A DNA stretch of 64,000 nucleotides from Gemmatimonadota bacterium (GCA_025357945.1 JANYLJ010000054.1:136607-200606), one strand, 5' to 3'; shown: positions 1 through 64,000, numbered from the stretch's first letter. Notes: generated by a model not told the origin, from the letters alone. Numbers and translations are program-made.

Positions 1-217
1 CAAGCTCATCGCCCGGGCGAACGACGTCGTGCGATGCGGCCTGTGCCATGTTCACGGCGAGAAATGGCCGCTCGGGAAGCGAAGCGCCCCCCGGGAGAAC
101 CCGGAGGGCGCCGATGAGATCGGATACGCTTGCCCGGGCAGGCAATGTCACCTCAACCTGTTCTGCCCCGAAGAGCTCGGCGTAGCGCGCGAACAGCCGA
201 ACCGTGTGACGGTTCAT
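1..217 (-). CDS. moaD: MoaD/ThiS-family sulfur-carrier protein, N-terminal part only (runs off the window start)
   Basis: Own translation of the minus strand from ATG at 215-217: MNRHTVRLFARYAELFGAEQVEVTLPARASVSDLIGALRVLPGG...AVNMAQAASHDVVRPGDEL, the MoaD pattern. Absent from the ORF track because there is no stop in the window. The ATG overlaps the TGA of the upstream HU gene (ATGA). Confidence 0.6.
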   Translation of the reverse strand, partial: MNRHTVRLFARYAELFGAEQVEVTLPARASVSDLIGALRVLPGGASLPERPFLAVNMAQAASHDVVRPGDEL

Positions 218-555
218 TCGTCGTCGTCGTCGTCCATCTCCGACTCGTCGGGGATGTATTCCTCGTGCGCGACCAAAGCGCGTAACTCCTTGCTGGGCTT
301 GAACACCGGCACCGGGCGCGCGGCAACTTCCACCGGATCGCCGGTGCGCGGGTTACGCGCCATGCGCGTCTTGCGCTTGCGGATCTTGAAGGTCCCGAAG
401 CCGCGAACCTCGATGTTGTGCTGGTCGCGCATCGCCAGCTTCACCGCGTCGAGGAACGCGTCCACAACCCGGGCGCAATCCTTCTTCGAGATCATTGGCC
501 CGGAGGTCCGGGCGATGGCGGCGGTCACCTGTTCAACGAGATCGGCTTTGGTCAT
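214..555 (-). CDS. HU/IHF-family DNA-binding protein with acidic C-terminal tail
   Basis: ORF 214..600 trimmed to ATG at 553-555 (MTKADLVEQV...), which is preceded by GAGGGAG. HU/IHF signature RGFGTFKIRKRKTRMARNPRTGDPVEV. Ends ...PDESEMDDDDDE. Confidence 0.85.
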   Translation of the reverse strand: MTKADLVEQVTAAIARTSGPMISKKDCARVVDAFLDAVKLAMRDQHNIEVRGFGTFKIRKRKTRMARNPRTGDPVEVAARPVPVFKPSKELRALVAHEEYIPDESEMDDDDDE

Positions 556-637
556 CGCTCCCTCGGCGACGGGCTGGGTGAGGCGAGCCGGAAGCCTCAC
601 TTATCGGCCGATATGTACGACGCTTAAGCGTTGTCTG

Positions 638-1771
638 TCAAGAGGTTGCGGCATTCTGGCCCAACCTGGCCTGGACCGCAGCCATGAACTCGGCGAAGTG
701 GGGATAGGCATCATGGGGACCCGGCGCCGCTTCCGGGTGGTACTGCACCGCGAAGACCGGCAGCCGCCGATGACGCAGCCCCTCGACCGTTCCGTCGTTC
801 AGGTTGAAGTGCGTGACCTCGAGGTCCGGCGCGCCAGGAAGCCCGTCCGGCCCGCCTTCCACGGCGAAACCGTGGTTCTGCGTCGTGATCAGGACGCGAC
901 CCGTTGCGAGCTCCTTGACCGGGTGATTTCCACCCCGGTGACCGTAGCGCATCTTGATCGTGCGACCACCAAACGCGAGCCCTAACAGTTGATGGCCCAA
1001 GCAGATACCGAACGTGGGCAGGCCCGTGTCGGCCAAGGTCCGAATGGTATCGCGGGCGTAGCCGATTGCCGCGGGATCACCCGGTCCGTTCGACACAAAC
1101 AGGCCGTCGGGGTGGCGCTCGAGTACCTGCTCAGCGGTCGTTGCGGCCGGCACGACCTCGACCCGGAAGCCGGTCGCTTCGAGCATCCTGACGATGTTGC
1201 GCTTGAGGCCGTAGTCGAAGGCCACGACCAGCGGGCCCTCGCCCTGGGTGTAGGCTGCCGGCGTCGTAGCGCGCGATGCCAGGTCGAGTCCGTTCATCGA
1301 CGGCGATGCGAGCAACTCGGCACGCACGGCGTCGGTCGGTTCGGTCCCTTCGGCGATGATACCGCGCATCGCGCCGCGCTCGCGGATGTGCCGGGTGAGC
1401 CGGCGGGTGTCCACCTCAGTCAACACGGGAACGCCGGCCGCGTCGAGCCAGTCACCGAGCGACCGCGTCGCCTGCCAGTTGGAATAGTGGGTCGAAAGTT
1501 CGCGAAACACCACGCCACTGACTTGGGGTTTGGCGGATTCGTCGTCGGTGAGCGTGATCCCGTAGTTGCCGATCATGGGTGCCGTCATGACGACGATCTG
1601 GCCGAGGTAGCTGGGATCCGTGAAGGTTTCCTGGTAGCCCGTGAGTGACGTCGTAAACACGACTTCACCCACCGCACCACGGCTTCGTCCGATCAACGTT
1701 CCGGCGAACCAGGTCCCGTCCTCCAACAAAACGAAGGCGGGACGACCGGTCCCGCCTGCGCTGGGTTGCAT
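638..1771 (-). CDS. carA: carbamoyl-phosphate synthase small (glutamine amidotransferase) subunit
   Basis: ORF 638..2005 trimmed to ATG 1769-1771 ([22 protein letters not shown]). GATase triad region GICLGHQLL ... VQYHPEA. The start shares one nt with the secG stop. Confidence 0.9.
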
Positions 1772-2172
1772 CAGGGCTTCTTCCCTGCAGGAGGCGGCGC
1801 CGTGGGCGCCGGCGTTCCGGGTGCGGTCGCTCCCGGTGGTGCCGGAGTGAGGCCCGGTATCGACGCGCCCCCCGCCGGGGCGGGCTGCTGCACCGGCGGA
1901 CCCTGACGCAACCGTTTCTGCACATCTGAGGCCCCGGTCGCGCCGCGGTGCGATGAAACGAGCGAAAGCAGGAGGGCCAGGCCCATGAAGATGCCGCCGG
2001 TCCACCAGGTCATTCTGGTGAGCAGGTTGGTCGCCTGGCGACCGCCGAGCACCTGGGAGGTCGTTCCACCGCCAAGGGAGGCAAGTCCACCGCCCTGACC
2101 GGCCTGCATCAGGACCACGGCCGAGAGCAGCAGGCCATCGAGAATCATTACCACGAGCAAGAACGTGAACAT
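1771..2172 (-). CDS. secG: preprotein translocase subunit SecG with Pro/Ala-rich C-terminal tail
   Basis: [36 protein letters not shown]... and a second [19 protein letters not shown], the typical SecG layout. Sits downstream of tpiA, as in many bacteria. Confidence 0.8.
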
Positions 2173-2252
2173 CTGGTGTCCCTTGAGTTTAGCCGGACAA
2201 AACTAATCGGGGAGGCCGATCGCCTCAATCCCGCGCTGAACGACGAGCTCCG

Positions 2253-2999
2253 CTACCCCTGGGCCGCACAGACTCCGGCCCACACGTCCGGATCGAGCGA
2301 TGCACCGCCGACGAGTACGCCGTCGATCTCGGGCTCGGCGAGCAGCTGCTCCACGTTACCCGCACTGACCGAGCCGCCGTACAGGAGGCGAGTGTCCCGC
2401 CCAAAGCCCAGGCTCACCAGCACGACGCGAATTGCCGCGTGGACGACTGCGGCGTCGGACGGCGTGGCGTTGCGTCCGGTACCGATCGCCCAGACCGGTT
2501 CGTACGCGATGACGAGGTCGGCGCCGGCCTTCACGCCAGCGAGTCCGGCGCGCAACTGACGCGTGACGACCGCTTCGGTTTCGCCGCGCTCGCGTTCTGC
2601 CAGTTTTTCGCCAACGCAGAGCAGCGCGAGCAAGCCGCCATCGAGCACCGCGCGCATCTTGCGGTTGGTCTCTTCGTCGGTCTCGCCGAAGAGATGTCGT
2701 CGCTCGCTGTGACCGATCAGCGCGGCCGCCGCACCGGCACCGCGCGCGAGGGCGACCGATGTGGCGCCAGTAAAGGCCCCCTTCGGCTCCCAATGGACGT
2801 CCTGCGCACCAGCGAGGTAGTGCTCGTGACCGCGCAGCCGCGCGGCGGTTGTTTCCAGTGACACGGCAGGCGGGAAGAACGCCACGGTGCGACCGTGACG
2901 CGGCTTGTCGATGGCAAGAAACCGGTCGAGGTACGCGCGCGCCTCACCGGGCGCGATGTACATCTTCCAGTTGGCGGCGAAGAGCAGCGGGCGTGACAT
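2253..2999 (-). CDS. tpiA: triose-phosphate isomerase
   Basis: [36 protein letters not shown] motifs. Confidence 0.95.
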
Positions 3000-4195
3000 C
3001 AGGCGTCATCCAGCGCAGCCACGCCGGGCAACGGCTTTCCTTCCAGGAACTCCAGCGATGCGCCGCCGCCGGTGGAGACATGCGTCACTTGGTTTTCCAG
3101 TCCAGCCGCGACGACGGCCGCCGCGGAATCGCCACCACCGACGATTGTCACCGCACCCGACGCGGTCGCGGCGGCCAGTGCGCGGGCAACGCCCAGCGTA
3201 CCGTGGTCGAACGGTGGCGTCTCGAACACCCCCATCGGCCCGTTCCAGATCACCGTCCTGGCGCCCGCGATGATTGCGGCGAACGCGGTGACGCTGCCGC
3301 TATCGATGTCGTACACTGCCCATCCCGGCGGGATCTGATCGCGCGCGACTTCGCGCGTTCCGGCGCCCGACTCCAACTTCTGTGCGATCACCGCGCCGCT
3401 CGGCAGCACCAGCTTGTCGCCCGCCTTGGCGAGCAACGACTTCGCCATGTCAACGCGATCCGCTTCCACGAGTGAGTTGCCCGTGTCGAGCCCCATCGCC
3501 CTGAAAAATGTGCACGCCATCGCGCCACCGATGAGGATGCGGTCGACCTTCGCGAGCAACGCTTCGACGAGGTCGATCTTGCCGGAGATCTTCGCACCAC
3601 CGAGGATCGCAACGAACGGACGTTTGGGGTGGTCGACCGCCTCACCCAGGAAGCGAAGTTCCTTGTCCATCAGGAAGCCGGCCACCGCGGGCTTGAGCCG
3701 GTGGGCGATCCCTTCGGTGCTCGCGTGGGCGCGATGAGCCGAGCCGAAGGCGTCGTTGACGTACAGGTCGCCGAGCGCCGCGAATCGACCGGCGAGCTCA
3801 GGATCGTTCGTCTCCTCACCGGAATAGAAGCGCGTGTTCTCCGCGAGCGCCACGCCACCCCGCGGCAGGTGACGCACCTGACTGACTGCGTCCGCGCTGG
3901 TCGGGTCGGCGAGGAATGTCACCGGAAAACCGAGTTGCTTTTCCAGGTCGCGCACCAGCGGCTTGAGCGAATACTTCGGATCGGGTCCGCCCGCGGGGCG
4001 GCCCAGATGGGAGAGCAACACCACGCGCGCACCCTTGCCGTGCAGGTACTGGATCGTTGGCAGCGACGCGCGAATGCGGGTGTCGTCGCTCACCTTGCCG
4101 TCCGCCATCGGCACGTTCAGGTCGACGCGCACGACGACCCGCTGCCCGTCGAGATGCGCGGCGGCGAGCTGCGCCAGCGTCCGCTTGCTCACCAC
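2999..4195 (-). CDS. pgk: phosphoglycerate kinase
   Basis: [19 protein letters not shown] and GGGDSAAAV motifs. The track start at 4261 would overlap gap by 72 nt. The GTG GTG pair at 4190-4195, right at the gap stop, is more likely, so the start is uncertain by a few codons. Confidence 0.9.
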
Positions 4196-5199
4196 TGCTT
4201 GCCGATGTGCCGGATCATGTCCACGCAGCGCGCCGAGTACCCCATCTCGTTGTCGTACCACGACGACACGTGGACCAGCGTGCCGTCGACGACGCTTGTC
4301 GACAACGCGTCCACCGTGCTCGACGCCTGATTGCCGATATAGTCCGCCGACACGAGCGGTTCATCGCTCACGAACAACACACCCCTGAGCGGCCCGTCTG
4401 CCGCCGCGCGGAACGCGGCATTCACCTGCTCGACCGTCGTCGTCTTTTCGACGGTGCACGTCAGGTCCACGATCGAGACATCTGCCGTGGGAACCCGGAG
4501 CGAGATGCCATCGAGCTTCCCCTTCACCTGCGGGATCACCAGCGCCGTTGCCTTGGCCGCACCAGTCGAGGTGGGGATGATCGACAGCGCCGCAGCGCGC
4601 GCCCGACGCAGGTCCTTGTGCGGAAGGTCGAGTATCTGTTGATCGTTGGTGTAGCTGTGCACCGTCGTCATGAAGCCGCGGACGAAGCCGAACGACTGGA
4701 TGATCACCTGCACCACCGGCACCAGACAGTTCGTCGTGCAGGACGCATTCGACATCACGTGGTGCTTGGCCGGATCGTAGTCGAGATGATTGACGCCGTA
4801 CACGAACGTCTTGTCTTCGCCCTTGGCAGGCGCCGAGATCAACACCTTCCTGGCACCCGCTGCAAGGTGCTTTGCGGCGCCGTCGCGGTCGGTGAAATGG
4901 CCGGTGGACTCGAGGACGATGTCCACGCCGAGCTCGCCCCACGGCAGCTTGGCCGGGTCACGTTCGGACATCACCTTGATCCGGTCGTCGCCCACTACCA
5001 AGCCGTCGCCGTCGGCCGCGACCGCGCCGGGGAAGCGCCCGTGCACGGAGTCGTACTTGAGGAGATGAGCCAGTGTCTTCGTATCGGTCAGGTCGTTGAC
5101 TGCCACAAAGTCGATGTCGGATCGACCCTGCTCTTTGGCCGCCCGCAGGATGTTACGGCCAATCCGGCCGAAACCGTTGATGCCTACGCGAATCGTCAT
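4189..5199 (-). CDS. gap: type I glyceraldehyde-3-phosphate dehydrogenase
   Basis: [35 protein letters not shown]. Confidence 0.95.
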
Positions 5200-5260
5200 C
5201 AGTTAACTCGACCAGGATAAAGGTGAGCGAGCAGAGGTGAGAGGCAGACTGCAGCTCCGC

Positions 5261-5989
5261 TCACCGCAATGGGTTCGCCTGCGCCGCCAACGGCAGCTCG
5301 GCCCGCGCGAACGTGACGGCGCCGACCTGTTCTGCCCCGCAATCCAGCAACTCGGATGCCGCCGAACATAATGTCGCACCCGTGGTGAAAACATCGTCCA
5401 CCAGGATGACAGGGCGATGGCAATCCGTCGCGCCGAACGCCTCGGCAACGTTGGCGCGTCGGGTTTCCGGGGTCAGGCGAGTCTGCGTCGGCGTTTCGCG
5501 CCGGCGTTCCAATCGGTCGCGCCGCACCGGCAGCCCGGTGAGCGCGCCGAGCGCGATGGCGAGCTGCTCCGCCTGATTGTAGCCGCGAGCCGCTTGGCGC
5601 CGCGGCGCGAGCGGGATCGGGACCAGATCCACATCGCCCGCCTCGGCAACCAGCGGCGCCATCCGCAGCGCGAAGCTCTCGGCCAGCCGCCACCACCCCT
5701 GGTACTTGAAACGATGCACCAGGCGTCGGACGACCGGATCGAGGCGCACCGCGCTCCGGACGGGGCCAAAATCCGGCGGCCACTCCGCGCAGACACGACA
5801 CGCCAGGCCGAGCGGCATCGGTTCGCCACACACGGCGCAGAACGGCGGCGCGATGGCTCGCCACCGCGACCGGCACACGGCGCACACGAGCGCGTTGTCA
5901 CGAGGCGAGACCGGTGAGCGACACCCGGTGCATTCTGCGGGGAGCAACCAACGCTCCACCCGCAGCGCGACCTCAGCCCACGCGACCAT
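5261..5989 (-). CDS. comF: ComF-family protein (phosphoribosyltransferase-like)
   Basis: N-terminal Cys pairs (CTGC, CAVC, CAVC, CRVC) and PRTase motif VILVDDVFTTGATL. Confidence 0.8.
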   Translation of the reverse strand: MVAWAEVALRVERWLLPAECTGCRSPVSPRDNALVCAVCRSRWRAIAPPFCAVCGEPMPLGLACRVCAEWPPDFGPVRSAVRLDPVVRRLVHRFKYQGWWRLAESFALRMAPLVAEAGDVDLVPIPLAPRRQAARGYNQAEQLAIALGALTGLPVRRDRLERRRETPTQTRLTPETRRANVAEAFGATDCHRPVILVDDVFTTGATLCSAASELLDCGAEQVGAVTFARAELPLAAQANPLR

Positions 5990-6782
5990 TCAGGACTGCT
6001 CGCATGACTTCGACCGGCGGCTGGACGCCGGGGAACCAGAACCGCCACGAGGCCGCGCCCTGGGCGAGGAGCACTTCGCGCCCATCAAGGGCCGCGATGC
6101 CGCGCGCGGAACACGCCCGGACCCACGCCGTGGGACCGTCGGGGCCGTAGACAAGATCGAGCACGACCGTGCCAGGGGAGATCGCCACGACATCGAGCGG
6201 ATGCGCATCGGTCGCCGCCAGCCCCTGCGGTGTCGCGTTGATCACGACACGACATTCCGAGGCGTCGGCACGCGGTACGCCGATCGACGCCGCCCAGGTG
6301 CCGAACGCCGCTGCCCGGTCGGGATCGCGCGAGCGCACGGCGACACGCGCGCCGCGTTCAGCGGCCGCCCCGACGACCGCCCGCGCGCTGCCGCCGGTGC
6401 CGAGGACGTACCAGGCATCCGCTGGGGCGTGCAGCGCGTCGAGGGCGGCAAGGATCCCGTCGACATCCGTGTTGCCGAGGTGCACGCCGTCATCGGCGGC
6501 GGCGAACACGTTGGCCGCAGCGAGCTGTTCGACACGCGCGTCGCGAGCGCCGGGCACCCGCGCCGCCGCTTCCTTGTAGGGCACCGTCACGTTCCCGCCG
6601 CCGCCGCCCCGAGCGAGCGCAAGCATCTGCCCCGCCAGCGACGCTGCGGTCGGTCGCAACGCCACGAACACGGCATCGAGCCCGGCGGCCTGAAAGCCCG
6701 CGTTCTGCATTGGCGGCGACAACGAGTGGCCGACCGGATCGCCGAGCACGGCGAACACCCGCGTGCGGCTGGTCACCCTCAC
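5973..6782 (-). CDS. aroE: shikimate dehydrogenase
   Basis: FAVLGDPVGHSLSPPMQNAGF and GTGGSARAV. The GTG start overlaps the upstream stop (GTGA). Confidence 0.9.
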   Translation of the reverse strand: MRVTSRTRVFAVLGDPVGHSLSPPMQNAGFQAAGLDAVFVALRPTAASLAGQMLALARGGGGGNVTVPYKEAAARVPGARDARVEQLAAANVFAAADDGVHLGNTDVDGILAALDALHAPADAWYVLGTGGSARAVVGAAAERGARVAVRSRDPDRAAAFGTWAASIGVPRADASECRVVINATPQGLAATDAHPLDVVAISPGTVVLDLVYGPDGPTAWVRACSARGIAALDGREVLLAQGAASWRFWFPGVQPPVEVMRAVLNGRVG

Positions 6783-7243
6783 CGGCGGCGTTCGGCGCGC
6801 ATGCGGACGATGGCCCGGTCGAGCAACGCGTCGAGTAGCGTCGCCGTGTCGCGATAGCCGGCGACGTCGCCACCCATCGGGTCGGGGATGTCGCGACGAC
6901 CATCGGAATACCCGCCGTATTCCGCGAGTGTAAACACCTTCTGCTCGCCACCCAGCTCGGCCACCCGGCGGGCGTGCGCCTCGCTCATTGTCAGAATCAA
7001 GTCGGCATCACGCACCTGGTCCGCCGTGAGCATGCGAGCGCGATGCCCCGAGAGGTCAAGGCCGCGCTCGATGGCGACCAGATATGAGCCCTCGGACGCT
7101 GGCGTGCCGTCCCAGGCCGCGATGCCGGCGGACTGCACGACCGCGGGCCCGACGTCCGGCATCGCGGCGAGCTTGTCGGCGAGAATCGCGGCTGCAAGAG
7201 GGGACCGGCATGTGTTCCCGGAGCAAACCAGGAGGATGTTCAT
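6779..7243 (-). CDS. low-molecular-weight protein-tyrosine/arginine phosphatase
   Basis: ORF 6779..7411 trimmed to ATG 7241-7243. MNILLVCSGNTCRSP (CX5R P-loop) and a later DPMGG loop. Confidence 0.85.
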   Translation of the reverse strand: MNILLVCSGNTCRSPLAAAILADKLAAMPDVGPAVVQSAGIAAWDGTPASEGSYLVAIERGLDLSGHRARMLTADQVRDADLILTMSEAHARRVAELGGEQKVFTLAEYGGYSDGRRDIPDPMGGDVAGYRDTATLLDALLDRAIVRMRAERRR

Positions 7244-7262
7244 GCCGGACCGGTCGCTGGAA

Positions 7263-7913
7263 TCATGGCGCCATCGAACCGGCTCGACGCCGGAGTTCCT
7301 GTCTCGGAATGGCACCTTCGCGCACCAGCCGGGCGACCGATCCGGTGCAATCGACCAGGGTGGACGGCGGAACGTTTCCGAGCGTACCGCCATCCAGAAC
7401 GAGCAGTTCACCCGCGGCGATCGGATCGAGAAAGTATTGCTCGATCGCTTCGGGTCCGGGAGCGGCTGGTCGCCCGGGATGGTTTGCCGACGTCGACGTC
7501 AGCGGGTGGCCCAGGTAGCGGAGCAATCGGACGATCCCGCGATGCGACGTCCAGCGCACCGCGATGCCTCCTTCCGGCCCACGCAATCGGTCGGGAAGCT
7601 TCCCTTCACCGCCGCGGAGTACCAGCGTGAGCGGTCCGGGCCAGAACTCACGCGCCAGAACCCGCGCGTTCGGGCCGAGCGCGAGGCCGGCTGCCTCGAG
7701 CATCGCAATACCGTCAACCAGCAGGAGGAACGGCTTGCCCGCCGGCCGCCCTTTCAGGTTCGCCAGCCGGTCGAGCGCCGCGTCGTCCGGCGATGAACCG
7801 AGACCGTACACGGTTTCGGTGGGGTAGGCGAGCAGGTTCCCCGACGCGAGGTGCGCCGCAACGATCGGTGCGGCCGCGTCGACATCGGCATCGGTGCGAA
7901 ACGGCAGGCTCAT
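7263..7913 (-). CDS. tsaC: L-threonylcarbamoyladenylate synthase (YrdC/Sua5 domain)
   Basis: Trimmed to ATG 7911-7913 (MSLPFRTD...). AYPTETVYGLGSS and LTSTSANHPG. ATGA overlap with the ispD stop. Confidence 0.85.
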   Translation of the reverse strand: MSLPFRTDADVDAAAPIVAAHLASGNLLAYPTETVYGLGSSPDDAALDRLANLKGRPAGKPFLLLVDGIAMLEAAGLALGPNARVLAREFWPGPLTLVLRGGEGKLPDRLRGPEGGIAVRWTSHRGIVRLLRYLGHPLTSTSANHPGRPAAPGPEAIEQYFLDPIAAGELLVLDGGTLGNVPPSTLVDCTGSVARLVREGAIPRQELRRRAGSMAP

Positions 7914-8596
7914 GGTCGCTCCGCGTACCAGGCGGCGAGCGCGAGATCGTGCGCAGTCGTGATCTTCAGGTTGCGCGCCGAACCGGGCAATAATTCGACC
8001 GGCTCGCCCAGACGTTCCACCATCGTGGCGTCGTCGGTGGCCGCGAGTTCGTCCCCGCGCGCCGCCGCATGGGCACGTTCGAGAACCCGGCGCGGAAACG
8101 CCTGCGGCGTCTGGGCACACCACAGGCCGTGCCGGTCCACCGTGGAGAGCACGCGGCCAAAGTCGTCAGCACGCTTGATCGTATCGGCAATCGGCAGCGC
8201 CGGGACCGCGCTGCGTCCATGCCGCGCGGCCGCGAGTCCACCGTCAATCATCGCGGGTGACGGAAATGGTCGCGCCCCGTCGTGGACCAGCACGATGGTG
8301 CATTCGGCAGGCAGGGCGGCGAGCCCAGCGGTCACCGAGTCGCGCCGTTCGGCGCCACCGGCGGCGACCGACAGGCGACCGCCGCACAAAGCCGCTAACC
8401 ATTCGGGTGGCGCGGCTGCGTCGGCGCTCGGCAGCACGACGACGATGTGGGCCACTTCCGGGTGCGCGGCAAATGGCCGCACCGCGTGCAACAGCACCGG
8501 CGCCCCCGCCAGCACCTGATACTGCTTGGGTACCTCGCTGCCGAAGCGGGTTCCGCGCCCGGCGGCGACAATGATGACGCCGGCGTCAGGCGGCAA
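7910..8596 (-). CDS. ispD: 2-C-methyl-D-erythritol 4-phosphate cytidylyltransferase
   Basis: VIIVAAGRGTRFG, VLVHDGARPF, QTPQAF. There is no ATG near the conserved N-terminus. I assumed TTG at 8594-8596 (alternative TTG at 8624-8626), so the start is uncertain. Confidence 0.85.
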   Translation of the reverse strand: MPPDAGVIIVAAGRGTRFGSEVPKQYQVLAGAPVLLHAVRPFAAHPEVAHIVVVLPSADAAAPPEWLAALCGGRLSVAAGGAERRDSVTAGLAALPAECTIVLVHDGARPFPSPAMIDGGLAAARHGRSAVPALPIADTIKRADDFGRVLSTVDRHGLWCAQTPQAFPRRVLERAHAAARGDELAATDDATMVERLGEPVELLPGSARNLKITTAHDLALAAWYAERP

Positions 8597-9938
8597 GGGC
8601 GCGCACCAGTTCTTCCACGTGGTCAAGTCCGTGGAGCCGCATCCCCGGCACCGTGACCGTCGCCCGCGCCGAGCCGAAGGCCTGCAGAAATCCGAGACGC
8701 GCTGCTTCGCCCAATCGCCGCTCCAGCCCGCCGATCGGGCGCACTTCTCCGCCGAGCCCGAGTTCGCCGATGAATAGCGCGTTGGCCGGAGTCGGCCGAT
8801 CGTGCATCGACGAGAGGAGTGCCGCTGCGACCGCGAGATCCGCTCCGGGCTCGTTGAGACGGACGCCCGCGGTGACCTGAACAAAGACGTCGCGCGTGGC
8901 GAACGACGCACCGGCCCGCCGTTCCAGAACGGCGAGGATGACCGCCAGTCGCTTGGGATCGAGTCCGGTGGCGACGCGCTGGGGCGTCCCGTAGCCGGAC
9001 GGCGCAGCGAGCGCCTGGACCTCAACCAGCACCGGCCGGGTCCCCTCCATCAACGCGGTCACCGCGCTGCCGGCGGTCCCTTCGGCACGCGCGGCAAGGA
9101 ACACCGCCGACGGATTGTTGACCGCGACCAGTCCGCGTTCGGTCATCTGGAAGACGCCCAGTTCATCAACGGACCCGAACCGATTCTTGGTCGCCCGCAA
9201 CAACCGATAGTCGAGCGCTGCCTCGCCTTCGAAGTAGAGCACCGTGTCGACGATATGCTCGAGCGTTTTCGGCCCGGCGATGCTGCCGCCCTTGGTGACG
9301 TGGCCGACCACGATCACGGCCACGCCACTCTCCTTGGCGAACCGCATCAACAGGCCGGCACACTCACGCACCTGGCCAACATTGCCCGGTGCGCTGTCCA
9401 GCGCGTCGGTGTATACGGTCTGGATCGAATCGAGGACGAGTACCGATGCGTCCATCGCGCGCGCTGCCTGCAACACCGATTCGAGACGCGTTTCGCCCAA
9501 CACGCGCACGTCGCCCGCCACGTCGCCGAGCCGGTCGGCTCGGAGGCGCAGTTGCTCGGCCGACTCCTCGCCACTGGCATACAACACGGCGCGACCACCG
9601 GCCTCAAGCTGTGCGGCGGCCTGCAGCAACAACGTCGACTTGCCGATTCCCGGCTCGCCGCCGATGAGCGTCATCGACCCGGGCACGATCCCGCCACCGA
9701 GCACAAAGTCCAGTTCGGCGAGACCGGTACCCCATCGCTCGAGCCGCGAGGCCATCACGTCGCGGAGGCGAACGATCGGCGCGTTCCGCGCCGCCATGCC
9801 GCCCGCGCGTGCTGGCTTCGCCGCGATCGGCTCCTCCGCGACGCTGTTCCAGGCGCCGCACCCTTCGCAACGCCCGACCCACTTCGGATGGTCGTGCCCG
9901 CATTCCGTGCAGCGCCACACCGAGCGCGGCTTCGCCAC
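8586..9938 (-). CDS. radA: DNA repair protein RadA/Sms
   Basis: GTG at 9936-9938, 1 nt after the dnaB stop. Zinc ribbon WRCTECGHDHPKWVGRCEGCGAWNS, Walker A GGEPGIGKST, KNRFG, and a Lon-like C-terminal domain. Confidence 0.9.
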   Translation of the reverse strand: MAKPRSVWRCTECGHDHPKWVGRCEGCGAWNSVAEEPIAAKPARAGGMAARNAPIVRLRDVMASRLERWGTGLAELDFVLGGGIVPGSMTLIGGEPGIGKSTLLLQAAAQLEAGGRAVLYASGEESAEQLRLRADRLGDVAGDVRVLGETRLESVLQAARAMDASVLVLDSIQTVYTDALDSAPGNVGQVRECAGLLMRFAKESGVAVIVVGHVTKGGSIAGPKTLEHIVDTVLYFEGEAALDYRLLRATKNRFGSVDELGVFQMTERGLVAVNNPSAVFLAARAEGTAGSAVTALMEGTRPVLVEVQALAAPSGYGTPQRVATGLDPKRLAVILAVLERRAGASFATRDVFVQVTAGVRLNEPGADLAVAAALLSSMHDRPTPANALFIGELGLGGEVRPIGGLERRLGEAARLGFLQAFGSARATVTVPGMRLHGLDHVEELVRALAA

Positions 9939-9939
9939 G

Positions 9940-11337
9940 TTATTGCTCCCGCTCCGAAAGGTTTTCGAATCGGGTGAATTGCTTCTCGAACCGGAGGTTG
10001 ACCTGCCCGGTCGGGCCGTTGCGGTGCTTGGCAAGCAGGATCTCGGCACGTCCGTCGATCGGGTCCCCCTTCTCCTCCGCCTTCTCGCGCAGGTCGCGGT
10101 ACATCTCCGGGCGATGGATGAAGAGGACGATGTCGGCGTCCTGTTCGATGGCGCCAGAATCGCGCAGATCGGACAACATTGGCAGGCGATCGCCGCCACG
10201 TTGCTCCGAGGCGCGCGAGAGTTGCGACAGCGCGATGACGGGAATCTCGAGCTCGCGCGCGAGTTGCTTCAACGAACGCGAGATGTCCGAGATTTCCTGC
10301 ACGCGGTTCTCCGAGTACTCGGGGCTGCGCATGAGTTGGAGATAGTCGACGATCACCAGCCGGACGTCGTTGTCCGCACGCAGGCGCCGTGCTTTCGAAC
10401 GCATCTCGAGGAGCGTGAGCGCCGGGGAGTCGTCGATCCACACCGGACAGTTCTGCAACACACCGGCAGCCGCCGCCAGCTTGGGATAGTCGGTGTCGCG
10501 CACGCGGCCCTGACGCACCGCCTGGGAGTCCACCCGTGCCTCGGCGCAGAGCATGCGCTGCACCAGCGCCTCGGTCGACATTTCCAGCGAGAAAATCGCG
10601 ACGCCGAACTGGTTGTAGGCGGCGTGCGTCGCGATGTTGAGGCAGAATGCGGTCTTGCCCATCGACGGCCGCGCCGCCACGATCACCAGTTCCGAGTTCT
10701 GGAAGCCGGTGGTCAACTTGTCGAGGTCCGCAAAGCCGCTCGGCACGCCGGTGATTGCCGACCCGCTGCGCTGCAGGTCCTCGATGTGCTCCATCGTGGA
10801 CCAGAGCCGCTCCTTGATCCGCACGAAGCCCGACTCACGCCGCTGCTGGCCGATGGTGAAGATCTTCCCTTCGGCGCTGTCGAGCAGCTCGGTTGCCGTC
10901 GACTTGCCGTCGTACGTGGCGGTGATGATCTGCGTCGCCGCCTCGATCAGGTGACGCTGAATCGCCTTGTCGCGGAGAATGCGGGCGTGGAACTCGAGGT
11001 TCGCGGCGGTGGCGACCGCGTTGACCAGCTCGTCCAGATACGGCACGCCGCCGGCGGCCTCGAGATCACCCCGGCGCAACAGCTCGTCGCGCAGCGTGAC
11101 GTAATCGATCACCATCCGGCTTTCGACCAGGCCCCGCAGCGCGCGATACAGGCGCCGGTGTCCCTCGCGATAGAACATCGTGTCATCGACCAGCTCGGCG
11201 GCACGCAACGCCGCGTCGCCGTCGATGATCATCGCACCGAGGACGGCCTGCTCAGCTTCCTGGCTCCAGGGGACACCGCGCCCCTGGAACGGGTCAGGTG
11301 TCGCGGTCAAGGAGCTGTCTGACAATACGGAGGTCAT
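9940..11337 (-). CDS. dnaB: replicative DNA helicase DnaB
   Basis: SQEAEQAVLGAMIID, Walker A AARPSMGKTAF, VIVDYLQLM, ALSQLSRA. ATG at 11335-11337 chosen (MTSVLSD...); the track start at 11397 is also possible. Confidence 0.9.
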   Translation of the reverse strand: MTSVLSDSSLTATPDPFQGRGVPWSQEAEQAVLGAMIIDGDAALRAAELVDDTMFYREGHRRLYRALRGLVESRMVIDYVTLRDELLRRGDLEAAGGVPYLDELVNAVATAANLEFHARILRDKAIQRHLIEAATQIITATYDGKSTATELLDSAEGKIFTIGQQRRESGFVRIKERLWSTMEHIEDLQRSGSAITGVPSGFADLDKLTTGFQNSELVIVAARPSMGKTAFCLNIATHAAYNQFGVAIFSLEMSTEALVQRMLCAEARVDSQAVRQGRVRDTDYPKLAAAAGVLQNCPVWIDDSPALTLLEMRSKARRLRADNDVRLVIVDYLQLMRSPEYSENRVQEISDISRSLKQLARELEIPVIALSQLSRASEQRGGDRLPMLSDLRDSGAIEQDADIVLFIHRPEMYRDLREKAEEKGDPIDGRAEILLAKHRNGPTGQVNLRFEKQFTRFENLSEREQ

Positions 11338-12190
11338 CCCACGCCGGCCGCTTCCAATCTGGGTTACGCAACAATGCTGCGGGGTGATACGTGACAATCA
11401 AGGGAATGCCGTTCCAACTGTGCACCTGCAAGCGTAGCGCACCAAGCGACTTCTTGATACCCAGCATCGCCTCTGCAGCCGTCCCGCCGAGCGCCAGCAA
11501 CACCTTGGGCTGCACCAGCGCAACCTGGCGCCCGAGGTACGGCAGGCATGCCTGGCGCTCGTCGGGCAGCGGCACGCGGTTCTTCGGTGGCCGGCACTTC
11601 ACCACATTGGCGATGAACGCCTCGGCCCGCGGAACCGCAATCGCCTCCAGCATCTTGTTGAGCAGGTCGCCGGCGCGACCAACAAATGGTCGCCCCGACA
11701 AATCCTCGCTCTCACCCGGACCCTCGCCGACGACCATCAGGCGCGCCGACGGGTTCCCTTCCCCGGGGACGGCATGCGTTCGCGTCTCGCAGAGCGGACA
11801 CTTCCGGCACTCGCGCACGATCGCGGCGATCTCGTCCAGGGACGCCCAGGCGGGCATCTCGGCGGACCTGGGCGACACGATCGTCAGGCCCGGACCCGGA
11901 ATCGGTGGCGGACCTTGACGCGCCGCCGCGGCGGGTCGGTCTGGCGCGGCTTCGGTCGCCGCCGCTGCGACTGCCGCGGCAGGCCGACCTGCGGCAGTGG
12001 CGCGGGCGACTTGCGCCGATAAACCGATGCCAGACCTTGGCGCGACCGGTGCGACCGGTGCGACCGGTGCGACTGTTTCGGCCCGCGGAGCCGGATCGCT
12101 CGCTCGGAGCGCCGCCCGAACGTCGACCGGCGCGTCAAAGATCACCTCGTCGCCGCCGAGGTCCTGTTGCAGCTCGAGGTAGTGCCGCAT
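11294..12190 (-). CDS. family-4 uracil-DNA glycosylase with long Ala/Pro-rich N-terminal extension
   Basis: CRKCPLCETRTHAVPGEGNPSARLMVVGEGPGESED ... YHPAALLRNP. Trimmed to ATG 12188-12190 (MRHYLELQQDLGG), 5 nt after the coaBC stop. Confidence 0.85.
   Translation of the reverse strand: MRHYLELQQDLGGDEVIFDAPVDVRAALRASDPAPRAETVAPVAPVAPVAPRSGIGLSAQVARATAAGRPAAAVAAAATEAAPDRPAAAARQGPPPIPGPGLTIVSPRSAEMPAWASLDEIAAIVRECRKCPLCETRTHAVPGEGNPSARLMVVGEGPGESEDLSGRPFVGRAGDLLNKMLEAIAVPRAEAFIANVVKCRPPKNRVPLPDERQACLPYLGRQVALVQPKVLLALGGTAAEAMLGIKKSLGALRLQVHSWNGIPLIVTYHPAALLRNPDWKRPAWDDLRIVRQLLDRDT
12042..12073. repeat. in-frame 9-bp tandem repeat (gcgaccggt x ~3.6) inside the UDG gene
   Basis: Read directly: gcgaccggt gcgaccggt gcgaccggt gcgac. 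Encodes APVAPVAPVAP on the minus strand. Confidence 0.9.
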
Positions 12191-12194
12191 CGCG

Positions 12195-13388
12195 TCACTC
12201 ACGGTACTTCTCGATCGCATCGAGGATTGCCTCTGCCACCGCCGCCTTGCTGCGCAGCGGCACCCGCTCGGCACGCCCCCGCCGATCGAGAATCGTCACC
12301 GCGTTGGTGTCGACGTCGAACCCCGCACCCGGCTCCAACGCGTCGTTGACGACGATCATGTCCAGCTGCTTTCGCTGCAGCTTGTCGCGCCCTTTCTCGA
12401 TCGCGTTGCCGGTTTCCAGCGCAAACCCCACCGCAATCAGGTCGGCCGGACGATCGGCCGCCGTGGCCAGCAGGATGTCCTCCGTGGCGCCAAGTTCGAG
12501 TGCGAACCCGCCATCGCTCCGCGGCAACTTGTCGGCGCGGGGTCTAAGCGGGCGATAATCCGCCGGCGCCGCCGCCATGATCAGCACGTCGCTGCCGGCG
12601 AGTGATTCCCGCACCGCGCTCACCATTTGCGCGGTCGTCTCGACCCGCACGATGTCGACGCCGACGGGCGCGAGCTCACTTGACGGCCCGCTGATCAACG
12701 TCACGCTCGCGCCACGTTGCCACGCGGCCTCGGCGAGACGATAACCCATTTTCCCGCTCGACCGATTGGTGAGCACTCGCACCGGATCGATCGACTCGCG
12801 AGTCGGCCCCGCGGTCACCACGATGCGCCGTCCAGCGAGCGCACTCGGCGCGTGAAGCAGGCGCGCCGCATGCGCCAGGATCTCCTCGACTTCTGCCATC
12901 CGTCCCGGACGCTCCGAGGGACCTTCGGCGAGCTCGCCGACCGCCGGACCGACGCTGCGCCAGCCGCGGGAGCCGAGGCGTCGGAGGTTCGACTGGGTGG
13001 CCGGGTTGGCGAACATCGCATCGTTCATGGCGGGAGCGATCAGGATCGGCGCGGTGCTCGCGAGCACGATCGACGTCAACAGGTCGTCGGCGATCCCGGC
13101 CGCCGCCCGTGCCAGGAAGTGCGCGGTGGCCGGCGCGACGATGATCAGGTCCGCATGCTGGCCGAGTACCACATGGTCAAGCGCCCCGTTCCGCTCCCAC
13201 AGCGAAGAGCGAACGGGGCGACGGGTCATCGCTTCGAACGTTACGGCGCCGACGAACTCGGCGGCACCGCGGGACATCACGACATCGACCTGCGCGCCGC
13301 GGCGAGCGAGGTCGCGCGCCAGCAGGACACACTTGTAGGCCGCGATCCCCCCGGTCACCCCGAGGACGACACGCCGGCCCTGCCACAT
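12195..13388 (-). CDS. coaBC: bifunctional phosphopantothenoylcysteine decarboxylase / phosphopantothenate-cysteine ligase
   Basis: Flavoprotein N-domain VVLGVTGGIAAYK. CoaB domain TAGPTRESIDPVRVLTNRSSGKMGY. Confidence 0.9.
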   Translation of the reverse strand: MWQGRRVVLGVTGGIAAYKCVLLARDLARRGAQVDVVMSRGAAEFVGAVTFEAMTRRPVRSSLWERNGALDHVVLGQHADLIIVAPATAHFLARAAAGIADDLLTSIVLASTAPILIAPAMNDAMFANPATQSNLRRLGSRGWRSVGPAVGELAEGPSERPGRMAEVEEILAHAARLLHAPSALAGRRIVVTAGPTRESIDPVRVLTNRSSGKMGYRLAEAAWQRGASVTLISGPSSELAPVGVDIVRVETTAQMVSAVRESLAGSDVLIMAAAPADYRPLRPRADKLPRSDGGFALELGATEDILLATAADRPADLIAVGFALETGNAIEKGRDKLQRKQLDMIVVNDALEPGAGFDVDTNAVTILDRRGRAERVPLRSKAAVAEAILDAIEKYRE

Positions 13389-13389
13389 A

Positions 13390-13617
13390 TCAGGCCTCGG
13401 TGCGACGCCGGCGCAGCTCGCGGAACGTCAATTCGCCGCTCGTGAGCTTCTGCAGTGCGAGCGTGGTCAGCTTCTTCACGCCCTCGGTCTTCTGCCACCC
13501 AGCGACTGCCTCGGGCGGGAACTCGTTGAGGTAACGGGCGAACTTTGCGGCTACCAGCACGCCCCGGTATTTGGAACCGGTCTCGCGCGCGACTTCCTGC
13601 GGGGTAAAGATTTCCAT
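13390..13617 (-). CDS. rpoZ: DNA-directed RNA polymerase subunit omega
   Basis: 75 aa with GSKYRGVLVAAKFARYLN core. Sits in the classic gmk-rpoZ position. Confidence 0.75.
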   Translation of the reverse strand: MEIFTPQEVARETGSKYRGVLVAAKFARYLNEFPPEAVAGWQKTEGVKKLTTLALQKLTSGELTFRELRRRRTEA

Positions 13618-13631
13618 CTACTTCTCCTGGG

Positions 13632-14279
13632 TCATTTCGCGGGGGACGCGCGGAGCAATTCCGCGGCGACCTCAGCTCGAAGTCGGTCGAGCACGACGGC
13701 AAAATCGCGCTGCCGACTGGTTCGCCGTGACTCCGCATCGAGGATGGCGTTCACGGCCGCGACCGCCATCCCGACTTCGTCATTCACCACCACGTAGTCA
13801 TACTCAACCGCCGCGCCCAGTTCGTCGATCGCCTGCTGCAACCGTCCGGCGATGACTCCCGCCGCCTCGGTCCGGCGGCCGCGCAGTCGCTCGGCGAGCA
13901 CCGCCCCGCTGGGTGGCACGATGAACACAAGTACCGCGTCAGGAAACCGTGCCCGGACCTGTCGCGCACCGACCACTTCAATGTCGAGCAACACGTGCTG
14001 GCCGCCGTGCATCACCCGCACCAGTTCGCTCGTCAACGTCCCGTACCGATGCCCGTTGTACACGGCGTGTTCCGCGAAGTCGCCGGCCTGAACCCGACGT
14101 TCGAACTCGTCGGGGGCGAGAAAGTAGTACGCCACGCCGTTCTGCTCACCCGGTCGGGCTGCCCGCGTCGTCGCAGAGATCGAGTACCCGCAATCGGCGC
14201 GTTGCGCGACGAGGCGTTGCGTGATGCTCGTCTTACCACCACCGGACGGCGACGAGAGCACCACCACCATCGGCGTCAC
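13632..14279 (-). CDS. gmk: guanylate kinase
   Basis: P-loop LSSPSGGGKTS and SISATTRAARPGEQNGVAYYF. GTG start overlaps the yicC stop (GTGA); ATG at 14268-14270 is an alternative. Confidence 0.9.
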   Translation of the reverse strand: MTPMVVVLSSPSGGGKTSITQRLVAQRADCGYSISATTRAARPGEQNGVAYYFLAPDEFERRVQAGDFAEHAVYNGHRYGTLTSELVRVMHGGQHVLLDIEVVGARQVRARFPDAVLVFIVPPSGAVLAERLRGRRTEAAGVIAGRLQQAIDELGAAVEYDYVVVNDEVGMAVAAVNAILDAESRRTSRQRDFAVVLDRLRAEVAAELLRASPAK

Positions 14280-15133
14280 TCGAGGTTCTCCAGCTGCTCC
14301 CGCACCTTTTCGAGCTCGCCTTTCATCGCCACCACCTCGTGTGCGATCAGTGCGTCGTTCGCCTTGGCGCCCATCGTGTTCACCTCGCGACCCAGTTCCT
14401 GCGCCAGAAAACCGAGCTGCTTACCCACCGGTTGGTCGCGCTCGAGCGCTTCCCGCGCCGCCACCACATGCGCCCGAAACCGCACCAACTCCTCGGTGAT
14501 GTCGAGTCGGTCAGCTGCGATCGCGAGCTCCGCGGCCACCCGAGCCTCGTCGATACTGTAACCGTCAAGCAACTGCCGGACGTTCGCCGCCAGCCGATCG
14601 CGCTCCCGCACCAATCGCAGCGGCGCCTGCCCGGCAATCCGCGCTGCCCCGCGTTCCAGTTCCTGCAACCGTTCGCCCAGTTCGACGGCGAGTGCGGCGC
14701 CTTCGCGCTTCCGGGCGGCCCGACACTCCGCCGCCGCGCCGGCCACCACCGGCGCCAGCGCGCTCCACGGCACGGCCTGCTCGTCGTCGCGCCGCAGCCC
14801 GAATACGTCCGCCTGCCGGGCGACCAGCTCGACCGTCACCTCGCCGCCGAGCCCGAACCGCTCCTGCAACCCGCGGAGCGCCGCGACGACCGCCTCGGCC
14901 CGCTCGGTGTCGATCGCTGCCGTCGCCGGCGCGGCGTCAATCCAGCGGACCTGCACGTTGACATGCCCGCGCTCGAATTCCCGGCGCAGCGCGTCCCGAA
15001 GCTCGGTTTCGGCACCTGCCAGCTCGAGCGGGAGTCGGGTGGCCAAGTTGAAAAACCGGTGGTTCACCGTCCGGATCTCAACCCGGGCCCGCCGCCCGGC
15101 CACATCGCCCTCCGCCGCCCCAAACCCGGTCAT
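14276..15133 (-). CDS. yicC: YicC-family stress-induced protein
   Basis: Trimmed to ATG 15131-15133. MTGFGAAEG...VEIRTVNHRFFNL, and C-terminal NTMGAKAND...VAMKGELEKVREQLENLE. Confidence 0.85.
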   Translation of the reverse strand: MTGFGAAEGDVAGRRARVEIRTVNHRFFNLATRLPLELAGAETELRDALRREFERGHVNVQVRWIDAAPATAAIDTERAEAVVAALRGLQERFGLGGEVTVELVARQADVFGLRRDDEQAVPWSALAPVVAGAAAECRAARKREGAALAVELGERLQELERGAARIAGQAPLRLVRERDRLAANVRQLLDGYSIDEARVAAELAIAADRLDITEELVRFRAHVVAAREALERDQPVGKQLGFLAQELGREVNTMGAKANDALIAHEVVAMKGELEKVREQLENLE

Positions 15134-15194
15134 GCTTAGCGCCACGGCCGCGGCTCCGGAAGTGAGCAAGCCCGGAAAGATAGCCGCCCAGGCA

Positions 15195-17024
15195 TCAGTT
15201 GGAGAACTCCCACCGAATACCGAAGGTGCTCCCCACCGGCTGGATGCGGTAGCGCGGAACGTAGCCGGTCCTGGTGGCCTGGAGATTGACCTTGTCGTAG
15301 TACAAAATGAACGGCCCGATCTGCATCTGGATGATGGCGCGAAAGAAGGTTGCCGCCGGAAGCGGGATGGCCGCACCCAGGGCATCGCGCCCGCCGATCC
15401 CGTCGCCCCACTTCTCCAGGACCGCCTGCAGCTTGAGGTCGAAGATTCCGCTGGGGAAGTTTCGCAGGAACCGTGACCGGATCGTCGCGGTGGCGAGCAT
15501 GTGCTGCGGTGGCGACGCGTCCGGCGATCCGCCGGAGACCGGGTTCTGGTAGACCGCTTCGAGGGTCAAGAACCCCACTGGCGCGACCCGGGCATGTCCG
15601 GTCACCCATCCCGTCCGCGCCAGTGGCGCCAGGCTCGTAATCGCGACAAACTCAGGATACGCCTGCGGACGCCACCCTTCGTCGCTGGCGTACCCGGCGT
15701 CAATGCTCAGCGGTTTCGATGCGAACCCCGCGGTCACCTGGGCGTCGGTAAACTGCTGCGCGACGTCGTCCCTGAGCGACGGCGCCTGCACTCGGCGTCC
15801 GTCGCTGACCGTGCCACCGAGGCGGAACCCATACGGCAGCTTGACGCCGACGCGCGCCGTCGCCCACTGGCTCTGGCGGTCGCCGTCGTGCCGCTGGACG
15901 ACCAGTTGCAGCGAACCATTGACTCGGTCGGTCGGTGCCCACCCCAGGTCGAGGCGGCTGTCGAGCGATGTCCGCCGGGTGTAGTGCCAGGCGCTCAGCT
16001 GCGCCGACCACGTGGGTCGGCGCAACGCACCGACGGCGCCAAATTCGCCGATTCCCTGGTGTCCCGGCGCCGAGTCACTCGCCCACGCGGTGTGGGCGGC
16101 GAACAGGTCGAGGCTCCGGCCGAGCCCGTCGGCGCGCTGGCGCCACGCCGCCCGCAGCTGCACGTCGGTGCGGCTCCCCTTCACCTGCCGACTCAACGTG
16201 TCGTGCGTCACGTCATCCAGCAGCAGATTCCTGGTGATCACGTTGGTCATCAACTGCGCCTGGATGCCGAAGCGCGCCGACGGGACGTACCCGAGCTGGA
16301 ACCACCCGCTCGGAATATTGTTGCCGCCGGTGGCGCCCGTCGGCGGATTGACGCCGACGTAGTCCGCGCCGATGCTGAGGCCGATGCCGCTGCTGTATCG
16401 CCGCTCGAACATCGCCAGGTAGCGCGACGCGCCGCGATCGCCCTGCGAGGCGCCGATCTTGGTGCGCGGCGCCGCGCGATCGTGACGACGCGTGAACAGG
16501 AAGACGCGCATCAGGCCGGGCGACGTTTCGACTTCCACCCGGTCGAGAAAGCCGAGCGGCCACGGCGAGGGATCGACGGCGACGGAATCGACACCGAGCG
16601 CGAGCATCGGCACGCAATCCAGCTCGTAGGACACCGATGACGCGCCGTGACCGAAGACATTGGGCAGCTCGGGACTGCCGATCCAGTCGCTGCGCTCGAG
16701 GAACACGCCGGCGACGCGCTGCAGCAGCTCGCCGACCGATTGCGCCGGCGCCCAATCAATGGAATCGCGAGTGAAAATGGTGCGCGTGCTCGCCGGCTGC
16801 AGCGGCGCAACGCCGCAGAGCGGCAGCGGCTGCAACTGGATCCGCTGGTCCTGCTGCGCCTTGAGAAGCCGATCCGTGGTGGAGATCGTGTCCGGCTTCG
16901 GACGAAGCGAGTCGGCCTTGAGGCTGTCGGGCGGACGAACCGGAATCGGGTCCTGCGCGTGCAGCGGACCGGCGGTACCCAGGGCCAGCGCAGCGACCAC
17001 CGCGACCACAATCGGTGCGCGCAC
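15195..17024 (-). CDS. putative outer-membrane beta-barrel protein with TonB-dependent-receptor plug-like N-terminal region
   Basis: GTG at 17022-17024 gives a clean signal peptide (M)RAPIVVAVVAALALGTAGPLHA/QDP. Plug-like SVGELLQRVAGVFLER...FGHGASSVSYELDCVPM. Alternating beta-strand-like C-terminus ending FGIRWEFSN. Function not established. Confidence 0.5.
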   Translation of the reverse strand: MRAPIVVAVVAALALGTAGPLHAQDPIPVRPPDSLKADSLRPKPDTISTTDRLLKAQQDQRIQLQPLPLCGVAPLQPASTRTIFTRDSIDWAPAQSVGELLQRVAGVFLERSDWIGSPELPNVFGHGASSVSYELDCVPMLALGVDSVAVDPSPWPLGFLDRVEVETSPGLMRVFLFTRRHDRAAPRTKIGASQGDRGASRYLAMFERRYSSGIGLSIGADYVGVNPPTGATGGNNIPSGWFQLGYVPSARFGIQAQLMTNVITRNLLLDDVTHDTLSRQVKGSRTDVQLRAAWRQRADGLGRSLDLFAAHTAWASDSAPGHQGIGEFGAVGALRRPTWSAQLSAWHYTRRTSLDSRLDLGWAPTDRVNGSLQLVVQRHDGDRQSQWATARVGVKLPYGFRLGGTVSDGRRVQAPSLRDDVAQQFTDAQVTAGFASKPLSIDAGYASDEGWRPQAYPEFVAITSLAPLARTGWVTGHARVAPVGFLTLEAVYQNPVSGGSPDASPPQHMLATATIRSRFLRNFPSGIFDLKLQAVLEKWGDGIGGRDALGAAIPLPAATFFRAIIQMQIGPFILYYDKVNLQATRTGYVPRYRIQPVGSTFGIRWEFSN

Positions 17025-17032
17025 CGTGCTGA

Positions 17033-18517
17033 TCAGGCGCGCGCGAGCAGGTATTCGGTGAATAGCCGCACCATCACGCCGGTGGGGCCCTTCACCTGAG
17101 TCGGCGACTCGCGATCGGTGTACGCCGTGCCGGCGATGTCGACGTGCGCCCACGGATATCCTTCGGCGAACTCCCGGAGGAACCACCCGGCCGTAATGCT
17201 CCCGGCCGCGCGACCACCCGAATTCTTCATGTCGGCGATTTCCGACTTGATCAATTCGCGGTAGTCATCCCACAGCGGCAACTCCCACACCCGCTCATCG
17301 GCGGCTTCACCCGCCTCACGCACGGCGTCCAGCAATGCCCGGTCCGTCCCCATGAGGCCGCTGGCCGTGTGCCCCAAGGCGATGACGATGGCACCGGTCA
17401 GCGTGGCGCAGTCAATCACGGCGGCCGGCGAATACTGGCGCGCCCACGACAGTGCATCGCCGAGAAGCAACCGTCCCTCGGCGTCGGTATTGACCACTTC
17501 GATGGTCTTGCCAAGATGCGAACTGACCACGTCGCCCGGCCGGTAGGCCGTGCTCGACGGCATGTTTTCGCACGACGGGATGAGGCCGATCACGTGCTGC
17601 GTTGGCTTCAGGAGACCGATCGTCTCGAACGCACCGAGCACCGCGGCCGCACCGGACATGTCGTACTTCATGTCCTCCATGTTCTGCGGTGGCTTGATCG
17701 AGATACCGCCGGTGTCGAACGTCACGCCCTTGCCGACCAGCACGACCGGCGCCGCCTTGCTGCCGCGGTGCTCGAGGATGATGAACCGCGGCTCGACCGC
17801 GCTTCCCTTCGCCACCGCGAGCAACGCGTGCATCCCCGCCTTGGTGATCGCCGCCTTGTCCATCACCGTGATGGTGAAGCCGTGGCGCTCTGCCAGCTCG
17901 CGGGCGCGTTCCCCGAGGTACTCCGGCGTGCAGGTGTTCCCCGGCAGCACTTGTAGCCCGCGCGTGAGCGTCTGGCCCGCCGCGACAGCATTGCCGCGGG
18001 TGAGCCCAGCCGCGAAGTCGGCACTGGCGTCGGCCGTGATCAGTTCGCACTGCGTGAAGTCCGGCTTTGGCGATTCCGGCGGTCGCTTCAGATCGGGGTA
18101 GTGCCAGGCACCGAACGGAACACCTTCCGCCAGCGCCTGGCCGGCCCGGCCCGCCGCGACCTTCGGAGCGGCACTGCTGGTGAAGAGCAACGACGCCGTG
18201 GGCGCGCCGAGGGTCCGGGCCTTCTTGCCACCGATCATCGCGGCGCGCCGAAGGGCGGCGGCGGTGACCTGCTCCGCCTCGCCCATGCCGACGAGTAACA
18301 CCCGCTCCGGTCCGCCGGGATCGGGGTACACCAGCGCGGTGTCGTCCTTGGCGCCGGTGAAGTCGCCGGACGCCAGACAGCGTGCCAGCGCGCCACCACA
18401 GGCCTGATCGAAGGCGGCGAGACTATCCGCGAGCGGACCCTGGGCGACAGGAAGAATGACGAGCGGGCCTTTGAGCGCGGCGGCGGCGGCGACGCGGTGC
18501 GTTACAACGAGTGGCAT
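17033..18517 (-). CDS. pepA: leucyl aminopeptidase (M17)
   Basis: VGKGVTFDTGGISIKP, NTDAEGRLLLGDAL. Confidence 0.95.
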   Translation of the reverse strand: MPLVVTHRVAAAAALKGPLVILPVAQGPLADSLAAFDQACGGALARCLASGDFTGAKDDTALVYPDPGGPERVLLVGMGEAEQVTAAALRRAAMIGGKKARTLGAPTASLLFTSSAAPKVAAGRAGQALAEGVPFGAWHYPDLKRPPESPKPDFTQCELITADASADFAAGLTRGNAVAAGQTLTRGLQVLPGNTCTPEYLGERARELAERHGFTITVMDKAAITKAGMHALLAVAKGSAVEPRFIILEHRGSKAAPVVLVGKGVTFDTGGISIKPPQNMEDMKYDMSGAAAVLGAFETIGLLKPTQHVIGLIPSCENMPSSTAYRPGDVVSSHLGKTIEVVNTDAEGRLLLGDALSWARQYSPAAVIDCATLTGAIVIALGHTASGLMGTDRALLDAVREAGEAADERVWELPLWDDYRELIKSEIADMKNSGGRAAGSITAGWFLREFAEGYPWAHVDIAGTAYTDRESPTQVKGPTGVMVRLFTEYLLARA

Positions 18518-18601
18518 GAAACTCCCCGGTGAATCGTCAAAATAAACCGGCCGGGGTCATCAGCAGGCGGCGAGGCGCGCCGCAACAAGGCGAGACATGA
18601 A

Positions 18602-18684
18602 TGCCCAAGGTGGGAATCGAACCCACAATCCCTTGCGAGAAGCGGATTTTGAGTCCGCCGCGTATACCGTTCCGCCACTTGGGC
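18602..18684 (-). tRNA. tRNA-Leu (anticodon CAA), no encoded CCA
   Basis: Minus-strand read GCCCAAGTGGCGGAACGGTATACGCGGCGGACTCAAAATCCGCTTCTCGCAAGGGATTGTGGGTTCGATTCCCACCTTGGGCA. 7-bp acceptor stem GCCCAAG/CTTGGGC. Anticodon stem GCGGA/TCCGC with loop CTCAAAA. Long variable arm. T-arm GTGGG-TTCGATT-CCCAC. Confidence 0.9.
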
Positions 18685-18735
18685 CAAGCCGAACCAAAAA
18701 GGCCCGTGACGGTCCGCTCGTCAAGGCTTCCGGGT

Positions 18736-19230
18736 CTAGTCTGGTTGCCGGAGGGACCCGGCACCCGGACGCTGCTGCTGGAGGTCACGTATCCGCTGGA
18801 GCAACCGGTCACGGGCAACCTGGAACTGGCCGCGCTGCACCGGTGTGAGGATCGGCGTGAGCTCGCGCATCTCGTCGCGAAAACTATTGGCGTAGTCGAC
18901 CCGATTGTCGTTCAAGGCGTCCACGAACTTGGACACACTGTCCGGATTCGCCGCGACCCCCGGGCGGAGTTCGCTCGCGAGTGCTTGACGCAGGCGCCGT
19001 TCCTCCGCCGCCAACGTGGCGCGCTTCTGGGCCCACGTCGATACCAACCGTTGGAAGCGCGTAACCTGGTCGCCGGACAACGCCATCTCGCGCGTTACCT
19101 GATTCATGAACATGACGTCAATATCCCGCACCAACGCGGCACGTGGACGTGAGCCCTGCTGCGCGCTCATCGGCGCGATAGCGAGCAGCGAGCCAGCCAG
19201 CACCAGGCCGACCCTCAAAGCATGCGTCAT
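18736..19230 (-). CDS. periplasmic Spy/CpxP-like (LTXXQ-motif) protein
   Basis: Signal peptide MTHALRVGLVLAGSLLAIAPMSAQQ. Two LxxxQ motifs (LSGDQVTRF, LTPVQRGQF). ATGA overlap with the anti-sigma gene. Confidence 0.6.
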   Translation of the reverse strand: MTHALRVGLVLAGSLLAIAPMSAQQGSRPRAALVRDIDVMFMNQVTREMALSGDQVTRFQRLVSTWAQKRATLAAEERRLRQALASELRPGVAANPDSVSKFVDALNDNRVDYANSFRDEMRELTPILTPVQRGQFQVARDRLLQRIRDLQQQRPGAGSLRQPD

Positions 19231-19751
19231 TCTCCCCCCTGCGAATGGAGCAACAGCTGAAGCTCACTGTCAGTCAGGTCTTCAAGATGCGGCACCACGC
19301 CGGGTGTGGCATCGGCCGCGGTGGACCCGAGCGACTGCAAGACGCTGCGGAGTTGGCCATCGTCCAACGCCTGCAACTCCGGCAAGATCCCGAGCGCGGT
19401 CGCCGTGTCGCTGGCGTTGCCGGCGCGCGGGCGCTGCAACCGCGGCGCCGACAGAATCAGTACCACGCTGGCGGCGGCAGCCAACAGACCAATCACGCTA
19501 CCCCGCCACGGCAAGCGGCGGATCACGCTTCGCTCGGGTGGCGCCGCCCGCAACCGGGCCATGACCGCCGCTGCGACACGATCCGCCGCGACCGCCGTTC
19601 CGGCATGCAGCTGAGCACCTGCGCGCACGATGCGCCACTCCAGCGCGCAGTCGGTGCACGTTGCCAAGTGCGCCACCTCCGCCCCGGTCCACGATACCGT
19701 CCCGCGCGCTGCCTCAGGCATCCGGTCTCGCATCGCCGCACAATCGATCAT
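19227..19751 (-). CDS. anti-sigma factor (zf-HC2 type, single TM)
   Basis: N-terminal H-x3-C-x2-C (HLATCTDC), central TM GSVIGLLAAAASVVLILSAP. Overlaps the sigma gene stop (ATGA). Confidence 0.7.
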   Translation of the reverse strand: MIDCAAMRDRMPEAARGTVSWTGAEVAHLATCTDCALEWRIVRAGAQLHAGTAVAADRVAAAVMARLRAAPPERSVIRRLPWRGSVIGLLAAAASVVLILSAPRLQRPRAGNASDTATALGILPELQALDDGQLRSVLQSLGSTAADATPGVVPHLEDLTDSELQLLLHSQGGE

Positions 19752-20314
19752 GCCAACAACTCCTTCAATCGCTTTACCGCGTGATGATAATGCACCCGTG
19801 CCGCCCCGGTCGTGCTACCGAGCGCGCTGGCAATCTCGGCGTACTCGAGTCCCTGCTGCACACGGAGCAGGAATACCTCGCGCTGCAGCCGTGGCAAGCG
19901 CAGCAGTCCCTGCTGGAGCAGCCGTCCCGTTTCATCCGCTGCCAATTCCCCGGCCGGATCGGCGCTGCCAGCGATGTCGTGTTCTTCGATCTCCAGGAAG
20001 ATTCGCCCCTTGTTCTGGCGGAACCGGTCCTTGAGCAGGTTGCCAGCGATACGAAAGAGCCAACCACGAAACGAGCCATCGCCGCGCCACCCATCGAGCC
20101 CGCGGAACGCCTTGAAAAACGTATCCTGAACAAGATCATCAACGTCGGCGCTGGTGGCTCCCGAGGCGGCGAGATAACGACCCAATGCCGCCGCGTGACG
20201 GTGGACCAATTGACCCGCGGCGCGCTCGTCCCCGCCGCGCCAAGCCACCACGAGCTCGGGATCGGGTGCCCCGTCCGAACCCACTAGCACTGTCCCCCCG
20301 AATGACGAGGCCAC
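19748..20314 (-). CDS. ECF (sigma-70 family, group 4) RNA polymerase sigma factor
   Basis: Region 2 DVDDLVQDTFFKAFRGL. Region 4 LPRLQREVFLLRVQQGLEYAEIASALGSTTGAARVHYHHAVKRLKE. Confidence 0.85.
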   Translation of the reverse strand: MASSFGGTVLVGSDGAPDPELVVAWRGGDERAAGQLVHRHAAALGRYLAASGATSADVDDLVQDTFFKAFRGLDGWRGDGSFRGWLFRIAGNLLKDRFRQNKGRIFLEIEEHDIAGSADPAGELAADETGRLLQQGLLRLPRLQREVFLLRVQQGLEYAEIASALGSTTGAARVHYHHAVKRLKELLA

Positions 20315-20440
20315 ACGCGATTCGTTAATAGGGTGTTGTTCGTTTGCAACGGCGGCGGTCGGCGCACTCGGTCGGATCGACCTGGCGCAACAACCTTTCG
20401 GATCGCCTTACCTCGTGTGCACAAAGTACACATCTCGTTG

Positions 20441-20453
20441 TCAACAATGTTGA
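20441..20453. promoter_or_regulatory. 13-bp perfect palindrome TCAACAATGTTGA in an AT-rich divergent promoter region (candidate operator)
   Basis: Read directly. A third TCAACA half-site lies at about 20486, and an 8-bp palindrome TGTGCACA lies just upstream. The site is 50 nt upstream of the GDPD start. Confidence 0.25.
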
Positions 20454-20502
20454 TATGATCTGCAGCCTCAAGTAGTTTCCACGATATCAACAGCGGACAA
20501 AC

Positions 20503-21219
20503 ATGCCTTCCCCATCGTTTTCCACAGCGGAACGTCCCGTCGTGATCGGCCACCGAGGCGCCTCGGGGCACGCGGTCGAGAACTCGCTCGAAGCGTTCCG
20601 GATCGCGGCATCTCCGGGCCACCCGGGCTCCTGCCACGGGGTGGAACTGGACCTGCAGACCACTTTGGACGGCGAATTCGTGGTGCATCACGACCCTGCC
20701 CTGGCCACGGGGGAGCTGATTGCTGCCACCCCACTCAGCAGGGTCTGCGCCACTCGGCTCGCCGATGGCTCGCCGGTGCCGACTCTCGCGGCGGCGTTGG
20801 CCGTTCTGGCGAGGCTCGAGGTCTTTGTCGAAGCGAAGACCCTGCCGCCCGCGGCCGATGCTGCACTGCTGGCCCTGCTGCACGCGTACGGCCCGGACCG
20901 TTCCTCCGTCCACGCCTTCGATCACCGCGTGATCGCCCGCCTGCACCGGGCCGACCCCGGCCTTCGCGTCGGCGTACTGTCGCGGTCGTACCCGGTCGAT
21001 CCGGTACAACAGGTGAGGGATGCCGGGGCTGCAATGCTTTGGCAGGAAGCGTACCTGATCGACGCACCGCTTGTCGTGGCCTGTCATGACGCAGGGATCG
21101 CCTTGATCGCCTGGACCGTCAACGAGGCTGCGGAGGCTCAGCGCCTGGCCGAACTCGGCGTCGACGGACTTTGCGGGAATTGGCCGGCACGGTTGAGGAA
21201 CAGCGGCCGCGGGCCGTGA
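20503..21219 (+). CDS. glycerophosphodiester phosphodiesterase
   Basis: VVIGHRGASGHAVENSLEAF, GVELDLQTTLDGEFVVHHD, WTVN. Confidence 0.85.
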   Translation: MPSPSFSTAERPVVIGHRGASGHAVENSLEAFRIAASPGHPGSCHGVELDLQTTLDGEFVVHHDPALATGELIAATPLSRVCATRLADGSPVPTLAAALAVLARLEVFVEAKTLPPAADAALLALLHAYGPDRSSVHAFDHRVIARLHRADPGLRVGVLSRSYPVDPVQQVRDAGAAMLWQEAYLIDAPLVVACHDAGIALIAWTVNEAAEAQRLAELGVDGLCGNWPARLRNSGRGP

Positions 21220-21297
21220 GCCGGTAGGGTCAGTTCGCGTCCGATGTTCGAAAAAATCACGCGAACCCTGATTGTGGGCCGTCGGTTCACGGCCAAC

Positions 21298-21323
21298 AAA
21301 AAGGCGCCCCCAAAAGGAGCGCC
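21298..21323 (-). terminator. intrinsic terminator downstream of rpmA
   Basis: Minus-strand RNA GGCGCUCC-UUUUG-GGGGCGCC (8-bp stem with one U-G pair) followed by UUUUU, 23 nt after the rpmA stop. Confidence 0.65.
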
Positions 21324-21346
21324 CTCGCAACACAGGCCCGCCGTGC

Positions 21347-21616
21347 CTACGCGCCGACGCTCTCGATCGGATACACCGAGATCTTGAGGCGGTCGCGATC
21401 CTTGCGCTCGAATTTCACGACGCCGTCGATGTAGGTGTGCAACGAGTCGTCCTTCGCCTTGAAGACGTTGTTCCCGACGTGGAACCTGGTCCCGCGCTGC
21501 TTGACCAGAATGCTTCCCGCCGTCACCCGCTCGCCACCGAAATGCTTGACGCCGAGGTACTGGGGATTCGAGTTGCGACCGTTGCGGCTTGAGCCGACGC
21601 CCTTTTTATGTGCCAC
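21347..21616 (-). CDS. rpmA: 50S ribosomal protein L27
   Basis: [29 protein letters not shown]... Confidence 0.95.
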
Positions 21617-21624
21617 CTGTTACC

Positions 21625-21942
21625 TCAACCGAGTACGACGTCGGTGATGCGGACTTCAGTGTACTTCTGCCGATGCCCGGTTTTCCGCCGGTAGTTCTTC
21701 CGGCGCTTGAACTTGAACACGTAGATCTTGTCTTCCTTGCCATGGCCGATCACTTCGACCGCGACCGACGCACCCTTGATGGTCGGCGTACCCGCGGTGA
21801 CGGTATCGCCCGACGACGCGAGCAGCACCTCATCGAAGACGACCTTGTCGCCCGGAGACTTCTTTTCCATCAACGGAAGCCGAATCGTCGCGCCGGTTTC
21901 GGCGCGCCACTGCTTCCCGAGTGCCTTGAAAATCGCGTACAT
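21625..21942 (-). CDS. rplU: 50S ribosomal protein L21
   Basis: Trimmed to ATG 21940-21942 ([15 protein letters not shown]...). GGAG lies 6 nt upstream. ...[26 protein letters not shown]. Confidence 0.95.
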
Positions 21943-21966
21943 AGTCAGCTCCAAATATAGCCCGTA

Positions 21967-21995
21967 AATATATTGCAGGCACTGGCTTGGTGCAA
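21967..21995 (-). promoter_or_regulatory. candidate sigma-70 promoter for rplU-rpmA (TTGCAC-N17-TATATT)
   Basis: Minus-strand read cTTGCACcaagccagtgcctgcaaTATATTtacgggc. The -35 is at 21990-21995 and the -10 at 21967-21972, with 17-nt spacing. It lies between the rng stop and the rplU SD. Confidence 0.45.
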
Positions 21996-22009
21996 GTGCG
22001 CGCGGGGAC

Positions 22010-23683
22010 TCATGCCACCGCGTACAGCTCGGTGACATCGCGTCCAGCCGGCCGCGACATCAGCCGAAACTCGTCGAGCCGAAGCATGGGATCGTCGCGT
22101 ACCTCGAGGTCCAGCCCGCCCTGGCGGCCGAGGTTGGCGACCAGCTTCGTCTCCTCCTCCAACAGGTACAGGGCCACATCCGGATGGAGCCGGATGGCGA
22201 GCTTGCGGTCCTTCTTCTCAGTGCCGGCCCGCTTGAGCGCCCGCTCCAGCCGGCGGGCGACCACCTCGGGTGAGAAAACGCGGCCGGTACCGTGGCACGT
22301 CGTGCACTCGCGCGTCATCGACGCCCAGAGCGATGGCCGGACCCGCTGCCGGGTCATCTCGATCAGGCCAAGTTCGGACACGGCATACGCTCGGGTGCGG
22401 GCGCGGTCGCGACCGAGATGGGTGCGGAGTTCCGACACCACGCGGTCGCGGTTCGCCTTGGTTTCCATGTCGATGAAGTCGGCCACGATGATGCCGCCCA
22501 CGTCGCGCAGCCTGATTTGGCGGGCAATCTCTCGCGCCGCTTCGATGTTAGTGCGCAGGATCGTCTTTTCGGGATCGCGCTTGCCAGTGTAGCGCCCGGT
22601 GTTCACGTCGATCGAGACCAGCGCTTCGGTGGGTTGGATGATCAAGTACCCGCCGCTCGGCAACTCGACTCGCGGCTGGAACAGGTCACGGATTTCCGGC
22701 TCGATCTTGAAGCGATCGAACAGCGGCACCGACTCGTCGTAGAAGTGCACCCGTTCGGTGAGTTCGGGATCAATCAGCTCGAGGTACTGGCTGATTTCGT
22801 GGTGCAATTCGCGCGAGTCCACCCAGAGCGCGTCCACCTTGGCGGAGAACACGTCGCGCACCAAGCTGCGGGTGAGCGACGCCTCGCGGTGCAGCAGCGC
22901 CGGGCCGCGGCGGGCGAAGGTCTGCTTCCGCTTGATCTTTTTCCAGGTATTGATCAGCGACAGGATCTCGCGGCGGAAGTGGTCCTCCGTCACACCTTCG
23001 GCCACGGTACGCACGATCACGCCACCGGCGTCCGGGGGCACCAGCCCGGACACCATCTCGCGAAGTTTGGCCCGCTGTTCCCGGTTCTCGATCTTGCGCG
23101 ACACGCCGACCTTGGTGGCGTACGGCATGTAGACGAGAAAACGACCCGCCAATGAAATCTGGGCGGTGACACGACAACCCTTGGTCGAGATCGGCTCCTT
23201 GGTCACCTGCACCGGGAGCATCTCGCCCTTCTTGAGGCGTTCGGCGATATCGGGAATGGCCCGCCGGCCGCTGATTTCGCGCCGACCGCCGTCGCCGCGG
23301 CGCTTCGGACGCGCCGAGACGGCGGTCGCCGGCTCGCCGGCCGCTACCGCTTCGCCGGCGTCACCCGGGTCACCCGGGTCACCGGCCTCGCCTGGCTCGG
23401 CGTCGCCGTCCAACGGCTCGTCGTCGTCCCGGTCTTCCGGATCCTCGTCGTCCTCCGGCTCGAGCAGATCGGAGGCGTGGAGGTAGGCGCTCTTCTCCAT
23501 GCCGATGTCGACAAAAGCGGCCTGGATGCCGCCGAGAACCGCTTCTACCCGACCGAGGTAGATGTCACCGACGGTCCGCCGGTGGTCAGGGCGATCGACC
23601 AGCAGTTCGACAAGTCGGTCGTCCTCGAGGATAGCAACGCGGGTTTCGCGGGGGGTGCCTGAGATCAGGATTTCGCGCTTCAC
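22010..23683 (-). CDS. rng: ribonuclease E/G family protein (Rng-like) with acidic insertion in the S1 domain
   Basis: GTG start. MKREILISGTPRETRVAILEDDRLVE, S1 region GRVEAVLGGIQAAFVDIG...VQVTKEPISTKGCRVT, catalytic region IIVADFIDM, zinc-link CTTCHGTG. Confidence 0.9.
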   Translation of the reverse strand: MKREILISGTPRETRVAILEDDRLVELLVDRPDHRRTVGDIYLGRVEAVLGGIQAAFVDIGMEKSAYLHASDLLEPEDDEDPEDRDDDEPLDGDAEPGEAGDPGDPGDAGEAVAAGEPATAVSARPKRRGDGGRREISGRRAIPDIAERLKKGEMLPVQVTKEPISTKGCRVTAQISLAGRFLVYMPYATKVGVSRKIENREQRAKLREMVSGLVPPDAGGVIVRTVAEGVTEDHFRREILSLINTWKKIKRKQTFARRGPALLHREASLTRSLVRDVFSAKVDALWVDSRELHHEISQYLELIDPELTERVHFYDESVPLFDRFKIEPEIRDLFQPRVELPSGGYLIIQPTEALVSIDVNTGRYTGKRDPEKTILRTNIEAAREIARQIRLRDVGGIIVADFIDMETKANRDRVVSELRTHLGRDRARTRAYAVSELGLIEMTRQRVRPSLWASMTRECTTCHGTGRVFSPEVVARRLERALKRAGTEKKDRKLAIRLHPDVALYLLEEETKLVANLGRQGGLDLEVRDDPMLRLDEFRLMSRPAGRDVTELYAVA

Positions 23684-23949
23684 GGAGGTCTCTGGGAGGG
23701 CTCGAGCGCGCGAGCGCCCGCCTCACCAATTGAAGGGACGAAGGCCGCCGCCACAGGTCGGGGCGCATCCCGGACGAGAGCTTCGGCAGCCGCGGAATGC
23801 GCCGGGTGGCATGGGACGCGGTCGACGGGATCGTGTCAAACGCGCCCGATGCCTGGCCAACGCAGGCCGGGTGTCGGAGCTGTCGTGTTTTTGCGGGGCG
23901 ATGCGCAACGATGGACCTGTGGAACCAGCGGAGAATCGAAAGAAAGCGA

Positions 23950-24024
23950 TATGCAGCCCGGCTGGAGGGAGTGTCTCTGCCGCTCGGGGCCGGGACCAGC
24001 GGGCCGTCTAGCTCAGGCTGCATA
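23950..24024. other. long-range stem (9-bp perfect arms TATGCAGCC / GGCTGCATA) enclosing 57 nt with an inner GCTGG/CCAGC stem
   Basis: Read directly. Arms at 23950-23958 and 24016-24024, inner pair at 23961-23965 and 23996-24000. Lies inside the 488-bp non-coding region between rng and the M8-like gene. Confidence 0.3.
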
Positions 24025-24171
24025 CCTAAACATATGCAATGCCGGTACTTACGACAAGACCGCGGGCCCCAGCCAAGACGCCGGTGCAGGCCCAAAGCTG
24101 CTTGCGCGTCGAGGATGGGCCGCTCGTTCGAATAGTGGCGCTGGCCCATGCCTTGCTGGCAAATTGGCACC

Positions 24172-25992
24172 ATGACTTCTAGAAATACTGTGGTGAACGC
24201 CGGGCTGCGCGTCGTCGCGGGCGTCCTGGTCGTCGTCGCGAGCGCGTGCCGGAGCAACGGCGACCTCGGCGGCAGCCCGTCGGCAATCGTTGTCGTGGCT
24301 GGCGCGAACCAGTCGGCAACGGTCGGCACCGGCGTCGCGACGGCGCCGTCGGTGCGGGTTCAGGATGGGGCGGGCAGCGCAATTCCCGGCCTTACCGTCC
24401 GTTTTACAGTGGTTGGCGGCGGCGGGTCGATTCTCGGCGATTCCACCCAGACGGATGCAAATGGCCGCGCGAGCGTCGGCGGCTGGGTGTTGGGTACCAC
24501 GCCAGGCACGAACACGTTGCAGGCGGCGGTCGGTGGGACCGCCCTCCTCGCCACGGTGAGTGCCACCGCGGTGGCCGGGACCGGTGTGACGGTCCGCTTG
24601 TCCGGCCAGCAAGGGTACATCGCACTCGTCGGTCAGGCGGTCACCCCACCGCCAGCGGTGCTGGTAGTCGACATCTTCGGCAATCCGGTTCCTGGCGCGA
24701 CCGTCACGTTCACGGTGTCCCAGGGCGGTGGGAGCATCACCGGTGGCACCGCCAGCACGGACGCGAGCGGTGTTGCCCAGGTCGGCTCATGGACCCTGGG
24801 CACGGTGGTGGGTGGCAACGCACTAAGGGCACAGATCACCGGTGGCGCATCGCTCTCATTCACCGCCCAGGGGCTGACGTCGGCCCCGGTGCTCGCCGCG
24901 ACAACGTCGACAGCACAGACGGGCTACCTCAGGTTCCCGGTTACCAACGTGCCTCGGGTGCTCGTCAAGGACGCACTCGGACGTCCGCTCGCCGGAGTTC
25001 CCGTGACGTTCGCCGTCACTGGCGGTGATGCGACCGTGACCGGCGGGACGGCGCTCAGCGGCGCCGACGGCGTCGCGGCTCCCGCGGATTGGCGGCTGGG
25101 CCAAGGGAGCAGCAGCACGGTGGCGGCGACCGCAGGACTCGGCGCGACACCGGTCACGTTTACGGCGACCGGCGTCGCAGCCTCGTTCCTGATCGATTTG
25201 CGCTTCCTCACGAGCATGTCCGCCGATGAGCGTGACGCGTTTGTCGCGGCGGCGCGGCGTTGGATGTCGATCATCACGGCACATCTGACCCCGGTGCCGG
25301 TCAACCTCCCGGCGGGGGCGTGCTCCGCACTCCAGCCGGCAATGAACGAAACGGTGACGGACGTGGTGATCTTCGCCGAGGTGATCCCGATCGACGGCGT
25401 GGCGAACGTGCTTGGTTCGGCGGGCCCGTGCGCATCGCGGTCGAGCTCGGATCTCACGGTGGTCGGAACGATGCAGTTTGATTCCGCGGACCTGCCGGCG
25501 CTGGCCGCCACAAATCAGATCGTCGCCACGATCACGCATGAGATGGCACACGTGCTGGGCTTCGGCACCGCGTGGTCGAGTCGAGGCCTGACCAGTGGGC
25601 TCGGAACCACGGACCCGAGGTTCATCGGACCGGAGGCAGTCTCGATCTGGCCACCGTTCAGCGCGGCCCTGGGCTTCCCGGGCACGACCCCGCCGCTCGA
25701 GAACGTCGGCCTCGCCGGCACGGCCGGAGTCCACTGGCGCGAATCGTTCTTCCACGCCGAGCTGATGACTGGATTCATCGAAGCGCCAGGGGTCTTCATG
25801 CCGTTGTCGCGGATGACCATCGCCTCGATGAAGGACCTCGGCTATCAGGTCGATTACTCGCAGGCCGATCTCTTCGTGGGGAACCTGGTGGCCGCCGGAA
25901 GCGCCGTTGCGCCACCGACGATGATCCGCGAGCGGCTCGGGCGGGCGACCTGGCAAATCACGTCAACCGGTGAGACGCGCCGGCTGCAATAG
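24172..25992 (+). CDS. lipoprotein with three Ig-like repeats and a leishmanolysin-like (M8-type) zinc-metalloprotease domain
   Basis: Trimmed to ATG 24172 (MTSRNTVVNAGLRVVAGVLVVVASAC, lipobox ASAC). Three approximately 90-aa repeats of pattern ...V.V.D..G.P..G..VTF.V..GGGS..G.T..TDA.G.A.VG.W.LG. HEMAHVLGFG at 25537-25566, and a later HWRESFFHAELMTG. Confidence 0.7.
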   Translation: MTSRNTVVNAGLRVVAGVLVVVASACRSNGDLGGSPSAIVVVAGANQSATVGTGVATAPSVRVQDGAGSAIPGLTVRFTVVGGGGSILGDSTQTDANGRASVGGWVLGTTPGTNTLQAAVGGTALLATVSATAVAGTGVTVRLSGQQGYIALVGQAVTPPPAVLVVDIFGNPVPGATVTFTVSQGGGSITGGTASTDASGVAQVGSWTLGTVVGGNALRAQITGGASLSFTAQGLTSAPVLAATTSTAQTGYLRFPVTNVPRVLVKDALGRPLAGVPVTFAVTGGDATVTGGTALSGADGVAAPADWRLGQGSSSTVAATAGLGATPVTFTATGVAASFLIDLRFLTSMSADERDAFVAAARRWMSIITAHLTPVPVNLPAGACSALQPAMNETVTDVVIFAEVIPIDGVANVLGSAGPCASRSSSDLTVVGTMQFDSADLPALAATNQIVATITHEMAHVLGFGTAWSSRGLTSGLGTTDPRFIGPEAVSIWPPFSAALGFPGTTPPLENVGLAGTAGVHWRESFFHAELMTGFIEAPGVFMPLSRMTIASMKDLGYQVDYSQADLFVGNLVAAGSAVAPPTMIRERLGRATWQITSTGETRRLQ

Positions 25993-26023
25993 CGGCGCGA
26001 GCCGTCCTGGTGTCGTTTCGCCG

Positions 26024-27376
26024 TCACCGCCGATTCGGCGCACAACGATCGCAGCCGCCACAGCGATCGATCCGTTCGCCGAACCATGCCAACAGGTTCC
26101 GCCGCCGACACCCGCGCGCGCGGGCGTAGGCGACCATCGCGTCGATCCGACGCGCAGCTTCGCGCCGGCGGCGGCGCACTCCCTGCCATGCCACGGCGCC
26201 CCGTTCGGGCCGCAGCTCGGCCGCCAAACGATCGGCGGCTGCCACCACGCTCGCCGGTTGGCGCGACCGGAGTGACGGATCCCGCCAGAGTCGCTCGAGG
26301 AGTCGTTCGGATGGAAAAGTGGTCGCGAGTTGCTTGCGCGGCAGCACGGCATCGGACGGATGGTGAAAGAGGACACACCGCGCCGGCGCGCGATCGCGAC
26401 CGGCACGACCCGCTTCCTGATAGTACGACTCAGGCGTCGCAGGCATCGTCCAATGGGCGACCAGGCGCACGGCCGCCTTGTCGATGCCCATGCCAAACGC
26501 GCAGGTCGCGACGACCACGCGCACCTCATCATTGAGAAAGCGCTGCAGCACGGTGCTGCGCTCGGGTGCCGTCATGCCCGCGTGATACGGCGCGGCCGCT
26601 ACACCCGATTCGACCATGATGCGGGTGAGACCGTCGACCAGCCCGCGCGTCGGTGCATACACGATACCTGCGCCACGCGTGCCGCGGACCAGGGCGGTCA
26701 GCCGCGCCAGGCGATCCTCGCGACCCGAGACGCCGACGACATCGAAGCGCAGGTTCGGCCGATCGAACGAACCGACGATCTCTCGTGCATCGGGCCGGAA
26801 CCCGAGCGAATCCTGGATGTCGCGGCGCACGTCCGGCGTCGCCGTGCCGGTGAGGGCGATGACGGGCGGGGTTCCGACCAGCTCCCGAACGCGTCGCAGC
26901 GCGCGAAAGCTCGGTCGGAAATCGTGGCCCCACTCGACGATGCAGTGTGCCTCGTCCACCGCGATCCGGCTGATACTGCCGCCCCGCGCCAACAGTTCGT
27001 CGGCGAATCGCGGCAACCGCTCGGGCGAGACATAGAGGAGTTTCAGCCGGCCCGCCGCCGCATCGGCCACCAGGCCAGCCTGGGTCGTGGCGTCGTGGGT
27101 GCTATTGAGCGCTGCCGCTGCCACACCCCGCCGGACGAGCGCTCCGACCTGGTCCTGCATCAGCGCGATCAGCGGTGAGACCACGACCGTGAGGCGACCG
27201 GATGCGAGCGCCGGAATCTGGAAGCAGAGTGACTTGCCGCCGCCCGTCGGCAGGACCGCCAGGACGTCGCGCCCGCACAGCACGTGATGGATGATGCGGG
27301 ATTGCAGTGGCCGGAACTCGGCATGGCCGAACGACGTGCGCAACAGGTTGCGGGCGAGCTCGAGTGGGGAGGACAT
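26024..27376 (-). CDS. recQ: RecQ-family ATP-dependent DNA helicase (short form)
   Basis: FRPLQ, Walker A PTGGGKSLCFQIPAL, DEAH box AVDEAHCIVEWGHDFRP, C-terminal Cys cluster CRRRNLL...CGGCDRC. At 450 aa there is no room for an HRDC domain. Confidence 0.9.
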   Translation of the reverse strand: MSSPLELARNLLRTSFGHAEFRPLQSRIIHHVLCGRDVLAVLPTGGGKSLCFQIPALASGRLTVVVSPLIALMQDQVGALVRRGVAAAALNSTHDATTQAGLVADAAAGRLKLLYVSPERLPRFADELLARGGSISRIAVDEAHCIVEWGHDFRPSFRALRRVRELVGTPPVIALTGTATPDVRRDIQDSLGFRPDAREIVGSFDRPNLRFDVVGVSGREDRLARLTALVRGTRGAGIVYAPTRGLVDGLTRIMVESGVAAAPYHAGMTAPERSTVLQRFLNDEVRVVVATCAFGMGIDKAAVRLVAHWTMPATPESYYQEAGRAGRDRAPARCVLFHHPSDAVLPRKQLATTFPSERLLERLWRDPSLRSRQPASVVAAADRLAAELRPERGAVAWQGVRRRRREAARRIDAMVAYARARGCRRRNLLAWFGERIDRCGGCDRCAPNRR

Positions 27377-27414
27377 GGCCCGGAGGTTGTTCGGGCCGGT
27401 GGTGCTACGTGGGG

Positions 27415-27429
27415 CGTTCGAGCGCGTTC
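27415..27429. promoter_or_regulatory. GTTC-N7-GTTC direct repeat upstream of recQ (candidate LexA box)
   Basis: Read directly: GTTCgaagcgcGTTC, 39-53 nt upstream of the recQ ATG (27376), in the 53-nt gap after the 48-aa ORF. Confidence 0.3.
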
Positions 27430-27440
27430 GGGTGGAATGC

Positions 27441-27587
27441 TTACGCGCGACGCCGCGCGACGAGCCGCAGTACGAGCGCGACGATCAGTACCGCAATCGC
27501 CGCCGACGCGATGCGTTTGTCGTCGCGGGCGACCGCGAGGATCGCCAGGCCCAGGCCGGCAAGCCCGGCGACGACCCGGAGCCGCAT
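27441..27587 (-). CDS. 48-aa predicted two-TM small membrane protein (below the ORF-track size cut-off)
   Basis: Own translation: MRLRVVAGLAGLGLAILAVARDDKRIASAAIAVLIVALVLRLVARRRA*. The ATG shares one nt with the enoyl-CoA hydratase TGA (TGATG). Third codon positions are almost all G/C, as in neighbouring genes. Confidence 0.5.
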   Translation of the reverse strand: MRLRVVAGLAGLGLAILAVARDDKRIASAAIAVLIVALVLRLVARRRA

Positions 27588-28345
27588 CACTTGGCGAGGA
27601 ACTCCGCGATCGCCTGGCGGAACTCCGGCGTGCTGCGTGCCAAGGCGTTGACCCGCGCGCCCAGCAGGATGCCGTCGGCGAAGGTGCGCTCGTCGAGTTC
27701 GAGGAAGAGCTGCTTGGACAGCGCGAATGCCGTGGCGCTGCGTGTTGCGAGGGTGGCGAGCAGGTCTGCTGTTTCGGCGTTGAGCGAGCCGTCAGGAAAG
27801 ACACGGCTCACCAATCCGAGGGCCAGCGCCTCGTCCGCGCCGACCTGCCGTCCGGTCGCGACGAGCTCGAACGCGCGCTTCTCACCGACTGACCGTCGGA
27901 GCATCGTCATCACCATGGCGGGGACGAAACCGCGTTCGATCTCGGGGTAACCGAATCGCGACGACGCGGCGGCGATCACGATGTCGCACGCCGTCGCGAG
28001 CCCGGCACCGCCGGCGAGCGCGCGCCCGTGCACGATCGCCACGCTCGGCTTCGGCAGGCGCCGCAAGGCGAGGAAGATTTCGCCGAGCGCCAGCGCCGAC
28101 CGTTCGTTCTCCGCCATCGTGCTATCGGCGGAGGCGAGCAACTCGTCGAGATCCGCCCCGGCACAGAAATCTTTTCCCGCGCCGCGGATCGCGACAACAC
28201 GAATCCCCGACTCGAGTTCGGCGCGCGCCAAGCCTTCGGCGAGTCCGTCGAGTGTCGCCGTGTCCAGCGCGTTGCGCTTGGCGGGCCGGTTGAGCGTCAA
28301 TGTGAGCACGCCGGCCTCGAGCGACATCAGGACGTGGTCACTCAT
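27587..28345 (-). CDS. enoyl-CoA hydratase/isomerase (crotonase) family protein
   Basis: Trimmed to ATG 28343-28345 (MSDHVLMSLEAGVLTLTLNRPAKRNALD). GAGKDFCAGADL, ALAGGAGLATACD. Confidence 0.85.
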   Translation of the reverse strand: MSDHVLMSLEAGVLTLTLNRPAKRNALDTATLDGLAEGLARAELESGIRVVAIRGAGKDFCAGADLDELLASADSTMAENERSALALGEIFLALRRLPKPSVAIVHGRALAGGAGLATACDIVIAAASSRFGYPEIERGFVPAMVMTMLRRSVGEKRAFELVATGRQVGADEALALGLVSRVFPDGSLNAETADLLATLATRSATAFALSKQLFLELDERTFADGILLGARVNALARSTPEFRQAIAEFLAK

Positions 28346-28694
28346 CGCGATTCCGCCACCGGTTGGCCAGCTTGCGGGGCAGGTCAATCTCCATCCGCAA
28401 CAGCGCGGTTGAAAAGACCTTGCCCTGCGCGTCGGTCTTGAGGGAGAGGGTGCCGCCACCGTCCAGCGCACCGTGCAGCAGGAAATTGAGCGCGGTGAGG
28501 TTGGGGAGCTCGAAGCGTTCCACACCGCTCACCATCCCCTTGAAATGCCTGGCCACGCGCTTCGCGGTGACCTGTGCCTCGAGCACCGGATACAACTCCG
28601 GCGCGAGGGCGATCAGACCGACGTTGGCCGTGTCGCCTTTGTCGCCGGAACGCGCGTGGGCGAGGTAACGCAACTGAATGCGGGTCCCCGGCAT
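28338..28694 (-). CDS. small AtuA-associated protein (AtuA C-terminal / DUF4387-like domain)
   Basis: 118 aa, LRYLAHARSGDKGDTANVGLIA... The start shares one nt with the stop of the DUF1446/AtuA gene. Family assignment is from memory of the motif, not searched. Confidence 0.55.
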   Translation of the reverse strand: MPGTRIQLRYLAHARSGDKGDTANVGLIALAPELYPVLEAQVTAKRVARHFKGMVSGVERFELPNLTALNFLLHGALDGGGTLSLKTDAQGKVFSTALLRMEIDLPRKLANRWRNRDE

Positions 28695-30067
28695 CAGAGC
28701 AACTCCACGCGGACAAGGGGCTCGATCAACTCACGCGTCAGCAGTGCAGGCCAGTAGGCGACGATTTCCTCAACCTGGGGACGGCCGCCGGCAAAGCCGG
28801 TGACGCTCGGTGGGCCGGTCAGTACCAGCGGAGCAATCTCGCGACTGAATCGTTCCACCGGCTCCCGTTCGCGCGCGCGCACGCCGATGCGCAGCATCAC
28901 CTCCGCGATATCGGGGTCGGGATCGCCGCCGAGACGCCCGTGCGTCGCGTTGACGCCGACCAGCTCGGTGAGGACCTGCTCGAACGTCAAGCCGAGCGAT
29001 TTCAGGCGCTTGCGGAGGATCGCATCGGCTGCCTTCGCCTTGTCCACTGCGTCCGGCCACGAGTAGACGAGCGTTCCCACCGCCTTGTATCCGTAAAACC
29101 AGGCGACGGAGACCTTGAGCATCGGCGTACGGGGCCGGCCGCGGATTCCCGAAACGTGGACCCGATCCTTGGCCGTCTGCCGCAACTGGATCGTCGTGAA
29201 ATCGGCGACGCCGTCCGGTGTGATGTACGCGTTCGGGTCGCCCATTTCATACACGAGTTGCTCGGTCACTGATGCGACGTTGACCACGCCGCCCGTGCCA
29301 CGGTGCTTGGTCACGGTGAAGCTACCGTCTGCCTGCGCCTCAACGATCGGAAAGCCGACGTCATCGAGCCGCTTCACCGACCGCCAATCCTTGAGCAGGT
29401 TGCCGCCCGAGCTCTGTGCGCCGCACTCGAGGATATGACCGGCGATCGTTCCGGCCGCAATCCGATCCCAATCGTCGGGCTGCCAGCCGAATTCGTGGAC
29501 CAGCGGGCCGAGTGTGAGGCCGGTGTCGGTGACCCGGCCGGTGATCACGACGTTCGCGCCGCGCTGCAAGGCTTCAACCACCGGGGCCATGCCGAGGTAG
29601 GCGTTGGCGGCACGCACGTGGTCGCGCACGTCGCTGAGCGGGCGGCCGGTGTCCATGTTGGCGAACGGCTCGCCACCGGCAACCAACTCGTCGAGCCGAC
29701 CCATCAGGTCATCGCCGGTCACCAGGCCGATCCGGATCGTCTCCCCCAGGCCGAGTCGGTCGGCGGCGGCCCGCACCGCGGTGGCGCAGGCGCGGGGATT
29801 CACGCCACCCGCGTTGGAAATGACGCGGATGCCCTTGTCGGCGACGTCGGGAAGAATGCGCTCCATCTGGCTGACAAAATCGCGGGCGTAGCCAGTCGCG
29901 GGATCGCGGCTGCGCTGCTTTTGAAGAATCGACATGGTGACTTCAGCGAGATAGTCGAGCACCAGATAATCGATCGGTCCGCCGCGCACCTGCCGCAGCG
30001 GCGCCTCGAGCCAGTCGCCCCAGAAGCCCTGCCCCGCCGCAACCCGGACCGTCCTGGGTCGACTCAT
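28694..30067 (-). CDS. acyclic terpene utilisation AtuA-family protein (DUF1446)
   Basis: MSRPRTVRVAAGQGFWGDWLEAPLRQVRGGPIDYLVLDYLAEVTMSIL..., the typical AtuA/DUF1446 N-terminus. ATGA overlap with the S8 peptidase stop. Confidence 0.7.
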   Translation of the reverse strand: MSRPRTVRVAAGQGFWGDWLEAPLRQVRGGPIDYLVLDYLAEVTMSILQKQRSRDPATGYARDFVSQMERILPDVADKGIRVISNAGGVNPRACATAVRAAADRLGLGETIRIGLVTGDDLMGRLDELVAGGEPFANMDTGRPLSDVRDHVRAANAYLGMAPVVEALQRGANVVITGRVTDTGLTLGPLVHEFGWQPDDWDRIAAGTIAGHILECGAQSSGGNLLKDWRSVKRLDDVGFPIVEAQADGSFTVTKHRGTGGVVNVASVTEQLVYEMGDPNAYITPDGVADFTTIQLRQTAKDRVHVSGIRGRPRTPMLKVSVAWFYGYKAVGTLVYSWPDAVDKAKAADAILRKRLKSLGLTFEQVLTELVGVNATHGRLGGDPDPDIAEVMLRIGVRAREREPVERFSREIAPLVLTGPPSVTGFAGGRPQVEEIVAYWPALLTRELIEPLVRVELL

Positions 30068-32973
30068 CGCGGCGCCTCGGCCGGTCTGGCCAGCGTCAGC
30101 TCGCGCGTCCAGATATGGTCAGTCCCTTCCAGCGCCACGATAGTCACGAGCGGGACGAAGTCTACTGGGAATTGGATTGGCATCAGGCCCGGCACAAAGC
30201 GTTCTTCGCGCAGCGCACCGGCCGCGACCGGCTTGACCGGCGAACCATCACCGTCGAGCGCGTACGGCTTCTCGACATAGAAGCGGACCGTCAGCTCGAC
30301 GGACCAGGCACCGGGGTCTCGCGGGTCGGCAAAGCCCGGCGAAAGCAGCACGATCACGGTATCACCCGCGATGCTGTCGGGTAGCTCCGGAACGGCGCGG
30401 CTGAAGGCATAGTTGATCGGATGGGTTTCGAACTCACGCCCGCGGCGATCGAGAAACGAAAGGCCGAAGTCGGTGAAGCGCGACCACTCTTCGCGCGGCA
30501 TCCGGGTGTCAACGACCATGCGGACGGCCCAGGTGGGCACCGGGATCGCGATGCGGGTGGGAGCATCGCCGTCGCGTTGCACTGTGATGCGACGTTCCGC
30601 ACCGGTCAATCCAGCGCGAAGGCGGACCGGGAGCGACCTGGCGATCAGGCTCCGGGCGGTGACGTGCAAGGTGTCCCGTACCATCGTGGCGCCGAGACGA
30701 AGGGGCGCCTGCCGCACGGTGACCTTCGCCGCGATCGGCGCCAGCGGGCCGGCGACGACATCCACCTCATAGATACCGGCGACGACGTCATTCGCGGCGA
30801 GGTCGAACAGTCCCGCACCATCACCGAAACCGGCCGGAATCATGCGGTCATCCCGGAACGGCATGCCACCCGGTTCATGCAGCGCCGCAGCGACCCGCTC
30901 CGATGCCGTCAGCGTTGCCACCTCGATCTGCAGGCCGCGGCCGGTGTCTGTCGGCACGAACACGCGCCCGATACCGCCGGCGGTGACGTTGAGGTTGACG
31001 GGCGCCCTGGTGCCGGATGCCGACACCGGTGTACGCACGACCACCGGGATCACGGCGAGCGGACCGGCAGTCTCGTCCGGGCCTTCGACACGAATCAGGG
31101 CGCTCAATATTCCGGGCGCGACAGCGGCACCGGGGAGGATGCCTAGCGTGAACTCGCCGCGGCCGGCCGTGAGCGTGATCGTCTCGGGCAGCTGCAGCCA
31201 GTTCGCATCGGCACGGAGGCGGAGTGTCAGCGAACCCGCGCTGTCGAGGCGGCGAAGCACGACGCGCGCGCCGAGCGGCCGCGCGCTCGCGGCGTCGGGG
31301 CTCGCGGTGAGGTACACGGCGCCACGACCGGTCGCACTGCCAACATCGACGGCGACCTCGGCGAAATCGTGCGACGCGGTCAACCACTGCCAGGCGCGCG
31401 TGAGATCGGGGAGCCCAGCTCCCTGATCCGAGCTGACGCCCGACGGAAGCGGACGGGCTCCCATCCGGAGACTCTGCCGGATGATCCGAGCCGGGGCGGC
31501 GCGCCCCGACGCGCGCAGGCCCGACAGCAGCCGCGCGGCGAGCCCGGCGCCGTACGGCGACGCCATGCTGGTGCCATTCTCCTGTTCGTCCCCAATCGCA
31601 AAGTTGGGAACCGTCGAATAGGCCACGCCCGGCAGGACGATGTCGGGGCCGGCAATCTCGCCACCGCGACTCGAGAACGATGCGACCGGTTCCGCGCTCG
31701 TGTCATCGGCGCCGGCGCCGGCGAATACCAGGGGTAGTGTCGCGCCGACGGAAATAACGCGCGTTGCACTGCCGGGAACCCCGAGACTGCTGAGCCCGGG
31801 ACCGTCATTGCCTGCGGCGACGGTCATCACGACCTCAGGATGCGCCGCCAGCATCGAATCGATCATCGCATCGATGCGCGCGGTCCCCTCATGTTCGTTG
31901 CCCACGCCGAACGACAGGTTCACCACCAGCGGCATCGCCCGTGCGCCGGCGAAGCCGATGGCGTAGTCGAGGGCACGCACCATCGAGCCGGTCACACTCA
32001 CCGCCCCGTGGGCATCGTCAGCGATCTTGAGGCCGATGATCCTGGCACCCGGCGCGACACCGTCGAAACCCGCCACGCCATAGAGATTGTGCCCAGCGGC
32101 GATCCCGGAAACGTGCGTGCCGTGACTGCTGGTATCAAAGAAGAGATCGAGAACCGGCGTACCGGCGGAGTCCGCCAGGTTGACGGCGATGTCGAGCGGC
32201 GCAGCGCCACGCTTCGGATCCACCCCGACGGGCTGATACCAGCTGAACAGCTCCCGTGCGACGAGGTAGTCGTGGACCGGACGCTCGTTCGCCAATGTCC
32301 CGTCGCCGTCGGTATCGGCAAGGAGCTCCCAACCGGACGTGGTCTTCGCGACCACCACCACCAGCGTGTCACCCACAGTTCCGTTCCCGTTGATGTCGGC
32401 GGCGGGTGGTTTGCCGAGCGCCAACTCCGCAATGGTGCCGCCCCAGATCGGCGAGTCGCCCGCCAGCGCCGCGACCCGCGACGCTCCGAGAATGCGCCGG
32501 TCGCCCACGAGCAACGTGTCGCCGCGCCGCACCACACGCTGCAAGCGAACCCGCCCTTCGCCAGAGAAGTCGCGCAGGTCGAGCACCTTGGTCGACCCGT
32601 CGGCGGCCAGCGCGAGGCCCGGTACGCCGGGATCGATCCCGCTGTCGAGAATTGCTATCAGCACACCGCGTCCGTCCCACATCGGGTGGTCGGCGGCGAA
32701 GCGCGGGACGCCAGTCGAGCGGAGCGCCATCAAACCATGCGCGAAAGCGATCGCCGCGGAGTCGCGTCGCATTCGATTCAGCGCCGTCCCGAGGCAGCCC
32801 GCGCCACCCGGACCGACCGCACACGCTGCCTCAGGTGCGACCGGGTCGTGTGGTCCGCTGGCGTGGGGATCGGCCGGCGCGGGAACCGGGGCTGCCGCCG
32901 GCGTGGCGCGGTGACCGCACGACGCGAACGCAAGCACGATCGGGACGAACCAGATGACCGGCAACCGTTTCAT
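30064..32973 (-). CDS. S8 subtilisin-family serine peptidase lipoprotein, tripeptidyl-peptidase-II-like architecture (969 aa)
   Basis: Lipoprotein signal MKRLPVIWFVPIVLAFASC. Catalytic D110 (AILDSGID), H284 (SSHGTHVSG), S469 (GTSMASPYGAG). There is a 174-aa insert between Asp and His and an approximately 490-aa C-terminal region. Confidence 0.8.
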   Translation of the reverse strand: MKRLPVIWFVPIVLAFASCGHRATPAAAPVPAPADPHASGPHDPVAPEAACAVGPGGAGCLGTALNRMRRDSAAIAFAHGLMALRSTGVPRFAADHPMWDGRGVLIAILDSGIDPGVPGLALAADGSTKVLDLRDFSGEGRVRLQRVVRRGDTLLVGDRRILGASRVAALAGDSPIWGGTIAELALGKPPAADINGNGTVGDTLVVVVAKTTSGWELLADTDGDGTLANERPVHDYLVARELFSWYQPVGVDPKRGAAPLDIAVNLADSAGTPVLDLFFDTSSHGTHVSGIAAGHNLYGVAGFDGVAPGARIIGLKIADDAHGAVSVTGSMVRALDYAIGFAGARAMPLVVNLSFGVGNEHEGTARIDAMIDSMLAAHPEVVMTVAAGNDGPGLSSLGVPGSATRVISVGATLPLVFAGAGADDTSAEPVASFSSRGGEIAGPDIVLPGVAYSTVPNFAIGDEQENGTSMASPYGAGLAARLLSGLRASGRAAPARIIRQSLRMGARPLPSGVSSDQGAGLPDLTRAWQWLTASHDFAEVAVDVGSATGRGAVYLTASPDAASARPLGARVVLRRLDSAGSLTLRLRADANWLQLPETITLTAGRGEFTLGILPGAAVAPGILSALIRVEGPDETAGPLAVIPVVVRTPVSASGTRAPVNLNVTAGGIGRVFVPTDTGRGLQIEVATLTASERVAAALHEPGGMPFRDDRMIPAGFGDGAGLFDLAANDVVAGIYEVDVVAGPLAPIAAKVTVRQAPLRLGATMVRDTLHVTARSLIARSLPVRLRAGLTGAERRITVQRDGDAPTRIAIPVPTWAVRMVVDTRMPREEWSRFTDFGLSFLDRRGREFETHPINYAFSRAVPELPDSIAGDTVIVLLSPGFADPRDPGAWSVELTVRFYVEKPYALDGDGSPVKPVAAGALREERFVPGLMPIQFPVDFVPLVTIVALEGTDHIWTRELTLARPAEAPR

Positions 32974-34592
32974 CCGAGCGACCCAGCCAACACAAATGGC
33001 CCAAGGTGGGGCCCGGGATTATTCGAAGTCACGCGCAGCAGAAAGGCGAGGAGGTCGCGCGTCTCTTCCGGCGGGACGATGGCGTCGACGAAACCGCGGG
33101 CCGCTGCGTAGCGGGCGTCGAGCTGGTGTTCGTAGTCGACGCGCATCGCGTCGATCGACCGCTGCGTGTCGGCGTCGAGTTCGCGATGCTCCTTCCGCGC
33201 CTTCTCGATCGCGGTGCCGTGCGCCGCCATGATCGCGGACTCGCCCTCCATCACCGCCATGCGCCCGGTTGGCCAGGAGACGATGAAGTCGGGATCAAAT
33301 CCCTGCCCTGCCATGGCATAGTAGCCGGCGCCGGAGGCGTGATTGACCGTCAGGACGAACTTCGGCACGAGGGCGGTCGCCATCGCCTCAACGAAGCGGG
33401 CACCGGCCCGGATGATTCCCTCGTGTTCCGCCTCCGGACCCACCATGAATCCGCTGACGTCCTGCACAAAGAGGATCGGCAGCCGTTCGCGATTGGCGGT
33501 GTCGATGAAAAACGCCACCTTCTCCGCGGTCTCGGCGTACACGATGCCACCGAAGCGCGGCTTTTCGCCGGCGCGCCCCTTGATCAGACCGCGCTGGTTG
33601 GCGATCACCGCGACGGGTCGGCCGGCGATTCGGGCGTGACCACAGAGTATCTCGCCGGCGAGGCCCGGCTGGAATTCGTCGAACACGCCGCCATCGAGCA
33701 GGCAATCGAGGATCTGCCGCATGTCATACGACAGGCGATGATCGTGGGGGAGGAGGTCGTAAAGCGCGGCCGGATCGGTCTTCGGTGGCCGCGCGTCGCC
33801 CACCGTTGCGAGGGGCGGCGCGCTGGCCGGCAGTCGTGCGACGTACTCGCGGATCCGCCGCAAGCACTCGGGATCGTTTGCGGCGCGGTAGTGGGCCACG
33901 CCGCTCACCTCGGTGTGGGCACGCGCGCCGCCGAGCGCCTCGCCGTCGACGACCTGGCCCGTGGCACCCTTGACAAGATTCGGCCCGCCGAGCCCCATGA
34001 ACGAGGTGCCGTCGACCATGAAGATCACGTCCGAGAGCGCGGGGAGGTACGCGCCGCCCGCGACGCAGCTTCCCATCACCGCGGCGATCTGCGGAACGTG
34101 GAGGTAGCGCCGCATCAGTGAGTTGTAATAGAAGATCCGCGCCGCGCCGTACTGGCCGGGAAAGACGCCTTCCTGATACGGCAAGTTGACGCCGGCGGAG
34201 TCGACCAGATAGATGATCGGTATGCGCTGGCGCATGGCGACTTCCTGCGCCCGCAGGATCTTGGTGATCGTCTCGGGCCACCACGACCCGGCCTTCACTG
34301 TCGCGTCGTTCGCGACGACCACGACCTCCCGCCCGCTGACGACGCCGACACCGGTGATGACCCCCGCCGCTGGCGCGTCGCCGTTGTAGCGGTCATACGC
34401 GACGAGAAGCCCGATCTCGAGCCAGCGCGTCGCCGGATCGAGCAGCTGGGTCACGCGCTCGCGCGGCGACAGCTGGCCCTTCGCGTGCATCTTCTCCACG
34501 CGTTTGGTGCCGCCGCCGAGCCGGAGCTTCGCGGCGAGAACCAGGTACTCGTCGGTCAGCGCGCGAAGGCGAGACGCCCGATCGCCCGTCAT
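32970..34592 (-). CDS. acyl-CoA carboxylase carboxyltransferase (beta) subunit, MccB/AtuC-like
   Basis: KGQLSPRERVTQLLD, VVVVANDATVKAGSWWPETITKILRAQEVA, IPIIYLVDSAGVNLP, PQIAAVMGSCVAGGAYLPA. Confidence 0.85.
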   Translation of the reverse strand: MTGDRASRLRALTDEYLVLAAKLRLGGGTKRVEKMHAKGQLSPRERVTQLLDPATRWLEIGLLVAYDRYNGDAPAAGVITGVGVVSGREVVVVANDATVKAGSWWPETITKILRAQEVAMRQRIPIIYLVDSAGVNLPYQEGVFPGQYGAARIFYYNSLMRRYLHVPQIAAVMGSCVAGGAYLPALSDVIFMVDGTSFMGLGGPNLVKGATGQVVDGEALGGARAHTEVSGVAHYRAANDPECLRRIREYVARLPASAPPLATVGDARPPKTDPAALYDLLPHDHRLSYDMRQILDCLLDGGVFDEFQPGLAGEILCGHARIAGRPVAVIANQRGLIKGRAGEKPRFGGIVYAETAEKVAFFIDTANRERLPILFVQDVSGFMVGPEAEHEGIIRAGARFVEAMATALVPKFVLTVNHASGAGYYAMAGQGFDPDFIVSWPTGRMAVMEGESAIMAAHGTAIEKARKEHRELDADTQRSIDAMRVDYEHQLDARYAAARGFVDAIVPPEETRDLLAFLLRVTSNNPGPHLGPFVLAGSLG

Positions 34593-34597
34593 CGGGG

Positions 34598-35032
34598 TCA
34601 GTTGCGCAGGTTTGCGCGCGCCCAGTCCTGGACGTACGCGATGAGATCGGCGGTCGGCGTGCCGGGTCCGAAGAGTCGTCCGATCCCCTGTGCCTGCAGC
34701 GCGGCCATGTCTTCCTGCGGAATGATGCCTCCACCGGTGACCAGGATGTCGCCACGGCCCTGGTCCACGAGCAACTGCCGCACGCGCGGGAAGAGCGTCA
34801 TGTGTGCGCCGGAAAGAATCGACAGGCCAACGACGTCGGCGTCTTCCTGCACTGCCGCCGACGCGATCATCTCCGGGGTCTGGTGGAGTCCGGTATAGAT
34901 CACTTCCATCCCGGCATCGCGCAGGGCCGCCGCCACGACCTTCGCCCCGCGGTCATGGCCGTCGAGGCCGGGTTTGGCGACCAGCACCCGAATCGGGCGG
35001 GTGAGCAGCAGTGCGTCGGCGACAGCCATCAT
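34598..35032 (-). CDS. B12-binding small subunit of a split methylmalonyl-CoA-mutase-family enzyme
   Basis: Trimmed to ATG 35030-35032 (GGGAG 8 nt upstream). [28 protein letters not shown] (DxHxxG cobalamin motif), VVGLSILSG. Confidence 0.85.
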
Positions 35033-35051
35033 GCGGCCACTCCCAGGCAAG

Positions 35052-36206
35052 TCATTTGAACCGGAGCAATCCGGCCAGTCCGTCGACCGCGTCGGCATGC
35101 TCGACGTCGTACATCACGTCGAGTGCGACGCGCTGGCGGAGTGCCTCTTCGATGGCATCATCGATCACGTCCAACGTCGGGATGACTTCGCCATCCGCGC
35201 GCAAGTCGCGCGCGAGTGTCGACAGCCGACCCGTCTTCGTCGAGCGGAACCCCGGCATCACGGCGTCGCCGCGCACGAGCAGCAGCCGCACCTGGCCGTG
35301 GGACAGCGCCTTCAGCGTCTCGCGCACCCCGTTCACTGCCCAGCTGGTCCCGAGACCTTCGGCCAGTTCTTCGATATGGCGTTCTTCGGAGAGCTGCGCG
35401 TGGCGCACGTGCACTTCCATCGTCAGCCGCTGCACCACCGCGGGTGTTGCATCCTTCGGCCCCAGCTTCGCGATCCCGATCAGTCGGTCGGCGAGGTAGT
35501 TGTGCAGGAACGGTTCGAGCGCGGCGGCATCGCTGCCGGATGCCGCGAGCACGATCTGATGCCCGGGCGACTTTCGATCGAGCTCAAACAGGGCGTGGGC
35601 AACGCCTTCGAGGTGCCGCCGCCTGGCGTCGCGGATGCGATTGTGAAACGAATACTCGCCGGTGGCGTCGCCGCGCCCGCCCGCCGCGTGATACCGCCCG
35701 CCGCGGGTGATCTTCCAGGTGACCTTCTGGACCATCTTCGTTTCGGTGGCGGTCACCTCCCAGATCAGCGCGAAGGTCCGGTCGAGTGTCACGGTAAACA
35801 GCCGGCCGAATTCCGCCTCACTCGCCGCGAGCTCGCGGACGAGCGGCGTGCGGTCCACGGCCAGCCGGGAGCGATGTACCCGTGGTAACGGGCGGACCTG
35901 GAACATCTTCATCGCCTGGCAGGCGAAAATCGCGAGGCCTTGTGCATCGGGCAGCATCGCTTCATCACTCAGGAAATCGAGGATGCGCGCGAGGTCCGCC
36001 CGGACCGCGTCCTGGCCCCGCTTGTCCCATCCCAGGGACGGCAGCGCGTACTCGAGTGCCTTGATCCGGTTCCTCGCCTTGACCAGGTACTTCTTTCGCG
36101 TGCGATCCCGCGGCTCAAGTTTGAGGTAACAACTCACGACCGGGTGCGGACCGGGCTTCATGCGCAACACGTCCTGCGCGTCAGCTGCCTGCCGATTACT
36201 GGCCAT
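35052..36206 (-). CDS. eRF1/Pelota-like (bacterial aeRF1 / Vms1-type) protein, no GGQ motif
   Basis: AAGGAG lies 6 nt upstream of ATG 36204-36206. N-terminus [14 protein letters not shown]. Central loop [19 protein letters not shown]. Domain-2-like [29 protein letters not shown]. Domain-3-like [26 protein letters not shown]. Recognised by pattern only. Confidence 0.55.
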
Positions 36207-36226
36207 CGTCTGCTCCTTCGTGATCT

Positions 36227-37921
36227 CTAGAAAAACACCGGCTCACGATACGCTCCCCAGACCTGTTCGAGCACGTGCCGGATTTCAAAGAGGGTGCAAT
36301 AGGCCCGCGCGCAATCGAGCATCGCGGGGATGATGTTCCGGTCGTCCTGCGCCGAGGTTGTCAGCGCCGCGAGGCGGGCATCCACCAGCGCCTGGTCACG
36401 GGATGCGCGCATTGCGACCATGCGACGCCGCTGCTCTACTTCCGCCGCCTGGTCGATCTTGAGGATATCGATCGGCGGTTCGTTGTCTTCGACAAACGCA
36501 TTGAGCCCGACGACCGTCCGCTGGCCAGCCTCCACTTCCGCCTGGAATCGCGAGGCGGAGCGGGCGATCTCGCGCTGGAACCAGCCCGCTTCGATCGCCG
36601 CCACGGTACCACCCATCGCTTCGACCTGGGCAAAGATTGCTTCCGCTTCGGCTTCCATCTGCTCGGTCAGCGCCTCGACCAGATACGACCCGCCGAGGGG
36701 ATCGGCGACGTTGGCGGCGCCGGTCTCGTAGGCGAGGATCTGCTGCGTGCGCAACGCCACCCGCACCGACAATTCGGTCGGCAGCGCCAACGTCTCGTCG
36801 AGCGCGTTGGTGTGGAGCGACTGCGTGCCGCCGAGCACGGCGGCGAGGGCCTGATACGCGACGCGCGCGACGTTGTTCATTGGCTGCTGCGCGGTGAGCG
36901 AGACGCCGGCCGTCTGGCAATGGAACCGCATCTTGAGCGATCGCTCGTCGCGCGCGCCGTAACGCTCACGCAGGTGACGCGCCCAGATTCGCCGCGCGGC
37001 GCGCAACTTGGCGATCTCCTCGAAGAAGTCGTTGTGCACGTCCCAGAAGAACGACAGCCGGGGCGCGAAGCGATCGACGTCCAGCCCGCGCGCGATGCCG
37101 CGTTCGACGTAGGTGAATCCGTTCGCCAGGGTGAAGGCGAGTTCCTGTCCGGCCGTCGACCCGGCTTCGCGAATGTGGTACCCCGAAATCGAGATCGAGT
37201 TCCACTGCGGCGTATGCTCGCTGGTCCATTCGAACAGGTCGACGATAATCTTGAGCGACGGCTCGACCGGGTAGATCCAGGCGTGCTGCGCCACGAATTC
37301 CTTGAGGATGTCGTTCTGGATCGTCCCTTGCAGCTTGGCGATCGGGACGCCCTGGCGTTCGGCGGCAGCCACGAAGAAGCAGAACAGGATCGCCGCCGGA
37401 CCGTTGATCGTCATCGAGACGGAGACCTGGTCCAGGGGGATCCCGTCGAAGAGCGTCTCCATGTCGGCGAGCGAGGAGATCGCGACGCCGCACTTGCCGA
37501 CCTCGCCCTCCGACCGGGGATGATCCGAGTCGTACCCCATCAGCGTCGGAAAATCGAACGCCACGGAGAGGCCGGTCTGGCCGCGTTCGAGCAGGAACTT
37601 GTACCGCTGGTTGGTGTCCGCTGCCGTGCCGAAGCCGGCAAACTGCCGCATCGTCCACAACTTGCCGCGGTACATGGTCGGGTGGATCCCGCGGGTGTAC
37701 GGGTACTCGCCGGGGAGCGGCTCGACCGACGCAACGTCCAGCGGCGTGTAGACGGGATTGAGCGCTCGGCCGGAAATTGTGGTGAAGGTGGTGTCGTCGC
37801 GCTGCTTCATTCCGGCGACCTTCGCCTGCCACGCCGCGACCTCGTCACGCAGGCGGGACAACTCCTCCCCCTGCACGGCGAGCCGTTCCAGAAGCGAGTC
37901 GTTCGAAGCGAGCGTCGTCAT
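36227..37921 (-). CDS. large (substrate-binding TIM-barrel) subunit of a split methylmalonyl-CoA-mutase-family enzyme
   Basis: ORF 36227..38569 trimmed to ATG 37919-37921 ([14 protein letters not shown]...). [36 protein letters not shown]. No C-terminal B12 domain. ATGA overlap with the meaB stop. Confidence 0.9.
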
Positions 37922-38976
37922 ACCCTGGCCCCCTCCTTCAGTGCGGCAACGATATCCGCCGCCAGCTCGTAGGGACTCGTCCGGCCCACGGACACGTCGT
38001 CCAGCCGGGCGGTGATCATCTCGTCGGCGTGCGCCTCCTGCCAGACCCAGCGGCGCATGGCACGTTCGACGACCTCGCGCGTGCGCTCGGCGAGCCGGGT
38101 GCGCCGCCGTTGCTCGAGCGCACCGCTCGCGACCAGCCACAACCAGTGCGCTTCGAGCGCGTCGATGACCGCCTCGATCCCGTCGCCCTTCGACGCCGTC
38201 GTCACCAGCACCGGGGGCCGCCACACCGTCGGGTCGGCAACGTCCACAGCGGGCCGTTTCGGCGGACCCGAACGGAGCGCGCCATGATGCGCGGGCACCG
38301 GGCGTGACATCCTGCCGCTTCGGAGGTCCAGCGACATCTCCAGTTCGCGCCGTAACTTGTCGGCGCCGGGTCGATCGGCCTTGTTCACCACGAAGAGATC
38401 GGCCGCTTCGATGATGCCGGACTTCAGCGTCTGGATCCCGTCGCCAGATTCCGGCACCAGGATCAGCGCGGTCGTGTCCGCCATTCTGGTGACGTCGAGT
38501 TCGGATTGCCCGACACCAACGGTCTCCACGATGATGCGCTCGAACCCCGCGGCGTCGAGCACGTCGCACACTTCGCGCGTCGCGGTCGCGAGGCCACCGA
38601 GTGAGCCCCGCGTGGCCATCGAGCGGATGTAGACGCCGGGATCGAGGGCGACGCTCTCCATCCGGATCCGGTCGCCGAGGAGGGCTCCGCCAGTGAACGG
38701 TGATGTCGGGTCGACGGCGACCACGGCGACACGGAGGCCCTGGACCCGATACGCGGTGACCAGGCGTTCGGTCAGGGTGGATTTGCCGGCACCGGGCGGC
38801 CCGGTCAGTCCGATGCGGCGTGCCCGGCCGAGGCGGGGATGCAACGTCGCGAGCAACTCTTCGTACCCGGATCGTCCGTTCTCGACGATCGAAACGGCCC
38901 GCGCCAGAGCGGCGACTTTCCCCGCCAGCAGCGCGGCGGTCAACGCGTCATCGAGCATGACGGAACCTAGCACCAC
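37918..38976 (-). CDS. meaB: methylmalonyl-CoA mutase-associated G3E GTPase MeaB/ArgK
   Basis: Walker [38 protein letters not shown]. Confidence 0.9.
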
Positions 38977-39000
38977 GCCTCGACTTAGGCCAAAAACCGG

Positions 39001-40341
39001 TCACAGCAGGATGGCGCTGGCAAGGCCGAGCAACAGGGCAAAACCGGTCGCGTCAGTGAGGGCGGTCACGACCACCGGGGATGCCAGCGCCGGATCGCGG
39101 CCCAGGCGCCGGAGAACCACCGGGAGGGCCGCCCCGACGATAGCTGCGAGCGCGACGTTGGCGGCCATCGCGACCGACACGACGAGGCCGAGTTTCCATG
39201 TTTCGCCGAGAAGTACGGCCACCCCGCCGACGACCGCGCCAATACCGATACCGTTGACGGCGCCGGTCGCCGCCTCGCGCGCGATGAGCCCCCAGAGCCT
39301 CGCCGACCGCTCTGGATGCAGGATCAGCCGGCGCACCGAGGTCGCCAGCGCCTGTGTCCCGGCGTTGCCACCCACACCGGCAATCACGGGCATCCATACG
39401 GCGAGCGTGACGATCCGGAGTACCGAGCCCTTGAAGAAGTACACCACGGCGGCGGCGCCGAACGCGAGGAGCAGGTTGGTGTAGAGCCATGGCAGGCGGC
39501 TCCGAACCGCCGAAGACCACGTGGCGTCGACGCCTTCACCAACCAGAACGCCGCCGAAGCGGAGCAGGTCGTCTGTTGCCTCGTCCACGGTGACGTCGCG
39601 CACGTCATCGCCGGTGACTCGGCCCAGCAGGCGTCCCGCCCGGTCGACCACCGGGACACTGCTCAGGTTGTAGCGCGCGATCACCCGGGCGACCAATTGA
39701 TGGTCCTCGTCCGGGCCGACGTGCACGGTGGTGCGGCTCATGACATCACGAACCAACTGCGCTGGCGATGCCCTCAGCAGTTGCTGCAACGACAGGACGC
39801 CACGTAGCCGACGTTCGGCGTCGACCACGAAGATCTCTGTCAGGTCGCCGATCATCGCAGCCTGCCGCCGGACCGCTTCCACCGCCAGGCCGATCGGATC
39901 GAGTTCGCTGACCGTGACCAAGCGCGATGTCATCAGTCCGCCGGCGGATCGTGCGCCGTGGGCCAGCAGCTCGTTGAGCGCGGCCGGGTCCGCCAGGCGG
40001 TCAAGCAGCGCCCGGCGTTCATCCGGGGACAACCGGCCCAACAGGGCCGCCGCGTCGTCATCCTCCAGTTCGGCAACAAGGCGCACCGCGCGTTCGGCGC
40101 CGAGTTCAGCCAGGATTCGTTCGGCCCGGGCATCGCGCGGCATCTCGAGGAGTGCGTGCGCGGCGAGCCGCGGCGGCAGCTGCATCACCAGCACCTGCCG
40201 CTCCACCACTCCCAACTCGAGCAGTACATCCGCAACGTCAGCCGCGGGAAGCTGGGCGGCGCGGTCTACGAATGCCGCCACGCGCCCTTCGCGCACCAGC
40301 GCCACCAGTTCACCGGTCTGGTCGGTTAGCGCCGTCTTCAT
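39001..40341 (-). CDS. mgtE: magnesium transporter MgtE
   Basis: MgtE N-domain, CBS pair (MTSRLVTVSELD..., VVDRAGRLLGRVTGDDV), and a C-terminal 5-TM domain with GNAGTQ. Confidence 0.9.
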   Translation of the reverse strand: MKTALTDQTGELVALVREGRVAAFVDRAAQLPAADVADVLLELGVVERQVLVMQLPPRLAAHALLEMPRDARAERILAELGAERAVRLVAELEDDDAAALLGRLSPDERRALLDRLADPAALNELLAHGARSAGGLMTSRLVTVSELDPIGLAVEAVRRQAAMIGDLTEIFVVDAERRLRGVLSLQQLLRASPAQLVRDVMSRTTVHVGPDEDHQLVARVIARYNLSSVPVVDRAGRLLGRVTGDDVRDVTVDEATDDLLRFGGVLVGEGVDATWSSAVRSRLPWLYTNLLLAFGAAAVVYFFKGSVLRIVTLAVWMPVIAGVGGNAGTQALATSVRRLILHPERSARLWGLIAREAATGAVNGIGIGAVVGGVAVLLGETWKLGLVVSVAMAANVALAAIVGAALPVVLRRLGRDPALASPVVVTALTDATGFALLLGLASAILL

Positions 40342-41525
40342 GCCGGCGCGCGATCGAGATTGACTGCACCAGCGTTGCTGCGGCGTATCAGGACCCGCTC
40401 CACTCGGGTGGCGGATGCCTGGATCACGTCAACCTCGAGCCCCCGGACCAGGAAGCGGTCGCCCGCACGAGGGATCCGTCCAGCCAATTCCGCGAGCAGT
40501 CCCCCGAACGATGCCGCGTCGCTCGGCGGCAGGTCCACCGCGAAGTGCTCGGCGACTACCGACGGCGCGGTAGCACCGTCGACCTCGAGGAGATCGCCCG
40601 CCGGCGCGGGCGCTGGCGGCGCGGCGGCGTCCTCATCGGCGATCTCGCCGACGAGCGCCTCGAGGAGGTCTTCGAGCGTCACGATACCCGCCGTGCCGCC
40701 GAATTCATCGACCACGACCGCGAGGTGCTGGCGTTCACGCTGCATATCGAGGAGTACGTCGCCAGCCGGACGCAGCTCCGGCGCGAACGATACCTGCCGC
40801 AACGGGAGAGGGTCGCCAACCTGATACTTGAACAGGTCGAACGCGTGGATCATGCCGACGATCTCATCGAGCGTGGCGCCGTACACCGGCACGCGCGTGT
40901 ATCCACTCTCGGCGAACACCGTTTCGACCTCAGCGTATCCCGCGTCCTGCGGGACGGCCACCACGTCGGTCCGCGGCGTCATCACGGCGCGCACCGGTCG
41001 TGCGGCGAAGGTCATCACACCGCCCACCATCACCAGTTCTTCGCCACCGACACCGGACGCGGACCCCTCGCGCGCGAGGGCGCGAACGTCATCGCCCGGA
41101 TCGGCGTTGCGCGCCGGAAGCACCACGCCGAGGAGTGCGGTCCACCCGGTCAACACCGGCTGCAAACGATCCACGACACGTTCGGCTCGGGGCACCGTGA
41201 GCCAGCGTGGCAACAGGTAGCCGCCGAGCAGTGTGATTGGAACGCCCACGAAAACGACCACGAGCCAGAGGGCCCACGACGTGGCACCATTGAGGAGCCC
41301 GGGAATCGCCGCGCCGGAGAGTGCGACACCGAGCGATGTCGCCGCAGTCGCAGCGACCACCTGGCGTTCCGTCGTCGCCAGCCACCCGAGTGACTCCCGC
41401 GTGCCGCGCAGCCGACGCGAGATCGCCTCGGCGAGTGCGGCCCGCGCAGTCGTCACCAACGCGGCCGCGCCAGCCGATCCGACGAAGGCCAGCGCCAACC
41501 CGGCGCACAGCAGGAGCCACTTCAC
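40338..41525 (-). CDS. CNNM/CorC-type protein (TM domain + CBS pair + CorC_HlyC)
   Basis: MTPRTDVVAV, VPVYGATLDEIVGMI, HLAVVVDEFGGTAGIVTLEDLLEALVGEI, C-terminal ...VERVLIRR. Confidence 0.8.
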   Translation of the reverse strand: MKWLLLCAGLALAFVGSAGAAALVTTARAALAEAISRRLRGTRESLGWLATTERQVVAATAATSLGVALSGAAIPGLLNGATSWALWLVVVFVGVPITLLGGYLLPRWLTVPRAERVVDRLQPVLTGWTALLGVVLPARNADPGDDVRALAREGSASGVGGEELVMVGGVMTFAARPVRAVMTPRTDVVAVPQDAGYAEVETVFAESGYTRVPVYGATLDEIVGMIHAFDLFKYQVGDPLPLRQVSFAPELRPAGDVLLDMQRERQHLAVVVDEFGGTAGIVTLEDLLEALVGEIADEDAAAPPAPAPAGDLLEVDGATAPSVVAEHFAVDLPPSDAASFGGLLAELAGRIPRAGDRFLVRGLEVDVIQASATRVERVLIRRSNAGAVNLDRAPA

Positions 41526-42700
41526 GCGGACCGCTGCTCATCGGCGGGCTGCGGCGGCCAGACGGTGATGCGCCGCACGCGGCGGCGAACGACCAGGTCA
41601 ATGACGAATCGCCAGCCGTCGATCACCCGTTCCTCGCCGGTGCGCGGGACACGCCCGAACTCGGCGAGCACGAGCCCGCCGACAGTGGCGACCTGGTCCT
41701 GGCCGAAATCATGCGCCAACTCGGCTTCGAGGTCGGCGAGTGGGATGCCGCCCTGCACCGTGTAGTGGCCGTCGTCGTGCCGCAGCAACGGCTGCACCTC
41801 ATCGACGTCGTGCTCGTCCTGGATCTCGCCGACGATCTGTTCGAGGATGTCCTCGAGCGTCACCAGGCCCGCCGTGCCGCCGAACTCATCAACGACGATC
41901 GCGAGGTGGCCACTACCACGCTGAAAGTCGCGGAGCTGGCGATCGAGGCGCTTGGCCTCGGGCACGAAGCCGGCCGGCCGGATCAACGTTTGCCACGGGA
42001 CATGCGATGTGGTGCCGCTGTGGAGCCGCGGGAGCATGTCCTTGGCGTGGAACATGCCGACGATTGCATCAGCGTGCCCGTCGAACACCACCAATCGCGC
42101 GTGCTCGCTTCGGCGCAGCGTAGCGATCACGTCGGCTTCGCTCGCGGCGACGTCGACCGCGATGATATCGATCCGCGGCGTCATCACTTCGGACACCGTC
42201 ATGGTCGAGAGTGAAAAGACGCCAAACGCCATCTCCTGCGGCCTCTGGGCACCGGCACGGGGTGCGGCGCCCGGCGTCACGCTGAGGCTCCGGTCGGCAC
42301 GGCTGGCGAGGTGAAGCAACGGTGCAAAGGCCGGCGCGGCACGCAGGGCGACCATCCGCGCGTACGGGACGAGTTCCGGCGCCAGCGCGGCGAGCAGGCG
42401 GGGCGCCAGGTCGCCCACTGCCCACACGAGCAGCGTGACCAGGATCACCCGGATCAATGCGCCAACCGGCGGGTAGGACCACCAGGCCACCGCGGTCGCG
42501 GCGAGTGCCGCCGCCACGGTGAGCAGGGTGAGATGCATGATGTGCAGCGCCCGCGCCGGTGGCAGGCGGTCGGGCACCGCTTCGCGGGCGAGTGCGCGCG
42601 CGCCGAGCTCGGCTTCGCCTTCTCCCGCCAGCGCCATGAGACTGGCCGCCAGCATGACCAGGCCGGCAAGCGCCGGAAGGCCGCGGATCAGTTCGTTCAC
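41522..42700 (-). CDS. second CNNM/CorC-type protein (TM domain + CBS pair + CorC_HlyC)
   Basis: GTG at 42698-42700 overlaps the ybeY stop (GTGA). VMTPRIDIIAV, HLAIVVDEFGGTAGLVTLEDILEQIVGEIQDEHD. Confidence 0.8.
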   Translation of the reverse strand: MNELIRGLPALAGLVMLAASLMALAGEGEAELGARALAREAVPDRLPPARALHIMHLTLLTVAAALAATAVAWWSYPPVGALIRVILVTLLVWAVGDLAPRLLAALAPELVPYARMVALRAAPAFAPLLHLASRADRSLSVTPGAAPRAGAQRPQEMAFGVFSLSTMTVSEVMTPRIDIIAVDVAASEADVIATLRRSEHARLVVFDGHADAIVGMFHAKDMLPRLHSGTTSHVPWQTLIRPAGFVPEAKRLDRQLRDFQRGSGHLAIVVDEFGGTAGLVTLEDILEQIVGEIQDEHDVDEVQPLLRHDDGHYTVQGGIPLADLEAELAHDFGQDQVATVGGLVLAEFGRVPRTGEERVIDGWRFVIDLVVRRRVRRITVWPPQPADEQRSA

Positions 42701-43125
42701 GGCAGGCTCGCCAGGTACCGCTCCTGACGCCGCCACATCGGTGACCGGGTCAGCGTCGCGTCCTGGGGATGATCCCATCCCAGGATGTGGAGCGTGCCGT
42801 GCACCACGAGGCGGAGCAGTTCCTCACGAACCGGAACGGCGTGGGCACGCGCGTTGCGCGCCGCCACGTAGCGGCAGATGTAGATGTCCGCAGCCACAGA
42901 GCCATCCGGCTGCGGCAACGGGAACGAGATCACGTCGGTGGAGTAGTCGTGGCCGAGATACTGGGCGTTGAGCCGTCGCATCTGTGTCTTGCCGACGAAC
43001 GTGATCGCGACCCGCGCGCGTCGCCGTTCGTGTCGCAACACGTGCGCAGCCGTCGCGCGCACCGCGCGGGCCAACCCATCGGTGCCGCCGCTCACGATCA
43101 CCGCCGAGATGCCCGCGACCGGCAT
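42697..43125 (-). CDS. ybeY: rRNA maturation RNase YbeY
   Basis: VVHGTLHILGWDH zinc-binding motif. Confidence 0.9.
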   Translation of the reverse strand: MPVAGISAVIVSGGTDGLARAVRATAAHVLRHERRRARVAITFVGKTQMRRLNAQYLGHDYSTDVISFPLPQPDGSVAADIYICRYVAARNARAHAVPVREELLRLVVHGTLHILGWDHPQDATLTRSPMWRRQERYLASLP

Positions 43126-44077
43126 CAGCCTGCCTGGTCGTCGGCGTACGCGCGGATGATGTCCTTGACCAGCCGGTGGCGCACCACGTCGGCGTCCGTG
43201 AGATAGTGAAATGCGATGCCCTCGATGCCGGGCAGGACGCGCTCGATCTGCACCAGGCCGGAGTCCTCGCGTCGCGGCAGGTCGATCTGTGTCTTGTCGC
43301 CGGTCACGACCACCTTGCTGTTCACGCCCAGCCGCGTCAGGAGCATCTTCATCTGGGCACCGGTCGCGTTCTGTGCCTCATCAAGGATGATGAACGCGTC
43401 GGAGAGCGTGCGCCCGCGCATGTACGCCAGCGGCGCGATCTCGATGACGCGCGTCTCGATCGCCTTCTGCACCTTGTCGTTCGGCATCATATCTTCGAGC
43501 GCGTCGTAGAGCGGCCGCAGGTATGGATCGACCTTCTGTTGCAGGTCACCCGGCAGGAATCCCAGTGACTCACCGGCCTCGACCGCGGGGCGCGCGAGCA
43601 CGATGCGCTTGACCTGTTTGCGCGCGAGCGCCTCCACTGCCTTGGCGACCGCGAGGTAGGTCTTGCCGGTGCCGGCGGGGCCGATGCCGATCACGATGTC
43701 GTGCGCCGCGATCACGCTGAGGTACTCGCGTTGGCCGGGCGTCTTGGCGACGATTGCGCGGCGGCGCCCCGGCAACAGGATCTTCCCCGAATCGCCCGGG
43801 GTGCCAAGTTCGCCGACGTGCCCCTCGGTCGCGATGCGGAACACGTCTTCGGACTCGATCGCCTGTCCGCTCCGCGCCAGGTCGATCAGGCCCTGCACCA
43901 CGGGTGTCGCGCGCGTCAACTGGTCGACCGTGCCGATCATCGTGACGGCGTCGCCGCGGTGCGACACGCGGACGCCGAGGGCACGCTGCAGTTCGGTGAA
44001 GTTCGCTTCGTTGATCCCGGCGAGCGCCATCGGATCGGCGCCGTCAGCGGCGAGCGTGACGCGGGTATCGTCGGTGT

Positions 44078-44081
<4 letters not shown>
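43125..44081 (-). CDS. phoH: PhoH-family ATPase
   Basis: Walker [24 protein letters not shown]. Confidence 0.9.
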
Positions 44082-45958
<1,877 letters not shown>

Positions 45959-46736
45959 TGAGGCAGAACCCGAGGTAGATGAGGATAAGACCAATCAATT
46001 CAGTGACATACAGGACTTCGACATGCCCGAATCGGGTCGCTGTTCCGCCGATCCCCGGTAACAGGCCTCCCACCGCGATCGCGACGTTGCCGGCCACCTT
46101 TTCCGGACTGCCGCCGCCTCGGTGGTAGCGCCACGCGGACAGGATGGCCCCGCCCACCAACATCACCAAGGCATAGGTATTGATGAACGGGCTGAACCCG
46201 CGGACCCAGGTCCAGCGCAGCACGTGTCCGGACAGACGGTGCGCCTCCACCAGCGCGAGATTGATCGGGCTGAGCACCACACCGACCGACGCGATCACAA
46301 CCACGAGCAGCAGGCACTTTGTCACGACGTCGGCGGTTCGACGGCGAAGCAGCAGGTAGGCGGTGCCCTGAGCCAGCGGTGCTCCGCCGAGCAGCGCGCC
46401 ACTGATGTACCACAAGCGGAACACGGCCGGATGCCAGCCGATCAGCGTGGTCAGCGATTCTGTGGTCGTGCCGACGGCGTACACCAGCACGCCGATACCC
46501 CAGCAGACCAGATGCGGCGCGGGGCGGCGCTCGGCCCACCGACGAAACAGCTGGGGAGCAAACCAGAGCGCGAAGCAGGTCGTGATGATCGGGATATAGT
46601 GCGTGGCATCGGTCATGACGATTCGGCTCCGGGGCGCGCGCGCGCGGCGCGGAAGAAGCATAGGAACCCGTGGTGGTCGGGGCCATCCGGTCGAGTACGG
46701 AACGGAGCGACAGTGCCCTGCTTACTTTTCGCGCAG

Positions 46737-47810
46737 ATGCCGCCGACCACGACGACGCTCCTTGATCTTGCACCGGCTGAGGCCGCGGCACGACTCAACC
46801 AATGGGTCGCCGCCGAGGGGCTCCCCAAGTACCGCTCGGCCCAGCTGCTCCGGCGGCTCTGGGTGGCACCCGTCGGATCGTGGCAGGACGCCACGGAGCT
46901 CCCGAAGAGCGTTCGGGACCGCCTCGACGCGGCACTCCCGCTGCCCCGCCTCACGGCCGAGGTGGTTCAGCAGTCGCAGGACGGCACCCGCAAGTTCCTG
47001 TGGGCGCTCGCCGATGGTGAAAAGATCGAGTCTGTCCTCATCCCCAGCGGTTCCCGGCGAACGCTCTGCATATCGTCCCAGGCCGGCTGCGCCCTCGGCT
47101 GTGTGTTCTGCGCCACCGGGCGGATGGGATTCCGTCGCAACCTCACCGCCTGGGAAATCGCGGCGCAGGTTCGTGAGATCGTGCTGCTGAATCCCGAGGA
47201 CAAGCCCAGCAACATCGTCTACATGGGAATGGGCGAGCCGCTCCTCAACTGGGACGCCGTGGCCGCGACGCTGACGATCCTGAACAGCCCGGACGGGTTC
47301 GGGATCGGCGCGCGGCACATCACGGTCTCCACGGTCGGGATCGTGCCGGGCATGCTCGCGCTCGCCAAGCGTCCGGAGCAGTTCCGGCTGGCGATCTCGT
47401 TGCATTCACCGCACGCCGCAGACCGCCTGGCGTTGATGCCGATCGAGAAGAAGTATTCGTTGCAAGAGGTGCTGGAGGCCGCGCACGCGTTCCACCGGCG
47501 CATCACCTTCGAATACGTATTGATCGCCGGCAAGAATGACCGGGAGAAGGACGTCGTGGCACTTGGGTCGCTGGCCCGCAAGCTCGGCGCGCACGTGAAC
47601 CTGTTGCCGCTGCACCCCGGGGGCAATCCCGATCTCACGCCGACCGCGGCAGCGCGCATCCGCGAGTTCCGGGATGAATTGATCACGCGCGGCGTCGAGG
47701 CGGTGGTGCGTCGGAGTCGCGGACTGGATATCGATGCGGCGTGCGGGCAACTGCGCGTGAAGATGGAGCCGAAACAGCGCGCCCGTTTGCATCAGGTTGA
47801 AGTTCGCTAG
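46737..47810 (+). CDS. rlmN: 23S rRNA/tRNA adenine-C2 methyltransferase RlmN (radical SAM)
   Basis: ORF 46122..47810 trimmed to ATG 46737 (MPPTTTTLLDL...). YRSAQLLRRLW, CISSQAGCALGCVFCATG. Confidence 0.9.
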   Translation: MPPTTTTLLDLAPAEAAARLNQWVAAEGLPKYRSAQLLRRLWVAPVGSWQDATELPKSVRDRLDAALPLPRLTAEVVQQSQDGTRKFLWALADGEKIESVLIPSGSRRTLCISSQAGCALGCVFCATGRMGFRRNLTAWEIAAQVREIVLLNPEDKPSNIVYMGMGEPLLNWDAVAATLTILNSPDGFGIGARHITVSTVGIVPGMLALAKRPEQFRLAISLHSPHAADRLALMPIEKKYSLQEVLEAAHAFHRRITFEYVLIAGKNDREKDVVALGSLARKLGAHVNLLPLHPGGNPDLTPTAAARIREFRDELITRGVEAVVRRSRGLDIDAACGQLRVKMEPKQRARLHQVEVR

Positions 47811-47846
47811 TCAATTACCGCTGCTGACCCGCGCCCAAGGTCACCC

Positions 47847-48266
47847 GTGTCACAGACGCCGTCCTCCTCGCTGATACTCTCGATCGCCGTCGGCAGCGCC
47901 GCCGGCGGCGTCGCACGCTACCTGCTCAGCGGTGCGGTCCACAACCGGCTGGGCACGGCATTTCCAGTCGGCACGCTCGTGGTCAACGTGCTAGGCTGCC
48001 TCGCCTTGGGCTTCATCCTGCAGGTCGCCCTGGATACCGGTGAACTCTCGCCGGCGGCGCGCGCCCTCCTCACCACCGGGTTCTGCGGCGGATTCACCAC
48101 GTTCTCGACCTTCAGCTGGGAAACGATGGGGCTGATCGAGGAGGGCTCCCTGCGGCGCGCGGCATTGAACGTCGGCGGCAGCGTGGTGCTCGGGCTCGGC
48201 GCAATATGGGTCGGCATGCTGACGGCGAAAATCCTGTTGAGCGTGCTACGAAAAGGAGGGACGTGA
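47847..48266 (+). CDS. crcB: fluoride efflux channel CrcB
   Basis: GTG start. VNVLGCLALGF, GFCGGFTTFSTFSWE. Confidence 0.85.
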   Translation: MSQTPSSSLILSIAVGSAAGGVARYLLSGAVHNRLGTAFPVGTLVVNVLGCLALGFILQVALDTGELSPAARALLTTGFCGGFTTFSTFSWETMGLIEEGSLRRAALNVGGSVVLGLGAIWVGMLTAKILLSVLRKGGT

Positions 48267-48268
48267 AC

Positions 48269-48610
48269 ATGGAGAGCCAGACCGGTGAGCGGCTCCTGAT
48301 GCGCATTCACCTCGGTGAACGCGATCAATGGCACGGACGCCCGCTGTATCAGGCGATCGTTGAACTGCTCCGCAGCAGGCACTATGCGGGGGCCACGGTT
48401 TATCGGGGGATCATGGGCTTCGGCGCGACCGCGCGACTGCGCACCGACCGCCTCGAGATCCTTTCACTCGATCTCCCAATCGTGGTCGAGTGCGTCGACA
48501 CGGAAGCGGAGATCGAGGCGATTCTGCCCGAGCTCGATCCGATGATCGGCGGCGGACTGATCACGTTGGAAAAGGTGCGGGTGCGACTCTACCGCCCCGA
48601 GCCGAAGTAA
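48269..48610 (+). CDS. DUF190-domain (PII-like) protein commonly paired with crcB
   Basis: Trimmed to ATG 48269 (MESQTGERLLMRIHLGERDQWHGRPLYQAIVELLR...GATVYRGIMGFG), 2 nt after the crcB stop. Confidence 0.7.
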   Translation: MESQTGERLLMRIHLGERDQWHGRPLYQAIVELLRSRHYAGATVYRGIMGFGATARLRTDRLEILSLDLPIVVECVDTEAEIEAILPELDPMIGGGLITLEKVRVRLYRPEPK

Positions 48611-48628
48611 GCGGCCACATCGCGCGTC

Positions 48629-49639
48629 CTACCTCGCCTTCACCCACGCTGCGATATCCGCGATTACCTGTTGATCCACGTGTCCCCGCGTGGCGTAGTC
48701 CGCCGGGGACGGCGTGCCCGTGCCCGTCATGAAGAGGTGATTCAACGACGGGTAGCGGTTGACGGTGATGTCGGGCCGGGGCCCGACGACCTTGAGCCAA
48801 TCGTCCACCTGATCCGGTGCGACCTGAAAGTCCCGCATCCCCTGTAGCACCAGCACCGGTACATGCAGGTCACGCATCGTCAGGGCGGGATCGAACGCCG
48901 CGAGGTCAAGCCAGTACCTGGTCCCCGTGCCACCCATCCCCGGAATCGGGGTGTTGTCGCTGGTGTCGGCGGGCTTGAGGCCCCGCACCTTTGCGAAGAT
49001 CGGCGCAGCCGCAGCGCGCTGTGCCTTCACCTTGTCGGAGTCGGCCCCGGCGAGCGATTGGAAGTACGCGCCCTGCCGATCCATCTGGTCGATCAACTGC
49101 ACCCGAGTCGCGCCGGCCATGATGATGATCCCGGCGACCTTGCCATCAGCCTTGCCGATTCGAGGTGCGAGCATGCCACCGAGCGAATGACCAAGTTGAA
49201 AGGTGTGCCTGATATCAACCTGCGGCTGTTGACGGAGAAGCGTCAGCGCGCTCAGCGCGTCCTGAATTGATTCGTCGTACACGGTGAAATTCTTGCCGAT
49301 GTACCACGTTCCTTGCACCTTCGCGCGCTTGTCGTAGCGCAGGACGACGATCCCCCGTTGGGCAAGGCCCCACGCCAGATCCTGAAATGGCTTGTTCGGC
49401 GCCAGTGGCGGCGGCATCGTTTCGTCGCGATCACCGGCCCCCGAACCGTGCACCAGAATGACCCCCGGAAAGGGGCCCTCGCCGTCCGGGAGTGTCAACG
49501 TTCCGGGAAGCGGCACCGGGCCAGGTACGGTGATGCCGCGCTCCGTCACGCCCGCAGGCAGTGCCTGCGCCCGAAGGCTCGTCGGAATGGACGAGGTGAA
49601 TACGGCCGCGATCAACGCGGTGAGTACGCGGTGGCTCAT
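48629..49639 (-). CDS. secreted alpha/beta-hydrolase
   Basis: ORF 48629..50524 trimmed to the ATG overlapping the sdpI-like stop (ATGA). Signal peptide MSHRVLTALIAAVFTSSIPTSLRAQA. VILVHGSG, nucleophile elbow GHSLGG. Confidence 0.75.
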   Translation of the reverse strand: MSHRVLTALIAAVFTSSIPTSLRAQALPAGVTERGITVPGPVPLPGTLTLPDGEGPFPGVILVHGSGAGDRDETMPPPLAPNKPFQDLAWGLAQRGIVVLRYDKRAKVQGTWYIGKNFTVYDESIQDALSALTLLRQQPQVDIRHTFQLGHSLGGMLAPRIGKADGKVAGIIIMAGATRVQLIDQMDRQGAYFQSLAGADSDKVKAQRAAAAPIFAKVRGLKPADTSDNTPIPGMGGTGTRYWLDLAAFDPALTMRDLHVPVLVLQGMRDFQVAPDQVDDWLKVVGPRPDITVNRYPSLNHLFMTGTGTPSPADYATRGHVDQQVIADIAAWVKAR

Positions 49640-50292
49640 GACTCCCTCCCCTGTGCGTTCGGGTCGCGCTTCCACGCGAAGTAGCTCCAGATGACTGCCA
49701 CCAACGCGGTGCCGCCGACCCCGACCAACACCACGATGAACATGGCCTTGGGCGATGTGAACGACGTAACAAACACCGCGAGGCCGGCGGCGACGAACCC
49801 GTATCCCGCCAGCCGGTGCGTTTCCCGCCACGAGCGATCGCTCGACAGCGTCCATGGGGTGCGGACGCCGAAGATCCAGTTCGGTCGCACGCGCGTCAGC
49901 ACGTTGCCAAGCACCATGAACAGGACGCCAAGGCCAACGCCGATCACCGCGTTGATGTCGACCTGCCAGCCGAGGTTGAATCCGATCAGCACGACATGAA
50001 CGACGGCAAGGAATACCAGGACCGCGTTCGTCACGACCCAGTAGGCGCCGGCGTGCATCGGGAAGTTGCGACGCTTCGGGTCGAGTTGCGGCGCGTATGC
50101 CAACACGACGGCCATCACCAGCGACATGATTGGTACGAGCAGCACGAGTGCGAGGCGAGACGACCACCCGTTGATTTCGCCGTGGGCGCCCCAGTGGCTC
50201 GCCACCCGTTCGGGCAGGCGGCTCAGCATGGCGAACCCGAACACCGCCGCGCCGAGGTTGAGCAGAAGGCCTGGCCAGAGTTTGCGAATCAT
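49636..50292 (-). CDS. SdpI/DUF1648-type membrane protein
   Basis: MIRKLWPGLLLNLGAAVFGFAMLSRLPERVASHWGAHGEINGW... followed by further TM segments. ATGA overlap with the ArsR-family gene upstream. Confidence 0.6.
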   Translation of the reverse strand: MIRKLWPGLLLNLGAAVFGFAMLSRLPERVASHWGAHGEINGWSSRLALVLLVPIMSLVMAVVLAYAPQLDPKRRNFPMHAGAYWVVTNAVLVFLAVVHVVLIGFNLGWQVDINAVIGVGLGVLFMVLGNVLTRVRPNWIFGVRTPWTLSSDRSWRETHRLAGYGFVAAGLAVFVTSFTSPKAMFIVVLVGVGGTALVAVIWSYFAWKRDPNAQGRES

Positions 50293-50591
50293 GTGCCACC
50301 TCGCGAGCGGGCCTGTGGCTTCCTGGGCGCGGTGCCGCCACCGATGTCGAGCAGGTGCTGCAACACGTCCTGGAAGACCGTGGTGTTGAGCGAGTAGATG
50401 ATGTGCTGCCCCTCGCGACGCGATTGGACGAGGCCGGAATCCCGCAATACCTGCAGGTGATACGAAACCGAAGCGAATGCCATGTCGAAGTGCGCCGCGA
50501 GTTCACCGGCCGCGAGATCGCCATCCTTGAGGAGGTGGAGGATGCGGCGGCGGGTCGGGTCCGCCAGAGCGCGAAAGGTCCGATCGAGCAT
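50289..50591 (-). CDS. ArsR/SmtB-family (SdpR-like) transcriptional repressor
   Basis: FRALADPTRRRILHLLKDGDLAAGELAAHFDMAFASVSYHLQVLRDSGLV. Confidence 0.8.
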   Translation of the reverse strand: MLDRTFRALADPTRRRILHLLKDGDLAAGELAAHFDMAFASVSYHLQVLRDSGLVQSRREGQHIIYSLNTTVFQDVLQHLLDIGGGTAPRKPQARSRGGT

Positions 50592-50604
50592 AGATATTTA
50601 GATA
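50591..50604. promoter_or_regulatory. direct repeat TAGATA-tt-TAGATA overlapping the SdpR-like start codon (candidate autoregulatory site)
   Basis: Read directly. It is the only strongly AT-rich patch in this intergenic region. There is no SD upstream of the ATG. Confidence 0.2.
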
Positions 50605-50647
50605 ATCATCTCACTCTCGGCCCGCAAGCCCCTGCCCGCTGCTGCGG

Positions 50648-51622
50648 TCACGCCACGCGGTCGGGGATCGGCCTGCCATCAAAAAAAGCCGCCAGATTGT
50701 CCACCGCCCGCAGTCCCATCGCTTCGCGTGTTTCCTTGGTCGCGGAGCCGAGGTGCGGCAGCAGCACCACGTTTTCCAGCTCGAGGTAGCGCCGCTCCAG
50801 CTGTGGTTCCCCGCGATACACGTCGAGACCAGCTCCGGCGAGGTGACCGGATCGCAGCGCCGCGATGAGGGCATCGTCGACAACGACGTCACCGCGCGCC
50901 GTGTTGATGAGAAACGCACCCGGCTTCATTTGCGCCAGGCGCGCATCGTTCATCATGCCGCGCGTCGCGGGCGTACTGGGACAATGCAGCGACACCACGT
51001 CCGACTCGCCCAACAACGCTTCGAGGGTGGCACGTGGCTCGGCGCCCAACGCGGCGAGCTCGACCGGCGACGGCGGCGACGGATCGTAACAGAGCACCCG
51101 CATGCCGAAACCATGGTGCGCGCGGTGGGCGACGGCTCGCGCGACCCGTCCCATGCCGACGAGGCCGAGCGTCTTGCCGGTGACTCGCTGCCCCATCATG
51201 TGCATCGGGCGCCAGCCGGTCCAACGCCCACTGCGCAACTCGCGTTCGCCTTCGCCGGCACGACGCATCGCCATGAGCACCAGCATCATGGCGAGGTCAG
51301 CGGTGCAATCCGTGAGCACATCAGGCGTGTTGGTGACCACAATGTCGTGCGCTTGGGCGGCGGCCAAGTCGATATTGTCGTACCCGACGCCAAAGTTCGC
51401 GATGATCCTCGTCCGGAGCGGATAGGCGGCGAGCACCTCGGCCGTGACCTTGTCGGTAACCGTCGAGAGGAGGCCGTCAGCCAGACCGAGTGCGCGCTGC
51501 AGATCTTCGGGGGTGGTGGGGGCGTCGTGCGGCGACAGCGCCACGTCGAACCGCTCGCGCAGCGCCGCTTCCACTGCGGCCGGGAGCCGGCGCGTCACGA
51601 CGACCGTGGGTTGCGCGCTCAT
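50648..51622 (-). CDS. D-2-hydroxyacid dehydrogenase (glyoxylate/hydroxypyruvate reductase-like)
   Basis: ORF 50648..51940 trimmed to ATG 51620-51622 (MSAQPTVVVTRRLP...). GLVGMGRVARAVAHRA, INTARGDVVVD, PHLGSAT. Confidence 0.85.
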   Translation of the reverse strand: MSAQPTVVVTRRLPAAVEAALRERFDVALSPHDAPTTPEDLQRALGLADGLLSTVTDKVTAEVLAAYPLRTRIIANFGVGYDNIDLAAAQAHDIVVTNTPDVLTDCTADLAMMLVLMAMRRAGEGERELRSGRWTGWRPMHMMGQRVTGKTLGLVGMGRVARAVAHRAHHGFGMRVLCYDPSPPSPVELAALGAEPRATLEALLGESDVVSLHCPSTPATRGMMNDARLAQMKPGAFLINTARGDVVVDDALIAALRSGHLAGAGLDVYRGEPQLERRYLELENVVLLPHLGSATKETREAMGLRAVDNLAAFFDGRPIPDRVA

Positions 51623-51816
51623 GCCGCGAGCTTCACGGCGGAATCGGCCAGCGCCACCGAGCCGTGGTCCACCGCGGCGCGGGGCAGCGCGCGCAGGATC
51701 CGGTGCGGGGTGTTGGTCCGACCGGGAACGAACAGGTGATGGCGTCCGGGCATGACTCGTTGGGATAAAGGTGCGGGTAATATTGACCGGAAGCGCGTCA
51801 AACGTGAGAGGCAGAC

Positions 51817-53091
51817 GTGACAGGGATCGCCGAGGGCCCGGCAGTAGTGCTGCGACGTTGTTACGCGGCTGCGGTTGAAGCCGTCCAGCCGGAGGCAGCG
51901 CTGCGCGGCCCCCTGCGCGACGTCGACCCGGGCCGGTCACCGTGCTGGATCATCAGCGTGGGCAAGGCATCGCACGGGATGGCGCGAGCGATCATCGGGT
52001 GGCTGGCCGAGCACGGTCGGGCGCCGAGTGGCGGGATCGTTGTCGCCGCGGAGGGGCTACCTGCGCCACACGCTTCCCTGCAGTCGCTGGTTGGCGACCA
52101 CCCCATCCCGGGTGCCGCGTCGGCGCGCGCGGCAGTGGCCATCGCCGAACTGCTCGACGTGATCCCGGCGAATGCCGAGGTGCATGTTGCGATCTCCGGC
52201 GGTACCAGCGCTCTGATCGCCGGACCACTGCCGCAACTCCGAGCCAGCGATGTCGCGCGAACATTCGCGCTGCTGATGTCGTCGGGACTCGATATTCGCG
52301 AGATGAACGCCGTGCGCAAGCGGGTCACCCGATGGAGCGCCGGACGGTTGGCGCTGGGACTTGGCTCCCGGCGTACCCATGTCTGGGTCGTCTCCGATGT
52401 GATGGGTGACGACCTCAGCAGCATCGGATCGGGGCCCTGCACGGGTGACGCCTGGACCAGCGCGGAGGTTGGTGCGATGCTGGCTGACCGCGGGCTGCTT
52501 GCGGCACTGCCGGCTGCCGTACAGGATGCTATGAAACAGGAGACGCCAAAACCGGACGACGAATTCCTTTGTTCGATCACACCGCGCATCGTGGCGAACA
52601 ACAGCATCGCGCTCGCCGCTGCAGCAGCAGCGGCGCGGCGGCTCGGCATCAGTGCGCAGGTGACAGTAGATCCATTGCGAGGCGAAGCGGCACCGATGGG
52701 CCGCGAGATCGCGACTGCGATGCGGCACCGAGATGGCGCGCCGTGCATCAGGATCTGGGGCGGTGAAACGACCGTGACGATCATGGGCGATGCCGGGATT
52801 GGCGGCCGATCGCAAGAGCTGGCACTGGCGGCGGCGGAAGCATTGCGCGGCACGGACGGCGTGCTGCTCGCGGCCGGTACCGACGGCCGTGATGGTCCGA
52901 CGGACGCGGCCGGCGCGCTCGTCGACGGAGCCACGTGGGTCCGGATCGCCGCCGCTGGGCACGATCCCGCCGCGGACCTGTTACGTCACGACAGCTACGC
53001 GGCCCTCGACGCGGCAGGCGCCCTCGTCAAGACGGGTCCGAGCGGAACGAACGTCATGGACGTCGTGATCACGGCTACCGGGTGGCGCTGA
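51817..53091 (+). CDS. glycerate 2-kinase (DUF4147 + MOFRL; formerly annotated as TtuD hydroxypyruvate reductase)
   Basis: GTG start. SVGKASHGMA, ISGGTSAL, WGGETTV, LAAGTDGRDGPTDAAGA. Confidence 0.8.
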   Translation: MTGIAEGPAVVLRRCYAAAVEAVQPEAALRGPLRDVDPGRSPCWIISVGKASHGMARAIIGWLAEHGRAPSGGIVVAAEGLPAPHASLQSLVGDHPIPGAASARAAVAIAELLDVIPANAEVHVAISGGTSALIAGPLPQLRASDVARTFALLMSSGLDIREMNAVRKRVTRWSAGRLALGLGSRRTHVWVVSDVMGDDLSSIGSGPCTGDAWTSAEVGAMLADRGLLAALPAAVQDAMKQETPKPDDEFLCSITPRIVANNSIALAAAAAAARRLGISAQVTVDPLRGEAAPMGREIATAMRHRDGAPCIRIWGGETTVTIMGDAGIGGRSQELALAAAEALRGTDGVLLAAGTDGRDGPTDAAGALVDGATWVRIAAAGHDPAADLLRHDSYAALDAAGALVKTGPSGTNVMDVVITATGWR

Positions 53092-53473
53092 GCAGCTCCC
53101 GCATCATGATCCCGTGGGCCACCGCGACGTCCGGTGAGCGCTGGACGAACTCGAAATAGCGTTGCTGAAAATCACTTCCGACGTCGTTCGGATGGAGCAA
53201 CTCGCGCGCGGCCGCGATCAGCGCGGTCACCCGAAGCCCCGCCTCCACGGAGTCGTCGGTCATCGCTTCGTCCATCGCGGCGATGAGGGCGGTCATCGGC
53301 CGTAGCCACTGGAACCATGGGTCGTTGATTGCGAGTTGCAGGAACTCGGCATTGCCGGGCACCCGCCCGTTCATCGCTTCCCAGGCGATTCGCTCCGCAG
53401 CGAGCAGCTCGCGGTGCAATCCGAGCACTGCGTCGCGCATCGGATTGAGGCGGTCGGCAAGATCGGTGGTCAT
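53075..53473 (-). CDS. hypothetical all-helical protein
   Basis: ORF 53075..53488, ATG at 53473 preferred (MTTDLADRLNPMRDAV...). No family recognised. The 3' end overlaps the convergent glycerate kinase gene by 17 nt. Confidence 0.4.
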   Translation of the reverse strand: MTTDLADRLNPMRDAVLGLHRELLAAERIAWEAMNGRVPGNAEFLQLAINDPWFQWLRPMTALIAAMDEAMTDDSVEAGLRVTALIAAARELLHPNDVGSDFQQRYFEFVQRSPDVAVAHGIMMRELLSATR

Positions 53474-53549
53474 CGCACACCCCCCCAATGGCGTCGTCGA
53501 CAGAAGAACGTCGCGTCGCGCCCGACGGTTCCGGTGCGACCGTAACGTC

Positions 53550-54029
53550 CTATGGCCGGGTCGCCGGCTTGGCCAGTACGTAGCCCGCCCCGATCAGGAC
53601 GGTCAGGTCGACCACGCGAGCGCGATCCGGCGCGTCAATCACGACCGCCTGGCCGAGCGCCTCGATGACGCGCCCCACACCGGTGGTGTCGCCGCGCCGA
53701 ACCAGAACCTGGCTTTGTTGCCGCCCGGAAAGCGCACTGTCGGCGTTGCCGAAGTAGACGACGTCCAGGCCGGCGTGACGCAACGCCAGCATCCCGACGC
53801 GCGCGATGCCCGGCACCTTGGTGGAATTGAGCACCTCGACGGTGACCCGGTGCGGGAGTTCGGCACGTGTCGGCAGACGGCTGGCTGCCGCCGTCTGGTA
53901 GGCATGGCGCAACGCCCACGTCAGGCCGGCCGCGAGCAACAGCACGCCGCTGCCGAGCCACCAGCGAGGGCGCGCCGTCAGCCGCACACGGCGGCCCGGA
54001 ATGCGACGCTCTCGGGCGGCAGCGTCCAC
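53550..54029 (-). CDS. LytR_C (LytR/CpsA/Psr C-terminal) domain membrane-anchored protein
   Basis: TM WWLGSGVLLLAAGLTWAL, then VTVEVLNSTKVPGIARVGMLALRHAGLDVVYFGNA...VLVRRGD. The start may be a few codons downstream. Confidence 0.7.
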   Translation of the reverse strand: MDAAARERRIPGRRVRLTARPRWWLGSGVLLLAAGLTWALRHAYQTAAASRLPTRAELPHRVTVEVLNSTKVPGIARVGMLALRHAGLDVVYFGNADSALSGRQQSQVLVRRGDTTGVGRVIEALGQAVVIDAPDRARVVDLTVLIGAGYVLAKPATRP

Positions 54030-54502
54030 CCTTGGGCAATGGCGTGGTTCAGGCGACGCGTCACCACCTGGCGGAGGACACCGTCTGGATCATCGGGAAA
54101 GGCGATGGCGAGGGCGCCGCGCTCGACTCGGTCGAAGCTGCGCCCGGGCTCGAGAAAGTCGGCGCAATACAGTGCCCGACCGGTGCGCCCCCATCCTTCC
54201 CATCCCACCGAGTGCCAGCGCACAGCGCTGAGCAGATCGGCGTCGGTCTCGCCCTCGAGCTCGGCGCGTGCCGCGGCGGCCGGCCCGTGGCGCAACTCGA
54301 CCGGCCCTTCGATATCAGGAGCCCAGCGCCGCATTTCGGCCTCCGGCGCGTCGCGGAGCGCGTCGTGCAGCCACCCAGCGCGCAACCAGCGGCGCGCCTC
54401 ATCGGACGGGAGCCGGAGCGCGTCCGACCACCGACGGAGCACCGCGACGACCCGCTCGACGTGCGCTACGCGCGACGACGACACGATCGACCACGGCGGC
54501 AA
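53978..54502 (-). CDS. HD-domain protein, YqeK-like, short
   Basis: WLHDALRD, ELRHGPAAAA, AVRWHSVG, LYCADFLEPGR. The track start is TTG; GTG at 54482-54484 is an alternative. Confidence 0.55.
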   Translation of the reverse strand: MPPWSIVSSSRVAHVERVVAVLRRWSDALRLPSDEARRWLRAGWLHDALRDAPEAEMRRWAPDIEGPVELRHGPAAAARAELEGETDADLLSAVRWHSVGWEGWGRTGRALYCADFLEPGRSFDRVERGALAIAFPDDPDGVLRQVVTRRLNHAIAQGWTLPPESVAFRAAVCG

Positions 54503-54527
54503 GCTGTCACTCGACTGGCGTGACGTG

Positions 54528-55373
54528 TCAATCTCCGAAAATAACGTTGTCGATCAAACGGGTGCGACCGACCCGTGCCGCCAGGGCGACAATGGTGCCC
54601 CGGGTCACGCGCGCGACGGGTGCAAGGGCGTCTGGTTCAACGATCGCGATGTAGTCCGCGACCACTCCGGGCACGGCGGCCAGAACCTGTCCCACGAGCT
54701 GACGGAGTGCGTTGGCGTCCGACTCACCCGCGCGCCAGCGCGCCTCCGCAGCGCGGAGCGCGCGCGACAGCGCGAGTGCCGCGTCGCGTTCCGCGGGAGA
54801 GAGATAGACGTTGCGCGAACTCATCGCGAGTCCGTCGGCTTCGCGCACGATCGGCGCAAGCAAAAGGTGAATCGGAAAGTTGAACTCCCGGATCATCCGC
54901 CGGATGAGTGTCGCCTGCTGGATATCCTTCTGGCCGAAGCAGACGACGTCCGGGCCAACGATGTTGAACAGCTTCGCCACGACCGTGAGTACGCCGTCGA
55001 AGTGGCCAGGCCGAACGGCACCCTCCCAGCGCGCCGCAACCTCACCGCCCGAGAGACGCAGGTCGGCGCCGGTGCCGTATATCTCGTCGACCGTAGGTGC
55101 AAAGAGCAGGTCGACGCCGCGCTCGGCGGCCAACACGCGATCCCGCTCCAGGTCACGTGGATAGCGATCGAAGTCCTCGCCGGGCCCGAACTGCAGCGGG
55201 TTGACGAAGAGGCTCATGACCACGGTATCACTCTCGCGGCGCGCGGCATCGACAAGGCTCAGGTGCCCGGCGTGCAGGGACCCCATCGTGGGCACCAGAC
55301 CGATGCGCCGGCCCGCGCTTCGCTCGGTTGCGAGCAAGGCACGAAGCGCGGCGATCGCGGTGACTTCGCGCAT
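54528..55373 (-). CDS. panC: pantoate--beta-alanine ligase
   Basis: GLVPTMGSLHAGHLSLV, VVMSLFVNPLQFGPGEDFDRYPR, FGQKDIQQ. Confidence 0.95.
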   Translation of the reverse strand: MREVTAIAALRALLATERSAGRRIGLVPTMGSLHAGHLSLVDAARRESDTVVMSLFVNPLQFGPGEDFDRYPRDLERDRVLAAERGVDLLFAPTVDEIYGTGADLRLSGGEVAARWEGAVRPGHFDGVLTVVAKLFNIVGPDVVCFGQKDIQQATLIRRMIREFNFPIHLLLAPIVREADGLAMSSRNVYLSPAERDAALALSRALRAAEARWRAGESDANALRQLVGQVLAAVPGVVADYIAIVEPDALAPVARVTRGTIVALAARVGRTRLIDNVIFGD

Positions 55374-55377
55374 TGGC

Positions 55378-56181
55378 CTATTCGAATGAATGGGCGTCGT
55401 CGGGATACGCCCCGCTGCGTACGTCGGCGGCGAAGTGGGCGACCGCCTGCGTTACTTGGCCGGCCAGGTCGCCGTACCGCTTGAGGAACCGCGGGGAGAA
55501 TCGATCATTGAGCCCGAGCATGTCATGCAGCACGAGCACCTGGCCGTCGCAACCGTTGCCGGCGCCGATGCCGATCGTCGGGACCTGCACCATGGCGGTG
55601 ATCTCCGCAGCGAGTGCCTTCGGCACGAGTTCGAGCACGACGGCGCACACGCCGGCCGCCTCGAGTGCGACGGCGTCGTCGCGGAGGCGGCCGGCGCTCA
55701 CATCGTCACGTCCCTGCACCCGTGGCCCGAGCAGGTTGATCGACTGCGGCGTGAAGCCGAGATGGCCGATGACGGGGATACCGCGATCGACGAGCGCGCG
55801 GATGGTCGGCGCCATCGCCACGCCACCTTCCAGCTTGACCGCATGGCAGTCGGTTTCCGCGAGGACGCGCCCCGCGTTGCGCACCGCCTCCTCGACGCTC
55901 ACCTGATACGAGAGGAATGGCAGGTCGACGATCACCGGCGTATGATCGGCGCCGTGACGCACGCTGGCCGCGTGATAGATCATCTGGTCGAGCGTCGCGC
56001 TGAGCGTCGATTCCCGACCGGCGAGTACCTGGTTGAGCGAGTCGCCCACCAGGAGCAGGTCCACGCCGGCAGACTCGAGCAGGCGCGCGAAGAGTGCGTC
56101 GTAGCACGTGAGCATCACGAGCTTGCGGCCCTCGCGCTTGCGCGCGCTCAGTTCAGGCAGGGTCAGATGTCGGTCAGCCAT
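55378..56181 (-). CDS. panB: 3-methyl-2-oxobutanoate hydroxymethyltransferase
   Basis: LVMLTCYDA, LLVGDSL, AVKLEGG, GHLGFTPQS. Confidence 0.95.
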   Translation of the reverse strand: MADRHLTLPELSARKREGRKLVMLTCYDALFARLLESAGVDLLLVGDSLNQVLAGRESTLSATLDQMIYHAASVRHGADHTPVIVDLPFLSYQVSVEEAVRNAGRVLAETDCHAVKLEGGVAMAPTIRALVDRGIPVIGHLGFTPQSINLLGPRVQGRDDVSAGRLRDDAVALEAAGVCAVVLELVPKALAAEITAMVQVPTIGIGAGNGCDGQVLVLHDMLGLNDRFSPRFLKRYGDLAGQVTQAVAHFAADVRSGAYPDDAHSFE

Positions 56182-56584
56182 GCATCTCCAACGCCGCGAT
56201 CTCGCGGGCCCAGAAGACCCGATCGCGCAGGCCAGGGTGTGGCAAACTCAGTACCGGTAGATCGCAAAGCAGGTCGCCGTAGCGCACGAGGTCAAGGTCC
56301 AATGTCCGCGAGCACCACTTTGACGTCCGCACCCTTCCTGCCAGGCGCTCGATTTCATGACAGCGATGCAGCAGGATCCGCGGCGCGATGGCGGTTTCGA
56401 GCCGGAGCATCTGGTTGAGGTACGCTGGCTGGTCCAGGCCACCGAGCGGGGCCGTTTCCTCCACGACGCCGGCAGTCATCCCGCGTATGCCGGCGGTTTC
56501 CGCCAATGCGGTGCGGGCCAGCCCGAGAAAGGCGGCCCGGTCACCCAGGTTACTGCCAACGGCGATCCACGCACGTACCGACAC
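56174..56584 (-). CDS. folK: 2-amino-4-hydroxy-6-hydroxymethyldihydropteridine diphosphokinase
   Basis: GTG at 56582-56584 (1 nt after the trpA stop) preferred over the track TTG at 56599. AWIAVGSNLGD, RTLDLDLV, LPHPGLRDRVF. Confidence 0.85.
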   Translation of the reverse strand: MSVRAWIAVGSNLGDRAAFLGLARTALAETAGIRGMTAGVVEETAPLGGLDQPAYLNQMLRLETAIAPRILLHRCHEIERLAGRVRTSKWCSRTLDLDLVRYGDLLCDLPVLSLPHPGLRDRVFWAREIAALEMHG

Positions 56585-56585
56585 G

Positions 56586-57380
56586 TCACCGCTCGTCAAG
56601 CGCCGCGCGGATCCGGGCGAGGAAGCGGCCGGCGGCCGGCACGCCCTCGCGGCCCAACACGTCGACCAGGGCGCTGCCGATCACCACACCGTCGGCGAGG
56701 TCGGCGACGGTACGCGCCTGCGCCGGAGTAGACACGCCAAACCCGACCGCGATCGGCAACGGCGACACGTCGCGGACACGAGCGATCGATGCCGCGAGTT
56801 CCGTTGCCACGGTGGCCGATGCGCCGGTCACGCCCAAACGCGCGATCAGGTAGAGAAATCCCTCGGCGCCCGCGACGGCCCGCTGCATCCGATCGCGCCG
56901 GGTGGTCGGTGCCACCAGGCGGATGAGGTCGAGCGCGGACGCCTGCACCGCCGCCTCAACGGCGGGGTCGGCGCCCGATGGCAGGTCGGTCAGCAGCAAC
57001 CCGGCCACGCCCGCGGACGCGGCGTCGCGCAAGAGCCGATCGACGCCGTACCGCAGCACCGGATTGAAGTAGGTGAACAGCACCACTGGTGCCCTGAGCT
57101 GCGAATCGGCGATCAAGGCCAGCGTCCCTGCCAGCGTCATCCCGTTGGTGAGTGCCCGGAAGCTCGACGCCTGGATCGTCGGGCCGTCGGCGAGCGGGTC
57201 GCTGAACGGCACGCCGACTTCGAGAATGTCGGCGTACTCGTCGGCGACGCGAAGGGCGGCACGCGAGTCGGCGATGGTCGGGAACCCCGCCGTCAGGTAT
57301 GGCACGAGCACGGTGCGCCGCGTTGCTCGCAGCGCACCCCACGCCTCGGTCAGCCGGGACTCAGATGAAGAAGTCGCCAA
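56586..57380 (-). CDS. trpA: tryptophan synthase alpha chain
   Basis: LVPYLTAGFP, LEVGVPFSDPLADGPTIQ, GFGVSTPAQ. TTG start, overlapping the last 20 nt of the HD-GYP gene. Confidence 0.9.
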   Translation of the reverse strand: MATSSSESRLTEAWGALRATRRTVLVPYLTAGFPTIADSRAALRVADEYADILEVGVPFSDPLADGPTIQASSFRALTNGMTLAGTLALIADSQLRAPVVLFTYFNPVLRYGVDRLLRDAASAGVAGLLLTDLPSGADPAVEAAVQASALDLIRLVAPTTRRDRMQRAVAGAEGFLYLIARLGVTGASATVATELAASIARVRDVSPLPIAVGFGVSTPAQARTVADLADGVVIGSALVDVLGREGVPAAGRFLARIRAALDER

Positions 57381-58818
57381 CGACCAGGCCGTAGCGTTCG
57401 GGGGCCGTCACCTTGACAATCGTCCGGGGGTACCCGCCGTCGGCGTCGGGCACTGAAAGATCCACGATCTTGCCCGGCGGCGTGACGCGCCCACCGCTCG
57501 CATCGACCGCGATTCGAACGATCGGGCGATGAAGTTGCTCGGGGTCCGGACTCGCGCCCGCCACAATCGCGACCTCGAAAGTGTCGAGGATGACACAGGT
57601 GCCCACCGGATAGATGCCGAGCAGGTTGATCAGCGCCTTGACCAGGGTCGGGTCGTAGCCGCGGCCCGGATTCATCCACATCTCCTTGAGCACGGCGTCC
57701 GCTTCCAAGGGCACGTTCTGGTAGACCCGGCGCGTCGTCGCTGCGTCGTAGCCATCGGCGACGGCGACCAGCCGGGTGAACAGGCCGATACGGCGTGGGC
57801 GCACCGGACGAGGGTAGCCGCTCAGATCGATCTTCATGTGATGCTCGTGCGCCGCCAGGATGGCGCGGTAGGGCAACGCCTCGCCTTCGCGCATCTTGAA
57901 CAGCGTGAGCGTTCCCAACCACGGATGGGACTGCAGCGTGCGCCATTCGTGATCCTCGAGTGACGTCGCCTTGTTGAGGATCGCCGGATCGAGCCTCGCC
58001 TTGCCGATATCGTGCAACAGCGCCGCCAACCCGAGGTCGTAGAGCTGCAGGCGATCGAGGCCGAGGCGTTTGCCGAGGGCGACCGCGAAGATGCAGACAT
58101 TGACCGAGTGGGTGAACGTGTATTCGTCGTATTCGCGCAGCGTCGTCAGGCCGGTGATCGAGAGCTCGTTGTCCATGACCTGATCCACGATCACCTGAAT
58201 CGCCCGCTTGAGCCGGCGTGCACTCGGCATCCGGCCCATGCGCACGCCCTGCACGACGTCGCGGGCGGCTGCCACGCCATGGGCGTAGGTGCGCTTGGCG
58301 CGCTCGAGCCCTTCGTCGCCTGGGCCCGCGTCGCTACTCGCGCCGGCGCCGCCTTCGGTGGCGGGTCCGACCGCGAGACGAACGATGTCAGCTTCTTGCA
58401 TCCGCTGCGTCAGCATCTCGACTCGCTCATCGGGATCGATGTTGGTGGGCAGCGCGGCCAGAATCGATAGAAACGCCTGCCATTCCCACCGGGTGATGCC
58501 GTCCTCGACGCGCAACAGTCCCACGCCGCAGCTCTTCATCAACGCAACAAATCCGCTGAACGCGGCGAAGTTATCGAGGCCCAATCGGAGCCGAGTCTGG
58601 TTGATGAAGATGAAATCGCCGACCAGCCGGATTTCGATCCCGCCCTCGTGCGCGCAAAGTGCGGTGGCCGAGGCGTGCAACTCGTCGAGGGCGCGTTGCA
58701 CGGCGGCATTCTCGACCGGATAGAGCTTGAGTGCGCGCTGCGCACCATGAATCGAGACCAGTAACGCACGCCCCGACTGGCGCAGCGCGCCGTCGTCCCT
58801 CACCGTCGTCTCGGTCAT
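57361..58818 (-). CDS. HD-GYP domain protein (putative cyclic-di-nucleotide phosphodiesterase) with uncharacterised N-terminal domain
   Basis: Trimmed to ATG 58816-58818 (ATGA overlap with the HEAT gene stop). HSVNVCIFAVALG, AALLHDIGK, HEHHMKIDLSGYPR. Confidence 0.85.
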   Translation of the reverse strand: MTETTVRDDGALRQSGRALLVSIHGAQRALKLYPVENAAVQRALDELHASATALCAHEGGIEIRLVGDFIFINQTRLRLGLDNFAAFSGFVALMKSCGVGLLRVEDGITRWEWQAFLSILAALPTNIDPDERVEMLTQRMQEADIVRLAVGPATEGGAGASSDAGPGDEGLERAKRTYAHGVAAARDVVQGVRMGRMPSARRLKRAIQVIVDQVMDNELSITGLTTLREYDEYTFTHSVNVCIFAVALGKRLGLDRLQLYDLGLAALLHDIGKARLDPAILNKATSLEDHEWRTLQSHPWLGTLTLFKMREGEALPYRAILAAHEHHMKIDLSGYPRPVRPRRIGLFTRLVAVADGYDAATTRRVYQNVPLEADAVLKEMWMNPGRGYDPTLVKALINLLGIYPVGTCVILDTFEVAIVAGASPDPEQLHRPIVRIAVDASGGRVTPPGKIVDLSVPDADGGYPRTIVKVTAPERYGLVVGDFFI

Positions 58819-60542
58819 GCCGGCCACTCCCGCAACGCAGTATTTGCCGCGCTGCGAACGACCGGTTCCTTGTCGGTCGTACACTGCTCCACCACGCTGC
58901 GGGCCGCCAGGTTGCCCACCTTCGCCAAACCGAAAAGCGCCGACGCGCGCACGTCGGCGGACACCCGGCGACGAAATACGCCCCGCGGTTCCAGCAATTC
59001 CTTCAGCTTCGGGACGGCCGGGGCGCCCGCCATCGCGCCGTAGGCCTCGAAGATCGCGCGACGTTCACTCCGCTCCCATGCGCGCTCGGTGCCGGCGAAC
59101 AGCATCGCCTCCAGCCGATGAAGCAGCCCACCGGACCCACCCCGGGCGATCAGCAGCGTCAAGGCGCCCTGCCGCACCGCGCGCTCCGGATCGTCGAGCG
59201 CCGTCTCGATCGCAGTGACCGCGGTCGACGTACCGAGTTCGCCGAGGGCGCGGACTGCGGCGAGGCGAAGCGGCTCGTCGCCGGTACGGAGGTGGTCAAT
59301 AATCACCGGCACGAGTTGCGCCAACCCCAATCTGGCCGCGAGCGCGATGGCGGGAACCAGGGCGTCCTCCGGCCCACTGCCAATCAGTGCGGCGAGCGCA
59401 TCGGGATGGTTTCGCGCCAGTGCGTCAACGCTGGACTCCAGCACCCGACGGGCGGTCGGATCGACGATGCGCCCCAGGTGGGCGAGCACGACGGGAAGAG
59501 CGGTCGCCTTGAGCTCGCGAAGCACCTCACCGACGTCTTCGTCCGTGGCACGCGCGGAATGATCGGCGAGCGCGCGAAACAGTTGTTCAACAAACTCCGG
59601 CGTGGAGAGCTGATCTTCGAACGAGAGCACCGCGAGGTGCAGCTCCTCGTCCAGCCCGGGCGCCCGCGCGGCGATCAGCCGCAGTTCGCGAAGAATGCGC
59701 GCCACGGCGCGGAAGCCGCCGACCGCAAGTTGCATCGGGAGGATCTCTTCCAACAGGGCGATCGCTTCACGACGTACCGCCGGCTCCCGCTGCGACTCGA
59801 GCACGTCGAGCAGGGCGTCGATCGCAGCCTGCCGGATGTCGCGGTGGTATTCCTCGTCCAGTTCACTCCGGATCAGCCGGATTTCCGCTTCATCGAGGAA
59901 ATACGGCGTCGCGTCGAATTCATCAAGATCGACGACGCCGTAGCCGCCGCCGCGCGCATCCGCCGACCCCGCTGGCGCGCCACGCCCCGCCGCGACTTCC
60001 TGGCGCGCGTCGATGCCGCCGCGTCCGCTGTCCGGGGCGTGGAGATCGCGCGCCGAACTGTCCTGGATGAACTCGATGCCGTCGCCAAGCACCTCGACGA
60101 AGGTGTATGAAATCAGCACGAACTCCTGCTCCCACAACAGCGTCAGCAGGTCGTCGGTCGCGTCCGTCGGCAGCATCCTCGCCTGATTGACCACCCGCAG
60201 GAAGCGGACGATCTCCTCCGTTTCGACGCCGGGGACGAACGTGAGTCGCCGCAGTCCATCCTTGTACAGCTCCCACGCCAGTCCTTCGGCCTTGTTCGTC
60301 TGCCGGAAGACCGCGGTCTCCTCCCAGGTGATCTGCTCTTCCTGAATCTCGAGCACCAGTCGCCCGGTCGCGTCCCAGACCGGTGCAAAGGATTCGGTGA
60401 CCTGCTGGAGCGTGCGCTGGTAGACCGGGTTGTTCGGCAGGTACATCTGCAGCGCGCGCTGTCCCTTGGCGAGCATCCGCAGGAGTTCTTCCACGGCGCG
60501 GACATCGGTCGCCGTCGGCGGGACGCCCGGGCGCGCAGTCAC
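58815..60542 (-). CDS. HEAT-repeat protein with an N-terminal domain resembling that of the adjacent HD-GYP protein
   Basis: GTG at 60540-60542 overlaps the trpB stop (GTGA). C-terminal HEAT/PBS-lyase-like repeats ([36 protein letters not shown]..., [14 protein letters not shown]). Confidence 0.7.
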
Positions 60543-61774
60543 GACGGCGTCCCGATCGTGGCGGCGACGTGCGCCACATCCTTGTCGCCGCGCCCGCTGA
60601 GGCAGAGCAGGACCGCTTGATCGCGGCTCCAGCGACCGCGCGAGCGGGTGATCCACGCGATCGCGTGCGCGGTTTCGAGTGCGGGGATGATGCCCTCCAG
60701 TCGCGCCATGAGCTGGAACGCTGCCAGCGCTTCACCGTCGTCGACGGCGTGGTACGTCACGCGCCCTTCGTCGCGCAGCCAGCTGTGCTCCGGTCCGACG
60801 CCCGGGTAATCGAGCCCGGCCGAGATCGAGTGTGCCGGCAGGACCTGACCGTCCGCGTCCTGCAGCAAGTAGGACAGCGAGCCGTGCAACACGCCGGGCG
60901 TTCCGGCGGAGAGCGTCGCGCTGTGACGGCCGGTCGCGATCCCCTCCCCTGCCGCTTCGACGCCGACGAGCGCGACCGCATCGTCGTTCAGGAATCCCGA
61001 GAACATCCCGATCGCGTTGGAGCCGCCGCCGACACACGCCACAACCGTATGGGGCAAGCCGCCGATTCGTTCAAGCACCTGGGCACGTGCCTCGCGACCG
61101 ATCACCGACTGAAAGTCGCGCACCATGCGGGGGAACGGGTCGGGACCGACGACCGACCCGATGATATAGTGCGTCGTCGGAACGTTCGTCACCCAATCGC
61201 GCAGCGCTTCGTTGGTGGCATCCTTGAGCGTTCGCGTCCCCGAGGAGACCGGCACGACGGTCGCGCCGAGCAATCGCATCCGGTACACGTTGAGCGCCTG
61301 GCGGGCCACATCCGCTTCGCCCATGTACACGACACACTCGAGATCGAAACGGGCACACACGGTCGCTGTCGCCACGCCGTGCTGGCCAGCCCCCGTCTCG
61401 GCGATGATGCGGCGCTTGCCCATTCGTCGCGCGAGCAACGCCTGGCCGATCGCGTTGTTGATCTTGTGGGCGCCGGTGTGATTGAGATCTTCCCGCTTGA
61501 GGAGCACGCGCGCGCCTACCAGGTCGCTCAGGCGCGGTGCCTCCGAGAGTCGCGATGGGCGCCCGACGACGTCCCGCAGCAGCGTTTCGTATTCCTCCCA
61601 GAACGCGGCGTCGCCGCGCACCGCATCGTAGAGGGCACTGAGATCGTCGAGCGCCGCGACCAGTGTCTCGGGGACGTACCGGCCGCCGTAGGGACCGAAG
61701 CGTCCATCAACGGCGGTTTCACGCGGCGGAGCGTGCGGCAAGGACGTTCTCCAGGAAGCGGGCCAGGCGGTCAC
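60539..61774 (-). CDS. trpB: tryptophan synthase beta chain
   Basis: [42 protein letters not shown] start at 61774, or TTG at 61741. Confidence 0.95.
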
Positions 61775-62366
61775 GATCCTTGACGCCCGGGGATGATTCG
61801 ACGCCGGAACTTACATCCACCGCAGCCGGCCCGACCACCCGGATTGCCTCGCTGACGGAGTCCGCGGTCAGTCCGCCGGCGAGCACGAAGCGGATCGCCG
61901 GTGCGGCAACGCGCGCCGCGCGCGCCAGGTCGAGCGCGATGGCGATCCCTTTCCCGCCACTGCCGCCCGAGGCAGTCGCCTCGATCAGCAGCGCGTCGGC
62001 GTCGATCGCGGCTGCGGACAGCGTGGCGGCCAGGTCAATGTCGGCGCGAACCGGGACCACGTTCCACACCTCCAGTCCGTGCGCGTGCAGCTCGCGCGCG
62101 ACGTGCCGGGGATGTTCACCGTGCAACTGGATACCCGTGAGCCCTGCGGCGGATACTGTCTCCAGCATCGTCTGAAGTGGCTGCGGACCGAAGACCCCGA
62201 GCACCGGGACGCCGCCAGCGGCGGCGACAATCGCGCGTGCCTGCGCCGTCGTCACCACGCGCGGACCGCTGGCAAACACGACGCCGAGGCGCCACGCCCC
62301 GTGTGCGGCCGCGAAGGCCGCGTCATCGGGCCGGGTCAGGCCACAGATCTTTGCTTCAACGGACAC
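61719..62366 (-). CDS. trpF: phosphoribosylanthranilate isomerase
   Basis: [30 protein letters not shown] at 62364-62366 preferred; the track start at 62396 is also GTG. Confidence 0.85.
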
Positions 62367-63141
62367 GGCGTAATATCCCGCTGAGTTCGCCCGCACGCCC
62401 GACCGGATCAGCGGCCTTGGCCAACGCTGATCCGATCAGCACGGCATCTGCACCAGCGTCACCCGCCGCCGAGACGTCGGCGACCGTGACCATCCCGCTC
62501 TCGGCGATGGCGATACAATCGGACGGTATCGTCTTGAGGAGATGCCACGCGGCCTGAGTGTCGATCGAAAAGTCATCGAGATCCCTCGCGTTGACGCCGA
62601 TCACGGTGGCCCCTGCGTCGAGCGCCCGCGCAACTTCAGCCGCGGTGTGGATTTCGACCAACGGCGTGAGGCCGCAGGTGACCGTGAAATTGAGCAAACG
62701 ACGCAACACCGCCTGCTCCAGCGCCCGGACGATCAACAGCACGGCGGCGGCCCCGGCGGCCCGCGCCTCGAGTACCTGGCTCTCGTCGAGGATGAAGTCC
62801 TTGCGCAGAACCGGCGCCGCCACCGCCGCGACGACCGCGTCGAGATCTGCCATTGATCCGCCAAAAAACGCCTGATCGGTCAACACCGAGATGGCCGCCG
62901 CACCACCCGCCGCGTACCCGCGCGCGAGTGTCGCGGGGTCGAGCGATTCGTTGATCGCGCCGGCCGAAGGCGACCGGCGTTTCACCTCGGCGATCAATGC
63001 CACCGTCGGCCGCCTGAGGGCCAGGGCGAAGTCGGGCGGGCGGCGACGATTGGCGGCAGCGCGTTCCAGTTCCGGCGTGCGAGCACGGAGTGCGGGAAGT
63101 TCGCGCCGAGTCGAGTCCAGGATTGCGTTGAGGGTAGCCAT
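62356..63141 (-). CDS. trpC: indole-3-glycerol phosphate synthase
   Basis: LIAEVKRRSPSAG, AISVLTD, LRKDFI, IGVNARDL. Confidence 0.9.
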   Translation of the reverse strand: MATLNAILDSTRRELPALRARTPELERAAANRRRPPDFALALRRPTVALIAEVKRRSPSAGAINESLDPATLARGYAAGGAAAISVLTDQAFFGGSMADLDAVVAAVAAPVLRKDFILDESQVLEARAAGAAAVLLIVRALEQAVLRRLLNFTVTCGLTPLVEIHTAAEVARALDAGATVIGVNARDLDDFSIDTQAAWHLLKTIPSDCIAIAESGMVTVADVSAAGDAGADAVLIGSALAKAADPVGRAGELSGILRRVR

Positions 63142-63147
63142 CTTGCG

Positions 63148-63162
63148 GTTCGGGTTCCGTTC
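63148..63162. promoter_or_regulatory. GTTC-N7-GTTC direct repeat upstream of lexA (candidate LexA box), within a cluster of five GTTC tetramers
   Basis: Read directly: GTTCgggttccGTTC. Further GTTC at 63154, 63174 and 63180. The repeat ends 49 nt upstream of the lexA GTG. Confidence 0.3.
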
Positions 63163-63210
63163 GGGTAGCTTCGGTTCGTGTTCTCTTCGCCAATCTCATG
63201 GGAGCTTGCC

Positions 63211-63819
63211 GTGCCGCTCACCCGAAAGCAACACGAGATCCTGGACTTTGTCTCCGCCACGATCGAACGGAATGGTTACGCGCCGAGCTTCGAAGAGATC
63301 GCGGAACACTTCGGATACCAGTCGCTCGCCACGGTGCATGAGCATCTCAGTAACCTGGAGCGGAAGGGCTACATCCGTCGCGGGTACAACGAAAGCCGGG
63401 CGATCGAGGTGCTCCCGCCGCGGGGAACCACCGGCGCGACCGAAATCCCGCTGCTCGGCCTGGTTGCCGCCGGATTCCCGATCGAATCGATGATGAGCGG
63501 TGAGGTCGTACCGGTGCCGGACACGATGTTGCCGCGGCGGGGACCCAACTACGCCTTGCGCGTCCGCGGTGAGTCGATGGTCGACGAGCACATTCGCGAC
63601 GGTGATCTCGTCGTGGTCAACGGGCGGGACTCCGCCGACAATGGCGAGATGGTCATTGCCCTGGTGAACGGTGCCGAAGCCACCGTCAAGCGGTTTTACC
63701 GGGAGCCGGGCGGTTGGATCCGCTTGCAACCGGCGAACACGACGATGCGCCCGCTGCGGTATCAGGAACGCGATGTGCTCATCCAGGGCGTGGTGGTGGG
63801 AGTGATCCGGAAGTATTGA
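63211..63819 (+). CDS. lexA: LexA repressor
   Basis: GTG at 63211 with GGAG 6 nt upstream. (M)PLTRKQHEILDFVSATIERNGYAPSFEEIA, AAG cleavage site (VAAGFP), GESM, TVKRF. Confidence 0.9.
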   Translation: MPLTRKQHEILDFVSATIERNGYAPSFEEIAEHFGYQSLATVHEHLSNLERKGYIRRGYNESRAIEVLPPRGTTGATEIPLLGLVAAGFPIESMMSGEVVPVPDTMLPRRGPNYALRVRGESMVDEHIRDGDLVVVNGRDSADNGEMVIALVNGAEATVKRFYREPGGWIRLQPANTTMRPLRYQERDVLIQGVVVGVIRKY

Positions 63820-63841
63820 TGGTCCATGGGTCATTGGTGGC

Positions 63842-63975
63842 GTCATCCTGAGCGAAGCGCCCGCAGGACGCGCAGTCGAAGGACCTCGGCTCCAGGCGCA
63901 CTGGCTAGCTACATCGCGCGGAACCGGGGTCCTTCGACTGCGCAACGGCTCCGCCGATGCTTCGCTCAGGATGAC
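63842..63975. repeat. 134-bp nested inverted-repeat element (REP/MITE-like) downstream of lexA
   Basis: Outer arms GTCATCCTGAGCGAAGC (63842-63858) / GCTTCGCTCAGGATGAC (63959-63975). Inner arms GCGCAGTCGAAGGACC (63870-63885) / GGTCCTTCGACTGCGC (63928-63943). All four arms are perfect. Confidence 0.8.
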
Positions 63976-64000
63976 AGCGGTGCCGCGCGCCGCAGCGCCT

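Follow-up and report, generated by a model that had tools for sequence, protein, structure and literature searches.

Translation termination in bacteria is the task of RF1 and RF2. Bacteria also encode proteins with the fold of the archaeo-eukaryotic release factors (aeRF1), a fold family known since 2019 and with a function assigned to its best-studied representatives in 2024. Balon is a ribosome hibernation factor that occupies the A site with or without mRNA; its N-domain is bound at the decoding centre, at a distance from the mRNA, and its C-domain contacts EF-Tu·GDP (Helena-Bueno et al. 2024, PMC10901736). In the survey of Burroughs & Aravind (2019, PMC6514570), baeRF-1 family 10 has a conserved catalytic-loop Gln and was singled out as possibly active; the survey associates a well-conserved loop length and sequence with catalytically active families, and links the conserved basic helix after the loop to A-site insertion or large-subunit rRNA binding. 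The archaeal and actinobacterial/chloroflexi VLRF-1 families, by comparison, carry GGxSQ and no C-terminal Pelota domain (PMC6514570). Genes for baeRF-1 proteins and Balon are classically found near HPF/RaiA genes (PMC6514570; PMC10901736), and chimeric HPF genes often adjoin Balon genes (2025 preprint).

A Balon-like gene in a very different setting is evident in a stretch of 64,000 nucleotides from a Gemmatimonadota bacterium (GCA_025357945.1, JANYLJ010000054.1:136607-200606; hereafter the window), which has a G+C content of 67.5%. The gene (35052..36206, minus strand) has an ATG start, encodes 384 aa, and is preceded by a ribosome-binding site, AAGGAG (36213..36218, minus strand), that can be read directly in the sequence 6 nt before the ATG. 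The genes for the two subunits of an acyl-CoA mutase enclose it: a 20-nt spacer separates it from the upstream gene for the 564-aa large subunit (36227..37921, minus strand; PF01642, 746 bits), and a 19-nt spacer from the downstream gene for the 144-aa B12-binding small subunit (34598..35032, minus strand; PF02310, 93 bits; TIGR00640, 170 bits). The gene for the MeaB-type G-protein chaperone of the mutase (37918..38976, minus strand; PF03308, 307 bits; TIGR00750, 332 bits) shares 4 nt with the beginning of the large-subunit gene, and the next gene in the array after the small subunit encodes the carboxyltransferase subunit of an acyl-CoA carboxylase (32970..34592, minus strand; PF01039, 432 bits). 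The preliminary description of the locus named the ORF, its ribosome-binding site, the flanking mutase genes and the nearby MeaB gene, and these are borne out by the sequence and by Pfam/NCBIfam. The Balon-like ORF is a real gene, since it has more than 2000 homologues (word-indexed search), including orthologues that share 50-99% identity, and numerous invariant columns.

The array to which the gene belongs runs along the minus strand, beginning at its 5' end with the gene for AspRS. There follows a block of upstream co-directional genes assigned by Pfam (39001..44081, minus strand), namely PhoH/YbeZ (43125-44081), YbeY (42697-43125), two CNNM/CorC genes (40338-42778) and MgtE (39001-40341), then MeaB, the mutase large subunit, the Balon-like gene, the small subunit and the carboxyltransferase, and finally an S8 peptidase, AtuA and an enoyl-CoA hydratase. 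A sequence scan found no promoter- or terminator-like site between MeaB and the carboxyltransferase; over 27000-46500 it found no sigma-70-like promoter, with a search that may not fit Gemmatimonadota promoters, and terminator-like sites at a frequency not above chance. No riboswitch or other RNA was found in the operon with Rfam. With GYH as the anchor for the positions, the large subunit has Phe89 (RQFAGF) and Gln207 (FVAQHAW), which we take, so anchored, to be an isobutyryl-CoA mutase-type signature; a literature search on the Tyr89/Arg207 mutase signature returned nothing relevant. Its best sequence match in the PDB is HcmA (4r3u). The neighbours of the Balon-like gene are MeaB, the mutase genes, the carboxyltransferase and MgtE, and there is no stress-operon or RaiA/HPF neighbour in the window, an absence that counts against a role of the protein in ribosome hibernation.

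The assignment of the protein to a family and a fold draws on the ORF, Pfam, an AlphaFold2 model, Foldseek and a profile search of the PDB. Pfam places residues 121-264 in PF18854 (baeRF_family10) with 29.7 bits, barely over the gathering score of 27.1, and the same family is matched by 67 of 67 aligned diverse relatives (best E=1.9e-46). NCBIfam returned sub-threshold matches only, and all three are curated Balon families, AOC03_06830, MSMEG_1130 and Rv2629, with 36.1, 30.5 and 29.0 bits vs cut-offs of 330, 480 and 320; these families are also matched by 62-64 of the 67 relatives. The protein thus falls outside the curated Balon equivalogs, and because all three scores lie so far under the cut-offs it is, as judged by these family models, orthologous to none of the characterised Balons and is instead a new divergent family member. 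Its homologues include 1081 representatives clustered at 50% with E<=1e-3, and the close ones all come from Gemmatimonadales or Gemmatimonadota MAGs; at JGI, where Pfam matches are precomputed, homologues are labelled 'peptide chain release factor subunit 1'.

A single-sequence phmmer search against the PDB gave nothing meaningful, and a profile of 67 sequences was required for PDB matches. With this profile the Msmeg1130 Balon came first over its full length (E=1.4e-34), followed by aRF1 (4af1, 3.5e-25), Rv2629 (5e-19) and the P. urativorans Balon (8e-16). The AlphaFold2 model, built on 36 orthologues, has three domains, a pLDDT of 87.2 and a pTM of 0.77. Foldseek against the PDB retrieved Balon chains as the top matches (8v9j, 8v9l, 8v9k and 8rd8; TM range 0.60-0.71), the best being the Msmeg1130 Balon 8v9j_z (E=4e-23, TM 0.68/0.71), with Rv2629 and the P. 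urativorans Balon at TM 0.60-0.63; aRF1/eRF1 gave TM 0.43-0.49 (4af1, E=2.8e-19), and Pelota/Dom34 TM 0.24-0.37 (E=1e-10 to 1e-6). In the model we see the domains that define baeRF-1 proteins: an N-domain, a middle domain of RNase H fold, and a Pelota-type C-domain that carries a two-strand insert where aRF1 has its zinc ribbon. The Pfam match, the profile search and the structure prediction with Foldseek together establish that the release-factor fold of the 384-aa protein is real, and they identify it as a divergent member of baeRF-1 family 10, the clade that includes the Balon ribosome hibernation factors.

These results agree with the suggestion made from the first reading of the sequence that the protein belongs to the eRF1/Pelota superfamily, has three domains and lacks GGQ; the HMM and structure searches against the eRF1 and baeRF families led to baeRF_family10 and the Balon chains, and to no unrelated fold. 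The accompanying label 'Vms1-type' named the wrong clade, as the protein belongs to baeRF-1 and not to VLRF-1, and the remark that bacterial eRF1-like proteins are poorly characterised has been overtaken by the hibernation role of Balon (PMC10901736), whose homologues provide the nearest solved structures. A possible conflict context had also been mentioned; the PADLOC anti-phage defence models gave 0 families at E<=0.01. Other assignments within the superfamily were considered and rejected: VLRF-1/Vms1, given that neither Pfam nor NCBIfam finds a VLRF1 or acVLRF1 match and the loop has no Gln; a true class I release factor, given the absence of GGQ and NIKS and of a TIGR03676 match; and a Pelota orthologue, given the far weaker Foldseek matches.

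The 36 orthologues, at 52-86% identity, share about 70 invariant columns, and the basic invariant residues are concentrated in the N-domain loop and in the helix after the middle-domain loop. Conservation peaks in the N-domain motif Y27-R47 (36066..36128, minus strand), in which Y27, K29, E31, R33, D34, R35, R37, K43, N46 and R47 are invariant. HMM alignment sets R33-D34-R35 against the E-H-P of the P. urativorans Balon (8rd8_B), so that the H-P of that protein (..THREHPAND..), which probably corresponds to the 'HP motif' described for the decoding-centre contact of Balon, falls on the invariant D34-R35, with no H-P dipeptide at the site. The basic helix after the loop spans residues 185-200 (35607..35654, minus strand); N189 and R190 are invariant in the orthologues, and conserved basic residues in this helix are a mark of the baeRF-1 clade. 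As aligned, the N-domain loop and the post-loop helix are homologous to the ribosome-contacting elements of the relatives. [quoted passage not shown] The protein ends in an aRF1-like GLxxLLRF motif.

We consider it rather probable that the protein is a non-catalytic A-site factor of the Balon type, co-transcribed with a catabolic operon and without a physical role in the mutase. A role at the ribosome is favoured because of the Balon-like fold, because basic invariant residues stand at ribosome-contact positions, and because the gene of a 40% homologue (L089) has a neighbourhood with HPF: it lies three genes after a chimeric S30AE+CSD HPF gene and directly before MgtE. On this model the protein would enter the 70S A site as Balon does, without reading a codon or releasing a peptide. 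The Arg-rich N-domain loop (EPRDRxR) would contact the decoding centre; close to the peptidyl-transferase centre, the middle domain would reach 23S rRNA through its long flexible loop and the basic helix that follows; and the C-terminal domain, which bears the two-strand insert, would face EF-Tu. The outcome would be ribosomes that are parked and protected when translation stops. The gene would be co-transcribed with a branched-chain acyl-CoA catabolic operon (MeaB, the ICM-like mutase, the carboxyltransferase, AtuA and the enoyl-CoA hydratase), and we speculate that this could tie the synthesis of the protein, and hence its physiological timing, to the conditions that express the catabolic operon.

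The presumed lack of catalysis turns on the middle-domain loop. By alignment with aRF1 (4af1), the equivalent of the GGQ loop comprises residues 164-184 (35655..35717, minus strand) and is the part of the model with the lowest confidence (pLDDT 60-74). GGQ and NIKS are absent from the whole 384-aa protein, and the interval between residues 160 and 217 lacks Gln altogether; the 13-residue segment first read as the loop, residues 168-180 (35667-35705, minus strand), had correctly been described as free of glutamine. The loop ends in T182-G183-E184, which the HMM alignment matches to the GGQ of 4af1, with E184 in the column of the Gln, so that the well-conserved catalytic-loop Gln of family 10 is here a Glu. 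E184 is present in 36 of 36 orthologues and in 55 of 67 wider relatives, 3 of the 67 having Q. At intermediate distance, the relatives have a strongly conserved loop, RGGKFHSDRxDAPGWGE, well kept in both length and sequence (PGWGE). Three distant members have GWAQ or GWSQ at the GGQ site, and one of them, P0254, with GWAQ, has the best PF18854 score (158 bits). Given these members and the published remark on the family 10 Gln (PMC6514570), the clade of the window protein is, as far as the alignments go, a Gln-to-Glu, long-loop offshoot of family 10.

The conservation of Glu184 raises the alternative that the protein is a catalytic or rescue factor that enters the A site of stalled ribosomes and promotes hydrolysis or cleavage of peptidyl-tRNA, with Glu184 in place of the GGQ Gln. 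In bacterial release factors, replacing the Gln of GGQ lowers hydrolysis only moderately, which speaks for this alternative, as do the persistence of Glu in the Gln column, the GWAQ of core family 10 members such as P0254, and the narrow distribution of loop lengths in the nearer relatives; family 10 is, moreover, the one singled out as possibly active (Burroughs & Aravind, PMC6514570). Only a single Gly precedes the Glu, however, and in the clade of the window protein the flanking residues have drifted (TGE, AAE, TAE). The nearest structures are non-catalytic Balons, and the HMM alignment shows that Msmeg1130 also has Glu at that column. We know of no precedent for a carboxylate replacing the amide in an active release factor, and on balance consider a catalytic function unlikely. 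It should be said that the conservation of the PGWGE loop, together with the missing H-P of Balon and the curated Balon scores far below their cut-offs, counts against a non-catalytic Balon-type factor.

The position of the gene was examined in two samples. In the gene-anchored sample, the best 80 GTDB loci, all are from Gemmatimonadales/Gemmatimonadota except one labelled Bacillota (L057) and one 'uncultured bacterium'; nearly all loci with enough flank have the order MeaB, large subunit, Balon-like gene, small subunit, carboxyltransferase, an optional S8 peptidase and AtuA, and this order is kept from 76% down to 50% identity. The mutase-anchored sample, which is unbiased regarding the Balon-like gene, comprises 80 metagenome loci, 60 of which have >=1300 nt downstream, and among these the Balon-like gene directly follows the large subunit in 55. 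Identity of the Balon-like protein in this sample falls to 39%, vs 72-85% for the large subunit and 75-90% for the small subunit; with medians of 49%, 76% and 83%, respectively, it is the fastest-evolving protein of the array. A 42% homologue from a read-archive assembly (L087) has the same sandwich order. The spacers in the order large subunit, Balon-like gene, small subunit range over 7-100 nt, and the ORF is intact and of full length in all loci examined. The inter-subunit position is therefore conserved and no one-off: most related mutase operons have the gene there, and the arrangement is an ancient synteny specific to Gemmatimonadota and conserved across the order Gemmatimonadales. For a neutral arrangement, a sandwich that outlasts divergence of the protein to 39% identity is unusually stable, and this counts against a gene with no part in the mutase. 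The literature searched contained no mention of such a conserved place within the operon of a split B12 mutase, and searches on Balon with mutase or with Gemmatimonad found nothing.

The order has exceptions. In the other 5 of the 60 mutase-anchored loci, the small subunit directly follows the large subunit and the Balon-like gene is absent, as it is in one further locus (L138) too short for the 60-locus tally. A neighbour-joining tree of the large subunit groups these six loci into two clades (L170-172 and L126/L131/L138) nested among gene-carrying clades; the nesting implies at least two losses on the basis of this tree. Such losses, along with the rapid evolution of the protein, would suit an operon passenger with another or a decayed function, be it a relic baeRF-1 copy retained chiefly through its location in a tightly packed polycistronic array, or a protein whose action on translation differs from that of Balon, such as the regulation of particular mRNAs; the degeneration in the clade of the window protein of the PGWGE of distant relatives points the same way. 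A passenger would not, however, be expected to show what we find here: an ORF intact at full length in every locus examined, the roughly 70 invariant columns of the orthologues, and a confidently predicted three-domain fold. Since these three observations indicate purifying selection on a working protein, we regard a passenger as quite unlikely.

The preliminary description had proposed a non-ribosomal role for the protein in assembly or repair of the mutase. Recruitment to the enzyme for assembly, repair or cofactor loading with MeaB, with loss of any ribosomal role, would account for an order kept in 55 of 60 mutase-anchored and nearly all 80 gene-anchored loci, to 39% identity, for the sandwich in the 42% homologue, and for the lack of an HPF or stress gene nearby in the window. 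Against it stand, besides the two nested clades of mutase operons that do without the gene, loci in which the gene is kept intact without its presumed partners: two have MgtE, the Balon-like gene and the carboxyltransferase and neither MeaB nor mutase genes (L022, L030), and a third has MeaB, the Balon-like gene and the small subunit and no large subunit (L009). In 12 of the 55 loci, from a sister clade, a gene for a 234-aa HAD hydrolase also lies between the Balon-like gene and the small subunit, so that the inter-subunit slot tolerates unrelated cargo. Homologues at 35-43% identity, followed in nine individual look-ups and not as a census, stand mostly in unrelated contexts: beside a histidine kinase and a response regulator (L084), AsnC/MarR regulators and NiFe hydrogenase genes (L085), a PolX-like gene (L090), or a P-type ATPase with a phosphoribosyltransferase (L091).

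From the gene losses, the mutase-free loci, the HAD hydrolase in the slot and the unrelated contexts, we conclude that the Balon-like gene is not tied to the mutase, or at least not obligatorily. The protein also evolves much faster than the mutase subunits, and its conservation centres on basic motifs of an RNA-binding type, at ribosome-contact positions; to our knowledge, no protein of the aeRF1 fold has a non-ribosomal role. The proposed assembly or repair role thus finds no support in these data, a helper of the mutase is very unlikely, and a mutase-specific role of whatever kind is unlikely. Least probable of all, and far from what we expect, is a Balon-type factor specialised to the mutase operon, whether by pausing in cis between the subunit cistrons for co-translational assembly with MeaB or as a mutase chaperone, although it would give the aeRF1 fold its first non-canonical role dedicated to an enzyme. 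The one observation that speaks positively for such specialisation is the persistence of the sandwich to 39% identity, and the independent losses in both directions oppose an obligatory link and leave a facultative one.

The most probable function of the protein is the already known one of a Balon-type ribosome factor, with the genomic context and Glu184 as its oddities. If this is true, Gemmatimonadales would have a deeply divergent Balon-type hibernation factor whose expression is wired to a branched-chain acyl-CoA catabolic operon and not to a classical stress operon, and both the sequence space of Balon (Glu at the Gln of GGQ, RDR for HP) and its regulatory contexts would be widened. The invariant Glu184 offers a handle on a possible chemistry at the peptidyl-transferase centre in some baeRF-1 proteins. 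The locus is also a caution for guilt-by-association, as a gene may stay for very long between the genes for the two subunits of one enzyme and yet have no part in it.

The protein can be compared with five known systems. VLRF-1 proteins of the Vms1/ANKZF1 type share the aeRF1 superfamily and have bacterial representatives, but they form a different clade and keep a Gln motif, of which there is none in the loop of the window protein. Pelota/Dom34 belongs to the same superfamily and is non-catalytic for want of the Gln; it binds the ribosomal A site, as the window protein probably would, but Pelota has a different, Sm-like N-domain. aRF1/eRF1 is homologous over all three domains (4af1) and has the C-terminal GLxxLLRF in common, whereas the window protein has neither NIKS nor GGQ, its zinc ribbon has degenerated, and the TM is only 0.43-0.49. 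With baeRF-1 family 10 (PF18854; Burroughs & Aravind 2019) it shares a score that reaches the gathering threshold, the three domains and the basic helix after the loop, although the conserved Gln of the family is Glu in the clade of the window protein and the loop is longer. Balon differs from the window protein in sequence, with only 15-18% identity and H-P where the latter has R-D-R at the aligned N-domain site, and in setting, a stress or RaiA operon as opposed to a B12 mutase / acyl-CoA catabolic operon; ribosome binding, a known property of Balon, is predicted for the window protein. Even so, the Balons (P. urativorans AOC03_06830, M. smegmatis MSMEG_1130 and M. tuberculosis Rv2629; PDB 8rd8, 8v9j and 8v9k) are the best structural and profile matches, and they share with the window protein a three-domain aeRF1-like fold without NIKS or GGQ, a similar length (~360-385 aa), a middle domain whose long, flexible loop leads into a basic helix, and a non-zinc insert in the C-domain.

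The gene at window positions 36227-37921 (- strand), labelled 'methylmalonyl-CoA mutase', encodes the large subunit of the acyl-CoA mutase and carries the motifs RQFAGF and FVAQHAW. Counting from the histidine of GYH, taken as His244 in P. shermanii numbering, places Phe at position 89 and Gln at position 207 with no indels; we take this Phe89/Gln207 pair to be the signature of isobutyryl-CoA mutase (ICM), methylmalonyl-CoA mutase having Tyr and Arg instead. The top PDB sequence match of the subunit is 4r3u, which is HcmA, a 2-hydroxyisobutyryl-CoA mutase (HCM). Judged by sequence, the window mutase is probably an ICM/HCM-like enzyme belonging to a branched-chain or Atu/Liu-type catabolic cluster.

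The gene array around the mutase varies among the related loci that we compared with the window. At L033 8112-8816, a locus of a sister clade, an inserted gene for a 234-aa HAD-family hydrolase (PF00702, E=4e-24) follows the Balon-like gene and precedes that of the B12-binding subunit, an arrangement also present in L099, L101, L105, L112, L116, L122-L124, L127, L128, L133 and L135; this insertion sets the large- and small-subunit genes apart by two unrelated genes. In L009 (5939-8597) the Balon-like gene is flanked by MeaB and the small-subunit gene, and the large-subunit gene is absent at the locus. In L022 (5543-9841) and L030 (5457-9829) the series runs MgtE, Balon-like gene, carboxyltransferase, and both mutase and MeaB genes are absent at the locus. 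A 969-aa subtilase (S8 peptidase) gene (window 30064-32973, - strand) lies between the carboxyltransferase and AtuA genes, overlapping its neighbor by 4 nt at each end; it is kept at the same position in most related loci and is missing from some, e.g. L005 and L015-L017. The contig of L057, JBLMWC010000099.1, is labelled 'Bacillota bacterium MAG294' yet has a complete Gemmatimonadales-type array, with 70-78% identity to the window for MeaB, both mutase subunits, carboxyltransferase and AtuA, 53% for the Balon-like protein and 46% for the S8 peptidase; the Bacillota label is probably a binning error.

In the window, the array starts with AspRS, PhoH/YbeZ, YbeY, two CNNM/CorC genes and MgtE (39001-45994, - strand), directly upstream of MeaB and co-directional with the mutase genes; this stretch combines a cluster of the ybeZYX type, which serves in the maturation and quality control of ribosomes, with Mg2+ transporters. 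At E<=1e-3, Pfam matches none of three further - strand ORFs of 154-263 aa within 46000-48382 (46000-46791, 46722-47405 and 47918-48382); one or more of them may not be real genes. The sole RNA gene detected across the 64-kb window is a tRNA-Leu(CAA) at 18602-18684 (- strand).

MgtE adjoins the Balon-like gene itself in L022 and L030, and in L089 a Balon-like homologue with 40% identity stands directly upstream of it; this recurrent neighbor may hint at a link between the ribosome and Mg2+. L089 (919-4021) also has a chimeric HPF, a 176-aa fusion of S30AE and CSD domains, and the homologue is three genes downstream of it, an arrangement that echoes the published linkage of Balon and HPF genes.

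Follow-up and report, generated by a model that had tools for sequence, protein, structure and literature searches.

The tryptophan synthase genes trpB and trpA of a Gemmatimonadota bacterium of the Gemmatimonadales are separated by two unrelated genes, one encoding a HEAT-repeat protein and the other an HD-GYP protein, and this trpB-HEAT-HDGYP-trpA order is a real, inherited operon layout, apparently undescribed so far. It recurs, overlaps included, in 52 of the 80 loci taken as species representatives, far more often than chance would allow. The explanation that we favour, with a probability of about 0.6, is that the two inserted genes form an old signalling module which would be co-expressed within a housekeeping super-operon, hitch-hiking on its transcription with no biochemical link to tryptophan synthesis.

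Gene order and junctions

The sequence analysed, hereafter the window, is a stretch of 64,000 nucleotides (GCA_025357945.1, JANYLJ010000054.1:136607-200606). The genes of interest form a minus-strand array that starts beside a divergent lexA gene; truA and trpD are situated beyond lexA.

63211..63819, plus strand: lexA, divergent (open reading frame; likely start GTG at 63211, longest frame from 63178)
63142..63210, no strand: divergent trpC/lexA control region, with promoter-like motif and TTCGG repeats
62356..63141, minus strand: trpC, indole-3-glycerol-phosphate synthase (Pfam IGPS, E 9e-73), first gene of the array
61719..62396, minus strand: trpF, PRA isomerase (Pfam PRAI, E 5.6e-33)
60539..61774, minus strand: trpB, tryptophan synthase beta (TIGR00263, 601 bits for a cut-off of 392)
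58815..60542, minus strand: HEAT-repeat partner protein, 575 aa, GTG start (Pfam HEAT_2, E 5.7e-16)
57361..58818, minus strand: HD-GYP protein, 485 aa, ATG start (Pfam HD_5, E 2e-16)
56586..57380, minus strand: trpA, tryptophan synthase alpha, TTG start (TIGR00262, 223 bits for a cut-off of 102)
54528..56599, minus strand: folK, panB, panC block, continuing the same-strand array (Pfam HPPK)
56174-56599, minus strand: folK (frame overlaps or abuts its neighbours)
55378-56181, minus strand: panB (frame overlaps or abuts its neighbours)
54528-55373, minus strand: panC (frame overlaps or abuts its neighbours)

The ATG of trpC abuts the lexA control region. Scores above the equivalog cut-offs identify trpB and trpA as genuine orthologues, trpA also matching Pfam Trp_syntA (E 1e-77), and the canonical adjacency of the two genes is absent: the trpB stop lies at 60539 and the trpA start at 57380, with 3.2 kb and two unrelated genes of the same strand in between. 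Three overlaps tie these four genes together. The stop codon TGA of trpB (60541-60539) overlaps the GTG of the HEAT gene (60542-60540) in a GTGA junction, the TGA of the latter (58817-58815) overlaps the ATG of the HD-GYP gene (58818-58816) in an ATGA junction, and the HD-GYP stop (57363-57361) lies within trpA, whose TTG at 57380, the sole in-frame start preserving the TrpA N-terminus, creates an overlap of 20 nt. The genes, coordinates and junctions given by the initial annotation were thus read again directly in the sequence, and its gene identities were confirmed by Pfam and NCBIfam models (HEAT_2, HD_5, Trp_syntA, TIGR00262 and TIGR00263). For the two inserted genes, starts giving 575 and 485 aa were preferred to the longest frames (613 and 507 aa), because their homologues run from 560 to 585 aa and from 480 to 490 aa, respectively. 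No break in composition was detected across the insert (GC 0.65-0.71), which would count against its recent transfer, of which there are no signs.

Distribution and inheritance of the pair

Among 80 species-level Gemmatimonadota loci, trpB-HEAT-HDGYP-trpA with matching overlaps was found in 52, so that the arrangement, for which a comparison of synteny had been proposed, proved to be lineage-wide and not a one-off rearrangement. Three layouts were distinguished. Type A, that of the window, accounts for 39/80 loci and has the same folK/panB/panC order; type B (13/80) is identical except that trpA is followed by one additional gene before folK, trpA being therein flanked by signalling genes on both sides (HD-GYP, trpA, TM-GAF-MCP); and in type C (28/80) the pair stands beside lexA without trpD, trpCFB and trpA, trpD being missing from all 25 type C loci that extend to truA. 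The overlaps are highly conserved, with 4 nt between trpB and the HEAT gene in 47 of 52 loci, 4 nt between the HEAT and HD-GYP genes in 65 of 78, and 8-32 nt between the HD-GYP gene and trpA in all 50 of 50. The dozens of independent assemblies sharing the order and the overlaps rule out, with hardly any residual doubt, that the arrangement is an artefact of assembly or a rearrangement confined to this genome; multi-megabase contigs display the arrangement as well (L008, 3.2 Mb; L014, 3.3 Mb; L019, 2.4 Mb).

In every sampled Gemmatimonadota locus bearing trp genes, the pair sits between trpB and trpA, and it is likewise embedded in trp genes in one locus (L085) outside the three Gemmatimonadales clades. 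From Gemmatimonadota to Nitrospirota, all loci examined have the HEAT and HD-GYP genes side by side, overlapping by 4 nt in most cases, and the two constitute an obligate and old gene pair. Four loci (L086-L089) carry the pair without trp genes and in unrelated contexts, it is present in Candidatus Manganitrophus (L090), and homologues bear Nitrospirota names. The persistence of the overlap in the trp-free surroundings of Nitrospirota and untyped contigs marks the pair as a self-standing signalling module captured in a tightly packed housekeeping operon.

The direction of change was deduced from neighbour-joining trees built on the pair itself or on a short LexA alignment rather than on a species tree. 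In the tree of the concatenated pair rooted with Nitrospirota, clades B and C were monophyletic in 100/100 bootstraps and A and B in 0/100, the type C locus L077 nested in clade B (96/100) and the trp-embedded L085 was placed outside A, B and C together. With lexA as an independent marker, A and B grouped in 1/100 bootstraps. On account of these rooted trees, the 28 trp-free loci represent a derived loss. The trp-embedded state is therefore ancestral to the sampled Gemmatimonadales and was vertically inherited with overlaps at the three junctions, trpD, trpCFB and trpA having later been lost in one subclade and in one separate lineage, both of which retained the pair.

That the insert has kept its precise place between trpB and trpA, its overlaps intact, throughout a deep radiation could reflect selection for a link with tryptophan synthase. 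Under such a functional coupling, the pair would sense tryptophan, indole or tryptophan synthase status and tune cyclic-dinucleotide levels, for example through its N-terminal domains or by docking on TrpA/TrpB, and its site would be under selection. The precise position in 52/80 loci and in the deeper L085, as well as the type B trpA enclosed by signalling genes, speak for it. However, the pair is equally conserved without trp neighbours in Nitrospirota and other contigs, clade C still has it although its locus no longer holds trpD, trpCFB and trpA, and the presence of folate and pantothenate genes in the array indicates that mixed content is the rule here. We thus regard this coupling as improbable, and the functional tie to tryptophan synthase implied by the initial annotation is weakened by the occurrence of the pair in trp-free surroundings in Nitrospirota and untyped contigs and in a Gemmatimonadales clade that lost these trp genes from the locus.

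A shared N-terminal domain

60123..60542, minus strand: N-terminal alpha/beta domain of the HEAT protein, about residues 1-140 (hhalign to the HD-GYP N-domain)
58363..58818, minus strand: N-terminal alpha/beta domain of the HD-GYP protein, about residues 1-152 (AF2 pLDDT 86-94)

The N-termini of the two proteins, which had been proposed to be paralogous from their resemblance, were compared with each other. BLASTP between them returned no significant resemblance; profile-profile alignment matched them over 113 columns with an E-value of 1.8e-11 and a probability of 97.3%, thereby upholding the proposal. The E-value fell as more diverse alignments were used (from 1.8e-4 to 4.1e-7 and 1.8e-11), and control comparisons with the other halves of both proteins gave 0.11 and 0.62. 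The order of secondary-structure elements in the models is also alike, H-H-E-E-E-H-E-H-H for the HEAT N-domain and H-H-E-E-H-E-H-H-E for that of the HD-GYP protein, in which two long helices precede the strands. Judged by these profiles, the two regions are paralogues of each other, each consisting of an alpha/beta domain of some 140 aa that has not been described before. Neither Pfam nor the PDB sequences yielded a match to the domain, and a profile search with the HEAT copy recovered 2589 cluster representatives at E <= 1e-3. DUF3391 (PF11871) was considered for the HD-GYP copy and rejected, its match (E 0.19, 12.7 bits for a cut-off of 27.8) covering residues 149-198, outside the core of the domain; likewise, PF11871 matched 0/15 diverse N-domains.

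The paralogous domains would mediate a heteromeric HEAT/HD-GYP complex or receive a shared input, and the HEAT protein would through them scaffold or regulate the phosphodiesterase; a physical complex is suggested by gene adjacency and the shared domains only. It is very improbable, in our opinion, that the shared domain acts in sensing or docking and thereby ties dinucleotide turnover to tryptophan synthase or to indole/tryptophan flux. If it were, trpB-HEAT-HDGYP-trpA with its unbroken translational coupling would be a selected device connecting metabolism and second messengers instead of a hitch-hiker, and type B, with trpA between HD-GYP and TM-GAF-MCP sensor genes, would be its complete form.

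The HEAT-repeat protein

Membership in the HEAT-repeat proteins is supported by the HEAT_2 profile (59 bits for a cut-off of 27.7) and by the AF2 model (pLDDT 74), in which an all-alpha solenoid with pLDDT of 80-95 starts near residue 218. This HEAT/ARM solenoid forms the C-terminal 350 aa or so, and Foldseek retrieved only generic ARM/HEAT/alphaRep folds. Assignment to NCBIfam lyases was rejected, these models scoring 24 bits for a cut-off of 330. The family comprises at least 457 close homologues.

The HD-GYP protein

57619..58146, minus strand: HD-GYP catalytic domain, about residues 225-400 (invariant ligands in 37 homologues)
57364..57618, minus strand: C-terminal extension, about residues 401-485 (highly conserved in the alignment)

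The closest PDB sequences to the HD-GYP protein were V-cGAP3 (5Z7C, E 1e-23) and PmGH (4MCW, E 7e-17). Its residues H237, H269-D270, K273, H298, H326-H327, D355 and G334-Y335-P336 do not vary across 37 homologues, and H237, H269, D270, H298, H326, H327 and D355 align with the metal ligands H189, H221, D222, H250, H276, H277 and D305 of PmGH. The position of PmGH E185 is occupied by Tyr233 and not by a glutamate. A tyrosine at this site is typical of the binuclear HD-GYP class (10.1101/2021.11.05.467447, preprint), so the protein was assigned to the binuclear subclass, its family membership being unaffected. From the conserved ligands only, the protein is predicted to be a cyclic-dinucleotide phosphodiesterase of this binuclear-metal type.

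The catalytic motif, HHMKIDLSGYP, retains HH, D and GYP of the canonical HHExh(D/N)GxGYP and departs from it by a change of Glu to Met (Met328, invariant in the family) and of Gly to Leu, for which reason the protein could have weak activity or act as a receptor. Impaired catalysis, with the protein serving as receptor or adaptor and the module acting by protein-protein interaction, would fit with the loss of these Glu and Gly residues and with the documented existence of inactive HD-GYP proteins that act via interactions. Nevertheless, in those documented proteins it is the HD or HH residues that are gone (10.1101/2021.11.05.467447), whereas the His/Asp metal ligands, the Lys and the GYP are all invariant here, and we consider impairment rather unlikely.

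The C-terminal extension of about 85 aa has no Pfam match and was modelled by AF2 at low confidence with short beta strands. In this model, which is poor for the catalytic and C-terminal parts (pLDDT <50 at 296-344 and 405-485), the best Foldseek match was Bd1817 (3TM8), a whole-chain similarity that may reflect a remote structural relation. In clade A, the mean identity to the window copy is 74% for the HD-GYP protein, higher than for TrpA (67%), TrpC (62%) and TrpF (56%), a level that would point to purifying selection.

Control region and expression

No promoter or terminator match in the region rose above chance in a scan restricted to sigma-70, Gemmatimonadota promoters being poorly defined; nor was any Rfam element found. 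Together with the overlaps, the promoter and terminator scan suggests that the pair is probably co-transcribed with the trp genes. It would be expressed by read-through from the lexA-trpC promoter, as part of a gap-free super-operon comprising trpCFB, the pair, trpA, folK, panBC and further genes, and termination-reinitiation at the overlaps would let ribosomes pass from trpB through both inserted genes to trpA. The output of the module would be the turnover of c-di-GMP or a related dinucleotide and not the synthesis of tryptophan, so that its trp position would reflect expression hitch-hiking instead of a biochemical link.

Alternatively, the pair could be nested but autonomous, with its own promoter inside trpB and that of trpA inside the HD-GYP gene, the overlaps resulting from genome compaction. 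Signalling proteins are normally needed at far lower levels than biosynthetic enzymes, which favours separate control, and clade C, which has no trpCFB upstream of the pair, would express it from a region of 156-269 bp next to lexA. Against this, the near-universal conservation of the 4-nt overlaps is a signature of termination-reinitiation coupling, and no promoter-like site was seen inside the region, the scan being weak for Gemmatimonadota. We hold autonomy for doubtful.

The lexA gene, whose orthologues are annotated LexA_DNA_bind and Peptidase_S24, flanks the array in every Gemmatimonadota locus reaching that far and is the one constant neighbour of the pair. Most loci of types A and B have only 40-85 bp between lexA and trpC. 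Upstream of lexA, the motif CTTGCnnTTCGG...TTCGGGTAnnnT...TTCGGGnTCTnTTCG is kept in some 75 loci spanning the three layouts, and in the gap a promoter-like motif is interleaved with three or four TTCGG repeats common to them. This invariant neighbour, the very short control region shared with it and the repeats conserved in every layout raise the possibility that the array and the pair belong to the LexA (SOS) regulon. Yet a strict GTTC-N7-GTTC box was present in only 4/77 loci, the repeats may serve lexA autoregulation only, and the Nitrospirota pair does not adjoin lexA; membership in the regulon is accordingly given little credit. Co-expression of an old module by read-through within the super-operon remains our preferred reading.

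Comparison with known systems

Bacterial HEAT/PBS-lyase-like repeat proteins (Pfam HEAT_2, HEAT_PBS) have the C-terminal solenoid in common with the window protein, which differs from them by its conserved N-domain and obligate HD-GYP neighbour; these two traits set it apart as a separate, undescribed family. The HD-GYP protein shares the HD, HH, D and GYP core with Bd1817 (DUF3391-HD-GYP), PmGH (4MCW), PA4781 (4R8Z) and V-cGAP3 (5Z7C), and, like Bd1817 and stand-alone HD-GYP proteins, it has a non-catalytic N-domain linked through long helices. Unlike them, it carries the motif HHMKIDLSGYP, a conserved C-terminal extension and an N-domain other than PF11871, of which another protein, the HEAT protein encoded by the gene just upstream, bears a paralogue.

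Supra-operons of mixed function that include trp genes have been described, trpFBA-accD-folC of Sinorhizobium meliloti (PMC6614838) being one, and truA, accD and folC are conserved flanks of trpFBA (PMC2395257). In these as in the window, trp genes are arrayed with folate-pathway or housekeeping genes and truA is nearby, the window having folK and panBC downstream of trpA, and truA and trpD past lexA. In the supra-operons of S. meliloti and others, however, the foreign genes flank trpFBA without ever splitting trpB from trpA, and none is a signalling gene. An unrelated gene between trpB and trpA was reported in Burkholderia (trpF-trpB-X-trpA), in some Flavobacterium and on a Sargasso Sea contig (PMC2395257, citing Xie et al. 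2003). The Burkholderia cluster and the window are alike in having same-strand unrelated genes inside an otherwise ordinary trp cluster, but the window belongs to a different phylum, its cargo is a two-gene signalling module of 3.2 kb with start/stop overlaps at three junctions, and this module exists alone elsewhere. The statement of the initial annotation that no such arrangement was familiar among described trp operons holds for the HEAT/HD-GYP cargo only, a trpB-X-trpA insertion as such being already on record.

Gene organization and junctions in the window

The minus strand of the window carries a gap-free array of nine same-strand genes extending from trpC to panC (ORF map), as follows.

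62356-63141, minus: trpC
61719-62396, minus: trpF
60539-61774, minus: trpB, above the NCBIfam equivalog cut-off
58815-60542, minus: HEAT-repeat ORF, 575 aa (HEAT_2, E 5.7e-16)
57361-58818, minus: HD-GYP ORF, 485 aa (HD_5, E 2e-16)
56586-57380, minus: trpA, above the NCBIfam equivalog cut-off
56174-56599, minus: folK
55378-56181, minus: panB
54528-55373, minus: panC

All gene identities were borne out by profile searches, the Pfam and NCBIfam matches agreeing with the initial annotation for trpB, the HEAT-repeat gene, the HD-GYP gene and trpA. The three junctions it had described were likewise read in the sequence: the trpB stop and the HEAT start are fused in GTGA (60542-60539), the HEAT stop and the HD-GYP start in ATGA (58818-58815), and trpA starts at a TTG (57380) that precedes the HD-GYP stop by 20 nt; no other in-frame start preserves the conserved N-terminus of TrpA. 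The GC content is flat across the insert (0.65-0.71), and no composition anomaly in the window suggests a recent transfer of the pair. The panD gene, which most of the loci described below as types A and B carry between panC and an HD-domain gene (e.g. L001:12297-12662), is missing at window positions 54503-54527, and tblastn found none anywhere in the 64 kb.

Conservation of the arrangement and locus layouts

A scan with the HEAT alignment, limited to a single genome for each species, retrieved relatives in 359 genomes, and mapping of the window proteins onto the best 80 loci distinguished three layouts. Close homologues of each inserted protein number in the hundreds, the named ones being assigned to Gemmatimonadales or Gemmatimonadota. 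Type A, the layout of the window itself (39 of the best 80 loci), consists of a divergent lexA followed by trpC-trpF-trpB-HEAT-HDGYP-trpA-folK-panB-panC. Type B (13 of the best 80) has the same order with an additional 693-aa gene between trpA and folK. In type C (28 of the best 80), the divergent lexA is followed by HEAT-HDGYP, the 693-aa gene and folK or panC, with trpCFB and trpA both missing at the locus. In types A and B trpD lies between truA and lexA; it is missing in type C, in all 25 loci whose sequence extends to truA.

The synteny of trpB-HEAT-HDGYP-trpA, a comparison the initial annotation had proposed, is thereby confirmed as lineage-wide, types A and B repeating the order. The overlaps are kept across the loci: -4 nt between trpB and HEAT in 47 of 52 loci, -4 nt between HEAT and HD-GYP in 65 of 78, and 8-32 nt between HD-GYP and trpA in 50 of 50, the few outliers being a product of the simple ORF caller. 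One type A locus, L007 (JANWLS010000119.1), comes from a contig of 6 kb assigned by binning to Vicinamibacterales (Acidobacteriota), yet is typical of Gemmatimonadales (identity to the window copy 87% for trpB and 82% for HD-GYP); the contig was probably mis-binned.

The product of the 693-aa gene spans the membrane several times and combines a GAF with an MCP signalling domain. Its gene occurs at L059:13900-15981 (type B), at L043:13109-15193 (type C) and in about 34 further loci of these two types, and was not found anywhere in the whole 64-kb window. In L059 there is a 4-nt overlap between this gene and trpA; in L043 its start follows the HD-GYP stop by 4 nt. Together, HEAT, HD-GYP and GAF-MCP make up a three-gene signalling set, in which trpA is nested in type B.

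Occurrence of the pair outside the trp context

A profile of the N-terminal domain of the HEAT protein (N-domain, about 140 aa), searched against a library of 1.84 billion proteins at E <= 1e-3, found 2589 cluster representatives. One of the loci examined, L085 (33% identity), is organized as truA, trpD, lexA, then trpC-trpF-trpB-HEAT-HDGYP-trpA, followed by a convergent gene, and has no folK or pan genes. Four others (L086-L089, 24-34% identity) have an HD_5 gene directly after HEAT, in unrelated neighbourhoods that contain no trp genes. Searching with the L088 protein as seed led to homologues named Nitrospirota, Nitrospiria and Candidatus Manganitrophus, and the pair of L090, a 4.3-Mb Manganitrophus contig, likewise has a 4-nt overlap. 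Because the overlapping or adjacent pair recurs without trp genes in Nitrospirota and other contigs, it is an autonomous module that predates its trp setting and occurs in two phyla or more; among the contexts looked up, it is located between trpB and trpA in Gemmatimonadota only. A biochemical link between the module and tryptophan is possible but disfavoured since the module lives elsewhere without trp genes.

Downstream of the pair in Nitrospirota lies relA/spoT (L090:11454-13631), and in the untyped contig L087 (site 6422-7906) the pair is divergent from a gene pair resembling aminodeoxychorismate synthase and lyase. The association with these alarmone- and chorismate-related neighbours may be coincidental.

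Evolutionary history of the locus

A neighbour-joining tree of the concatenated HEAT and HD-GYP proteins was rooted with the Nitrospirota pairs (100 bootstraps).

Bootstrap support in the concatenated pair tree
A+B+C monophyletic: 100/100
B+C monophyletic without A: 100/100
A+B monophyletic: 0/100
L077 (type C) within clade B: 96/100
Other type C loci monophyletic: 93/100

The trp-embedded L085 was placed outside A+B+C, and LexA, an independent but short marker, gave 1/100 for A+B and 63/100 for B+C. On the basis of the rooted pair tree, the position of L085 and the LexA tree, the trp-embedded state is ancestral to the sampled Gemmatimonadales. The trpD, trpCFB and trpA segments were lost from the locus in clade C and separately in L077, with the pair kept; truA, lexA, the pair, and folK or panC are still present at type C loci. 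The trees imply at least two losses (examples are L043-L046, L050-L058 and L072-L081, plus L077). It is far less probable that trp segments were inserted around the pair three times independently. A pathway that decays or relocates would produce just such a loss of three separate stretches. Such loss, seen at the locus only, suggests that the Gemmatimonas-like clade (type C) is auxotrophic for tryptophan or has relocated the pathway.

Within type A, mean identity to the window protein is higher for HD-GYP (74%) than for TrpA (67%), TrpC (62%) and TrpF (56%), and HD-GYP is therefore under strong purifying selection. Between clade A and clades B/C, identity to the window proteins falls from 60% to 43% for HEAT and from 74% to 58% for HD-GYP, and only from 67% to 66% for TrpA and from 82% to 80% for TrpB; divergence of the pair far exceeds that of the neighbouring trp genes. 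The GAF-MCP gene has been lost in clade A, the window included, and the extra divergence of the pair coincides with this loss.

The shared N-terminal domain and the HEAT protein

BLASTP between the HEAT and HD-GYP proteins gave no significant N-terminal match. Profile-profile comparison of the two N-domains gave E 1.8e-4 (probability 48.5%) with type A sequences only, E 4.1e-7 (92.7%) with types A, B and C, and E 1.8e-11 (97.3%, 113 columns) once Nitrospirota and other representatives were added. The similarity grows stronger with alignment diversity, and controls with the other halves of both proteins gave E 0.11 and 0.62. The secondary-structure strings of the AlphaFold2 models are nearly superimposable:

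HEAT N-domain: H11-33, H39-58, E62-66, E70-73, E76-80, H88-94, E99-102, H108-122, H126-139
HD-GYP N-domain (pLDDT 86-94): H9-32, H38-58, E60-66, E69-72, H81-96, E99-105, H110-122, H129-142

The paralogy of the two N-termini, proposed in the initial annotation from a similar opening module, is confirmed by this comparison. The N-domain had no match in Pfam, and its profile retrieved nothing below E 0.25 among PDB sequences. Pfam, NCBIfam and PADLOC contain no family for either N-domain, the whole HEAT protein or the HD-GYP C-terminal extension, PADLOC returning trivial repeat or HD matches only. Beyond the N-domain, the model of the HEAT protein shows an ARM/HEAT solenoid of generic type, and Foldseek returned nothing more specific. 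From the gene arrangement and the common domain, the two proteins would form a complex.

The HD-GYP catalytic domain

The His and Asp ligands are all kept, as are the Lys and the GYP residues, and each of these positions is invariant in 37 homologues. The motif reads HHMKIDLSGYP, differing at two positions from HHExh(D/N)GxGYP. Catalytic activity is thus likely but not certain, the ligands being invariant yet the motif deviating. Tyr233 occupies the position of E185 in PmGH (4MCW); a Tyr there goes with binuclear enzymes, several of which end at pGpG (10.1101/2021.11.05.467447). The best PDB sequence match to the protein is a cGAMP-specific enzyme.

Control regions and expression

The trpC start is separated by 69 bp from the probable lexA start (GTG 63211). 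This interval (window 63142-63210) and the regions upstream of lexA in L005-L084 share a motif, CTTGCnnTTCGGnnnnCnTTCGGGTAnnnT..TTCGGGnTCTnTTCG, conserved in about 75 loci, with each of the three layouts represented. Three or four direct TTCGG repeats are interspersed in it with a sigma-70-like -35/-10 pair. The -35 element directly adjoins the ATG of trpC in types A and B. The array promoter must overlap the motif. The TTCGG repeats could represent a candidate Gemmatimonadota LexA operator, and putative LexA co-control of the array is a lead. The alphaproteobacterial-type LexA box GTTC-N7-GTTC is present in the window, but was rejected as the conserved operator because it occurs in 4 of 77 loci only.

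Scanned against Rfam (E <= 1), positions 53000-64000 yielded two matches at chance level and no attenuator, T-box or riboswitch, and a promoter and terminator scan gave match counts at or under shuffle expectation. On the minus strand, the 3' part of the HEAT gene contains a GC-rich hairpin of 9 bp, with CTTTTCGGTT after it (58959-58938). The hairpin, which has a T-rich tail, is probably incidental, since terminator-like sites occur at shuffle expectation and a conserved protein motif lies beneath it. The continuous overlaps suggest that the pair would be co-transcribed with the array.

Interpretation and comparison with known systems

The best-supported reading is that an ancient two-gene cyclic-dinucleotide signalling module would have been captured inside a compact housekeeping operon and, after capture, passed on vertically. 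The trpB-trpA adjacency is the most conserved of the tryptophan pathway, and its splitting by 3.2 kb of signalling genes has persisted through the radiation of a whole order. The locus offers a natural test case for the reach of translational coupling relayed through foreign genes with TrpA and TrpB kept balanced. The module itself, HEAT-solenoid and HD-GYP proteins with a common new N-terminal domain in at least two phyla, was previously undescribed and provides an entry point into the cyclic-dinucleotide signalling of Gemmatimonadota and Nitrospirota. The repeated clean loss of trpD/trpCFB/trpA beside the kept pair flags possible auxotrophy or pathway relocation in the Gemmatimonas-like clade.

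A full-text literature search returned no paper on the HEAT and HD-GYP pair, its N-domain or the trp operon structure of Gemmatimonadota, and no work on Gemmatimonadota HD-GYP proteins. The initial annotation knew of no such arrangement in described trp operons, which holds for the HEAT/HD-GYP cargo and not for inserts between trpB and trpA as such: unrelated genes likewise occupy this position in Burkholderia (F-B-X-A), some Flavobacterium and one Sargasso Sea contig, where their role was left open and the authors considered that they might be mere 'morons' (PMC2395257). The mixing of trp and folate genes (here folK) is shared with the trpFBA-accD-folC array (PMC6614838). The best whole-chain Foldseek match to the HD-GYP protein is Bd1817 (3TM8), from a family whose N-domain is DUF3391 (PF11871), whereas that of the HD-GYP protein has no DUF3391 match. 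Foreign genes inserted into trp operons are a known kind, as are HD-GYP enzymes that have an accessory partner; the HEAT/HD-GYP variant is new.
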